DNA from: Macrostomum lignano
Lineage: Eukaryota
Direction of reading: 5' to 3'
Assembly: GCA_002269645.1 (NCBI GenBank)
Contig: NIVC01004954.1
Location: forward strand, 1 to 30,241
Length of the DNA stretch: 30,241 nt
In this document: in pieces, positions 1 to 30,241 of the stretch
How positions within the stretch are numbered: position 1 is the first letter of the stretch
Layout of the letters: every line of letters begins with the position of its first letter
Notes under the pieces: generated by a model
The model's input: the letters and a program-made list of their open reading frames with translations, nothing else
Told to the model about the DNA's origin: nothing
Databases searched by the model: none
Made by a program: the position numbers and the translations under genes

Positions 1-289
1 GCGAACTGCTGGCTGGGCTCGAGGCCGTCTGCTCCGAGAAAAACCGTCTGCATGAGCGATTGAGCTGCCTGGAGGCTGAGCGAGCTCGACTCGCTGAGGT
101 GTCGGCGGAGGCCTCGGCAGAGCTGTCGGCGCAGCGTCAGGAACGCGTGGACTGCGGCAGCGGCTGCACAGGCGGAGTCGGCGGCTGCGTCCGTTGAAGC
201 GTCAAGGCTCGATGCGTTGAGCTGACTGAGCAGCTGCGGATGACGGAGCGAAGGGCGGAGAGTCTGATGGAGGCCGGGACGCCGCTCAG
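1..289 (+). CDS. Coiled-coil protein, exon A (5'-truncated by the window; contains apparent single-base deletions)
   Basis: Frame from nt 3 reads ELLAGLEAVCSEKNRLHERLSCLEAERARLAEVSAEASAELSAQRQERVD, then coiled-coil-like text continues in shifted frames (LRQRL, QAESAAASVEA, RCVELTEQLRMTERRAESL); donor AG|GTTGGT at 290. Confidence 0.7.
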
Positions 290-875
290 GTTGGTTCCTT
301 TGACCTTCTTTGACCTCTCTTGTTTTGATTTGAGGGTTTCACGGAAAGACGTTCCGAGTGACGCATAAGTTGTCCTTGGATTCATAATCTACTTGTCCAT
401 TGTCTCTTAATTTTTTTTAAAGAAGAAAAACAATTTTTAGTACTTTGTTTTCTTAGAAACTATTTTTTCATTTTGGCCTTTTAATTTGTCAAAGCCTAAT
501 TTTTATTCAATTATTTTCTTATTTAACGGTTATTTTATTTTGTATTATCGAGGCCACGATGTATTTGCATCATAATTTTCTTAGAAAGACGGACATTATG
601 TACGATATAATGTTCAGGAAAATCAATCATTTCATCTTTTATAACTTCCTAAAAATTCAGTCATTTTATAGGACATAATTTCCTAGAAAATCAGAGATTT
701 AAACGATTTAATTTCTTAGAAAACCAATCAATTTCATTCATGTTTTGTTATTAATATTTAATTTAATTTATTCTTGTTTCTAAGAAATCAGGTCATTTTC
801 TTTTTTCTTAGAAAAGTATACTTCTACGAATTCAATTTGTACAAAAAATAATAAGCATCCCAAACCAATCCGCAG

Positions 876-1184
876 GAATCCCTAGAAAAGTGCCGATCAT
901 ACCAATCACAACGCGACCGCGACTACCAAGCGGCACTTGACGCAACCGCCGCCCTGGAGGAGTCGCTGTCAGTTCAGCAGGCGTCAGTAGCCCGGCTGAG
1001 CAGCCACTCGGCAGAATTGGAGCGTCAGAAACTTCAACTAGCCGACGCCTGCGTTCGTTGGAGCGATCAGCACGCCGAGACTCAGGCAGCTCTGGACACC
1101 GCCGAGTCAAGGATCCAGCAGCTCAGCGCGGAGAGAGATCAGCTTAAGTCGCGTCTGGATGACTTGACCGACGCTTGGGATGAG
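876..1184 (+). CDS. Coiled-coil protein, exon B
   Basis: Acceptor ccgcAG at 874-875, open phase-0 frame ESLEKCRSYQSQRDRDYQAALDATAALEESL...SRLDDLTDAWDE, donor GAG|GTTGGG at 1185. Confidence 0.85.
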
Positions 1185-1253
1185 GTTGGGGTTGCGGCCT
1201 TTGCTTTTGCTGGTTCGGTTGGAAACGGGGGGTTAGACAGTTATCCTGCGTAA

Positions 1254-1585
1254 CCTGTTAGACACACCTGTGATATGTTAGACACACCTGTGATATGTTA
1301 GACACACCTGTGATATGTTAGACACACCTGTGATATGTTAGACACACCTGTGATATCTTAGACACACCTGTGATATGTTAGACACACCTGTGATATGTTA
1401 GACACACCTGTGATATTTTAGACACACCTGTAACCTGTTAGACACACCTGAAACCTGTTAGACACACCTGTAACCTGTTAGACACACCTGTGATATGTTA
1501 GACACACCTGTAGTTATCTGTTAGACACACCTGCAACCTGTTAGACGCACCTGTAGTTATCTGTTAGACACACCTGTTAGACACA
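1254..1585. repeat. 20-bp tandem repeat (TGTTAGACACACCTGTGATA)n
   Basis: About 16 near-identical units directly visible, no spacers. Confidence 0.95.
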
Positions 1586-1737
1586 GCCCCGATAAAAAAT
1601 TTCAAAATTTCTTATCAACTTTATTCTTCTTTTGTAAATAAATCATGGAAAATGTCATTATTTCTACTTTTTATCACAAATAAGTAGTATAAAAAGCAAA
1701 TTAGAATTCAACAACAGAAAATCCAACAACTTGCCAG

Positions 1738-1989
1738 GTTCGCGGCGAAGTGGAAACCGGCTACGGGGCCCGGGCCAGGCTGCAGTCCGAGCTGCGCGAG
1801 TCGCAGGCGGAGGCGGCCACCTGGCGAGCCAGCTGCCTGCAGCTGGAGGAGGAGCGCCGCGGCCTGGAGCATCGGCGAGAAACCTTGGAAATTGAGCGAA
1901 CTCGGCTGCAGACTGAACTGGCCGAACTGCGCTCGGAGCTGCAGAATCGAGAGACTGCGACTTCTAGGCTGGCCTGGGAGAAGGAGCAG
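1738..1989 (+). CDS. Coiled-coil protein, exon C
   Basis: Acceptor ttgccAG, frame VRGEVETGYGARARLQSELRESQ...RLAWEKEQ, donor CAG|GTACAG at 1990; heptad-rich E/L/R/Q composition. Confidence 0.85.
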
Positions 1990-2556
1990 GTACAGCTGGA
2001 AATTTACTGTCGGCTTTTTATAACAAACAATAAATTTTTTTCTCCCATATAGCTTATAATTTAGCTAGATACATGTATAGTAAGTTTAGAACTTTTAATA
2101 TTTTCAAGATTTAGCACTTTCTTAGAAATAAAAAGTCTTGTATAAAATTTGCTTTCTTAGAAAATTTATTCTAACAGCTTTTCTAAGAAATAAAGCATAC
2201 GCTTCTAAGGAACTTCTTTTCAAGAAAGAAAATCTGGTTCAGTCATTTATTACTCTTCATTTTAACTTGCACTTATCATTTTTTAAAATTGCATTATTTG
2301 TTTTTCTTGGAAAAATTCGATAGAACTTCTTAGAAACTATAAGAATTCCATTTTTTATTTTAACCTTTGAGCAAAGCAAAGTGAGTTGTATTGACTTGAA
2401 CTTTTTTACAATCGTGATTTTTAGCTCACATTTTTATTAGAAACGATTCCCACTTTCTGAGAAATCACCCAATATTTTGAATGTCTTTCTGTCACATAAA
2501 AAATCCGGAAAAAATTAACTACTTGAAAACGGCAAAAAAATCAAACTGCTTCCCAG

Positions 2557-2813
2557 ACCGAGCAACAACGCACCGAGCTTCTTACTGAAGTTGATCGCCT
2601 CCGATCTCAACTATCCGCTGCCGACGCTGCTTCTCGTTGTCATGGCAACAACTGCGCCGCGGCCGTCTCAGTGCAGCAGCAGCAGCAGCAACTGGAGGCT
2701 GTGCAGCGGTCGTTTTCTGAATTGTCAGAAAAATGGGAGCGAACTTTAGAAGAGAATTCGGTGCTACAGGGCACAGCGATTGAGTTAAGGACTAAACTCA
2801 ATAGCCGAGCAAT
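2557..2813 (+). CDS. Coiled-coil protein, exon D
   Basis: Acceptor ttcccAG, frame TEQQRTELLTEVDRLRSQL...QQQQQQLEAVQRSFSELSEKWERTLEENSVLQGTAIELRTKLNSRA, donor AT|GTGAGT at 2814. Confidence 0.85.
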
Positions 2814-3142
2814 GTGAGTTGTTATTTATTGATTCATAAAACTAAAATTTGCTTTCAAAGACTATGCGCAAAATTTCCTCTATTTGAAGCGAGTGAAATG
2901 GTGAGTTGCAAACTTAATAATTTCCTAACTATACTACTTATTTCAGTTTAAGTAGGCAAGTAACGAGTTAAAGCAACTTTTTATTCAGATCAAATACAGG
3001 TTCTAAAGTAGCTTTAGATACGTTGACTGACTACAAAGCCTATCGAATTTGATTGTCAGTAGTAGGTTGTGTTTTCTTTGAATTTTTTTATTAAAACAAA
3101 GAGAAAAACTATTGTTTATCTTTTTCTTTTCAACGCACGCAG

Positions 3143-3276
3143 CCGACTGGACCAGTGCATGGCTGAGAATGCCCGTCTTCGGACCTGCTGCGCAAAGGCC
3201 AGCAGAGCAGCTCTCGCATGGCCATCGAGTTCGGTTCCAACACCAGCGGATTCAGTGAAACAACAGTCTCCGAAAC
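3143..3276 (+). CDS. Coiled-coil protein, exon E (one apparent 1-nt deletion near 3181)
   Basis: Acceptor cacgcAG, RLDQCMAENARLR then, after a +1 correction at GG 3181-3182, DLLRKGQQSSSRMAIEFGSNTSGFSETTVSET; donor AC|GTGAGC at 3277. Only the corrected frame gives a phase matching exon F. Confidence 0.7.
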
Positions 3277-3344
3277 GTGAGCAATATGCTACTGAAGCAG
3301 CTTTTTCTTAGAGCACAATTCGTAGGAAGCTTTCTTAGAAATCT

Positions 3345-3890
3345 GTTTTTCCTAGAAACCTAACCATGAAAAAGTGATTTTCTTAGAAACTTAACCACGA
3401 AAAAGTGATTTTCTTAGAAATTATCCATGAAAAAGTGATTTTCTTAGAAACTTAACCATGAAAAAAGTGATTTTCCTAAAAACTTAACCATGAAAAAAGG
3501 GATTTTCCTAAAAACTTAACCATGAAAAAGTGATTTTCTTAGAAACTTAACCAAGAAAAAGTGATTTTCTTAGAAACTTAACCATTAAAAAGTGATTTTC
3601 TTAGTAGCTTAACCATGAAAAAGTGATTTTCCTAGAAACTTAACCATGAAAATGTGATTTTCTTAGAAACTTAACTATTAAAAAGTGATTTTCTTAGAAA
3701 CTTAACCATGAAAAAGTGATTTTCCTAGAAACTTAACCATGAAAAAGTGATTTTCTTAGAAACTTAACCATGAAAAAGTGATTTTCCTAGAAACTTAACC
3801 ATGAAAATGTTTTTTCTTAGAAACTTGACTATAAAAAAGTGATTTTCTTAGAAACTCAACTATGAAAACGTTATTTTCTTAGAAACCATG
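3345..3890. repeat. 31-bp tandem repeat (TTAGAAACTTAACCATGAAAAAGTGATTTTC)n
   Basis: About 17 units directly visible. Confidence 0.95.
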
Positions 3891-4036
3891 CAATCACGTG
3901 TATTTTATGCATAGATACCCTTTCTACACACTTTAGTATAAAAAATGCATTAAGGTTTTATAGATAGACATGCTAGTAAAAAGGTCTCCATTGAACTAGC
4001 TTACTAAGGTACCCTCACATTAATTGTTCTTTGCAG

Positions 4037-4307
4037 CATCCTTGAAGAGAAGAACCGCCACATCCAGAGGCTTCTGGCTCAGATCAGCCGGTTGACAAGT
4101 GTGCTGAAATCTACCAGTTCGCTTGGCGGCTCAGCCTCCGAGCTGCATCAGCAGAGCCTGTCCGACAGTCGGCCAGCCACTCCGTCTCCAAAGTTTGCAG
4201 CTTCATCGGAGGCTGTGTCGGCAGCGGCGGCTGTCACGTCGTCAGCGTCTAGCGTTGTTGGCTGGCGAGGCAGTCAGGCAGAGCATTTGAGAACTCGTGT
4301 TTTGCAG
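4037..4307 (+). CDS. Coiled-coil protein, exon F
   Basis: Acceptor ttctttgcAG, frame ILEEKNRHIQRLLAQISRLTSVLKSTSSLGG...EHLRTRVLQ, donor CAG|GTGAGC at 4308. Confidence 0.85.
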
Positions 4308-4371
4308 GTGAGCACCTTTCTTGATCAATATGTCAGCGTTTTCTAAAGTTCAATTTTTTTTAGGTTTGTGA

Positions 4372-4735
4372 GTCTTGGTGCTTTGTGAGGCTTGGTGCTT
4401 TGTGAGGCTTAATGCTTTGTGAGGCTTAATGCTTTGTGAGGCTTGGTGCTTTGTGAGGCTTAATGCTTTGTGAGGCTTAATGCTTTGTGAGGCTTAATGC
4501 TTTGTGAGGCTTGGTGCTTTGTGAGGCTTGGTGCTTTGTGAGGCTTAATGCTTTGTGAGGTGAGGCTTGGTGCTTTGTGAGGCTTAATGCTTTGTGAGGC
4601 TTAATGCTTTGTGAGGCTTAATGCTTTGTGAGGCTTAATGCTTTGTGAGGCTTAATGCTTTGTCGGGCTGGCGCTTGTGAGGTTTGGCACTTGGTGAGGC
4701 TGGCGCTTGTGAGGCTTGGCACTTTGTGAGGCTCT
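4372..4735. repeat. 17-bp tandem repeat (GCTTTGTGAGGCTTAAT/GGT)n
   Basis: Directly visible; two interleaved unit variants, degenerating at the 3' end. Confidence 0.95.
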
Positions 4736-5078
4736 GTGAAAGTGATCCATTGGGTAGAATGCTCTATTTATTATATCTACCCACACTACGAATATATTAT
4801 CCCAAACAAGGATCTGGAATACTAAAGTAATGTTCTAGTGGTCCTTTTATTAGACTTTAGGAACTGCAAGTAAACTTGCTGTCATTTGAAATTTTTTTAT
4901 TTTAAGACTTTCTTAAATTACTATTCTCTTCGTTATATACACTATAAGTAGTTTTCACTGGTCAACTATGTACTTTGAAATTTTCTAATTCTGCATGCAT
5001 ACATTACTAATTAGATTAGAAAGCTACTAAAAGTAGTGTTATGGCTTATAATAGCTTTAATTATACGACAATCCGCAG

Positions 5079-5373
5079 GTCCTAGTCGAGGCTCTTCAAG
5101 CCGAGCTCTCATTAAAGGAGGACCTGTCTCAGCTGATAGCCGGCCTGCCAGAAGACTGGCAGGCCACCCTGAACCGGCGAGTCACCGAACTCGCCGATCT
5201 GCGTCGTCGACTTGGCGACGTGCTGTCGGATATTGAGCTGGCGGCGAGGCGGCTGCGCGACCGAGGCGGCGAACTGGCCGCCCAGCTGCACCGCCTGGAG
5301 CGGGAGAATGCCGGCCTGCGGGATCGGCTGCGGACTGGCGGCGGCTCTGCCGGAATTTCCGCTCCGTTGACCC
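5079..5373 (+). CDS. Coiled-coil protein, exon G
   Basis: Acceptor atccgcAG, frame VLVEALQAELSLKEDLSQLIAGLPEDWQATLNRRVTELADLRRRLGDVLSDIELAARRL...SAPLT, donor C|GTGAGT at 5374. Confidence 0.85.
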
Positions 5374-5820
5374 GTGAGTTTCTTAGAAACATCAACCGCT
5401 AAGAGAGTACGCGCACGATTTTTTGAAATAGTAAAACAAATTTTGGATGCCGTGTAGCCCAGTGGTCTGGCGCGGCGCTCTGATGCCGATTCCAAGTGCA
5501 GTCACATAAATTTGGGGCTAAATTGGAATCTGTCAGGGGAGTCAGCGAAATAGGCAGTAATGCCTTCTCGCCCGGCTGTGTGACAATGTCGCTTCTTAAA
5601 GTGCGCCAGGGTGCACGATGAAATCGGTACCAAGGCCAAGAAGCGTCCCTTAGTCACTTGCGTCCCGGCGCGTTGCCACCGGGTGGGGGGACACAGGGGC
5701 GGACATGTCCCCCTAGTAAAAGCTCTGGGGGGGACATGCCAATGCTTTGTCCCCCCCAACCCCACCTTGTGAGTCGTTGTGGTAATTAATAATTTTTCTT
5801 CAGGACGCCAAAATATAGCG

Positions 5821-6310
5821 CTTTCGGCGCCAAAATGAGTGCCTGCGGCGCCAAAATGAGTGCCTGCGGCGCTAAAATGAGTACTGCGGCGCCAAAATGA
5901 GTGCCTGCGGCGCTAAAATGAGTGCCTGCGGCGCTAAAATGAGTGCCTGCGGCGCCAAAATGAGTGCCTGCAGCGCTAAAATGAGTGCCTGCGGCGCTAA
6001 AATGAGTGCCTGCGGCGCTAAAATGAGTGCCTGTGGCGCCAAAATGAGTGCCTGCGGCGCTAAAATGAGTTCCTGTTGCGCTAAAATGAGTGCCTGCGGC
6101 GCTAAAATGAGTGCCTGCGGCGCTAAAATGAGTGCCTGCGGCGCTAAAATGAGTGCCTGCGGCGCTAAAATGAGTGCCTGCGGCGCTAAAATGAGTGCCT
6201 GTGGCGCCAAAATGAGTGCCTGCGGCGCTAAAATGAGTTCCTTTTGCGCTAAAATGAGTGCCTGCGGCGCTAAAATGAATGCCTGCGTCGCTAAAATGAA
6301 TGCGTAAATG
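5821..6310. repeat. 21-bp tandem repeat (GCGGCGCTAAAATGAGTGCCT)n
   Basis: Directly visible; source of the MSACGAK / APQALIL ORFs. Confidence 0.95.
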
Positions 6311-6603
6311 AGGGCCAAAATTTAGTCATGTACATGTTGAATTCTTGGCTTTGTCCCCCCTCAGATCCGTTTTCGCGATTTTAAAATTATTTTATGTAGA
6401 AAAATTTAATTTCAGAAAAAATTTTCGTATAAAGGAACACAACATCATTTTTCACTGAAAAATTAGTCTAATAAATTTGTCACGTGATTTGATAGTCTAC
6501 TTAAATAGTAGACTATTTAGTTGCAGAATGATAAAACAAAAAACTTAGTTAAAACACAGTCACCAGTTAGAATTTACTCTTTGTAAATGTACACCATTGT
6601 TGT

Positions 6604-7366
6604 GGTTTTGTCTCGCATAGAGACGCCTAACCGCAGTACCCCTGTGACACTTGTCTCTGCCTGGCTGAAAACTTGTAATGAGTTAGTAGGCTGGGTTGGA
6701 GGGTAATAGTCGATCAGGAAGGGCTGTGGGTAGCTGTATAGGAAGGCAGGCCTATACCTGTTCCAGTTGGTGCTCTGACGGTCCCCCTCGGAGTGCCATC
6801 TGAGCGAACAGCCAGCGACCCTATTAAAGCTGGAGTGTGCCAGAACCAGGACTGAGTCTGAGCAGGACGAGACCGTTGGCACGGTCACCATAGAAATGGT
6901 GGGTTGGCGAAGCAAAGGGTGAAATAGTCCCGGCGATTAGCCCTCCTGCCGCTTCAAAGATAAGAGACTGTCTTGGCAAGAGTACCCGGGGTTTAGTTGG
7001 GGGGGGGGGAGGCTCCTTCGGGTTGCCACGGCCGTGGGGGCGGTCATATGACCGGTTTTTTGGCTCTACTAACCCTGGTGAAGGCACGGGCTTCCCTGAT
7101 TGGTTCTCTCAACCCCCTCTGGCCCCGGGGAGGTTTTGATCTGAGCTTGGAGTAGGTTTAACGCCCTGAAGGCAGGGGGTAGGGCCCGCCCTTTGCCCGA
7201 CTGGTGTTGCCTGCTCAGCTTGTTGGCCACAGTCACTCTCACTCTAGCTTGGAAACCTTGTGTACCTGAGTACACTCCTAATCTGGAACCTTAATTATTA
7301 CTAGTGGCGTAAGAGCCTGCTCAATGGCTCAGGCGCCGGATTACTTATTTAGTTTAGTTTTAGTTA
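6604..7366 (+). mobile_element. 763-bp non-LTR-type retroposed insertion with 15-bp target-site duplication
   Basis: Perfect direct repeat GTACACCATTGTTGT at 6589-6603 and 7367-7381; GC-richer than flanks; ends in a TTAG/TTTAG simple-repeat tail (7345-7366). No RT motif recognised. Confidence 0.75.
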
Positions 7367-7434
7367 GTACACCATTGTTGTAAAATATCTTTCGGAAACA
7401 ATGCGTTTAATGTCAATACGCCTACTTAGAGTAG

Positions 7435-7803
7435 ACACTTAGCAATCTAGACGAAAAAATTGCGAATTCTCTCCAATCAGGACGCCGCAGCGTAGGTCCC
7501 ACCACCGAGTCCACCGATCTGCTGCTGCACGCCGTCTGCCGGCTGGACGACTTCGAGCTGCTCAGAAAAGAGTCGCGCGAAAATCTTCGAGAAATACGCA
7601 GCGCCAAAAATCGAGTAGACGAACGCGCTACGCACTATAGAAGCCTGGGCGTGCTGGAGCGATCGCAGAGTGTGGATTACAGCTTGTTAAAGCATCTGGC
7701 CAGAGAGCTGGCGGGAATCCAGTTCTATGCTGAGGAGCGCGACAGGCTGCTCAATAAATTCTGGATTTGCGAGCTGCCGCCATGGGCTGTTCATAGTCGG
7801 CAG
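7435..7803 (+). CDS. Coiled-coil protein, exon H (exact acceptor uncertain)
   Basis: Open frame NLDEKIANSLQSGRRSVGPTTESTDLLLHAVCRLDDFELLRKESREN...ELPPWAVHSRQ, donor CAG|GTGCGA at 7804; several candidate AGs at 7428-7442, none giving a clean phase match to exon G. Confidence 0.75.
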
Positions 7804-7844
7804 GTGCGAATTCATTAGCAAAATGTGTCCCCCTGAATCCAATC

Positions 7845-8445
7845 TGCAATTCCTAGAATCGAATCCCCAATTCCTAGAATCGAATCCCCAATTCCTAGAA
7901 TCGAATCCCCAATTCCTAGAATCGAATCGCCAATTCCTAGAATCGAATCCCCAATTCCTAGAATCGAATCCCCAATTCCTAGAATCGAATCCCCAATTCC
8001 TAGAATCGATTCGCCAATTTCTAGAATCAAATCCCCAATTCCTAGAATCGAATCCCCAATTCCTAGAATCGAATCGCCAATTCCTAGAATCGAATCCCCA
8101 ATTCCTAGAATCGAATCCCCAATTCCTAGAATCGATTCGCCAATTCCTAGAATCGAATCCCCAATTCCTAGAATCGAATCCCCAATTCCTAGAATCGAAT
8201 CCCTACTTCCTAGAATCGAATCCCCAATTCCTAGAATCGAATTCCCAATTCCTAGAATCGAATCCCCAATTCCTAGAATCGAATTCATCCCGATTCCTAG
8301 AATCGAATCCCCAATTCCTAGAATCGAATTTATCCCCGATTCCTAGAATCGAAATTATCCCCGATTCCTAGAATCGAATCCCTTATTCCTAGAAACGAAT
8401 CTTTAATTTCTAGAATGGAATCCACGATTCCTAGAATTGAAAGTA
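7845..8445. repeat. 21-bp tandem repeat (TTCCTAGAATCGAATCCCCAA)n
   Basis: Directly visible; source of the FLESNPQ / ILGIGDS ORFs. Confidence 0.95.
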
Positions 8446-8583
8446 ACCCTAGAAACGAATGTAGTTTTCTTAGAAATGAAATGGAATTCCTGGAAATTCA
8501 CAACTAATCTTCCAAAATCGTAATTCGAATTCTCTGACGCAACTAATCGAAATCCCCGATATTCTCCCATCCCGTTATCAAAG

Positions 8584-8823
8584 GCCCGCTATTATCACCA
8601 GTACCTGCACCAGGGCTCAGCCAAGCCCAACCTTGAAGCGGAGCGCTGGAAAGGTCGCTACGCGGCTCTCAAAGAAATGCTCGAACAGCGACTATCAAGC
8701 GACGAGGCCCGATCGGTGTTCAATGAGAATTTCTCCGGAGCCGAGACGCTGCTTTCGGTTGCCAGACACAATCTCGAACGAGCCTCATCTCCGGCTGAAA
8801 GCGCGTACACCGTGCACTTTTGA
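8584..8823 (+). CDS. Coiled-coil protein, terminal exon
   Basis: Acceptor tatcaaAG, phase 0 matching exon H, ARYYHQYLHQGSAKPNLEAERWKGRYAALKEMLEQRL...AESAYTVHF then TGA at 8821-8823. Family not recognised. Confidence 0.8.
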   Translation, partial: ARYYHQYLHQGSAKPNLEAERWKGRYAALKEMLEQRLSSDEARSVFNENFSGAETLLSVARHNLERASSPAESAYTVHF

Positions 8824-9014
8824 ACCCTGGCGAATCCTATAGAATAAGTCAATTAGTTGGCCACTACTTCAAGTGAATTGATATTTTCTGCTTTCTCTGT
8901 CACGCGCGCGGCTTCTCTGCACTACACCAGTGACTGCGCGTACGCGGAGGTATGGCCGGCCTCGCCCCGATTGAAAACCCACGATTTGGTAGCCTATAAA
9001 GCGCCTCTAAGACA

Positions 9015-9690
9015 GCCTGTCATCGCCCCCTATGGCGCCCCCTCAGCGCCCTCTTTGGCGCACCCTCAGCACCCCTATGGCACCCCCTCAGCGCCCTCCA
9101 CGGCTCACCCCAGCACATCTATGGCGCCCCCTCAGTGCCCTTTATGGCGCACCCTCAGCACCCCTAAAGCACCTCTTCAGCACCCTCTATGGCGCCCCCC
9201 ACAGCACCCCTATGGCGCCCCCCACAGCACCGTATGACACCCCCCACAGCACCCCTGTGGCACCCCCCACAGCACCCCTGTGGCACCCCCACAGCGCCCT
9301 CTATGGCGCACCCCACAGCACCCCTATAGCACCTCTTCAGCACCCTCTATGGCGCCCCCCCACAGCACCCCTATGGCGCCCCCCACAGCACCGTATGGCA
9401 CCCCCCACAGCACCCCTGTGGCACCCCCACAGCACCCCTATGACACCCCCCACAGCATCCCTGTGGCACCCACAGCACCCCTATGGCACCCCCACAGCAC
9501 CCCTATGGCACCCCCACAGCACCCCTATGGCACCCCCACAGCACCCCTATGGCACCCCCACAGCACCCCTATGGCACCCCCACAGCACCCCTATGGCACC
9601 CCCTCAGCGCCCTCTATGGCGCACCCCACAACACCCCTATAGAACCTCTTCAGCACCCCTATGGCGCCACACCTTCAGCGCCCCTATGAC
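9015..9690. repeat. C-rich ~21-23-bp tandem repeat (CAGCACCCCTATGGCACCCCCA)n
   Basis: Directly visible; source of the Pro/His-rich ORFs at 9032-9760. Confidence 0.9.
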
Positions 9691-10857
9691 AAATGCGAGC
9701 GTTATCACGGATTCACTTTTGCCTTTTTTGCGTATTTATTGCATCTACGAGTACTTATAGTTTCAATTTCCATTCTTCGTATTCACAGAAGAAAAAAGTT
9801 TAAATTGCCGCGTTGTTGTTTCTATCAGCCAAAATTCCATAGAAAAATATACAGGTAGCTGATTACTGGGCTTTACTGGATACACTTATCACAGATTTAC
9901 TAAACGGTCACAAATTTTTGTTTTATTAATTTATATACGAGTACAGTATAGGAGTTATAACTATAAGATCTAACATTTTCATGTACATGTATTTGGACTA
10001 ATTTGTACTGTTTGTTACTATAGTACGAAATATACGAGTATGTACATGTATAGTAAATGCATATTATGCTGGCTGCTTGTTCTTCGCACATACATGTACT
10101 ATACTAGTAGGCTTTTATTTGCCTTTCACGCGCGTTTGTCGAATGTCGATGTGAAATAAAATTCAAACAGGCAGTTTACGTGGATCACAACTGTTTTTGG
10201 GAGTTATTAAAAATATCTTTTTCTGAATCTGCCACCCTTCGAAGCAATCATTGAAATGAGAGTAGAATGATCGAGAAGTACACACATGTACATTTACATA
10301 CATGTACTTTACTTGGTATGTACATGTAGAGCTCAAAGTAAAGAGGTACAGTAAAGGTGCAGCTAGGTAGGATCGATGACTATAGATAAGAAGCACACAT
10401 GTTGCAATTATGTCTCGGATCTATCCATTTCAAATACTGCTACAAAAGAAGACTTTCGGTGTAGCTGTAGTAGTAGCCATACACTTGTGCATGTATGTAT
10501 TATTTGAGCCAGTGAAGTACTTTTTTATTATATTTATAAATTTTTATATGCAGGGTTAAGCGCGTCATCTAAATGTACATGTAAAATTTAATTTGGTAGT
10601 TATCTGAAGGCGCCTGCTTCCTAGTGCTTGCGTGACAATGATGATTTTACTTCTGGTGTTTTATATTTTGCAATGTACATGTACAATCCAAATTATGCTT
10701 GAACCTCACATTTATATGCTTATAATAGTGCAGTGTTAGAATTGTATACGCATTTTTAACTGCATGGTCGCTAGTAAATAAACTTATATTAATCGATATC
10801 ACAAAGCCTATACATGTACAATTAGTTTAAAGCTCAACACGACGCAAAATTAAATAA

Positions 10858-10866
10858 CTCTCTCTC
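10858..10866 (+). promoter_or_regulatory. Candidate 5'-TOP/TCT-like transcription start of the snoRNA host gene
   Basis: CTCTCTCTC tract at an abrupt AT-rich to GC/pyrimidine-rich transition, followed ~100 nt later by donor-like GTAGGT/GTATTT (10958-10967). snoRNA host genes commonly start with a 5'-TOP (established); this TSS is inferred. Confidence 0.45.
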
Positions 10867-13640
10867 GGCATCGCTCTCTAACAGTATCTGTCTCCCAGAA
10901 GCGCCCCGGCCCCCTGGCCTGGTCTCTAAGTTTGGGCGCCATCGTCTCCCTCTCTCAGTAGGTATTTCCACGCGATGCCTTGTAGTTGGCTGAAACTGCA
11001 TACAAGGAAGGTACAGTACGTGGGATACATGGCCATTTTACTGTTATTCATATCGAGCTTTCGTGGTGAATTTTTCCCTTTCGTTTGGGCGGGCGCAATT
11101 TACGGAAAATTGCATGGTATTGTACATCGGGGCTTGCAGGAAACTATATTAGGCAATAATGGGGCGCAATTTATGGGATGCATTGTTTTGACGGATGAGG
11201 GTTATCCTGCTTGAAAAAGGTAAAAGAAATATTGTACGTCGGCTCCAATGTAGCCATTGTGAGAGCTTCTCACGGGCCGGGCCGTATAAATTAGTTATGT
11301 AAATTCAAAATAAATAATGGCAAAAAATTAGTTATACAAGACTATCAAAAATATCATGCTACATATAATTTTACCCTATTAATTTTGTACCGCATGGCTT
11401 TCCTAGTCTTCTTGGCAAAATTGCTTGTAACATTTGTTCAAATTCGTAAAGTTAAATTGCATTGACAAAAAATTTACGCATTTTTAAAAGATGTTCTCCC
11501 TCAAGCCCGCTCCATAAACTGGCACTGAGAGGCAGGAGAGCGTGATCACTAGGCCTAACCTTAGTACAGCCTACTTCGTCTACTTAAACAACTGTGTATC
11601 TGTGGAAAAAAGTTTTTCTGCCTTGTTTGGCTTCGCTTCCCTTTTAATTGTAACTCCCCACCACCTAGCCCTATGATCTATGTCTAAATCTGTTTTTTTT
11701 ATTTTAGTCTAGCCTAGCCTAGCTTGCCTTAGGCCTACTTTGTCTATGCTCGGCCTGCCCATAGCTAATTTCCTAGACCTGCCTGGCCCTTAGCAAAGAA
11801 GAGCAATGCTTTGTCTTTAGTATAGGGCCTACTTCTAACAGAGGCATGGAGTTCCCATGGACACTGCTAGGGCTAGTATACCGCAAGCCGGCACTAGCCC
11901 TAATCTATATCAGATCAGATTGAAATGTTAAATGTAAGTATCCTAGGCTAGGCAGCCTAGCAAACATCCTTTGACTACGGGCCTATGACTACATGTCTTA
12001 AGAGTTATAGGGCAAATGGTTTAAGCTGCAGTAAAGTTAAAGTAGGCCTAAGTGAGCTGGCTAGGCCTAGTTCTTGTTGTAGTATTAGGTGAGGCCTAAC
12101 TCTAAACTAGGGCTAGGCCTAGTTTCAATTTTAAATGTACTAGGGGCCTACTAGGGTTAGGGTACATGACTAAGACTGCCACAGCTATTACTGGCTACTG
12201 GTATTGAGAAGAGCTACCAATCTTCTAGGCGCTAGCATTGCTATTCCTCTCCTAGACCTAGGTTCCTCTTTTGCAGCCTTGTCTTACTGGCTCTCCTACC
12301 TACTCATTAACTCATCTCTTTAGCACTATCCAATAATATATTGTGCCAAATTCCTCCCTTAGCTCCTCAAGTGTGGCCATCTTGGTATGTGGTAGTCTTG
12401 GTCTTATAAGTTATACCATGTTATAAGGGCCTATCTTAGTACTAGAAATAGCCTAGTAACCTACCTAGGCAAACTGGACTTAGTATTTAGGCCTAATATA
12501 TAATCTTGTGATTTTTTACTACTTTAGCCTAACTTTCAATTATATGTAGCTTTTTAAAATTATATTTATCCCTATTGGAATAGAATTAGCAAAGCCTGTA
12601 AACGCTGCATTGAGCATTACGAAAGATAGGCTCTACTTCAAGTTCAAAGGGTGAAAGTAGTTGTTATTTGTCTAGTGACTAGACAAATAACCTTTTGCTA
12701 TTTCGGTTTTTTGTTAAAGACAAGATGCAAAATCGCACCTTAGGCTTTACTCATTTTCAATATGCAATTTTAGGGCTCAAAGTGCAATTTCTCTTTTTCT
12801 TATTTTAAAGCAGTGCAAATAAGGTTTTAATAGAAAAATAATAGGTTGAGACCACAGTTACGTTTCAATTTCAGGGTGCAATTTTTTGATTTAAGGTGCA
12901 TACATTCTATGCACAAAAATAAACCTAGTTGCTATTTGTCTAGTTAAATTGCTAACATGAATATCTATTTGTTTAGTGATAAATATTCTAGATTTTTAAG
13001 ACCTTTTCTAGTATCCTGATTAATATTTTGTTATACTAGTGCAAGCAAAGCAGATATATGTAATGCATATATGCAATTTGGCATAATTTGGTATACAAGT
13101 AAAAGTCTTTAAAATCTTGGAATATTCACCCTTGGAGTTTCTATAAAATAGAATATCAATTTAACTAGACAAATAACAAAATGCCTATTTGTCCAGTATT
13201 AACTAGATGAATAAAGAAAGATGGCTATTATCCAGTAACCAGACAAATAGGCCCTAACCACATTGCTATTTGTCTGGTCACCAAACAAATAACAATTGCC
13301 AAGGGTGAAAACCTACAGATGTGTGCTTGAAAATAGTGTCAATTTATTATATAATATATTGCACTGTACACCTTTAGCATTATTAAATGATGTTCCAAAA
13401 GAGCATTTTTTGTCATAAATCAAAATTTGCTAATTTTTAAAAGCTCAAATTTTTGACTTTTTATTGTATATAATTAAAAAATCTCATTCCTATCTTATTA
13501 CTTGTATTAGTCTCTATTGCAAACCAAAATTAACTAAATTTTGAATAAAAAGCTTAAGGAAACTCATTTTAGGCAAATTTGTAGCTACTTAAAGTACCAA
13601 TGTAAGATAAGATGCAACAGTCATGATTGCAAAATAAAAA

Positions 13641-13958
13641 TATCAGAGTATTATGATGATAGTATTAATCCATTCTCTGACCAAGTTTATGTGTAAAGAC
13701 TGGCTTATCATCTATTATATAAGTCTTGTCTTTTGCACTAAGTTGGTGTGCGCGCCACCTTGGAAGGCTTCTCTATTTGTGCTGCTAATTTATTGTCACT
13801 TGGATATCTGGCAACCTATTCTAGCATTACAGGTTGTTAGTTTTCTGTCCTTTTTAAACAGAAACACCTGTTTTGTATGCCTGATAATCCAATATGACTG
13901 CATGCATACTTGGAGATTGCTGTCAAGATGTTAAATTTGGATCTGAATGACTCTGATA
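13641..13958 (+). ncRNA. SNORD17: Long box C/D snoRNA, SNORD17-like, copy a (28S Um at human U3818/3797, yeast 2314 equivalent)
   Basis: Box C ATGATGA 13653-13659; guide TTAATCCATTC + D' CTGA 13677-13680 complementary to 28S GAAUGGAUUAA; box D CTGA 13943-13946; 9-bp terminal stem TATCAGAGT/ACTCTGATA (coordinates include stem); ~250-nt structured insert between D' and C'. Confidence 0.8.
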
Positions 13959-14073
13959 AACTTGATAGTATCTGTAAATTTTCATATTGCAGTTGTATTA
14001 AACAATATTATCAAACTAATTATCAAAAATGCTTGTTTAATTATCAAAAAACCCAGCCTATTTGAATGTATAA

Positions 14074-14138
14074 ATGATGCTACCCAACGTGTTTTGAGTC
14101 ACAATGACTATGAATTAATAAAAAGAAACGATAACTGA
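14074..14138 (+). ncRNA. Candidate box C/D snoRNA with variant box C, 18S 5'-domain-complementary D guide
   Basis: ATGATGC 14074-14080, D' TTGA 14094-14097, C'-like ATGACTA, box D CTGA 14135-14138; AAAGAAACGATAA resembles the antisense of 18S UUAUCGUUUAUUU (yeast form, 1 mismatch). No clear terminal stem. Confidence 0.5.
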
Positions 14139-14338
14139 TCAATTACTTTTGTGTGCTTATTTACAACTTACTTAATCAATATTTGCACTATGTCCCTCTA
14201 AATATCGTTCTTTGTTTACACACATTTGCAGACTTGCTGTTTTTCCCCTTGTCACGAGCAATTAACAAAAGCAAATCTGCTTCTGAAAATGTAAGTTCTG
14301 AAACATCTGGTACTTTAACAATTTGCTTTTTTAATTTA

Positions 14339-14409
14339 ATGATGAATACTTGACAAGCATATGTCGGAATGCACTCTTGTGCTTTCTGTAGATACTATTT
14401 TCATTCTGA
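14339..14409 (+). ncRNA. SNORD27: Box C/D snoRNA, SNORD27/snR74 equivalent (18S Am27/28)
   Basis: Box C 14339-14345; guide GACAAGCATATG + D' CGGA complementary to 18S CAUAUGCUUGUC, D+5 = A of CAUAmUGC; box D 14406-14409. Confidence 0.9.
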
Positions 14410-14579
14410 ATTTTAAATTTATTCAATCAACTTTTAGGCATTGGCGCTGTCTCATGTATGGCATTGGCGAATTTTATTTCAATCAACTTTTGCAAATTTC
14501 AGGAGCTGGCATACAAAAATCGCCTACAAAGTCTTACAACATTTATTCGGTGAGTTTTTCTTCGAAGCTGTGAAACAGT

Positions 14580-14968
14580 TGTCAGAGAAACGATGATGAA
14601 TGCTTTAATCCATTCTCTGACTGAGCTTTTCAAATGTGCTTGAATAGTTATAAAAGGTCTTCCAAATTGGGGTTTTTTTGCCTCTATTTGTTAACCTTTT
14701 CTTTCAGGCACAAATTTGATTTGCTGGTGTGCGCGCCAGCTGGCTTGAACAGGCTCTCTTAGTGAAGTGCTGACTATTATTGTCACTTTAGGGTTTGCTT
14801 CAAGGGTGCTCGCTAAATACCTTTTTATAGTCGAAGACTGATTATTTATTATACCGCCTTTGACTTGTTAGTGAGCACTATAGAAGCGTGACCCGAAAAG
14901 CGAGTGCTTGCACTTCTTTTTTGCAGAGCCGTTTGGATGTAAATTATGGTTCTGAGCGTTCTCTGACA
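14580..14968 (+). ncRNA. SNORD17: Long box C/D snoRNA, SNORD17-like, copy b
   Basis: Box C 14593-14599; same guide TTAATCCATTC + D' CTGA 14617-14620; box D 14952-14955; 10-bp stem TGTCAGAGAA/TTCTCTGACA (included); ~310-nt insert sharing motifs with copy a. Confidence 0.8.
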
Positions 14969-15021
14969 GCGATTATTAGTATATGGTTAGTTTTTATAGC
15001 TTAATTAACGCACCAGTTTGT

Positions 15022-15102
15022 CATCCACAAATGATGATCAATTTTACACCGTCATGCTGTTTGATTCGCCTGATAATAAAACTATAGCAGCTGATGTGGA
15101 TG
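15022..15102 (+). ncRNA. Box C/D snoRNA, four-copy family with guide TACACCGTCATGCTGT, copy 1
   Basis: Box C 15031-15037, D' TTGA, box D 15091-15094, 8-bp stem CATCCACA/TGTGGATG (included). Confidence 0.85.
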
Positions 15103-15224
15103 CTATCAATGTCCTTATGACACTATTTAAAATCTAGAATATCGATTTTAAGTTTTATATCAGATTCAGAATCCTTAGAGATAAGGTTAGGTTGTGGCTT
15201 GGTTTAAAAAACTGGCTGTCAAAA

Positions 15225-15292
15225 ATGATGATAATTATTCACAACTGTTTGTTTTGAGTTAACATGACAATTTCACATGCATCACCATCTGA
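15225..15292 (+). ncRNA. SNORD33: Box C/D snoRNA, SNORD33/snR55 equivalent (18S Um1326), copy 1
   Basis: Box C 15225-15231; D guide CATGCATCACCA pairs 18S UGGUGGUGCAUG (one G-U); box D 15289-15292; D+5 = UGGUmGG. Confidence 0.88.
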
Positions 15293-15538
15293 TGTAGTTT
15301 ATTGAGTACATTTTAATGAACATGTAAGCTATGCTTGCCATTTTATAAAAAGTACAACCTGTCGCCCAAAAACTCTACTTTCATAGGTACTGGTAGTAGA
15401 TTATTAACAAGTTCTCAAGTCTGCCGGTCCAGTGTTTCATTTTCTAAATTTAAGGTAATTATTGGTTTTGACTATATTTTGCTTTTTGTGATCATACATA
15501 AACATAGCCTGAAATTTTCATTTAAGCATGTACGTCGC

Positions 15539-15635
15539 TTGTATTCACCAAAAATGATGACCAATTTTTATACACCGTCATGCTGTTTGACACACTTTTG
15601 ATAATTAAAAACAATGGCAGCTGAGGTGAATACAA
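15539..15635 (+). ncRNA. Box C/D snoRNA, four-copy family, copy 2
   Basis: Box C 15554-15560, guide TACACCGTCATGCTGT + TTGA, box D 15621-15624, 11-bp stem TTGTATTCACC/GGTGAATACAA (included). Confidence 0.85.
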
Positions 15636-15823
15636 TAGGCATTTCCCTTAACACCTTTGCTGCTCATCATCATTCAGAATCATCGTTTATCTTCATTTTG
15701 CTAACGAAAGTCTTTGTTCTTAAATCGATCTTCTAATTAAAAGCAGTCTGAAAAATCCGAAGCAAATAGTTCTCTTTAGTACGAGTAGAAGTCAGTAGCA
15801 AGCAAGCAACGTGTCCTCAGAAA

Positions 15824-15911
15824 TGTAATATGATGTTTGTTATCCCTGGCTTAGTTCAATAAGCTCTATGTAGTAAATACTTTATGCCAACTTCAATGGC
15901 TGCTGATTACA
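15824..15911 (+). ncRNA. SNORD1: Box C/D snoRNA, SNORD1/snR38 equivalent (28S Gm4392, yeast Gm2815)
   Basis: Variant box C ATGATGT 15830-15836; guide GTTATCCCTG + D' CTTA complementary to 28S CAGGGAUAAC, D+5 = CAGGmG; box D 15903-15906; stem TGTAAT/ATTACA. Confidence 0.82.
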
Positions 15912-16038
15912 GTTCTGTATACATACGATGATACGACACTTGCTGCTTTTTTGGTATTCAATTTTTAATTAGGACAATATATACTTTTTTTACTAATACT
16001 TAGGACTAGGTCTATTAACTGCAACTTGGGCGTTTTCA

Positions 16039-16119
16039 ATGATGATTGGAATTACCGTCGGAAGTTGGTGTACCAATTTGTGTACGCTGGCGATTCTTTG
16101 AAGAAAATTTGCTGTCTGA
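16039..16119 (+). ncRNA. SNORD65: Box C/D snoRNA, SNORD65/snR77 equivalent (18S Um627/578), with a U24-like D element
   Basis: Box C 16039-16045; guide TGGAATTACCG + D' CGGA complementary to 18S CGGUAAUUCCA; box D 16116-16119 preceded by GAAAATTTGCTG; stem GGGC/GCCC. Confidence 0.88.
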
Positions 16120-16188
16120 GCCCTTGATTTGCCATTTTTATGCCTATATACTACAGTGTAGATAGTCTTGCGTATAAGCCTACTTTTT

Positions 16189-16262
16189 ATGATGATAAAT
16201 ACGTTTGCTTACCTTATCTGTGATCTCTTAAAGGGACGTGATAAGACACTACAGCGCTCTGA
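16189..16262 (+). ncRNA. SNORD48: Box C/D snoRNA, SNORD48 equivalent (28S Cm1881/1868), copy 1
   Basis: Box C 16189-16195; D guide CTACAGCGCT pairs 28S GGCGCUGUGG-type sequence (after GAACU) with G-U pairs, D+5 = GGCGCm; box D 16259-16262. Confidence 0.78.
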
Positions 16263-16455
16263 TGTATATATATTGATCAGAAGTGTTTTTATATTGTAGA
16301 ATATTTTATAAATTTCTCTAACAATGCCACTTTCTCTTAATTACTACAGGTCTAAGCTGTCCTGGGGCCTTTTAAAATCAATATAAAAGTAAGTGAATTC
16401 AAAACCAATAACCAACTCAATTTTTGTAGTAATAAGCTCTACTATTATGTTTTTA

Positions 16456-16521
16456 ATGATGACTATTTCCTTACCTACTATGATTTATTACTAATGTGAA
16501 TGCAATATTTCCCGAATCTGA
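16456..16521 (+). ncRNA. Box C/D snoRNA predicted to guide 28S GUAGmGUAAGGG, copy 1
   Basis: Box C 16456-16462; guide TTCCTTACCTAC + D' ATGA complementary to 28S GUAGGUAAGGGA; box D 16518-16521 preceded by TTTCCCGAA. Confidence 0.85.
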
Positions 16522-16710
16522 AATGCTAGTCTAAATTACATATATGTAAGCTTAAATTTTTAGAAGTAAATCAAAAAATAAATTTTGTCACTAATTATTT
16601 TCAGATTTAGCGATCCAGTGTGACTCTGATCTAAATTTAAGGTAAGCTTCAATTCACTTTTTTTCATATTACTTGGGTTTATGTATAATCTTTGTTACAA
16701 GCAATAGATT

Positions 16711-16799
16711 GGCTTCATTCATGATGACTCAGATTTTACACCGTCATGTTGTATGATCTCGCATGAGTTTAGTTCTATTTGTCTCTGAGTTTTAAAGCC
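16711..16799 (+). ncRNA. Box C/D snoRNA, four-copy family, copy 3 (divergent 3' half)
   Basis: Box C 16721-16727, guide TACACCGTCATGTTGT + ATGA, box D 16785-16788, stem GGCTT/AAGCC (included). Confidence 0.8.
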
Positions 16800-17775
16800 T
16801 TTATTAATACCTTACAAACTCTTTAAAACCCCCGGATTTTAAACCCACCGTATTCCCATCCCCGGAACTCTTTATTGCATACATCCTTAAATTTAAAGTC
16901 ATACTGAAACAAAAACTTTAAAGTTAGAATAGAGGTTTGATGAATGTAGTAAATTCGTGTTAAATAAAGATTTAAGACAAGCATTGATTGATCTGACTAA
17001 GCGATGAGATGAGAGATTAATGAGCGGCACAAACACCAGAAAAAGCAGACAAACTTCACATGCTTACAGTTATTGTCCTGATTGAGTTACAGAGTTGAGA
17101 CTTGATATCGAGACAGAAAATAAGTCTAAAGAATGGTAGGGTGGCAAGTCAATAGAATTTCAGGTAGGGTGGCAGGTCAATAGAATTTCAGGTAGGTTAG
17201 CAGGTCAATAGAAAAAAGACATTAATCAAATTCTAATACTAATCAAACCCGAGCAGCACGAGGCAAGACATTATCGTGATGGTGAACCTGACTTCTCTAA
17301 GCCACCCGCCATCCGGACGCCAACCCAACCAGTTTGAGACCGCCAGATGTTGGAGGAGGGAATGAGCGACTGATCGTTCGGCAACAAATTTCATGCTAGC
17401 GTTAAGCAAAGTTACGGCAGCCAAACGATTGGGGTGGTTGCTACGCTGACAAAAAGCAGACTAACTTTAAAAGTGCACAGCTCCGTACAGGATTGACTTT
17501 ATGACTCGAAATTTTTACACGCTTGTGTCGAAATAGTTAGAGATTGTTTGTGTCAAATTTGAGTAGGTTTGATAAAGGTGGAGCGCCGCTATAGAGGATT
17601 AAGTAAAAAAATCCCGCTTTCTTAGCAGCAACTTTTTGCACTTTGAGGTGGGAATACTGGGAAGACGCTCTCCGTAGTGAGGTTAGGGTGGGTGCAAAAC
17701 GGTGTCATTTGGTTGAGCGGTTTGAGAGTCCATAGCGAACAAAATTGGCCACAGACACACAGTTTACAGATTTTA
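16800..17775. mobile_element. Probable interspersed-repeat insertion in a host-gene intron
   Basis: ~1 kb of higher-GC, snoRNA-free sequence in an otherwise compact region, with an internal 28-bp triplication (17135-17213). No TIR or TSD found; ends approximate. Confidence 0.35.
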
Positions 17776-17782
17776 GGTATAA

Positions 17783-17854
17783 ATGATGATAGAATATTGA
17801 CACCTCTTGTCTGATATTTACTAAGTAAATGCGGAGTTTATTAGCTCTATCTGA
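17783..17854 (+). ncRNA. SNORD44: Dual-guide box C/D snoRNA: D = SNORD44 equivalent (18S Am166), D' = 28S G equivalent to yeast Gm2791; copy 1
   Basis: Box C 17783-17789; TGACACCTCTTG + D' CTGA pairs 28S CA(A/G)GAGGUGUCA; TATTAGCTCTA + box D 17851-17854 pairs 18S UAGAGCUAAUA. Confidence 0.88.
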
Positions 17855-18037
17855 TCAAGTATCAAGCTCTTTTGTCCTAATAGAAATCGTTAAGAATCGA
17901 TGCAAGTTTTCATATTCACTTATTTCATTTTAGAGGACGCTAAAATCCAGCTGGAAAATTGTAAGCCTTCTTAACAGTGCTTCAGGTCAGTTAGCAATGC
18001 TTAAGTATTTTTCCCCACCCTTATTTTACTTTTTACA

Positions 18038-18111
18038 ATGATGAATTAATTATAGCATAGTTCATATGAACTGTACCCAGTGTACGGCATGTACAGAATT
18101 TTCAAGCCTGA
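18038..18111 (+). ncRNA. SNORD77: Box C/D snoRNA, SNORD77/80-D' (snR60) equivalent (28S Am1534, yeast Am817)
   Basis: Box C 18038-18044; guide GCATAGTTCA + D' ATGA complementary to 28S UGAACUAUGC, D+5 = GUGAAmC; box D 18108-18111. Confidence 0.85.
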
Positions 18112-18291
18112 TATTTTATCTACCTATTAGCTACCTATTAGTTGTACCTATTTGATAAAACGACATCTTTTTTACAAGTCAGATATTTTTTTAATTTCTT
18201 TCCAGTTTGCCGCGTCAATGAAGTTTCACTGCTACATCCATCCAAGGTAATTTTTATTGCTCAGCTCTATTATATAACATATCTATAAATG

Positions 18292-18367
18292 CAGTGGCGG
18301 ATCCAGGATTTTTTCCGTGAGGTCGGCCGACCCGATCCCCTTGACCCCCCTTCTGGATCCGACAGTG
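18292..18367. mobile_element. 76-bp mini-MITE with 15-bp TIRs and 8-bp TSD (hAT-like)
   Basis: CAGTGGCGGATCCAG ... CTGGATCCGACAGTG (13/15 inverted match); flanks TATAAATG / TATAAATA. Confidence 0.7.
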
Positions 18368-18376
18368 TATAAATAC

Positions 18377-18443
18377 GTGATGAAAATAACACATCTGTGT
18401 TTGATTTGGTCATGATATATAATTTCCATGCATCACCATCTGA
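18377..18443 (+). ncRNA. SNORD33: Box C/D snoRNA, SNORD33 equivalent, copy 2
   Basis: Box C GTGATGA 18377-18383; guide CCATGCATCACCA; box D 18440-18443. Confidence 0.87.
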
Positions 18444-18619
18444 TTTGCTTTTTTATTGGTATTAATAAAAAAAATATGTGCTTTTAATAAACTCGTCTCT
18501 ACTGTAGCCATATTTTCACTTGCCCATTTTAGTGCATTTTTCCTGGTTGGATATCAAGTCAAGTGTTAACTTGCAAAGTCAGGTAGGCTTACATTGTTGA
18601 ACTTGTGTTTTTGTTAATT

Positions 18620-18783
18620 GCGACTTTCTCGTTTCAATCACCGACACGCAAAAAATATCTTATTGGTGACTGATTCATTTAGTCGCTAGATTACACTGAC
18701 AGCCGCATAAAATCCAGAAGCAGAGTAGAGATCTTTTGTTTATCTCCCAAAGTGTCTGCTTTTGATGAGCGCGGATTACATTA
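18620..18783 (+). ncRNA. Candidate box H/ACA snoRNA
   Basis: Hairpin 1: GCGACT/AGTCGC lower stem, TCAATCACCGA/TTGGTGACTGA upper stem; H box AGATTA 18688-18693 (14 nt from the upper stem); hairpin 2: CCGC/GCGG and AGAAGCAGA/TCTGCTTTT; ACA at 18778-18780 (14 nt from the upper stem). Confidence 0.7.
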
Positions 18784-18853
18784 CTATTAATAGTAGTATT
18801 TAACAAAACCGACCTCTTTATAATGGCAGAAATGGCACGCAATGTTATAAATA

Positions 18854-18924
18854 ATGATGATAACCCATAATTCTTCACTTTGAACTGAACAAATATCAAC
18901 TGTGATGTTAGCACTGGGTTCTGA
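18854..18924 (+). ncRNA. SNORD37: Dual-guide box C/D snoRNA: D' = SNORD37 equivalent (28S Am3718), D = SNORD88/snR76 equivalent (28S Cm3701); copy 1
   Basis: Box C 18854-18860; TTCTTCACTTTGA + D' CTGA pairs UCAAAGUGAAGAA; C' GTGATGT; AGCACTGGG + box D 18921-18924 pairs CCCAGUGCU. Confidence 0.9.
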
Positions 18925-18968
18925 ACTATTATAATCATGGCTGCCACCTATATTTGTTTAGATTCTTG

Positions 18969-19059
18969 TTAATTATGATGAAATTTTAATTTCCACAGTT
19001 CAATCGTCCGATAATGCTTGATTAGATGCGGACTATTATTAGCTCTACCTGATAATTAA
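18969..19059 (+). ncRNA. SNORD44: Box C/D snoRNA, SNORD44 equivalent, copy 2 (different D' guide)
   Basis: Box C 18975-18981; CAGTTCAATCGT + D' CCGA; TATTAGCTCTA + box D 19049-19052; stem TTAATTA/TAATTAA (included). Confidence 0.87.
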
Positions 19060-19225
19060 ACAGTTGTTTTGTTATTAAAGTGAGTTTTTTGCATTTTTAA
19101 TTGCAATTTTCATGTTATTTTTTTATTTCAGATGTCTTCTACCGACCAATGTCATCTCGGGGCTTTGAGGGGTAAGGCGTCTTTTTTATCTACTATTAGT
19201 AGCATAATTTTCACTTTCTATTTAC

Positions 19226-19320
19226 ATGATGATCTCTATTGATTAGTCTTTCTGAGCTTTGTAATTAGTTAATAAACATTTTAACCAATTACAAAACTGC
19301 TGACTAACGCCCCTATCTGA
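19226..19320 (+). ncRNA. SNORD80: Box C/D snoRNA, D guide = SNORD80-D/snR60 equivalent (28S Gm1625, yeast Gm908); copy 1
   Basis: Box C 19226-19232; GATTAGTCTTT + D' CTGA 19252-19255 pairs 28S AAAGACUAAUC; CGCCCCTAT + box D 19317-19320 pairs AUAGGGGCG. Confidence 0.87.
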
Positions 19321-19528
19321 TAATTAGTGTGTTAGTTGAAACTTTCATATGGTATTGAAGTATTTCATAAGACACCCGTCTAAGAAATTCATCCATTGTT
19401 TGTTTTAACACCGTTTTAGAATCCGATTCGTTTTTATGGCAAAATGGCACTGGTTCAACAAGTCTACAGAGCCAACAGGTGAGTTAATAGCCAGAATTAT
19501 TTTAATATTTTTGCCTATGCTGACTGTT

Positions 19529-19603
19529 ATGATGATATGAATCACCTTTGGCTTTTGATAGGTTTCTTTAAATGAAAATTATCTACCATGCATCACCATC
19601 TGA
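19529..19603 (+). ncRNA. SNORD33: Box C/D snoRNA, SNORD33 equivalent, copy 3
   Basis: Box C 19529-19535; guide CCATGCATCACCA; box D 19600-19603. Confidence 0.87.
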
Positions 19604-19771
19604 GAAATTTTTCTAACATTTACCAAAATCAGCCAGATGTGTGTGTCCAGAAATTCTACAGAAATTCTCCATCTCTACTCTGCATTCCAGTTGGCCCGTT
19701 CAAATTTTCAAACAAGAGTTAAAACAGGTAAAACTGACATTGTTTTAGTTTCTAACATCAATATACAATTC

Positions 19772-19862
19772 AGCATCCATTAATGATGATTTCATTTTAC
19801 ACCGTCATGCTGTTTGATTTCAATAATGAAATTTAACCATATTGGCAGCTGAGATGGATGCT
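19772..19862 (+). ncRNA. Box C/D snoRNA, four-copy family, copy 4
   Basis: Box C 19783-19789, guide TACACCGTCATGCTGT + TTGA, box D 19849-19852, 9-bp stem AGCATCCAT/ATGGATGCT (included). Confidence 0.85.
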
Positions 19863-20064
19863 CTACGGTGTACATTTGGTCTTATAGCATATTTAAGAAA
19901 ATTATACTCGTAGATAGCTAATTTGACTGCGTGTGTTCTAAGACGAATTTCTCTAAGTTTCTTCTTATCGTGTAACTTATGAATGGATAGTTTTGAGCAA
20001 ACAAGCTGGCAATGGTGTAATAATCTTATCTATCAGATAGAATACACGCTTGGCTATTTTTATC

Positions 20065-20136
20065 ATGACGATCCAACAATTTAGTATCAACCTTATCAGT
20101 GTATTGGATTCAATATAAAGCACTACAGCGCTCTGT
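20065..20136 (+). pseudogene. Decayed SNORD48-like copy 2
   Basis: Retains ACCTTATC and CACTACAGCGCT of the 16189 copy, but box C is ATGACGA and box D is CTGT. Confidence 0.65.
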
Positions 20137-20496
20137 CGTCTAGATAAAGCTGGTATTTTAGCTCCTATTCGAGGCCTAAGTGTTTTGCTTAACGTATCTT
20201 CCTTATTTTATGTTGGTGCCTCCCAGGGTTTTTTTTTGTGCGCAGAGTGTGCGTATGCACCCTAAATTTTAAAATCGCACCCTGAAATTAAAAAAGTAGG
20301 TGCGGTTTAGGTGCGGTCTTATAACCATTTTTCTTTAAAGGCTTAACCATGCTTAAGCTATTTTTTATGCACTGCCTTAAAATATGAAACAAAATAACTC
20401 TTTAATTCCTATTAAGTCATATAGGCAATATAGCCTATAGCTATAGCCTTATGTAAGATATTAAAATATACATTCCCAGTTGTCTGAACTGTGAGC

Positions 20497-22983
20497 AATG
20501 TGAGGGTTTCACGAGAGATATTCAGACAAAGGCTCCCTAAAACACGCCCCACACCGGGCCCCGAACTGCTACACATTATAACATTTTTTGTCAATGCAGT
20601 ATTTGATTGCAAGGAAAAGTTAAAATAGTAATGGAATAAATATCTTTATTTATTTTTTTAAATATTATTATTTTTATATTCTCGTTTTCATTATTAAATT
20701 ATAATATTATTATTTTATTAATATTATTATTAATATCACTTATTGTTCACCGAATTTTATATTTCAAAGTAAAAAAACTAAATTTAATAAAAACTTGAAG
20801 CTTAACAGAAAATGCATTCTGAAGTGTCTTTAGTTATAGTCCAATTTGTTTTAATGTGTAGCGCTGCAGGGCGGTGCGGGGCGTGTTTTAGGGAGACCCA
20901 TTCAGACAGACATTCAAAATGATTGTCTGTAACTTCAAACAAAATTGACCCGCTTCAACCATCTTTTTGGCAAATACTTACGCAAGTGTTGGGCGTCGAA
21001 TAAGCTTTAATTTATTAACTGAAGTAAAAATCCTTCTGACATACATTGATTTAAAAATTGCTTAGCAACACTAGCTCTGATTAGAAATCGCTTTACTGTT
21101 GACTAAAATTGTTTTGATCGTAGCAGCCTAAAAGCAGATACTGGATTTAAAAATGCTTCGATTTACTCTATACGCATGTCTCAGCTTTAAAATGACACCT
21201 CAGGCGTCGCAAAAGACAGCTTTGATGCTGAGATATTCGACACTAAACATGCATTGCTTTGCGCAATCTCACATTCAGAAATTTCACTGATTTTTTGTCG
21301 ATATTTGTGCAGTTGCCATGTCCTTGTTTTTCATCAGAATCTTGTCAAATTCTAGTCATGTCTATACGCATGTCTCAGCTTTAAAATGACACCTCAGGCA
21401 TTGCAAAAGACAGCTTTGATGCTGAGATATTCGACACTAAACATTGCTTTGCTCAAACTCACATTCGGAAACTTCACTGATTTTTATTCAATATTTGTTC
21501 AGATGCTTGTCTACTTCTCCATTTATTAACCATCGCATGGAGCCTTGCTAACGTACAAGTGTATGTAGTTACAGTAAATGGGGTTTTTGTGACTCACTTA
21601 AACTTGTTTACGCATTCTGCAGCTATTCGCCGCCTTTCATTGGAGTGATTCATGGAGTCCAGTTGATAAATTTCCACAAATTGGACTGCTTCTACGTCAG
21701 ATCTCAACATTTGGAACCGTCCTTGAACTATTTCAGAGTTAAGTGAGCTAATGGCATCAAATGGAAGGCTAGTGCTCGTACTTGTAAGCGAAGCAGGTTC
21801 ACAATTGAAATGGTTATATTCATGGCCATGGGATCTAAACTGATCTGTTTTACTTTCACGATCGCTTTGGTCTCAGAAGGAGCAGCAGTTGATGGACTGA
21901 GGTGAGAAGAAGATGTGTCACGACTTGAGCTGTTTATAGAAAATATCTTTATCCAATTAAATATTTTCATGCGGCTCCTTAGGTTGTTCCGAATTCCGAG
22001 TCTAGAAGTCAAGACAGAAAAAAAGTTAAGAACTGCTACTGTAGTCCGTAGGGATTGGAAAGCTTAGCAGTACATTAGAAATCGCCAGTTCAATCTAAAA
22101 AGTTTGAAGTACATATAGCTATTGGGTTGCAACAACAGTAGAAAAAATTCTTCCTTTTTATTTTATTCCCACCGCTTACCTCATTCCGATTTGGATAGCA
22201 GAATTGCCACGCAAAAAAAGTAAAAACATAACAATAAACTATTTGCTTCATATTAATTGCCACTGACTGTTAATAAACGCGACGTCAATTTCTCTCAATA
22301 ACAGTTGGAACATGTTTCTCGTACACTCGTATATTTATTTGAACCGCAAAGCGGTGAAAAAGTCATGATTGGTTGCCATATGTACAAATGTACACTCACA
22401 GACTCACTGACTCAGGTACAATCTATGCAATATAAAGGCAGGAATCATTAAAAATCAAATACTTAAGACAGTTTAAGAGAAGTCCAGGTTTAAACTGGAC
22501 ATGACTAAAATTTGACAAGTTTCTGATGAAAAACAAGGACACGGCAACTGCACAAATATCGACAAAAAATCAGTGAAATTTCTGAATGTGAGATTGCGCA
22601 AAGCAATGCATGTTTAGTGTCAAATATCTCAGCATCAAAGCTGTCTTTTGCGATGCCTGAGGTGTCATTTTAAAGCTGAGACATGCGTATAGAGTAAATC
22701 GAAGCATTTTTAAATCCAGTATCTGCTTTTAGGCTGCTACAATCAAAACAATTTTAGTCAACAGTAAAGCAATTTCTAATCAGAGCTAGTGTTGCTAAGC
22801 AATTTTTAAATCAATGTATGTCAGAAGGATTTTTACTTCAGTTAATAAATTAAAGCTTATTCGACGCCCAACACTTGCGTAAGTATTTGCCAAAAAGATG
22901 GTTGAAGCGGGTCAATTTTGTTTAAAGTTACAGACGATCGTTTCGAATGTCTGTCTGAATATCTCTCGTGAAACCCTCACATT
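20497..22983. mobile_element. Foldback-like element with ~490-bp terminal inverted repeats
   Basis: AATGTGAGGGTTTCACGAGAGATATTCAGACA (20497-20528) plus 20909-21362 is the near-perfect reverse complement of 22498-22983; partial tandem duplication of the left arm at ~21363-21490. Confidence 0.85.
20529..20899. mobile_element. 371-bp MITE with 9-bp TSD (Mutator-like) inserted in the left arm of the foldback element
   Basis: TSD ATTCAGACA at 20520-20528 and 20900-20908; inverted CTCCCTAAAACACGCCC / GGGCGTGTTTTAGGGAG near the ends; very AT-rich core. Confidence 0.8.
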
Positions 22984-23228
22984 CTAAACAAGACTCAAGA
23001 GAAATTGCACTCTGAGCCTTAAAATCGCACCTTGAAATTTGGCACAAGGTGCGATTTCGCACCTTATCTCTGGCGAAAAAAAAAACCCAGGACTGCCTCC
23101 CTAAAATCCTCAGATTATGTGACGCACCTAATGCTGCATGATTCAGTTTACTTGTAAGTGACTGCCAATATGCTCGTAATATAATTAAATAAATATATAA
23201 TTTGTATACTCGTACCAGAAACTAACTA

Positions 23229-23305
23229 GTGATGAATAATTCCTTACCTACTATGATAATGTTTTAGAAAACTCCAGTTGTGATTTAAAAATATCCCTAA
23301 TCTGA
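23229..23305 (+). ncRNA. Box C/D snoRNA predicted to guide 28S GUAGmGUAAGGG, copy 2
   Basis: Box C GTGATGA 23229-23235; TTCCTTACCTAC + D' ATGA; box D 23302-23305 preceded by ATATCCCTAA. Confidence 0.85.
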
Positions 23306-23485
23306 CTTTATTACTAATTATAGTATTTTACGCTACTATCTTAGGCATTTTTTTCAATTACTTTAAGTAGTCACTTTCCTCTCAAAATTTTAGTACATAT
23401 TCTTGCTTGGCTGGCTAGTGCTGCAACTAATTTAGCAAGGTAAGATCAGTAGGACCTGTAGAGGCTTATGTTATATTAAGAATCC

Positions 23486-23554
23486 GTGATGATAACTCAG
23501 AATTCTTCACTTTGACCTGATTATTGACAATGTGATGATAGCACTGGGTTCTGA
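23486..23554 (+). ncRNA. SNORD37: Dual-guide box C/D snoRNA SNORD37+SNORD88 equivalent, copy 2
   Basis: Box C 23486-23492; TTCTTCACTTTGA + D' 23517-23520; perfect C' GTGATGA; AGCACTGGG + box D 23551-23554. Confidence 0.9.
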
Positions 23555-23615
23555 ATTGTTTTTAATATAACTAGCCTCTAGTTTTTTAAAATCAGATTGC
23601 TTTTTTATTAGCTAA

Positions 23616-23691
23616 ATGATGACAAAAACAATTTGACACCTCTTGTCCGATGTAAATAACATAAATGCGGACTGTTATTAGATATACCTGA
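23616..23691 (+). ncRNA. Box C/D snoRNA, copy 3 of the 17783 family (keeps 28S Gm2791-type D' guide, D guide degenerate)
   Basis: Box C 23616-23622; TGACACCTCTTG + D' CCGA; TATTAGATATA (vs TATTAGCTCTA) + box D 23688-23691. Confidence 0.85.
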
Positions 23692-23885
23692 GAAATCATT
23701 TCTAGGACTCTAGTAAAATGCGAAAATAATAAGCTACTATTGTTTAAGTCAATCAATTAAATCTTTTCAGCAGCGAATGCGGCTGATTGCTTCAAAATAT
23801 GTCGAATTCAATTTTTTTCGCAGGTAGGCGTCTCTTATCAGTTGTTTGATTCTGAACTCTTAAGCAAGCTACTCCACCACCTGTA

Positions 23886-23949
23886 ATGATGATTTATATG
23901 GATTAGTCTTTCTTAGTTCTCAAATGTGCAGACAAACGCCCCTATCTGA
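23886..23949 (+). ncRNA. SNORD80: Box C/D snoRNA, Gm1625/908 guide, copy 2
   Basis: Box C 23886-23892; GATTAGTCTTT + D' CTTA; CGCCCCTAT + box D 23946-23949. Confidence 0.87.
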
Positions 23950-24139
23950 CTACTGTCAATTATAGCTATGCAAAATAGCTCATTTATGTAGTGTGCCAGA
24001 CCTTTTATTGTCTGATTGTTAATTTACCATTTTATTTTTGCAGGAGTTCAATCAAATCCAGTTTGTGCTCTAAGATCTGCAGCTTTAAGGTGAGACAATG
24101 CTATTTCTAACCCAATAAATCAGGAGTTCACGTTGTAAA

Positions 24140-24218
24140 ATGATGAGACATTTTTGGATCAACCATATGAGTCAATGTAGCTATTGGCTAAATGAATTGC
24201 GTCTAAAATTCTCTCTGA
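24140..24218 (+). ncRNA. Box C/D snoRNA with D' guide to the 18S 5' end (predicted Um8); U6 element degenerate
   Basis: Box C 24140-24146; GGATCAACCA + D' ATGA complementary to 18S UGGUUGAUCC; CTAAAATTCTCT + box D 24215-24218. Confidence 0.85.
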
Positions 24219-24261
24219 TTTATTGCCCCTTTCCAATATCCTACTAACCAGCTGTACATCA

Positions 24262-24340
24262 ATGATGAGACATTTCCTGGATCAACCATATGAGCCTGAC
24301 TATTGTTAGGTCTATGAATGGTGCCTAATCTTCTCTCTGA
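24262..24340 (+). ncRNA. SNORD7: Dual-guide box C/D snoRNA: D' = 18S U8, D = U6 snRNA Am47 (SNORD7/mgU6-47 equivalent)
   Basis: Box C 24262-24268; GGATCAACCA + D' ATGA; CTAATCTTCTCT (12-nt perfect complement of U6 AGAGAAGAUUAG, nt 43-54) + box D 24337-24340; D+5 = A47. Confidence 0.88.
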
Positions 24341-24898
24341 ATGATAGCAAATATCTACTAGGTCTGTTACTACAGGATTAAGCTGGGTAACTTTTAAGCG
24401 TCACTTGCTTCTCTTTACATTTCAGAGCCTCGAAATTGCTTCTGGAGATTTCCTTTTTTATATTATCCGGCTCTACAAAACAATTGTGATAGACATTTTA
24501 TTTGATTTGATTTGATTAAAGTCAAATTTTGACAGCAAATTGTAACTAATTTCTGTTATAATATATTTATTTACTGAGCCTATAAGCTTGCTAACAAACG
24601 AACGGTCTTTCTCTGTTTTCGCTGTTTCATGTATTTAAAGAGTTTATTAAATACAAATACGTAATATTATCTTGAAATCATGATATTCGTGATTTGATTA
24701 CACCCTGAGAACATTCTGTCACTTTCACTAAAGGCATATTAGGATAGAGGATAGAAAAATGCAAGGCCCGTAACAGAAACTAGATATGTATAGAACGTGA
24801 AGGAATGTGCAGTTCTGAAAGCTAGTGTGTGAGGGAGCTGTAGTCGGGTAGTAGGTAGTAAGGGTGGAAAATGTAGGTTAGTAGTCATACTTGCGCAA

Positions 24899-25040
24899 CC
24901 TTGGGAATCACTCGGCCGTTTCTATTGGCAACACGCATGTAAGTCGCTATTGGCTGAGAGCAGTCGCGTGACTACTATTCCGTCCAATAGCGGCTTACAT
25001 GTGTGTGTTGCCAATAGAAACGGCCGGGTGAATCCCTAGG
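24899..25040. mobile_element. 142-bp palindromic MITE-like element
   Basis: Two ~55-bp arms are near-perfect reverse complements (CACTCGGCCGTTTCTATTGGCAACAC / GTGTTGCCAATAGAAACGGCCGGGTG); flanks TTGCGCAA / TTGCGCCC resemble a degenerate 8-bp TSD. Confidence 0.65.
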
Positions 25041-25074
25041 TTGCGCCCAAGCATGGTAGTAGTGTTAAAGACGC

Positions 25075-25360
25075 AGGTTTAGGGTAGCAGTGTAAAGGGA
25101 GGCAGGTGTAGGGTAGCAGCGTGAAGGAAGGCAGGTGTAGGTAGCAGTGTGAAGGGAGGCAGGTGTAGGTAGCAGCGTGAAGGGAGGCAGGTGTAGGTAG
25201 CAGTGTGAAGGGAGGCAGGTGTAGGTAGCAGTGTGAAGGGAAGCAGGTGTAGGTAGCAGCGTGAAGGGAGGCAGGTGTTGGTAGCAGCGTGAAGGGAAGC
25301 AGGTGTAGGTAGCAGCGTGAAGGGAGGTGTAGGTAGTAGTGTGGAGGGAGGCAGGTGTAA
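25075..25360. repeat. 28-bp purine-rich tandem repeat (GTAGGTAGCAGTGTGAAGGGAGGCAGGT)n
   Basis: About 9-10 units directly visible. Confidence 0.92.
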
Positions 25361-25461
25361 GTAACAGCTTTAAGAGCTACGAACTTACTACTTTCGTTTC
25401 TACCTATATTCAGTCTTGCTTGATAATAATTTAAACAAATCACTACAACTTTCCCACAGCC

Positions 25462-26010
25462 ATGTTTCGCAAATTCGACGACAAAGAGAACATCTCGTCC
25501 GTAAACAACGCCAAGAACAGTGTCCAGAAGGGTATCAGAAACACCATTCTGACGCAGTATCCGGGATGCGCAGATTACGTTGACCAGATTCTACCCAAGA
25601 AGGAGACGCTCAGCGTTGTCAAATGCCACGAGCACATCGAGCTGTACGCCAACCCGGCTGGCGAGGTGCTGTTCTTCAGGCAGCGCGACTCGCCGCTGTA
25701 TCCCAGCTTGAAACTGCTGCACAGATATCCGTTCATGCTGCCGCACATGCAGGCGGACAAGGGCGCTATCAAATTCCTGCTGAACGGGTCCAATGTGATG
25801 TGCCCGGGCCTGACCACGCCTGGCGGCCGGCTGTCCCAGGTGCCAGCTAGCACAGTTGTTGCCGTCATGGCCGAAGGCAAACAGCACGCGTTAGCAATCG
25901 GCTTGACGGCGATGAGCGCGGACGAGATTGCCAGCAAGAACAAAGGAGTTGGCATCGAGACTGTGCACTGTTTAAATGACGGCCTGTGGCGGCTGCGTTC
26001 TGTCAAGTAG
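25462..26010 (+). CDS. MCTS1: Malignant T-cell-amplified sequence 1 homolog (pre-PUA + PUA domain; translation recycling/reinitiation factor, DENR partner)
   Basis: Single 182-aa ORF with hallmark MFxKFDxKEN start, CHEHIE, LFFRQR, YPxLxLLHxYP, DKGAIKFxLxGxNxMCPGLT, AEGKQHAL and HxLNDGLW motifs; intronless. Confidence 0.97.
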   Translation: MFRKFDDKENISSVNNAKNSVQKGIRNTILTQYPGCADYVDQILPKKETLSVVKCHEHIELYANPAGEVLFFRQRDSPLYPSLKLLHRYPFMLPHMQADKGAIKFLLNGSNVMCPGLTTPGGRLSQVPASTVVAVMAEGKQHALAIGLTAMSADEIASKNKGVGIETVHCLNDGLWRLRSVK

Positions 26011-27619
26011 ATTTTCATTTGCGCTTTTTCCCCTACTCATATCGTGTTAACTTGGAAGCTCAGAAATATAATTATTTAAGATAAGCCTTAATTGACGGGT
26101 ATTAGTAAGATGTTTTACTGTGTAAAATATTTCAACTACAAATATTTAATGACGTGTTAGTTATCCAGTCTTAATTACGATCGTATTTGATACAGAGGTA
26201 CAAATCTTGTGGTGTAACTTGTCATGTCATATAGACGCTTCTAAAAAGCTGAATTAAAGTAAACAGAAGGCATGTATCGCAGCAATGAAGCGAATGTGTC
26301 ATCCAGTCTTGTAATAAATGGCAGATCGGCAGGCTGTACAGTATTTTAGACACCCGTTACAGAATTGAATGCCCGTACAATCACTGATTCATAACAGCAT
26401 TTCGAAAATTTTATTACAAAAAATTGCCGCAGTACATCGGTACATGCATGCTACCTTCAACTAGTAAAAGTAAAAGTAAATCTGCTTACTATATGTACTT
26501 ATACGAGTAATCCGATAAATGAGAAGAACTAATATCAGTCTACCACTAAATCGATGTCTTCTGCCGTGCTCTGTAGTCTCACAATTGAGATCGCCGCGGT
26601 TGGCTCTATTTTCTGTAATTAAACTTGAACTAAAAAAACTTGCAGACTGAATTGTGTAAGCAAACAGAAAAAAGGATCGGAGAAGAGATCGAATTTCGTC
26701 CCATGCGGTCTATGGGGTGGGATCTCACATGGTTAACAATGGCAGGGTTTATACAAATAGAGCATGAGAACTAACTCTAGACCTGCATTGGTTGCTACGG
26801 GGGGCGAGGGTTAGGCGGTTAGGCTCCTCAGTTTTACAGTACACATACTCTGGTTGCGTTGGAGTATCTGGGAGAGGTTCAGTCCAAGTTCTTTTGCTGT
26901 TCTCTTGTGCGGGCCGCGGTCCGCGCGTCCATCCTCGGTTGCCACGCCACTCGGGTTGGGCGTCGGTCCTGGGCGTGCCCGCAGCTCCTCCCCAAGAGCT
27001 TCGTCTTGCGCTGCTGGGCACAATTGTGTTGCTGGGCACTATTGTTTTTATTCTTTGGCACAACGAACGCTCAAATTTCCTCTATCTTTGCCTTTCTTTC
27101 TGTCTCTAAGCTTTAGTTTCTATTTAAGTTTATTCTGCCGAATTTCTAAGCCCTATATAGTAAGTACTTTGACTCAACTTTTATGCTAACCCAATAAAAT
27201 TATCTAATATATGATTTTACCAAATAATGAAACTGCCTAGAATAGATTGATTCGTTATTGCACTATTAATAAGTGTTCAAAGCTTTCACCTTTAATTCTA
27301 CTTGTGTTTGTCCATCAACACATGGATTTTTGTCTGTCCGCGTCAACTTTATTTTTGTAGGATTCGCAAAGGCTGTACAAATAGAATAACTCAGTCTCGT
27401 TAATTCCATTCACAGTGATCTTTCTTCATCAATACTATTAAGCTGAAGCTGCAATCGTGATGGGGATGAGAGGAAGTCATATCGAGCACTAGTCCCCTAA
27501 TTTCATAATACTATAATTTATCTCATTTATCACCATATGGAGAATGTTCGACAAAGATTACACTTTCGTACAAGGAGTCAGGAGTTTTCCTTACACTTTC
27601 GTATAAGGAAAAAAGCCAG

Positions 27620-27620
27620 T

Positions 27621-27651
<31 letters not shown>

Positions 27652-27925
27652 ACAGGGACTGAGACTGGGACTGGGACTGGGGACAGAGACTGGGACAGGG
27701 ACAGGGACTGGGGCTGGGACGGGACTGGGACAGGGACTGGGACAGGGACTGGGACTGGGACTGGGACTGGGGACAGAGACTGGGACAGGGACTAGGACAG
27801 GGACAGGGACTGGGACAGGGACATGGACTGGGACTGGGACTGGGGACAGAGACTGGGACAGGGACTAGGACAGGGACAGGGACAGGGACTGGGACAGGGA
27901 CATGGACTGGGACTGGGACAGGGAC
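27620..27925. repeat. Hexamer microsatellite (GGGACT/GGGACA)n
   Basis: Directly visible. Confidence 0.95.
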
Positions 27926-28011
27926 AAGCAAAATTTTGACTGTAAAATCCCAGTGTCGGGCAGGTAAGGCCAGTAGTGCTGTCAAGTAGATCGAAAAGCT
28001 ATAGTCGTGAG

Positions 28012-28161
28012 GTCGAGTCCGGCAATTCTTCGTCTCCTCCATCAGCCAAGCCAGCGATGTGCTGCATTGCGCTGCACTGGCTGCCAAGGACCTGCTCGCT
28101 CACCAGCTGCTGGTCTTCATCCCACGAGACGGTGCTCAGCAGCCCCTATGCATCGTGGGAC
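28012..28161 (+). CDS. Possible isolated coding exon (PAN/apple-like wording), gene unassigned
   Basis: GC-rich island reading RVRQFFVSSISQASDVLHCAALAAKDLLAHQLLVFIPRDGAQQPLCIVG with donor GTGAGT at 28162; acceptor uncertain. Confidence 0.35.
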
Positions 28162-28454
28162 GTGAGTCCTGGCTGCATTGGTGTTGCTGGGAAGTGTCCC
28201 TGTCGGTCTCACATTGTCTGCTGTGTGTGAGCAATCAGACACTCACTGCACGAATGGAATTTGAAAAGAACATTATGATTGTAATAACAAATATGATCTT
28301 ATTTTTTCTTTAATCTGATTAGCTTTGTTCATTTCTCATAATGCTTCTGACATAGTGACAATTAGTATAGTCGTTTTTATGGCAAGTTTGAGCACAAAAG
28401 TCTAGATAATATGGAATTGAAGGCTTTTAAAATGTGAGTCATGGATGAATTGGC

Positions 28455-28645
28455 GGTGAATAGTGGGTGAATCATGGATTAATCAGGGGTGAATAGTGGG
28501 TGAATCATGAATGAATCAGGGGGTGAATAGTGGGGTGAATCATGGATTAATCAGGGGGTGAATAGTGGGTGAATCATGGATTAATCAGGGGGTGAATAGT
28601 GGGTGAATCATGGATTAATCAGGGAGTCAGTGGTGGGTGAATCAA
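28455..28645. repeat. ~31-33-bp tandem repeat (GTGAATAGTGGGTGAATCATGGATTAATCAGGGG)n
   Basis: About 5-6 units directly visible. Confidence 0.92.
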
Positions 28646-29104
28646 TGCTAATTGGAGGGTGAGTTGTTTGCGACAGGCTAAAATACTTTCCTACATGCTA
28701 CATGCTACGAGCTAATTTTGACAAAGGGTGGCGACAGAAGTTGGGCATTTATTCTTGGGCTTGAGAATTCGAGCAAGACAATGGGTCCTGACCAGAATTT
28801 CACTATTACTGCATTCGCTGTGTCATGGTAGCCGGCCACTGTCTTCAGACGAAATTTCTGTCATTCAGACAGCGAGTTTGAACTCGCCAAGCAACTCAAT
28901 TGGGAGGCTGGCTCATTTTCTTCCTCATTTTTCTCCAATGGGAGATTCAGGCTCAAAAAGGCAGCCTTAGCCAACTAGAGCAACACAAGAGCAGAGGGAA
29001 AGCATTAAAATACAAAAAGCTGCTGAGAAGCTTCAGTCTGCAGCTGCATTGCAATTGTCAAAACTGATTTAAAAGCAAGAACGAGTCTACAGCGTCACCA
29101 AGGC

Positions 29105-30069
29105 ATGAGTTCCAGCATCTTAACTGGACTGACTGCGGCGATGCTGCTGCCACTCCTGGTGCACTGCGGCAATGGAACCATGCACAGCAGCATCTCGCTC
29201 GGCGGCTGCGTGGTGCCGCAGACTCCGCAGCACTCGCTGGCGGCCTCGAGCGCCCGCATGTGCGCCTTCCTGTGCTCTCAGCTCCGTCGTCCTTGCATCG
29301 CCTGGAGCCACCGCGCAGGCGTCTGCAACATGTCGGACAGCCTCCAGACCGCCAGTCTGACGAACGACACCGACTGCCAGGCGTGGAGCGCCCTGCGCCA
29401 GCTCGGCCTCGTCGCCTTCTGGCCCATGAGCAACGTCACTCGGACTCGCAATGCGGTCTCGAACAGCGGCCATCTCGACCTGCAGGAGAACATCCCGATG
29501 CAGTACACGGACAGCGCCGTCAACTTCACTGGTCAGTCGGGTGTGTCAGAGCGGTTCAACATTGACGAGCTGACTTCGGTGTGTCTCACCAGCCTCACCA
29601 TGTCAGTGTGGGTCAAGGTCACCAACCCAGCGAGAGGTTCGATGCCTCTGCTGGAGGGCCTCACAATGCCTTCTTCATACCACACTCGGTTTTGGCTTCA
29701 TCCTACAACTACCGACATCGAGTTCACCGTTGCATTCAAGGTCCGAGTGTCCGGACCCACCGACACGGCCAGCGGTTGGACCCACATCGCCGCGGTGTAC
29801 GACAAGCAGACACCGGAAGTCAGGATCCTCGTCAACGGAACTCGACAGGCCACCAGCGGCTCGGCCACCGCTTTGACCTCGTGCGCGGACTTCGGCAGCA
29901 GCGTGCAGATCGGAGCCGTCAGCCGCAATGCCGATCACAAACGCGTGTTCCAAGGCTTCATGAGATGCTTCGGAGTGTCAGAGAGAGCTTGAGCGACTCT
30001 GAAATTGCCGCTTTGATCGCAGCTGTGCTAAGCTGGGTGCCAGCAGACTTAGAAAACGATTCAATCTAA
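29105..30069 (+). CDS. Secreted protein: signal peptide, PAN/apple-like module, ConA-like lectin/LamG (pentraxin-like) domain; 1-nt frameshift near 29989
   Basis: Hydrophobic N-terminus MSSSILTGLTAAMLLPLLVHC; CAFLC...C...C module; LamG-like motifs TMSVWVKV, WTHIAAVYD, RILVNG, VQIG, FQGFMRCFGV; annotated ORF stops at ERA* (29992) but the shifted frame continues LSDSEIAAL to TAA 30069. Confidence 0.75.
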
Positions 30070-30241
30070 TGTTAGACGTCCAATGTACTCAGGTCTCCAA
30101 ACATTCCTACCAACAGCTTATCCATCTGAATGCAAGTCAGTTACATTGCTGTAAGCAGCTGGCTACAGAACCAGCATTCAAGGGGTGTTTCACTATAACG
30201 TACGGTCTGTTTCGCGGTCACTTCGGCTGTCTGCAGATTTC

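Follow-up and report, generated by a model that had tools for sequence, protein, structure and literature searches.

An unusually large array of box C/D snoRNA genes, apparently carried in the introns of one spliced host gene, in Macrostomum lignano

Contig NIVC01004954.1 of Macrostomum lignano, analysed here over its full 30,241 nucleotides (the window), carries an array of snoRNA genes on its plus strand between positions 13653 and 24340. We judge it quite probable that this cluster comprises at least 24 box C/D snoRNA genes (26-28 when degenerate copies are counted) and that these occupy some 18 introns of a spliced unit transcribed by RNA polymerase II. In our model some 25 guide RNAs are apparently excised from the introns of a single carrier gene, and their sequences predict that they direct the marking of rRNA and U6. 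Units are referred to by their first position in Table 1.

Table 1. Features of the array and its surroundings
Feature	Position	Strand	Boxes and other details
First exon of the original prediction, candidate	10858..10961	+	pyrimidine run CUCUCUCUC, local GC peak
First well-supported mini-exon	13573..13601	+	acceptor uuuuag, donor GUAAGA 51 nt before first C box
Short C/D unit	13648..13685	+	C 13653-13659, D 13677-13680, 28 nt C to D, guide UUAAUCCAUUCU
Further model mini-exons (17, 37-90 nt each)	13743..24089	+	AG/GT borders
Model mini-exons, part 1	13743-13832, 14232-14290, 14503-14549, 14927-14985, 15138-15185, 15387-15454	+	
Model mini-exons, part 2	16350-16388, 16605-16641, 17934-17985, 18206-18246, 18533-18582, 19132-19171	+	
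Model mini-exons, part 3	19420-19478, 19691-19727, 23394-23439, 23771-23823, 24044-24089	+	
Weak degenerate C/D-like candidate	13918..13985	+	snoU83D, SNORD69 sub-threshold, E 0.4-0.9
C/D unit, one-mismatch C box	14069..14143	+	AUGAUGC 14074-14080, D 14135-14138
SNORD27-type C/D snoRNA	14334..14414	+	C 14339, D' CGGA 14365, D 14406-14409
Short C/D unit, paralogue of 13648	14588..14625	+	C 14593, D 14617-14620
C/D snoRNA, family A	15022..15102	+	C 15031, D' UUGA 15061, D 15091-15094, 8-bp terminal stem
SNORD33/snR55-type C/D snoRNA, family B	15220..15297	+	C 15225, D 15289-15292
C/D snoRNA, family A	15542..15632	+	C 15554, D 15621-15624, 8-bp external stem UAUUCACC/GGUGAAUA
C/D unit, one-mismatch C box	15825..15911	+	AUGAUGU 15830, D 15903-15906, weak snoR38 match
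C/D snoRNA	16034..16124	+	C 16039, D' CGGA 16059, D 16116-16119
C/D snoRNA, family H	16184..16267	+	C 16189, D 16259-16262, canonical boxes
C/D snoRNA, family F	16451..16526	+	C 16456, D' AUGA 16480, D 16518-16521
C/D snoRNA, family A	16716..16793	+	C 16721, D 16785-16788
Z102/R77-type C/D snoRNA, family C	17778..17859	+	C 17783, D' 17811, D 17851-17854
C/D snoRNA	18033..18116	+	C 18038, D' AUGA 18066, D 18108-18111
snR55/SNORD33-type C/D snoRNA, family B	18372..18448	+	C GUGAUGA 18377, D 18440-18443
SNORD37-type double-guide C/D snoRNA, family D	18849..18929	+	C 18854, D' 18885, D 18921-18924
C/D snoRNA, family C	18970..19057	+	C 18975, D 19049-19052; of the guides, D guide only kept
C/D snoRNA, family E	19221..19325	+	C 19226, D' 19252, D 19317-19320
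SNORD33-type C/D snoRNA, family B	19524..19608	+	C 19529, D 19600-19603, Rfam SNORD33 26.8 bits
C/D snoRNA, family A	19772..19861	+	C 19783, D 19849-19852, 8-bp terminal stem
Decayed family H copy	20060..20141	+	AUGACGA ... CUGU
hAT-like TIR transposon in host intron	20225..23093	.	8-bp target-site duplication TGCCTCCC
C/D snoRNA, family F	23224..23310	+	C GUGAUGA 23229, D 23302-23305, sn2841 consensus guide
SNORD37-type double-guide C/D snoRNA, family D	23481..23559	+	C 23486, D' 23517, D 23551-23554
C/D snoRNA, family C	23611..23696	+	C 23616, D' CCGA 23647, D 23688-23691
C/D snoRNA, family E	23881..23954	+	C 23886, D' CUUA 23912, D 23946-23949
C/D unit, family G	24135..24223	+	C 24140, D 24215-24218; TtnuCD24 and Z30a sub-threshold
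Z30/U6-47-type C/D snoRNA	24257..24345	+	C 24262, D 24337-24340
Last model exon	24426..24670	+	ATTAAA at 24515 and 24646; weak donor GUAACU at 24542
Intronless MCTS1/Tma20 ORF	25462..26010	+	Pre-PUA and PUA domains, homologues found

The window contains 28 copies of the C box motif RTGATGA, compared with 7.2 +/- 2.5 in 100 dinucleotide shuffles, with 25 copies on the plus strand (13653-24262) and 2 on the minus strand. Pairs in which a C box is followed by CTGA at 55-105 nt number 22 on the plus strand and 0 on the minus strand, and 500 shuffles gave a mean of 0.40 and a maximum of 4. There are 24 canonical units (RTGATGA followed by CTGA), two of which measure just 28 nt from C to D (C at 13653 and 14593) and lie below the length of any canonical snoRNA; the 13648 unit has no recognisable 3' half. 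Two further units have a one-mismatch C box (14074 and 15830), and the remaining copies are one decayed (from 20065) and one weak candidate (13918-13985) in which a canonical C box is absent. This recount agrees with the tally and the limits (13641-24340) of the original prediction. None of the units reached the gathering score in the Rfam scan, and a stem check across the units found no clear terminal stem in most. An H/ACA unit, also proposed originally, was not found: there was no Rfam H/ACA match at E<1, and the hairpin-H-hairpin-ACA architecture was absent when the hairpin-rich stretch 14800-14925 was folded.

The reading as box C/D guide RNA genes on a single strand is borne out by this strand-specific excess of boxes together with the guides, which resemble Rfam consensus sequences and are complementary to rRNA. 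Over 14-20 nt, guide plus box are identical to the consensuses of SNORD27, snR55/SNORD33, SNORD37, Z102/R77, Z30/U6-47, sn2417, sn2841 and TtnuCD24/28, a set drawn from vertebrates, yeast, plants, nematodes and one ciliate; the SNORD27, SNORD33, SNORD37 and U6-guide assignments made earlier agree with the Rfam consensus alignments. Complementarity to conserved rRNA segments, scored on the rDNA of other eukaryotes (the independent locus L042 and up to 36 further loci), is exact over 10-14 nt and ends 0-1 nt from the D or D' box; some guide-target pairings contain a mismatch. Targets were assigned for guides other than the family A D guides, the family B D' guides and family H. The claim that the units cover 14 or more guide specificities, across 18S, 28S and U6, is likewise supported.

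The 18S targets predicted from these pairings are A27/28, the sites UAGAGCUAAUA and GGUGGUGCAUGG, the 530-loop and AUCAGUUAUCG regions, and the very 5' terminus. Guide UGACAAGCAUAUGUC of the 14334 unit fits the SNORD27 and TtnuCD28 consensuses and is complementary over 12 nt to 18S 25-36, with guide position 5 opposite A28 of a yeast-like 18S (human A27). The 17778 unit has a D guide, UAUUAGCUCUAUCUGA, that equals the Z102/R77 consensus and includes an 11-nt complement to 18S UAGAGCUAAUA, present in 23 rDNA loci. The 15220 unit (Rfam SNORD33, 36.1 bits, E 1e-3) has a guide, CAUGCAUCACCAUCUGA, that is identical to the snR55 consensus (the SNORD33 consensus being CAUGCACUACCAUCUGA) and pairs with 18S GUGGUGGUGCAUGG. 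Its relative at 18372 matches snR55 (36.8 bits, E 2e-3), with guide plus D box equal to the consensus over 19 nt, and the D guide of the 19524 unit is common to the other family B units. The D' guide UUGGAAUUACCGU of the 16034 unit pairs with GCGGUAAUUCCAG, which lies in the 530-loop region of 18S. Immediately 5' of D in the 14069 unit, AAACGAUAA pairs with 18S UUAUCGUUU; exact complementarity to 18S AUCAGUUAUCGUUU extends over 14 nt and is found in 16 eukaryotic rDNA loci.

For 28S, the predicted targets are the SNORD37 site, a C located 17 nt 5' of that site, GAACUAUGC, AAAGACUAAUC and AUAGGGGCG, GUAGGUAAGG, GAAUGGAUUAA, and ACAGCAGGACGGUG. Of the two SNORD37-type units, 18849 scores 29.3 bits and its D' guide is exact over 13 nt to 28S UCAAAGUGAAGAA, while 23481 scores 38.2 bits (E 1.7e-5), with 20 nt equal to the consensus and 14 nt exact to 28S. 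In the latter, the D guide AGCACUGGGU, which 18849 shares, pairs with GCCCAGUGCU, 17 nt upstream of the D'-guide site; the best reported match of the D guide of 18849 itself is in 18S. The family E unit at 19221 has a D' guide, GAUUAGUCUUU, that pairs with 28S AAAGACUAAUC (in 36 loci), and a D guide, CGCCCCUAU, that pairs with the adjacent AUAGGGGCG, a pairing scored on the paralogue 23881. Guide CCUUACCUACUAUGA of 16451 pairs with 28S GUAGGUAAGG and is common to the paralogue 23224, where it equals the consensus of C. elegans sn2841. Guide plus box of the short 13648 unit are identical to the C. elegans sn2417 consensus, and 11 nt adjoining CUGA are exactly complementary to 28S GAAUGGAUUAA; the 14588 unit shares this guide (sn2417, 24.5 bits, E 0.08). 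The family A D' guide CACCGUCAUGCUGU, seen in 15022 and kept in four paralogues, forms a pairing with 28S ACAGCAGGACGGUG that contains one mismatch. The D' guide GCAUAGUUCAU of 18033 pairs with 28S GUGAACUAUGC, a site resembling that of U18, and the guides of 15825 are imperfectly complementary to 28S CAGGGAUAAC and GGCCAUGGAAGU.

The predicted U6 target is A47. In the 24257 unit, UAAUCUUCUCUCUGA equals the snoZ30 consensus; the unit also matches snoU6-47, and its D guide is complementary over 12 nt to U6 43-54. Its D' guide GGAUCAACCA equals the TtnuCD24 consensus and pairs with the 5' end of 18S. The neighbouring 24135 unit, whose U6 guide has two mismatches and whose C box is mutated in one assembled copy of the locus (L124), is probably degenerating.

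The units apparently sit in introns. About 18 internal mini-exons of 29-90 nt can be placed between them by AG...GT borders. Their acceptors are of the polypyrimidine-AG type and their donors GT; 9 of the 17 donors show GTRAG, the cis-donor motif reported for M. lignano (PMC8629364). GTRAG motifs number 16 on the plus strand versus 6 on the minus strand, and acceptor-like sites 21 versus 5. Between assembled copies, model exons diverge by 1.0% and introns by 2.2% (p=0.01). The D box of the last snoRNA ends 79-99 nt before the 3' splice site in 15 of 17 introns, and the distance from 5' splice site to C box is mostly 39-67 nt. This spacing is consistent with the reported optimum, which lies about 50 nt before the branch point (PMC8162545). 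The splice-like borders and this regular spacing argue for the predicted intronic placement, with the single joined transcript being a model. The expectation of one snoRNA per intron, which is the vertebrate rule, fails here, as 8 of the 18 introns would hold 2-4 units; alternatively, exons may have been missed in these introns.

The limits of the host are tentative. The 5' end originally proposed at 10858 is doubtful, being marked by a pyrimidine run of only 9 nt, of a kind found 45 times in the window, and by a donor, GUAUUU, that is not GTRAG. At the other end, the MCTS1/Tma20 ORF begins 0.9 kb past the last mini-exon on the same strand, with a 3' splice acceptor (cacag/CC AUG) 2 nt before its ATG. 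About 30% of M. lignano genes are spliced-leader trans-spliced, many of them in operons (PMC8629364), and because of this and the acceptor-bearing ORF, the snoRNA host could be the upstream part of the MCTS1/Tma20 transcription unit. The description of the host as an ORF-less transcript is therefore uncertain: the joined mini-exons have stops in all frames, with a longest ATG ORF of 60 aa, and no ORF above 94 aa was found across the 14 kb, but the MCTS1/Tma20 ORF may share the unit.

Growth of the array by internal duplication, as originally predicted, is supported by nine paralogue families whose likeness, by BLAST, is restricted to the snoRNA units, with only boxes and guides conserved within families. 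The array would have been built by repeated duplication of snoRNA units, and double-guide copies may later have lost or altered one of their two guides. The 23611 unit keeps its D' guide and has a mutated D guide, and the D guide CACUACAGCGCU of 16184 is kept in the decayed copy at 20060. Nearly all boxes and assigned guides are kept in four assembled copies of the locus, the few differences being a family B D' guide and, in L124, one family A copy, one family F copy and the C box at 24140; snoRNAs diverge by 1.45% between copies, less than the 2.2% of introns. The hAT-like transposon, whose site is empty in L123 and L124, has no part in host-gene function.

By analogy with UHG, SNHG, GAS5 and Uhg, the host pre-RNA would be transcribed and then spliced, while C/D units assemble co-transcriptionally with the core proteins Snu13/15.5K, Nop56, Nop58 and fibrillarin, their fixed position about 80-95 nt 5' of the 3' splice site favouring assembly. 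The intron would be debranched and trimmed by exonucleases to the protected snoRNP. The spliced exon chain, which has no ORF in the model, would probably be a disposable by-product. The snoRNPs would guide 2'-O-methylation of the nucleotide opposite guide residue five, counting upstream from D or D', presumably at conserved sites.

Mammalian SNHG14 and MEG8 host dozens of snoRNAs. The M. lignano locus belongs to the UHG/SNHG/Uhg class and is not a novel gene type; it is an unusually large case of a well-known host-gene arrangement, and the exceptional size first claimed for it was overstated, since Drosophila Uhg1 already hosts 16 snoRNAs (PMC4430873).

Box C/D units are packed on one strand of this contig far more densely than its composition would produce. 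The C-box motif RTGATGA occurs 28 times in the window, against 7.2 +/- 2.5 in shuffled sequence, with 25 occurrences on the + strand (13653-24262) and only 2 on the - strand. Pairs of a C box and a CTGA lying 55-105 nt farther on numbered 22 on the + strand and 0 on the - strand, whereas 500 dinucleotide shuffles of the region gave a mean of 0.4 such pairs and a maximum of 4. Unit-by-unit reading identified 24 canonical units, two of them with only 28 nt from C to D, together with two units that have a one-mismatch C box (14074 and 15830), a decayed copy (20065) and a weak candidate (13918). This recount gives the same tally, about 27-28 units, and the same limits, 13641-24340, as the original prediction. 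The layout expected of a box C/D snoRNA, with C towards the 5' end, D towards the 3' end and 60-100 nt between them, is seen in the canonical units apart from the two 28-nt units (13648-13685 and 14588-14625), which share a bona fide guide with nematode sn2417, have no recognisable 3' half, and may be minimal RNAs or relics. Terminal stems of 4-8 bp are present in about seven units (six counted plus an external stem at 15542); in the other units the stems are 3 bp or shorter, with no enrichment over background. A duplicated segment of about 90 nt lies downstream of each short unit, with a conserved GGUGUGCGCGCCA hairpin and UUAUUGUCAC, complementary to 18S AGUGACAAUAA; its first copy is modelled as an exon. 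The tRNA scan found none.

The units can be named from their guides. The cmscan comparison proposed with the original prediction returned zero Rfam matches at gathering thresholds but did return sub-threshold matches with guides identical to the consensus, almost all of them to C/D families on the + strand. Family calls were made in E-value mode with alignments, since gathering thresholds gave nothing. Whole-model scores were 18-38 bits, under every gathering threshold (35-90 bits); the best, with the gathering threshold in parentheses, were 38.2 bits for SNORD37 (45), 36.8 for snR55 (50), 36.1 for SNORD33 (44), 28.3 for SNORD27 (52), 28.2 for Z102/R77 (40) and 18.2 for Z30 (50). Functional orthology was judged by the same guide in the same place relative to D or D', and here the alignments are consensus-identical over 14-20 nt. 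When the units are compared with Rfam SNORD27, SNORD33/snR55, SNORD37, Z102/R77, Z30/U6-47, sn2417, sn2841 and TtnuCD24/28, guide and D or D' box are identical or nearly so over that length, whereas the non-guide portions of the M. lignano units are unrelated. We regard the identity of guide and adjoining box to the family consensus as decisive evidence that the units are real snoRNAs. An assignment of paralogue family A to SNORD34 was ruled out; the match scores 27 bits but the guide is different.

Positions of features in and around the snoRNA array, with guides and predicted targets (units are named by the start of the C box or of the unit; sequences in unit rows are guide plus adjoining box)
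Feature	Position	Sequence	Assignment or remark
C/D units	15225, 18377, 19529	CAUGCAUCACCAUCUGA	snR55/SNORD33
C/D units	18854, 23486	AAUUCUUCACUUUGA(A/C)CUGA	SNORD37 (E 1.7e-5)
C/D unit	14339	UGACAAGCAUAUGUC	SNORD27, Tetrahymena TtnuCD28
C/D units	17783, 18975	UAUUAGCUCUAUCUGA	plant Z102/R77
C/D unit	24262	UAAUCUUCUCUCUGA	Z30, U6-47
C/D units	24140, 24262	GGAUCAACCA	TtnuCD24
C/D units	16456, 23229	CUUACCUACUAUGA	C. elegans sn2841
C/D units	13653, 14593	UAAUCCAUUCUCUGA	C. elegans sn2417
18S target	18S 25-36		position 5 of guide pairs A28 of yeast-like 18S (human A27)
18S target		UAGAGCUAAUA	D/D'-anchored pairing
18S target		GUGGUGGUGCAUGG	D/D'-anchored pairing
18S target		GCGGUAAUUCCAG	D/D'-anchored pairing
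18S target		AUCAGUUAUCGUUU	D/D'-anchored pairing
18S target	18S 5' end	UGGUUGAUCC	D/D'-anchored pairing
28S target		GUCAAAGUGAAGAA	also a C 17 nt upstream of the GUCAAAGUGAAGAA site
28S target		GUGAACUAUGC	D/D'-anchored pairing
28S target		AAAGACUAAUC	with adjoining AUAGGGGCG
28S target		GUAGGUAAGG	D/D'-anchored pairing
28S target		GAAUGGAUUAA	D/D'-anchored pairing
28S target		ACAGCAGGACGGUG	pairing with one mismatch
U6 target		AGAGAAGAUUAG	position 5 pairs A47
Candidate start	10858	CTCTCTCTC	9-nt pyrimidine run beside GC-rich patch; donor GTATTT non-consensus
First solid model exon	13573-13601
Last internal mini-exon	24044-24089
Last model exon	24426-24670
ATTAAA signals	24515, 24646		only such signals after last acceptor
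Duplicated ~90-nt segment	13743-13832, 14708-14795
GC-richer non-snoRNA segment	16800-17770		within host intron; in all copies
Short tandem repeat	17135-17213		repeat number variable in copy L124
hAT-like element	20225-23093	TGCCTCCC; CAGGGTTTTTTTTT	~2.9 kb; 8-bp target-site duplication; terminal inverted repeats
Internal inverted arms of element	20893-21362, 22498-22967		470 nt
Recurrent motifs	12600-13300; 20230-20320 / 22985-23070	CTAGACAAATAAC; AAATCGCACC...TGAAATT
Palindrome	24893-25046		long, near-perfect, MITE-like
Minisatellite	25055-25374	GGTAGCAG(C/T)GTGAAGGGAGGCAGGTGTA	28-nt units
Minisatellites	5872-6318, 7727-8371, 9032-9760
MCTS1/Tma20 ORF (+)	25462-26010		intronless, 182 aa, Pre-PUA + PUA
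295-aa ORF (+)	29105-29992		C-terminal Laminin_G_3 / concanavalin A-like domain (E 1.9e-12); hydrophobic N-terminus

Target pairing was scored on duplexes anchored at the D or D' box, because less constrained scoring failed to discriminate: whole-unit complementarity to rRNA had too high a null, and when 10-mer matches to 118 rDNA loci were pooled, those in the sense (control) orientation were as numerous as the antisense ones. The reference was a complete 18S, 5.8S and 28S set from eukaryotic rDNA, fetched from metagenome contigs by a 5.8S pattern, and human or yeast numbering is given only for 18S A27/A28 and U6 A47. Against this foreign rDNA and U6, about 14 specificities have at least 10 nt of antisense pairing that ends 1-2 nt upstream of D or D', with the fifth paired nucleotide as predicted target, in keeping with the expectation of at least 14 guide families for 18S, 28S and U6. 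Several further guides found no assigned target on this foreign reference. The AGAGAAGAUUAG pairing was scored on a presumed U6 sequence and finds corroboration in the consensus of Z30 and of U6-47. Single-guide p-values against the foreign rRNA are modest (0.004-0.1), and the weight of the predicted target assignments lies instead in their coincidence with known family guides. Some units join two guides that are found on separate snoRNAs elsewhere. In units 18849-18929 and 23481-23559 the D' guide is directed to the SNORD37 site, and the D guide common to both units pairs, in the 23481 copy, with a C that precedes this 28S site by 17 nt; in human these two sites are served by separate snoRNAs (SNORD37 and possibly SNORD88).

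The array has grown by internal duplication, as had been proposed. Nine paralogue families are recognised among the units; their members share an unchanged C box, D box and one guide or both, with divergence elsewhere, and self-BLAST of the region finds similarity confined to the units and never in their flanks. This evolutionary pattern points in the same direction as guide identity, namely to real snoRNAs. Predicted double guides are partitioned among the copies in several families: in family B (SNORD33/snR55) a constant D guide stands beside three distinct D' guides, in family A it is D' that is constant and D that varies, and family C (Z102/R77) has one copy with both guides, one with only D and one with only D'.

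The locus is assembled four times in GCA_002269645.1 (Mlig_3_7), the assembly of the neopolyploid M. lignano. Copy L001 (NIVC01000218.1) is 97-99.9% identical to the window, and copies L123 (NIVC01000206.1) and L124 (NIVC01004669.1) are more divergent (93-98%). An apparent 3.1-kb deletion in L001, opposite window 14738-17885, proved to be a scaffold gap and not a structural variant; 205 Ns (L001 2225-2429) stand in place of 3.1 kb of array with nine snoRNA units, so that the larger scaffold under-represents the locus. Nearly all boxes and assigned guides are unchanged among the four copies. The differences affect a family B D' guide and single family A and family F (sn2841) copies in L124, where the already degenerate unit 24140 also has a mutated C box. 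Divergence among the copies is 1.45% in snoRNA units and 1.0% in model exons, compared with 2.2% in the remaining intron (Fisher p = 0.05 and 0.01, respectively). The hAT-like element, which lies within one host intron, is present in the window and L001, and its site is intact and unoccupied in L123 and L124; the insertion is therefore polymorphic between assembled copies, and the snoRNA-bearing part was ancestrally about 8 kb. The recurrent motifs listed in the table suggest that related MITE-like repeats occupy the long first intron and the ends of the element.

The units can be fitted into a host gene model of 18 internal mini-exons (29-90 nt) and a last exon, with polypyrimidine-AG acceptors and GT donors. 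Nine of 17 donors are GTRAG, the cis-donor motif found at 65% of M. lignano junctions (PMC8629364), and the signals are strand-biased (GTRAG, 16 on + versus 6 on -; acceptor-like sites, 21 versus 5). Ten introns contain one unit and eight contain 2-4. In 15 of 17 introns the D-box end of the last snoRNA lies 79-99 nt from the acceptor, and the first snoRNA mostly follows the donor by 39-67 nt. This agrees with what is known of C/D snoRNP assembly in introns, which depends on position and has its optimum some 50 nt before the branch point (PMC8162545). This geometry is the strongest indirect sign of the predicted intronic organisation. Introns, host orientation and fixed distance to the 3' splice site are thus those of a multi-snoRNA host, at the level of sequence only. 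The 5' limit is less sharply drawn: the candidate TOP start at 10858 is not distinguishable among the 45 pyrimidine runs of at least 9 nt in the window. An H/ACA snoRNA had also been proposed here, and this candidate was not upheld. No H/ACA Rfam match had E<1 and folding was unconvincing; a SNORA72 match (E 7.6) falls across an exon and a C/D unit. Of the two pocketed hairpins, hinge H box (ANANNA) and ACA 3 nt from the 3' end that define the class, the best hairpin-rich candidate, at 14800-14925, shows AUAGAA following a long hairpin, lacks an ACA and has a 3' hairpin of only about 30 nt.

That the host is ORF-less fits the exon model but is made uncertain by its surroundings. No ORF longer than 94 aa is present on either strand between 10800 and 24800, and the concatenated exons have stops in all frames, with a longest ATG ORF of 60 aa, but the same-strand MCTS1/Tma20 ORF begins 0.8-0.9 kb past the last mini-exon, and a 3' splice acceptor sits 2 nt ahead of its ATG. 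Four MCTS1 copies are present in the assembly, 182 aa long in two cases and 180 aa in the other two, and trematode orthologues are 10-20 kb genes with introns. Among the repeats in the window, the palindrome has sub-threshold matches to plant miRNA families MIR851 (50.7 bits, gathering 90) and MIR399, but it probably represents a foldback repeat rather than a miRNA gene; the minisatellite arrays generate long spurious repeat ORFs on both strands.

Single spliced host though it appears to be, the array could be read in other ways. The absence of gathering-level Rfam matches and the clear decay of copies 20060, 24135 and 13918 might suggest chance motif matches or dead pseudogenes, a reading that retains a negligible probability; the excess of C-to-D pairs, guides that are family consensus sequences, and old paralogues that selectively keep boxes and guides effectively refute it. 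Release from a polycistronic precursor by endonuclease cleavage, as in plants, yeast or trypanosomes, with the "exons" due to chance, would account for adjacent units with no exon between them (18849/18970, 23481/23611, 24135/24257, and 15542 through 16184). We consider it very unlikely, however, given the regular spacing of units from donors and strong acceptors, the strand bias of the splice signals, and model exons less divergent than introns. The array might also comprise two or three tandem hosts (for example 13.5-16.8, 17.8-20.1 and 23.2-24.5 kb) with repeat-rich segments between them. The chain is broken at 16800-17770 and by the transposon, a single host needs introns of 1.3 and 3.7 kb beside single-snoRNA introns of about 200-330 nt, and the parts are linked by an exon model built from sequence alone. 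Against this, the 2.9-kb transposon is a recent insertion missing from two other copies, which puts the ancestral intron at about 0.8 kb. The internal boundaries show neither a TOP-like start nor a pattern of poly(A) signals, and strand and spacing rules are uniform along the array. Such a division is accordingly improbable.

Some weight, still well short of favouring it, attaches to a host that is the upstream part of the MCTS1/Tma20 unit, either as a long 5' UTR spliced to 25460 or, within an SL trans-spliced operon with MCTS1 downstream, as its outron or first cistron. Typical snoRNA hosts are translation-related genes, a type that MCTS1 fits, and the ORF is close by on the same strand, intronless, and preceded by the acceptor described. 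The spacer from the last exon to the ORF contains no AATAAA and only two ATTAAA. Palindromic MITE and minisatellite make up about half of it, giving a repeat-adjusted distance of <1 kb, which is the criterion for M. lignano operons, in an organism in which 30% of genes are SL trans-spliced, many of them in operons (PMC8629364). Given the acceptor at the ATG, the existence of such operons and the half-repeat 0.9-kb spacer, host and MCTS1 may be transcribed together. On the other hand, the last mini-exon lacks a GTRAG-type donor (best GTAACT, 6/9), the acceptor CCACAG is a poor fit to the YTNCAG trans-splice motif, and the SL ends in an ATG that would be out of frame with that of MCTS1. Moreover, no C/D cluster was found near MCTS1 in the two trematodes checked, Fasciola and Opisthorchis, so the linkage is not conserved. 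Bolder, and doubtful, is the proposal of a snoRNA "super-host" whose primary transcript would run into MCTS1/Tma20 as the outron or first cistron of an SL operon, co-transcribing about a quarter of the methylation-guide repertoire with a translation re-initiation factor and yielding half-size C/D RNAs of about 40 nt and several snoRNAs per intron.

The original prediction thus stands as an observation of a dense C/D array and is only partly supported as an interpretation. If the single spliced host is confirmed, one locus of about 8-11 kb would supply at least 14 conserved 18S, 28S and U6 guide specificities in a regenerating, transgenesis-capable flatworm model. It would be among the largest known hosts of canonical (non-orphan) snoRNAs and a compact genetic handle by which many rRNA methylations could be removed at once. 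The locus clearly illustrates how snoRNA families grow through duplication, predicted double guides being divided among copies, and leaves the understanding of snoRNA encoding and processing unchanged. The literature searched held nothing specific on Macrostomum or flatworm snoRNA hosts; the locus appears to be undescribed and adds snoRNA annotation for the phylum.

Among known systems, vertebrate UHG/SNHG1 and GAS5, which are 5'TOP non-coding hosts, resemble the modelled locus in that their intron-encoded C/D snoRNAs keep a set distance to the 3' splice site and their exons are short, poorly conserved and ORF-less. They encode about 8-10 snoRNAs each, one per intron, and have a TOP start, for which the M. 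lignano locus offers only the candidate pyrimidine run. In the mammalian imprinted hosts SNHG14 (SNORD116/115) and MEG8 (SNORD113/114), tandem duplication has placed dozens of C/D snoRNAs in the introns of a single long non-coding transcript. The resemblance is in number and origin; their snoRNAs are near-identical orphans without rRNA targets, whereas the M. lignano units have at least 14 canonical rRNA or snRNA specificities. The Drosophila hosts Uhg1-Uhg8 share with the modelled locus a dedicated non-protein-coding host whose short introns carry, one after another and in one orientation, many different rRNA-guide C/D snoRNAs, paralogues among them; Uhg1 encodes 16 snoRNAs and no other product (PMC4430873). 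The M. lignano locus differs from these in its roughly 24-28 units, introns holding 2-4 units, a U6 guide, a hAT transposon in one intron, a trans-splicing flatworm as its setting and a protein-coding ORF directly downstream. Its predicted architecture is nonetheless that of the non-coding multi-snoRNA hosts (UHG/SNHG1, GAS5 and Uhg), of which it is a large example.

What the first reader, a model, noticed from the sequence alone, without database searches (positions are those of the whole stretch)
13641..14968. Two 300-390 nt SNORD17-like RNAs whose conserved internal motifs could extend pairing along the same 28S segment
Seen: both have box C, guide TTAATCCATTC, D', a 250-310 nt hairpin-rich insert, then C'/D and a 9-10 bp closing stem. 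The inserts are otherwise divergent yet share TGGTGTGCGCGCCA (13744-13757; 14725-14738) and TTATTGTCACTT (13790-13801; 14777-14788). Inference: conserved 28S reads AGUGACGCGCAU-GAAUGGAUUAA; the guide pairs GAAUGGAUUAA, GTGCGCG can pair CGCGCAU and TGTCACT can pair AGUGACG, in the collinear antiparallel order expected of a three-segment clamp upstream of the methylated U, a site that is both pseudouridylated and methylated in human. Alternatives: TTTATTGTCACT matches 18S AGUGACAAUAAA (yeast form), or the G-U-rich mini-hairpin is a Cajal-body-type signal as in long C/D scaRNAs.
Basis: partly seen in the sequence, partly recalled or inferred. Interest (0 to 1): 0.82.

Follow-up and report, generated by a model that had tools for sequence, protein, structure and literature searches.

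The report
Two long flatworm SNORD17-type snoRNAs
These are two neighbouring, unusually long copies of a known kind of small nucleolar RNA that marks one uridine of the large ribosomal RNA for methylation; they are new, extra-long members of an old family, and the idea that their shared inner motifs grip more of the ribosomal RNA is possible but not supported.

Summary
RNA1 (13641-13958) and RNA2 (14581-14967) are intron-encoded box C/D snoRNAs in a multi-snoRNA host gene of the flatworm Macrostomum lignano. Their D' guide UUAAUCCAUUC places the U of LSU GAAU*GGAUUAA at the methylation position, the site guided by vertebrate SNORD17 and by C. elegans sn2417.

They are new, unusually long members of that guide family. 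C-to-D length is 293 and 362 nt, against 95-262 nt in 16 homologues recovered from metagenomes. Two further genomic copies of the locus vary about 4-fold less inside RNA1, and about 2-fold less inside RNA2, than in the surrounding intron.

The "three-segment clamp" is not supported:
- Motif 1 is a self-contained hairpin (UGGUG-UGCG-CGCCA).
- The two proposed 28S contacts overlap by 2 nt.
- The complementarity is no better than shuffled controls (p = 0.065 and 0.14; family-wide 0.12-0.16).
- Neither motif occurs in the other homologues.

Extra pairing beside a guide is in any case a known mechanism (van Nues 2011).

A different internal motif, AGGUUCUCUU, is conserved across the family and lies between the two flagged motifs.

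The parts
13641..13958 (+). RNA1: long box C/D snoRNA, stem to stem, 318 nt
   Evidence: Sequence. Fold z = -5.4. 3 variant sites in 319 nt among three genomic copies, against 4.2% in flanking intron (p = 0.0012).
13641..13649 (+). RNA1 5' strand of the terminal stem (UAUCAGAGU)
   Evidence: Perfect 9-bp complement of 13950-13958.
13653..13659 (+). RNA1 box C (AUGAUGA)
13665..13675 (+). RNA1 D' guide UUAAUCCAUUC. The A five nt upstream of D' pairs with the U of LSU GAAU*GG.
   Evidence: rRNA sequence confirmed.
13677..13680 (+). RNA1 box D' (CUGA)
13744..13757 (+). RNA1 motif 1: hairpin UGGUG-UGCG-CGCCA
   Evidence: Pair probabilities 0.75-1.0 with the loop unpaired. Invariant in three genomic copies.
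13766..13774 (+). RNA1 GGCUUCUCU, a local version of the family-wide AGGUUCUCUU motif
13779..13784 (+). RNA1 GUGCUG block, predicted to pair long-range with GCAU(G)CA at 13901-13907
13790..13801 (+). RNA1 motif 2 UUAUUGUCACUU
   Evidence: UUAUU is unpaired. GUCA is paired long-range in the predicted ensemble.
13926..13931 (+). RNA1 C'-like box (AGAUGU), 11 nt upstream of box D
   Evidence: Aligned with UGGAUGU of RNA2, L007 and L017, all with the same 11-nt spacing.
13943..13946 (+). RNA1 box D (CUGA)
13950..13958 (+). RNA1 3' strand of the terminal stem (ACUCUGAUA)
14581..14967 (+). RNA2: long box C/D snoRNA, stem to stem, 387 nt
   Evidence: Sequence. Fold z = -7.9. 9 variant sites in 388 nt (p = 0.05), and none in 14675-14818.
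14581..14592 (+). RNA2 5' strand of the terminal stem (GUCAGAGAAACG)
   Evidence: 11 bp with 14957-14967; A14590 is bulged.
14593..14599 (+). RNA2 box C (AUGAUGA)
14605..14615 (+). RNA2 D' guide UUAAUCCAUUC
14617..14620 (+). RNA2 box D' (CUGA)
14725..14738 (+). RNA2 motif 1 hairpin, extended by GC/GC to 7 bp (-10.3 kcal/mol)
14751..14760 (+). RNA2 AGGCUCUCUU, matching the family-wide motif at 9 of 10 positions
14767..14772 (+). RNA2 GUGCUG block. GUGC pairs long-range with GCAC at 14910-14913.
14777..14788 (+). RNA2 motif 2 UUAUUGUCACUU
   Evidence: UUAUU is unpaired. GUCA pairs locally with UGAC at 14771-14774.
14935..14940 (+). RNA2 C'-like box (GGAUGU), 11 nt upstream of box D
14952..14955 (+). 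RNA2 box D (CUGA)
14956..14967 (+). RNA2 3' strand of the terminal stem (GCGUUCUCUGAC)

Best explanation
RNA1 and RNA2 are two old tandem paralogues of an intron-encoded box C/D methylation-guide snoRNA in the flatworm Macrostomum lignano. They belong to the guide family of vertebrate SNORD17 (HBI-43) and C. elegans sn2417.

Shown:
- Canonical box C, box D and a long terminal stem.
- An 11-nt D' guide that puts the U of LSU GAAU*GGAUUAA five nt upstream of D'.
- A C'-like GAUGU box a fixed 11 nt upstream of D.
- One snoRNA per intron in a host gene that carries about ten other C/D snoRNAs.
- Reduced variation over the whole of RNA1, including its insert.

Inferred. Each RNA assembles with the core C/D proteins, and fibrillarin methylates that U. 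The 245-314-nt D'-C' spacer folds into a structured domain that brings D' and C' together. The conserved ~60-nt core (hairpin A, GGCUCUCU, GUGCUG, motif 2) is mainly a structural or protein-binding part of that domain. Motif 1 is kept as a hairpin. GGCUCUCU and GUGCUG form the 5' strand of a long-range helix that closes next to C'. Any contribution of the GUGCGCG heptamer as an accessory guide to the adjacent 28S CGCGCAU is a secondary possibility, not shown.
For: - Anatomy and coordinates.
- Rfam gives only weak local hits, all through C box, guide and D': sn2417 24.5 and 18.2 bits, SNORD17 13.3 and 10.7 bits. The SNORD17 consensus shows the same architecture and target.
- Mouse Snord17 is 238 nt, and knockout plus rescue show it methylates the equivalent 28S U. 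The human target is given as U3797.
- A C-box, guide and D' pattern scan found about 16 distinct eukaryotic homologues, in RPL10 introns, RPS3A introns and a kinetoplastid snoRNA cluster. Their C-to-D lengths are 95-262 nt, so the family is generally long.
- The organism is M. lignano, and two further genomic copies cover both RNAs.
- Variant density is 0.9% in RNA1 and 2.3% in RNA2, against 4.2% in flanking intron. There are no variants in the guide, M1, M3 or M2.
- 5 of 6 variants at predicted paired positions keep pairing.
- Hairpin A has pair probability 0.75-1.0 in both RNAs.
- The GUGC:GCAY long-range pairing is seen in both RNAs.
Against: - There are no expression data, so the mature ends and lengths are inferred.
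- Neither RNA reaches the Rfam gathering score.
- The insert of RNA2 is not significantly constrained (p = 0.19), and it contains a strong polypyrimidine-AG at 14916-14927.
- The isolated core does not fold better than shuffles.
- The predicted partner of motif 2's GUCA differs between the two RNAs, so structure alone does not explain motif 2.
- Only two paralogues and near-identical copies were available, so covariation support is thin.
Confidence: 0.8

Rival explanations
1. Accessory-guide clamp. After the D' guide binds GAAUGGAUUAA, GUGCGCG in motif 1 pairs with the adjacent CGCGCAU, and UGUCACU in motif 2 pairs with AGUGACG. Together they tile 23 contiguous nt of 28S and stabilise a short, AU-rich 11-bp guide duplex. 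This would be extra base-pairing of the kind described by van Nues et al. 2011.
For: - The complementarity exists and is collinear (rRNA sequence).
- The best RNAduplex site on the 5' flank is motif 1 in both RNAs (p = 0.013 and 0.126).
- RNA1 cofolded with a 48-nt 28S fragment uses the guide plus GUGCGCG, CAC, UUGGA and AGGC.
- The guide duplex is only -11.9 kcal/mol, and snoRNAs with short guides tend to carry extra pairing.
- The vertebrate SNORD17 consensus has GUGCGC directly after D'. L017 has UGUGCGU 5 nt after D' (p = 0.017-0.057).
Against: - Contiguous pairing is not above shuffles (p = 0.065 and 0.14; family Fisher 0.12-0.16).
- The two contacts overlap by 2 nt on the rRNA.
- Motif 1 is locked in a hairpin. 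In RNA2 the hairpin is as stable as the duplex, and cofolding gives no intermolecular pairs.
- The stem bases UGGU and CCA are conserved but are not needed for 28S pairing.
- UUAUU of motif 2 is not explained by 28S pairing.
- The motifs are absent from 16 homologues.
Confidence: 0.2
2. The motifs pair with 18S rather than 28S. UGCGCGCC of motif 1 is an 8-nt perfect complement of the universal 18S GGCGCGCA. Motif 2 is complementary to 18S AGUGAC(A/G)A(U/A)AA about 30 nt downstream: 11-13 nt with the fungal and plant form, 8 contiguous plus more with the usual bilaterian form. That would make these RNAs dual 28S/18S binders.
For: Sequence inspection only. The 18S sequences come from my memory and are not verified here. 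This reading covers more of motif 2, including UUAUU, than the 28S reading does.
Against: - The order is not antiparallel-collinear: the 5' motif pairs with the 5' rRNA element.
- No D'-like box follows motif 2, so it cannot act as a methylation guide.
- An 8-mer match somewhere in about 6 kb of GC-rich rRNA is expected by chance.
- Motif 1 is in a hairpin.
Confidence: 0.07
3. Hairpin A is a Cajal-body localisation signal, and the RNAs are scaRNA-like.
For: The RNAs are long C/D RNAs with an internal G/U-containing hairpin. There is a very weak SCARNA7 hit (7.9 bits, E = 7).
Against: The defined vertebrate element is an apical stem made mostly of consecutive G.U/U.G pairs from at least 4-6 UG repeats. 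Hairpin A has four Watson-Crick pairs and one wobble. The guide targets rRNA, not an snRNA.
Confidence: 0.03
4. The shared 12-14-mers are leftovers of duplication or patchy gene conversion and have no function. RNA2 may be a decaying copy.
For: RNA2 varies about 2.5 times more than RNA1 among the genomic copies, and its insert is not significantly constrained. Neither motif is conserved outside this species.
Against: The inserts are otherwise unalignable and differ in length (245 against 314 nt), so the duplication is old. Conversion tracts of 12-14 nt are implausibly short. The core segments 13696-13908 and 14675-14818 carry no variant among three copies, while flanking intron carries 4.2%.
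Confidence: 0.1

Closest known systems
SNORD17 (HBI-43 / MBI-43; Rfam RF00567), vertebrates
   Same: A box C/D snoRNA with a D' guide (consensus ..UUUAUCCAUUCGCUGA) to the same LSU uridine. It is unusually long (237-238 nt) with a structured D'-C' insert, and it is intron-encoded. Its methylation function is verified in mouse.
   Different: The host gene is SNX5 in vertebrates, against a multi-snoRNA, apparently non-coding host here. The inserts share no detectable sequence. Rfam scores are 13.3 and 10.7 bits against a gathering score of 45. The RNAs here are 80-150 nt longer and are present as two divergent tandem paralogues.
sn2417 (Rfam RF01222), C. elegans
   Same: The same C box, guide and D' (..CUAAUCCAUUCUCUGA). 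It gives the best Rfam score of any family (24.5 bits, local E = 0.005).
   Different: It is 123 nt long. The score is far below the gathering score of 80, and only the 5' 40 nt align.
C/D snoRNAs with 'extra base-pairing' (yeast snR70, snR75, snR76, snR87 / human U16; van Nues et al. 2011, PMC3116282)
   Same: The proposed mechanism is the same in concept. A conserved element downstream of D' pairs with the rRNA immediately upstream of the guide target, sometimes overlapping it by 1-2 nt, and can sit in an internal stem-loop.
   Different: There the elements are phylogenetically conserved and tested by mutation. Here the complementarity is not above chance, lies 63-104 nt from D' and is buried in a hairpin stem. 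SNORD17 is not among the snoRNAs they list.
Long intronic box C/D scaRNAs (U90/SCARNA7, mgU2-47)
   Same: They are long C/D RNAs with an internal apical hairpin.
   Different: Their localisation element is a G.U/U.G wobble stem from UG repeats, which is absent here. Their targets are snRNAs.

Membership tests
Box C/D methylation-guide snoRNA | Box C (RUGAUGA) near the 5' end and box D (CUGA) near the 3' end, brought together by a terminal stem | tested here: met
   AUGAUGA and CUGA are flanked by a 9-bp stem (RNA1) and an 11-bp stem (RNA2).
Box C/D methylation-guide snoRNA | An antisense element of at least 10 nt ending next to D or D', with the target nucleotide opposite the 5th position | tested here: met
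   UUAAUCCAUUC-U-CUGA is an 11-nt complement of LSU GAAUGGAUUAA, and the 5th position lies opposite the U (rRNA sequence).
Box C/D methylation-guide snoRNA | An internal C' box at guide-length distance from box D | tested here: met
   AGAUGU and GGAUGU lie 11 nt upstream of D. UGGAUGU has the same spacing in L007a, L007b and L017. The box is degenerate.
Box C/D methylation-guide snoRNA | A stable RNA bound by fibrillarin, Nop56, Nop58 and Snu13, with the target actually methylated | not testable with these tools
   No expression or modification data were available.
SNORD17 / sn2417 guide family | A guide to the U of LSU GAAUGGAU(U/G)AA | tested here: met
   This is the same target as the Rfam SNORD17 and sn2417 consensus guides.
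SNORD17 / sn2417 guide family | A score at or above the Rfam gathering threshold | tested here: not met
   SNORD17 scores 13.3 and 10.7 bits against 45. sn2417 scores 18.2 and 24.5 bits against 80.
SNORD17 / sn2417 guide family | An unusually long D'-C' spacer | tested here: met
   The spacers are 245 and 314 nt. Homologues have C-to-D lengths of 95-262 nt, and mouse Snord17 is 238 nt.
SNORD17 / sn2417 guide family | Shared internal sequence with other members | tested here: inconclusive
   M1 and M2 are absent elsewhere. AGGUUCUCUU is shared with many metagenome homologues (win2 9/10; win1 with one extra base). Its presence in vertebrate SNORD17 is not established.
C/D snoRNA with extra base-pairing (van Nues 2011) | A conserved element complementary to the rRNA next to the guide target | tested here: inconclusive
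   7-bp complements exist and are conserved between the two paralogues. They are not above shuffles (p = 0.065 and 0.14) and are not conserved in the family.
C/D snoRNA with extra base-pairing (van Nues 2011) | The element is accessible, in a loop or single strand | tested here: not met
   Only the UGCG tetraloop of motif 1 is unpaired, and the stem has pair probability 0.75-1.0. GUCA of motif 2 is paired in both ensembles.
Box C/D scaRNA | A G.U/U.G wobble stem from at least 4-6 UG repeats | tested here: not met
   Hairpin A has one wobble pair among five pairs.
C/D-H/ACA composite RNA | Hairpin-H box-hairpin-ACA, with a pseudouridylation pocket matching a target | tested here: not met
   The ceN104 hit is only 16.8 bits (E = 2). 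AUAGAA is at 14880-14885, but there is no ACA box, and by inspection the pocket strands do not match the LSU site.

The most novel reading that the evidence does not exclude
The conserved ~60-nt core of these super-long SNORD17-type snoRNAs may be an rRNA-docking module. Motif 1 and motif 2 would extend the guide duplex over the 12 nt immediately upstream. The family-wide AGGUUCUCUU motif between them would pair with LSU CAAGGGAAC, which I place about 40 nt downstream of the guide site (that distance is from my memory). The snoRNP would then clamp three or four separate rRNA segments and act as a folding chaperone as well as a methylation guide.
Probability: 0.12. Interest if true: 0.55.

Novelty: new member of a known kind. 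Interest (0 to 1): 0.3.

Why it matters
The locus adds flatworm members, and about 16 unannotated environmental members, to the SNORD17/sn2417 guide family. The family and its long internal spacer turn out to be widespread: the guide also occurs in a kinetoplastid snoRNA cluster. The Rfam models for the family miss all of these.

The locus gives a natural experiment. Two ancient paralogues have kept only the boxes, the guide and a ~60-nt core, which points to the bases worth mutating. If the core or the family-wide AGGUUCUCUU motif proved to bind rRNA, it would explain why this one methylation guide is long in so many lineages. As it stands the finding is ordinary snoRNA annotation with an untested accessory-pairing idea.

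Tried and rejected
- Rfam at gathering thresholds gave no hit.
- H/ACA composite reading of RNA2's central hairpin. There is a weak ceN104 hit, an AUAGAA 15 nt after the upper stem, and two variants (14833 and 14834) that keep the upper stem paired. There is no ACA box, and the pocket does not match the LSU site. Rejected.
- miRNA-like hairpin in RNA1 (mir-1537, 19.9 bits against a gathering score of 63). Rejected as chance.
- D-box guide. The 11 nt upstream of box D differ between the paralogues at positions that wobble pairing cannot compensate, and they vary across homologues. No shared target, so it is an orphan spacer.
- The idea that the pre-D region mimics the target and pairs with the guide. 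It holds for some homologues but not all, so I dropped it.
- Repeat or transposon origin of the inserts. There are no other copies in the window or in the loci.
- Local hairpin for motif 2. It is weak (-0.5 and -3.9 kcal/mol), so structure does not clearly explain motif 2.
- Looking up the chance 93-aa ORF over RNA1 to find transcript assemblies. Not on record.
- Literature searches for sn2417 and HBI-43 gave nothing on internal motifs.
- I could not obtain M. lignano rRNA or any closer flatworm homologue.
Full report
**Observation.** The region was read directly and every coordinate in the finding is exact.

RNA1 runs from 13641 to 13958.
- Terminal stem: UAUCAGAGU (13641-13649) pairs with ACUCUGAUA (13950-13958), 9 bp.
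- Box C AUGAUGA: 13653-13659.
- Antisense element UUAAUCCAUUC: 13665-13675.
- D' CUGA: 13677-13680.
- C'-like AGAUGU: 13926-13931.
- Box D CUGA: 13943-13946.

RNA2 runs from 14581 to 14967.
- Terminal stem: 14581-14592 pairs with 14957-14967, 11 bp with one bulged A.
- Box C: 14593-14599.
- The same antisense element: 14605-14615.
- D': 14617-14620.
- C'-like GGAUGU: 14935-14940.
- Box D: 14952-14955.

The D'-C' inserts are 245 and 314 nt. BLAST of each RNA against the whole window finds only three shared exact words: the 17-mer guide plus D', the 14-mer TGGTGTGCGCGCCA and the 12-mer TTATTGTCACTT. MAFFT shows that the last two lie in a ~60-nt core that also shares CUUG, GGCU(U)CUCU and GUGCUG. 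Both RNAs fold much better than dinucleotide shuffles (z = -5.4 and -7.9).

**Context and organism.** The stretch from 13.6 to 17.9 kb is a multi-snoRNA host gene. It has short exon-like segments bounded by GT..AG and one C/D snoRNA per intron. Weak but sensible Rfam matches are:
- SNORD27-like at 14334-14412.
- SNORD34-like at 15023-15101 and 15543-15631, with a third copy by eye near 16710-16790.
- SNORD33/32-like at 15218-15298 (36 bits).
- snoR38-like at 15822-15913.
- Others near 16033, 16190, 16451 and 17780.

An intronless MCTS1 gene lies at 25462-26010. Its best named relatives are molluscs and flatworms at about 66% identity. Looking that protein up returned two contigs of assembly GCA_002269645.1. 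Several papers give that accession for the neopolyploid flatworm Macrostomum lignano. Both contigs differ from the window (mostly 96-99% identity, less in repeat-rich segments). Both lack window 20225-23093, so the fetched loci reach far enough upstream to include both RNAs.

**Identity.** No Rfam family reaches its gathering score. At permissive thresholds the only relevant hits are C. elegans sn2417 (24.5 and 18.2 bits) and vertebrate SNORD17 (13.3 and 10.7 bits). Both align through box C, the guide and D' only.
- The printed SNORD17 consensus (GUGAAAUGAUGAUCCAGUUUAUCCAUUCGCUGA...CUGAUCAC, 238 positions) has the same layout and the same target.
- The LSU sequence AGUGACGCGCAUGAAUGGAUU, with G instead of the final U in vertebrates, is confirmed by sequences printed in two papers.
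- The A five nt upstream of D' pairs with the U of GAAU*GG.
- Mouse Snord17 is 238 nt and lies in an SNX5 intron. Knockout and rescue show that it methylates the equivalent U, and a guide mutant fails to rescue. The human site is listed as 28S U3797.
- That this U is also pseudouridylated in human is my recollection and was not checked.

**The family is broad and generally long.** One scan of metagenome contigs with TGATGA-N4-9-TAATCCATTCNCTGA returned 41 loci. About 16 of them are distinct, plausible eukaryotic snoRNAs:
- two successive RPL10 introns (L007) and another RPL10 intron (L017);
- RPS3A introns (L003, L030, L037, L038);
- a group of AT-rich contigs, several from moss-associated samples (L002, L009, L010, L016, L020 and duplicates);
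- L013, L024 and L041;
- a tandemly repeated kinetoplastid snoRNA cluster (L006; trypanosomatid H/ACA families above gathering score).

With D boxes assigned by hand, C-to-D lengths are 95-262 nt, against 293 and 362 nt for the window RNAs. Extended terminal stems also recur: 8 bp in the L002 group, 10 bp in L017, and about 10 bp with a mismatch in L024.

**Constraint.** I compared the window with the two other genomic copies over 13400-17000.

| Region | Variant events | Length (nt) | Rate | p (fewer than flanks) |
|---|---|---|---|---|
| Sequence outside the nine listed snoRNAs (introns and short exons) | 96 | 2310 | 4.2% | - |
| RNA1 | 3 | 319 | 0.9% | 0.0012 |
| RNA1 insert only | 3 | 245 | 1.2% | 0.011 |
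| RNA2 | 9 | 388 | 2.3% | 0.05 |
| RNA2 insert only | 9 | 310 | 2.9% | 0.19 |

- No variant falls in the guide, motif 1, GGCUCUCU, GUGCUG or motif 2.
- There are no variants at all in 13696-13908 or in 14675-14818.
- The RNA2 variants cluster in segments that RNA1 lacks.
- Of six substitutions at positions paired in the MFE structures, five keep a canonical pair. These include the adjacent pair 14833 G>A and 14834 A>G, opposite U14861 and U14860.
- This supports full-length, structured RNAs. The support is strong for RNA1 and moderate for RNA2.

**Test of the clamp idea.** The proposed contacts exist on paper. GUGCGCG pairs with CGCGCAU at -10.5 kcal/mol, and UGUCACU pairs with AGUGACG at -7.9 kcal/mol. 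The guide duplex is -11.9 kcal/mol. Several results weigh against the idea.
- The two contacts share two rRNA bases.
- The best contiguous pairing of each insert to GUGACGCGCAU is not significantly better than in 400 dinucleotide shuffles: p = 0.065 and 0.14. One sequence per lineage across the family gives a Fisher p of 0.12.
- RNAduplex against the 18-nt flank gives p = 0.013 and 0.126 for the window RNAs, 0.017 for L017, and 0.19 combined.
- Motif 1 is predicted to be the hairpin UGGUG-UGCG-CGCCA, with pair probabilities of 0.75-1.0 in both RNAs.
- The hairpin is extended by different flanking pairs in the two copies: AAG..CUU around a U-C mismatch in RNA1, and GC..GC in RNA2.
- All 14 nt are conserved, although the 28S pairing would need only seven of them.
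- The extended hairpin is worth -6.1 kcal/mol in RNA1 and -10.3 kcal/mol in RNA2.
- RNA1 cofolded with a 48-nt 28S fragment does use the guide, GUGCGCG, CAC, UUGGA and AGGC (ddG -2.4). RNA2 forms no intermolecular pairs.
- Motif 2 has an unpaired UUAUU and a paired GUCA, but the partner differs: long-range in RNA1, local in RNA2. The local hairpin is weak. Motif 2 is therefore not well explained by structure, and 28S pairing would explain only its 3' half.
- Neither motif is detectable in the 16 other homologues (best p > 0.08). No close relative was available, so conservation within flatworms is untested.

The mechanism itself is established for other snoRNAs: extra pairing just upstream of the target, sometimes overlapping it, sometimes presented from an internal stem-loop (van Nues et al. 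2011). SNORD17 is not in their list. One hint remains. The vertebrate consensus carries GUGCGC immediately after D', and L017 carries UGUGCGU 5 nt after D'.

- Cajal-body signal: the defined vertebrate element is an apical stem made mostly of consecutive G.U/U.G pairs, needing at least 4-6 UG repeats. Hairpin A has one wobble pair, and the guide targets rRNA.
- 18S: from memory, motif 2 is complementary to 18S AGUGAC(A/G)A.. (11-13 nt with the fungal and plant form, 8 contiguous with the common bilaterian form). UGCGCGCC of motif 1 is complementary to the universal 18S GGCGCGCA about 30 nt upstream. However, the order is not antiparallel-collinear, no D'-like box follows, and the flatworm 18S was not available. 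This stays open at low probability.

AGGUUCUCUU is conserved in otherwise unalignable family members.
- 10/10 in four of the five L002-group sequences (9/10 in L020) and in both L007 copies.
- 9/10 in L017.
- 8/10 in L003, L013 and L030.
- 9/10 in RNA2 (AGGCUCUCUU, 14751-14760).
- With one extra base in RNA1 (GGCUUCUCU, 13766-13774).
- p <= 0.005-0.045 against shuffles for eight of the non-window members (the L002 group, L007a/b and L003) and for RNA2.

It sits between the two flagged motifs. In the window RNAs it is predicted to form the 5' strand of a long-range helix that closes near C' (UCUCUA:UGGAGA in RNA1; GGCUCU:AGAGCC is possible in RNA2). In the L002 group it is the loop and closing pairs of a hairpin whose stem covaries (AUCAAG/CUUGAU against UUAAG/CUUAA).

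Within about 100 nt of the target, its best common LSU complement is CAAGGGAAC. The mean duplex energy is -10.0 kcal/mol, lower than 98% of commonly permuted motifs. That segment is confirmed as LSU sequence by primer LR230. Its distance from the target is from my memory. The window copies pair less well there (6 bp). This is a lead, not a result.

**Verdict.** These are two new, exceptionally long paralogues of a known methylation-guide snoRNA family in a flatworm. The anatomy is confirmed. The clamp interpretation is possible but unsupported, and the hairpin nature of motif 1 partly argues against it. Novelty: new member of a known kind. Interest is modest.

Noticed in passing
window 13766-13774 and 14751-14760; L002, L009, L010, L016, L007 (two copies), L017, L003, L013, L030: An internal motif, AGGUUCUCUU, is conserved across otherwise unalignable SNORD17-type snoRNAs from very different eukaryotes. 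Its best common LSU complement is CAAGGGAAC (p about 0.017 against permuted motifs).
   Followed up: partly
window 14916-14927: A strong polypyrimidine tract plus CAG (CUUCUUUUUUGCAG) lies inside RNA2, just upstream of its C' box. It is a potential 3' splice site that would cut the snoRNA. A second CAG coincides with the end of the terminal stem (14967-14969).
   Followed up: no
window 14795-14905: RNA2's central domain looks like an H/ACA 5' hairpin. It has a lower stem GUGCUCGCU/AGUGAGCAC, an upper stem GUCGAAG/CUUUGAC, and AUAGAA 15 nt after the upper stem. There is a weak ceN104 hit (E = 2). There is no ACA box, and the pocket does not match the LSU site. Most RNA2 variants among the genomic copies fall in this domain.
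   Followed up: partly
window 13400-17900: A multi-snoRNA host gene with one C/D snoRNA per intron. It includes three SNORD34-like paralogues (15023-15101, 15543-15631, about 16710-16790), plus SNORD27-like, SNORD33/32-like and snoR38-like members. None reaches its Rfam gathering score.
   Followed up: partly
window 20225-23093: This 2.9-kb segment is absent from both other genomic copies of the locus (L042, L043). It is an insertion or deletion polymorphism between subgenomes or haplotypes, possibly a mobile element.
   Followed up: no
window 1256-1577, 3347-3886, 4365-4733, 5825-6303, 7835-8441, 9027-9665, 25055-25367, 27621-27925, 28434-28644: There are many minisatellite arrays (periods 6-45 nt, 6-50 copies). 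Several create long spurious ORFs.
   Followed up: no
window 25462-26010: An intronless MCTS1/Tma20 gene (PUA domain). It is at most about 66% identical to any other named species in the search. It is present in at least two further genomic copies, as expected for the neopolyploid M. lignano.
   Followed up: partly
L006 (whole locus): A tandemly repeated kinetoplastid snoRNA cluster (TB10Cs1H2 and TB11Cs4H3 above gathering score) contains a C/D snoRNA of roughly 155 nt (C box to an uncertain D box) with the same guide. The guide family therefore predates animals.
   Followed up: no
window 13744-13757 and 13790-13801 (and the RNA2 copies): From memory of 18S: UGCGCGCC of motif 1 complements the universal GGCGCGCA, and motif 2 complements AGUGAC(A/G)A.. 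about 30 nt downstream in 18S. The order is not collinear-antiparallel.
   Followed up: partly

What the first reader, a model, noticed from the sequence alone, without database searches (positions are those of the whole stretch)
24140..24340. Tandem snoRNAs targeting the extreme 5' end of 18S (U8), one doubling as the U6 Am47 guide
Seen: both copies carry GGATCAACCA before D' ATGA; copy 2 also has a perfect 12-nt U6 complement before box D, which has two substitutions in copy 1. Knowledge: U6 Am47 is guided by SNORD7/mgU6-47 in vertebrates; the 18S 5' end is the segment U3 snoRNA boxes A'/A pair with during central pseudoknot formation. Inference: D+5 predicts Um8, which I do not know as a human or yeast site (I recall it from trypanosomatid SSU rRNA; to be verified). 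One RNA would link spliceosome and small-subunit maturation, and might compete with or hand over to U3.
Basis: partly seen in the sequence, partly recalled or inferred. Interest (0 to 1): 0.78.

Follow-up and report, generated by a model that had tools for sequence, protein, structure and literature searches.

The report
Flatworm dual-guide box C/D snoRNA pair
Two tandem small nucleolar RNA genes in a flatworm intron carry guide sequences for the very start of 18S rRNA and, in the intact copy, for U6 spliceosomal RNA; both guides are already known separately in other organisms, so this is a new combination, not a new kind of RNA.

Summary
Window 24136-24222 and 24258-24345 (+) are two tandem box C/D snoRNA genes in one putative intron (24090-24425). 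They end a dense plus-strand snoRNA cluster in Macrostomum lignano-type DNA.

**Guides.** Both copies carry GGATCAACCA one nucleotide upstream of a D' box AUGA. This is complementary to 18S nt 5-14, and the D'+5 rule points to U8. Copy 2 carries CUAAUCUUCUCU directly upstream of box D. That is the U6 Am47 guide element shared by three Rfam families.

**Copy 1 is probably decaying.** Across three ~97% identical paralogous loci, copy 2 keeps all boxes and both guides. Copy 1 carries a different lesion in each locus.

**The 18S guide is not unique.** Rfam's Tetrahymena TtnuCD24 has it in the same register with a canonical CUGA D' box. So do about 27-30 distinct environmental eukaryotic snoRNA-like sequences.

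**Dual U6/18S guides have precedent** in Neurospora CD11 and Arabidopsis SnoR53Y. The particular pairing seen here was not found elsewhere.

**Untested.** Expression, methylation of U8 and any interplay with U3.

Verdict: a real, ordinary-architecture snoRNA with a new pairing of two known guide specificities. Moderate interest.

The parts
24136..24222 (+). snoRNA copy 1: box C/D snoRNA, probably a decaying duplicate
   Evidence: Boxes and 4-bp terminal stem. It carries a different lesion in each of the three paralogous loci: 9 of 89 columns vary, against 3 of 86 in copy 2.
24140..24146 (+). copy 1 C box ATGATGA
   Evidence: Mutated to ATAATAA in paralog L002.
24156..24165 (+). copy 1 D' antisense element GGATCAACCA (18S nt 5-14)
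   Evidence: The first G is T in paralog L001.
24167..24170 (+). copy 1 D' box AUGA (non-canonical first base)
   Evidence: There is one spacer nucleotide between the guide and the box, so U8 lies at D'+5.
24192..24197 (+). copy 1 C' box AUGAAU
   Evidence: Its position-6 U can pair with the position-1 A of D' (inference from K-turn rules).
24203..24214 (+). copy 1 degenerate U6 guide CTAAAATTCTCT
   Evidence: Two mismatches to the U6 complement. L001 and L002 carry a different variant with a 3-nt insertion.
24215..24218 (+). copy 1 D box CTGA
24258..24345 (+). snoRNA copy 2: intact dual-guide box C/D snoRNA
   Evidence: All boxes and both guides are invariant in the window, L001 and L002. Sub-threshold Rfam matches to snoZ30, snoZ30a, snoU6-47 and TtnuCD24.
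24262..24268 (+). copy 2 C box ATGATGA
24279..24288 (+). copy 2 D' antisense element GGATCAACCA (18S nt 5-14, U8 at D'+5)
   Evidence: The same element in the same register occurs in TtnuCD24 and in environmental snoRNAs.
24290..24293 (+). copy 2 D' box AUGA
24295..24310 (+). copy 2 internal hairpin between D' and C' (CCUGAC / GUUAGG, loop UAUU)
   Evidence: RNAfold. The only change inside it among the paralogs (24308 A>G in L002) turns A-U into G-U, which keeps the pair.
24314..24319 (+). copy 2 C' box AUGAAU
24325..24336 (+). copy 2 D antisense element CTAATCTTCTCT (U6 nt 43-54, A47 at D+5)
   Evidence: Identical to the guide core of Rfam snoU6-47, snoZ30 and snoZ30a.
24337..24340 (+). copy 2 D box CTGA
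24090..24425 (+). putative host intron (AAG|GTGAGA ... TTTCAG|AG) holding both snoRNAs
   Evidence: Read. Both splice-site motifs are invariant in the three loci. No transcript data are available, so this is inferred.
14334..23950 (+). context: dense plus-strand cluster of further box C/D snoRNA candidates
   Evidence: Sub-gathering Rfam hits to SNORD27, 34, 33, 37, 18 and 12, snR55 and Z102. Box and stem scan.

Best explanation
Both elements are intron-encoded box C/D snoRNA genes, produced by a local tandem duplication. They form the last unit of a multi-snoRNA host gene in Macrostomum lignano.

Copy 2 is the working gene. After splicing it would be trimmed to a roughly 80-88-nt RNA. That RNA would assemble with the standard C/D proteins (Snu13, Nop56, Nop58, fibrillarin) on its C/D and C'/D' motifs. 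It would then guide two 2'-O-methylations:
- Through the D guide, U6 snRNA A47, the last A of ACAGAGA. This is the job done by SNORD7/mgU6-47 in vertebrates and flies.
- Through the D' guide, 18S rRNA U8, by a 10-bp duplex with nt 5-14.

Copy 1 began as the same dual guide and is now redundant and decaying.

Shown: box architecture, the complementarities and their registers, paralog conservation, and recurrence of the 18S guide in other eukaryotes. Inferred: expression, snoRNP assembly, both methylations and the intron boundaries.
For: 1. Complete C/D anatomy in both copies, with 4-bp terminal stems of different sequence (TAAA/TTTA versus ATCA/TGAT) and an internal D'-C' hairpin of different sequence.
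2. The D guide of copy 2 is identical over CUAAUCUUCUCUCUGA to the consensus of Rfam snoU6-47, and nearly identical to snoZ30 and snoZ30a. The register places A47 at D+5.
3. The D' guide plus one spacer nucleotide plus the D' box recurs in Rfam TtnuCD24 (UUGGAUCAACCACCUGA).
4. It also recurs in a metagenome scan. Of 88 distinct matches, 42 have the canonical C of CUGA, where 25% would be expected by chance (binomial P = 3e-6). About 27-30 of these are compact C/D snoRNAs.
5. One such snoRNA (L026) pairs the element with the classical 18S Am27/28 guide. Two others (L099, L065) match TtnuCD24 at 34-37 bits.
6. Among the window, L001 and L002 (about 97% identical), copy 2 has 3 variable columns of 86, none in a box or guide core, and one is a pair-preserving A>G in the hairpin. 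Copy 1 has 9 of 89. These include a destroyed C box in L002, a guide G>T in L001 and different D-guide variants.
7. Copy 2 ends about 80-85 nt upstream of the putative 3' splice site (the D box ends 85 nt before it, the terminal stem 80 nt). The position of a box C/D snoRNA within its host intron is reported to be critical for efficient processing in mammalian cells (Hirose and Steitz 2001, listed). Copy 1 lies about 205 nt away.
8. The pair lies in a cluster of snoRNA candidates, all on the same strand.
Against: - No expression data and no modification data for this species.
- The D' box is AUGA and the C' box is UGAAU, both off consensus.
- The 18S duplex is only 10 bp, near the lower limit for guides.
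- No 18S Um8 is mentioned in any paper I could search. To my knowledge the complete modification maps of yeast and human 18S have no such site.
- All Rfam matches are far below gathering scores.
- The three loci are only about 3% diverged, so the conservation argument has little power. Copy 1 versus the rest of the intron gives Fisher P = 0.006 by columns and 0.018 by events.
Confidence: 0.68

Rival explanations
1. The D' element pairs with the 5' end of pre-18S but does not methylate it. It would act as a folding chaperone or timer that holds nt 5-14 single-stranded until U3 box A or the central pseudoknot takes over, much like the non-methylating pairings of U14 or U3.
For: - The D' (AUGA) and C' (UGAAU) boxes are non-canonical.
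- The target overlaps the segment that U3 box A and the central pseudoknot use (established knowledge).
- The TtnuCD24 consensus D guide is complementary to the adjacent 18S nt 16-23, so the ciliate RNA could clamp about 19 nt of the 5' end.
- No Um8 is reported in the searchable literature.
Against: - The spacing of exactly one nucleotide between guide and D' box is kept from flatworm to ciliate to diverse environmental eukaryotes, most with a canonical CUGA. Register conservation is the signature of methylation guides; a pure chaperone has no need of it.
- The AUGA/UGAAU pair still allows the tandem G-A pairs plus a compensating U-A pair (inference).
- The first 20 nt of rRNAs are excluded from RiboMeth-seq analysis (PMC8053127), so absence from published maps is weak evidence.
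Confidence: 0.14
2. Only the U6 Am47 guide is functional. The 18S complementarity in the D' position is an inactive relic or a coincidence in this animal.
For: - Degenerate D' and C' boxes.
- A duplex of minimal length.
- The vertebrate SNORD7 and other Rfam U6-47 families have unrelated 5' halves.
- Many snoRNAs use only one of their two guide positions (PMC3273799).
Against: - The 10-mer and its register are identical in both duplicated copies, while 21 of 90 other positions differ.
- They are intact in copy 2 of all three loci.
- The same element in the same register is independently present in many eukaryotes, which makes coincidence unlikely.
Confidence: 0.13
3. Copy 1 is not decaying but sub-functionalised. 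It would remain a dedicated 18S-U8 guide (and perhaps gain a new D-guide target), while copy 2 keeps both jobs.
For: - In the window's own locus, copy 1 keeps intact C, D', C' and D boxes, the terminal stem and the full 18S guide. Only its U6 guide is damaged.
- In L001 and L002 the copy 1 D guide has just one true mismatch to U6.
Against: - The L002 copy has lost its C box (ATAATAA) and the L001 copy has lost the first guide base, so the gene is dispensable in at least some paralogous loci.
- It lies far (about 205 nt) from the 3' splice site, in an intron that already holds a better-placed snoRNA.
Confidence: 0.25
4. Neither copy is expressed. The region is a dead remnant of a snoRNA host gene.
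For: No transcript evidence could be obtained with the tools available. M. lignano is a neopolyploid with much redundancy (PMC10733133).
Against: Copy 2 is intact in all three loci. Splice-site motifs are invariant. The cluster holds many snoRNA candidates on the same strand, with conserved guides such as the SNORD37-like element.
Confidence: 0.04

Closest known systems
SNORD7 / mgU6-47 / Z30 (Rfam RF00288 snoZ30, RF01196 snoZ30a, RF01221 snoU6-47)
   Same: Box C/D snoRNA whose D guide (C/U)UAAUCUUCUC(U/G)-CUGA pairs with U6 nt 43-54 and places A47 at D+5. Copy 2 matches this element exactly. The Drosophila homologue is nucleolar (PMC3884663).
   Different: The rest of the RNA is unrelated: 15-19 bits against gathering scores of 50-80. 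The consensus sequences of these families carry no 18S 5'-end element in their 5' halves.
Tetrahymena TtnuCD24 (Rfam RF02300) and its environmental relatives
   Same: Identical antisense element GGAUCAACCA, one spacer nucleotide, then the D' box, directly after a C box. Predicted target is SSU U8.
   Different: TtnuCD24 has a canonical D' CUGA, is only 58 nt long, and its D guide is complementary to 18S nt 16-23 and not to U6. The window scores 20.6-25.9 bits against a gathering score of 75. The target assignment for TtnuCD24 is my reading of the Rfam consensus; the paper's text held here does not give it.
snR53-type multi-target guides: Neurospora crassa CD11, Arabidopsis SnoR53Y
   Same: One box C/D snoRNA serves both U6 (Am47/A48) and 18S rRNA (PMC2780460; PMC8053127). 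The link between spliceosome and small subunit therefore has precedent.
   Different: Per PMC2780460, the 18S site of CD11 is A793, the snR53/snoR53Y site, and not the 5' end. In CD11 the U6 guide is assigned to D', whereas here it is the D guide.
U3 snoRNA box A / A' pairing with the 18S 5' end
   Same: It pairs with an overlapping stretch of the 18S 5' end during early small-subunit assembly (established knowledge).
   Different: U3 is a long RNA with boxes A, A', B, C, C' and D. It does not methylate and is essential for cleavage. The RNAs here are about 80-nt canonical guide snoRNAs.

Membership tests
Box C/D methylation-guide snoRNA | C box RUGAUGA near the 5' end and D box CUGA near the 3' end, brought together by a short terminal stem | tested here: met
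   ATGATGA and CTGA in both copies. The 4-bp stems are TAAA/TTTA and ATCA/TGAT.
Box C/D methylation-guide snoRNA | Internal D' and C' boxes | tested here: inconclusive
   AUGA and AUGAAU are present at the right places in both copies, but both deviate from consensus. The G-A dinucleotides are kept, and D' A1 can pair with C' U6 (inference).
Box C/D methylation-guide snoRNA | Antisense element of at least 10 nt ending 0-1 nt upstream of D or D', with the target nucleotide opposite position 5 | tested here: met
   12 nt to U6 (A47 at D+5) and 10 nt to 18S (U8 at D'+5)..
Box C/D methylation-guide snoRNA | Stable expressed RNA bound by fibrillarin, Nop56, Nop58 and Snu13; target actually methylated | not testable with these tools
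   No transcriptome or modification data were reachable.
SNORD7 / mgU6-47 (RF00288, RF01196, RF01221) | D guide complementary to U6 around the ACAGAGA box, with A47 at D+5 | tested here: met
   Copy 2 has the exact CUAAUCUUCUCUCUGA. Copy 1 in the window fails this, with 2 mismatches.
SNORD7 / mgU6-47 (RF00288, RF01196, RF01221) | Whole-RNA similarity reaching the Rfam gathering score | tested here: not met
   18.2 against 50, 18.6 against 80 and 18.2 against 54 bits. No match at gathering.
TtnuCD24 (RF02300) | GGAUCAACCA plus 1 nt plus D' box immediately downstream of the C box | tested here: met
TtnuCD24 (RF02300) | Whole-RNA similarity reaching the Rfam gathering score (75 bits), and the same D guide | tested here: not met
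   25.9 and 20.6 bits. The D guide here targets U6, not 18S nt 16-23.
snR53 / SnoR53Y / CD11 dual U6+18S guides | 18S guide directed at A79x together with the U6 A47 guide | tested here: not met
   The 18S guide here targets nt 5-14. The window gave no snR53 match at E<=10.

The most novel reading that the evidence does not exclude
2'-O-methylation of SSU rRNA U8, or at least snoRNP docking on nt 5-14, may be an ancient and widespread eukaryotic feature. It would be retained in ciliates, many uncultured protists and at least one bilaterian, and lost in the yeast, human and plant models. It would have been overlooked because RiboMeth-seq pipelines discard the terminal ~20 nt. Its guide must be timed against U3 box A pairing and central pseudoknot formation. 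In the flatworm it has been fused with the U6 Am47 guide into one RNA.
Probability: 0.4. Interest if true: 0.55.

Novelty: new member of a known kind. Interest (0 to 1): 0.33.

Why it matters
For the flatworm, this supplies the missing U6 Am47 guide and a first look at a large, unannotated snoRNA host gene.

More generally, a guide for 18S nt 5-14 with a fixed register recurs from a ciliate to a bilaterian. That predicts a modification or docking event on the segment that U3 and the central pseudoknot compete for. Sequencing-based methylation maps routinely ignore this region. If Um8 exists, it is a simple handle for asking when the 5' end of 18S is accessible during small-subunit assembly.

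The architecture itself is ordinary, and both guide specificities have precedents.

Tried and rejected
- **Rfam at gathering thresholds on the window.** No match at all. Only permissive scans were informative.
- **Metagenome scan for the dual pattern** GGATCAACCA-N25-55-TAATCTTCTCNCTGA. Zero hits, so I have no evidence that the combined RNA exists elsewhere. The collection is poor in animal genomes, so this is weak negative evidence.
- **Rfam gathering scan of 20 environmental loci.** Only a tRNA was found, so these snoRNAs are uncatalogued.
- **Taxon of the commonest environmental carrier (L007/L111 group).** Its nardilysin-like ORF has only unnamed environmental relatives at 83-94% identity, and named hits at 40% or below. 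The taxon is unresolved. I ran no further search on another group.
- **Literature.** 'TtnuCD24' is not in any searchable text, and the Tetrahymena paper's held text and supplements do not give its target. 'Um8', '18S-U8' and similar terms returned nothing relevant. A search for the guide sequence returned only unrelated primers and siRNAs. The Dictyostelium and Arabidopsis maps mention no U8 site. No Macrostomum snoRNA study was found.
- **Synteny through MCTS1.** The closest non-self homologue is only 66% identical, so no related species' locus could be fetched this way.
- **Canonical CTGA at 24296-24299 as the D' box of copy 2.** Rejected, because copy 1 lacks it and it would put the 18S duplex out of register.
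- **Other environmental snoRNAs carrying a U6 guide.** None has a U6 complement of 9 nt or more. The single exception, L118, is an irrelevant A/T-rich 9-mer.

Full report
**Where the window comes from.** The intronless MCTS1/Tma20-type ORF at 25462-26010 carries Pre-PUA and PUA domains. It encodes a protein that occurs, nearly full length, on two contigs of assembly GCA_002269645.1: NIVC01000206.1 and NIVC01004669.1, fetched as L001 and L002. That accession is the Mlig_3_7 genome of the free-living flatworm Macrostomum lignano (PMC5730564), a neopolyploid (PMC10733133). The window is identical to neither contig. It aligns to both at about 97% over the region of interest and carries an extra ~2.9 kb at 20224-23094. 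I therefore had three closely related copies of the locus to compare, and no more distant relative. The best non-self MCTS1 homologue is 66% identical.

**The observation.** Copy 1 spans 24136-24222 and copy 2 spans 24258-24345. Each has these features in order:
- a C box ATGATGA
- 9-10 nt, then GGATCAACCA
- one T, then ATGA (D')
- a hairpin
- ATGAAT (C')
- 17 nt of guide
- CTGA (D)
- a 4-bp terminal stem

The terminal stems differ in sequence (TAAA/TTTA and ATCA/TGAT). So do the internal hairpins: 8 bp in copy 1, and CCUGAC/GUUAGG in copy 2. This is what one expects if the structure, not the sequence, is maintained. The two copies share 69 of 90 aligned positions.

Copy 2 has CTAATCTTCTCT abutting box D, a perfect 12-nt complement to U6 nt 43-54. 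Copy 1 has CTAAAATTCTCT, with two substitutions. The exact patterns are far above chance in the window: 0.00 and 0.02 expected, 2 found each. The two copies are one duplication, however, and count as one event.

**What the guides point to.** By the standard rule, the nucleotide paired to the fifth position upstream of D or D' is methylated (established knowledge).
- The D guide of copy 2 selects U6 A47.
- The D' guide of both copies selects 18S U8. The duplex covers U5-C14, and the spacer T faces C4 unpaired.

I could not fetch M. lignano U6 or 18S.

**Relation to known families.** Rfam gives nothing at gathering scores. In permissive scans, the 3' part of copy 2 aligns to all three families that hold U6 Am47 guides: snoZ30 (SNORD7), snoZ30a and snoU6-47. 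It is identical to them over CUAAUCUUCUCUCUGA, at 15-19 bits against cut-offs of 50-80. The 5' part of both copies aligns to one family only, Tetrahymena TtnuCD24. Its consensus reads UGAUGAUACAUUUGGAUCAACCACCUGA: the same antisense 10-mer, one spacer nucleotide and a canonical D' box. The RNA therefore works like SNORD7 on one side and like TtnuCD24 on the other. It is a sequence-level member of neither.

- The pattern left the first base of the D' box free. It is C in 42 of 88, where 25% is expected (P = 3e-6).
- About 27-30 of those 42 are compact 54-85-nt RNAs with C, D', a UGAUG-type C' and D boxes. They sit on eukaryote-like contigs spanning 18-60% G+C.
- The remaining matches lie mostly in GC-rich coding-like sequence and look like chance.
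- Among the snoRNA-like sequences the spacer nucleotide is A, C or U.
- Their D guides differ from lineage to lineage.
- One (L026) carries the classical 18S Am27/28 guide of U27/snR74 type, a 12-nt match.
- Two (L099, L065) resemble TtnuCD24 over their whole length at 34-37 bits.
- None carries the U6 guide.
- A direct scan for the dual pattern found nothing.
- None of these sequences reaches an Rfam gathering score.

The guide for 18S nt 5-14, with U8 in register, is therefore a recurrent and evidently old element of eukaryotic snoRNAs that is barely catalogued. The flatworm's D' box AUGA is unusual against this background. It still keeps the G-A needed for the tandem sheared pairs. Its first base A can pair with the U at position 6 of the C' box UGAAU, replacing the usual C-G (my inference from K-turn geometry).

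**Which copy works?** In the three-way alignment, copy 2 has three variable columns of 86. Two lie just 5' of the 12-nt U6 duplex. The third turns an A-U pair of the hairpin into G-U. Copy 1 has nine variable columns of 89, and each locus carries a different lesion:
- In L002 the C box reads ATAATAA.
- In L001 the first G of the 18S guide is T.
- In L001 and L002 the D guide carries a 3-nt insertion and one true mismatch to U6.
- In the window the D guide has two mismatches to U6.

The rest of the intron has 3 variable columns of 157. Copy 1 against everything else gives Fisher P = 0.006 by columns and 0.018 by events. With only about 3% divergence the power is low, but the pattern points to one constrained gene and one redundant duplicate that started with the same two guides.

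Position fits this reading. Both copies lie in one putative intron (AAG|GTGAGA at 24090, TTTCAG| at 24425, both invariant). Copy 2 ends about 80-85 nt from the 3' splice site and copy 1 about 205 nt from it. The position of a box C/D snoRNA within its host intron is reported to be critical for efficient processing in mammalian cells (Hirose and Steitz 2001, cited). The intron boundaries are inferred from sequence only.

**Context.** The plus strand from about 14.3 kb to 24.4 kb is packed with box C/D candidates. A simple box-and-stem scan finds nine on the plus strand, including both copies. Permissive Rfam scans give same-strand, sub-threshold hits to SNORD27, 34, 33/32, 37 (twice), 18 and 12, snR55 and Z102/R77. 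The pair is thus the last unit of a large snoRNA host gene, about 1.1 kb upstream of the MCTS1 ORF.

**Mechanism.** Most likely copy 2 is released from the spliced intron and assembles into a standard C/D snoRNP. It then methylates U6 A47 in the nucleolus, where the fly mgU6-47 resides (PMC3884663), and pre-18S U8.
- The U6 half is well supported by identity with established guides.
- The 18S half is supported by register conservation across eukaryotes, not by any detected methyl group. I found no report of 18S Um8.
- Such a site lies in a blind spot. The Arabidopsis RiboMeth-seq study states that 20 nt at both RNA ends were not analysed (PMC8053127).

Nothing here tests it. A non-methylating chaperone role is the main rival. 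The TtnuCD24 consensus D guide is complementary to the adjoining nt 16-23, which gives that idea some colour for the ciliate RNA.

**Novelty.** A single snoRNA serving both U6 and 18S has precedents in N. crassa CD11 (18S Am793, U6 Am47 and 26S Am356; PMC2780460) and in Arabidopsis SnoR53Y (U6 A48; PMC8053127). The U6 guide is classical, and the 18S 5'-end guide exists in Rfam. What appears new:
- the particular pairing of the two guides in one RNA
- the presence of the 18S 5'-end guide in a bilaterian
- the breadth of that guide among uncultured eukaryotes

I file the finding as a new member of a known kind, with moderate interest.

Noticed in passing
Rfam RF02300 consensus as shown; environmental loci L099 418-477 and L065 2805-2863: The D guide of Tetrahymena TtnuCD24 (UUCUACUGGCGA-CUGA) is complementary to 18S nt 16-23 (GCCAGUAG). 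This is directly next to the D' target nt 5-14, so one 58-nt RNA could pair with about 19 contiguous nucleotides of the 18S 5' end.
   Followed up: partly
L026, minus strand, snoRNA starting about 880 nt into the reverse complement: An environmental snoRNA combines the 18S-U8 D' guide with a 12-nt D guide for the classical 18S Am27/28 site (U27/snR74 type).
   Followed up: partly
L003-L122 (metagenome contigs): About 27-30 distinct uncatalogued box C/D snoRNAs share the GGAUCAACCA-N-CUGA element. The commonest (L007 group, 13 contigs, marine, about 49% G+C) comes from a eukaryote whose nardilysin-like protein has only unnamed environmental relatives.
   Followed up: partly
window 14334-23950 (+): A dense cluster of box C/D snoRNA candidates, with internally duplicated units. 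SNORD37-like elements occur at 18853 and 23485. SNORD34/12-like elements occur at 15023 and 19773. SNORD33-like elements occur at 15218 and 19522. All score below Rfam gathering.
   Followed up: partly
window 24895-25045: A near-perfect hairpin of about 68 bp (-111.5 kcal/mol, z = -18.6) lies between the snoRNA host gene and MCTS1. It gives sub-threshold hits to the plant MIR851/MIR399 and animal mir-249/mir-96 models. Probably an inverted-repeat element or a hairpin RNA.
   Followed up: partly
window 20224-23094: A segment of about 2.9 kb is present in the window but absent from both paralogous contigs L001 and L002. Its nature was not examined.
   Followed up: no
window 25462-26010 (+): An intronless MCTS1/Tma20 gene (Pre-PUA and PUA domains) is only 66% identical to the nearest non-self homologue. 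It is possibly a retrocopy, or simply reflects a deep-branching lineage.
   Followed up: partly
window 1256-1577, 3347-3886, 4365-4733, 5825-6303, 7835-8441, 9027-9665, 25055-25367, 27621-27925, 28434-28644: Many minisatellite arrays with periods of 6-45 nt account for most of the long 'ORFs' in the mechanical ORF list.
   Followed up: partly
window 29105-29992 (+): An ORF with a signal-peptide-like N-terminus and a Laminin_G_3 / concanavalin-A-like domain. A second, 95-96% identical partial copy lies about 3 kb downstream in L001 and L002.
   Followed up: partly
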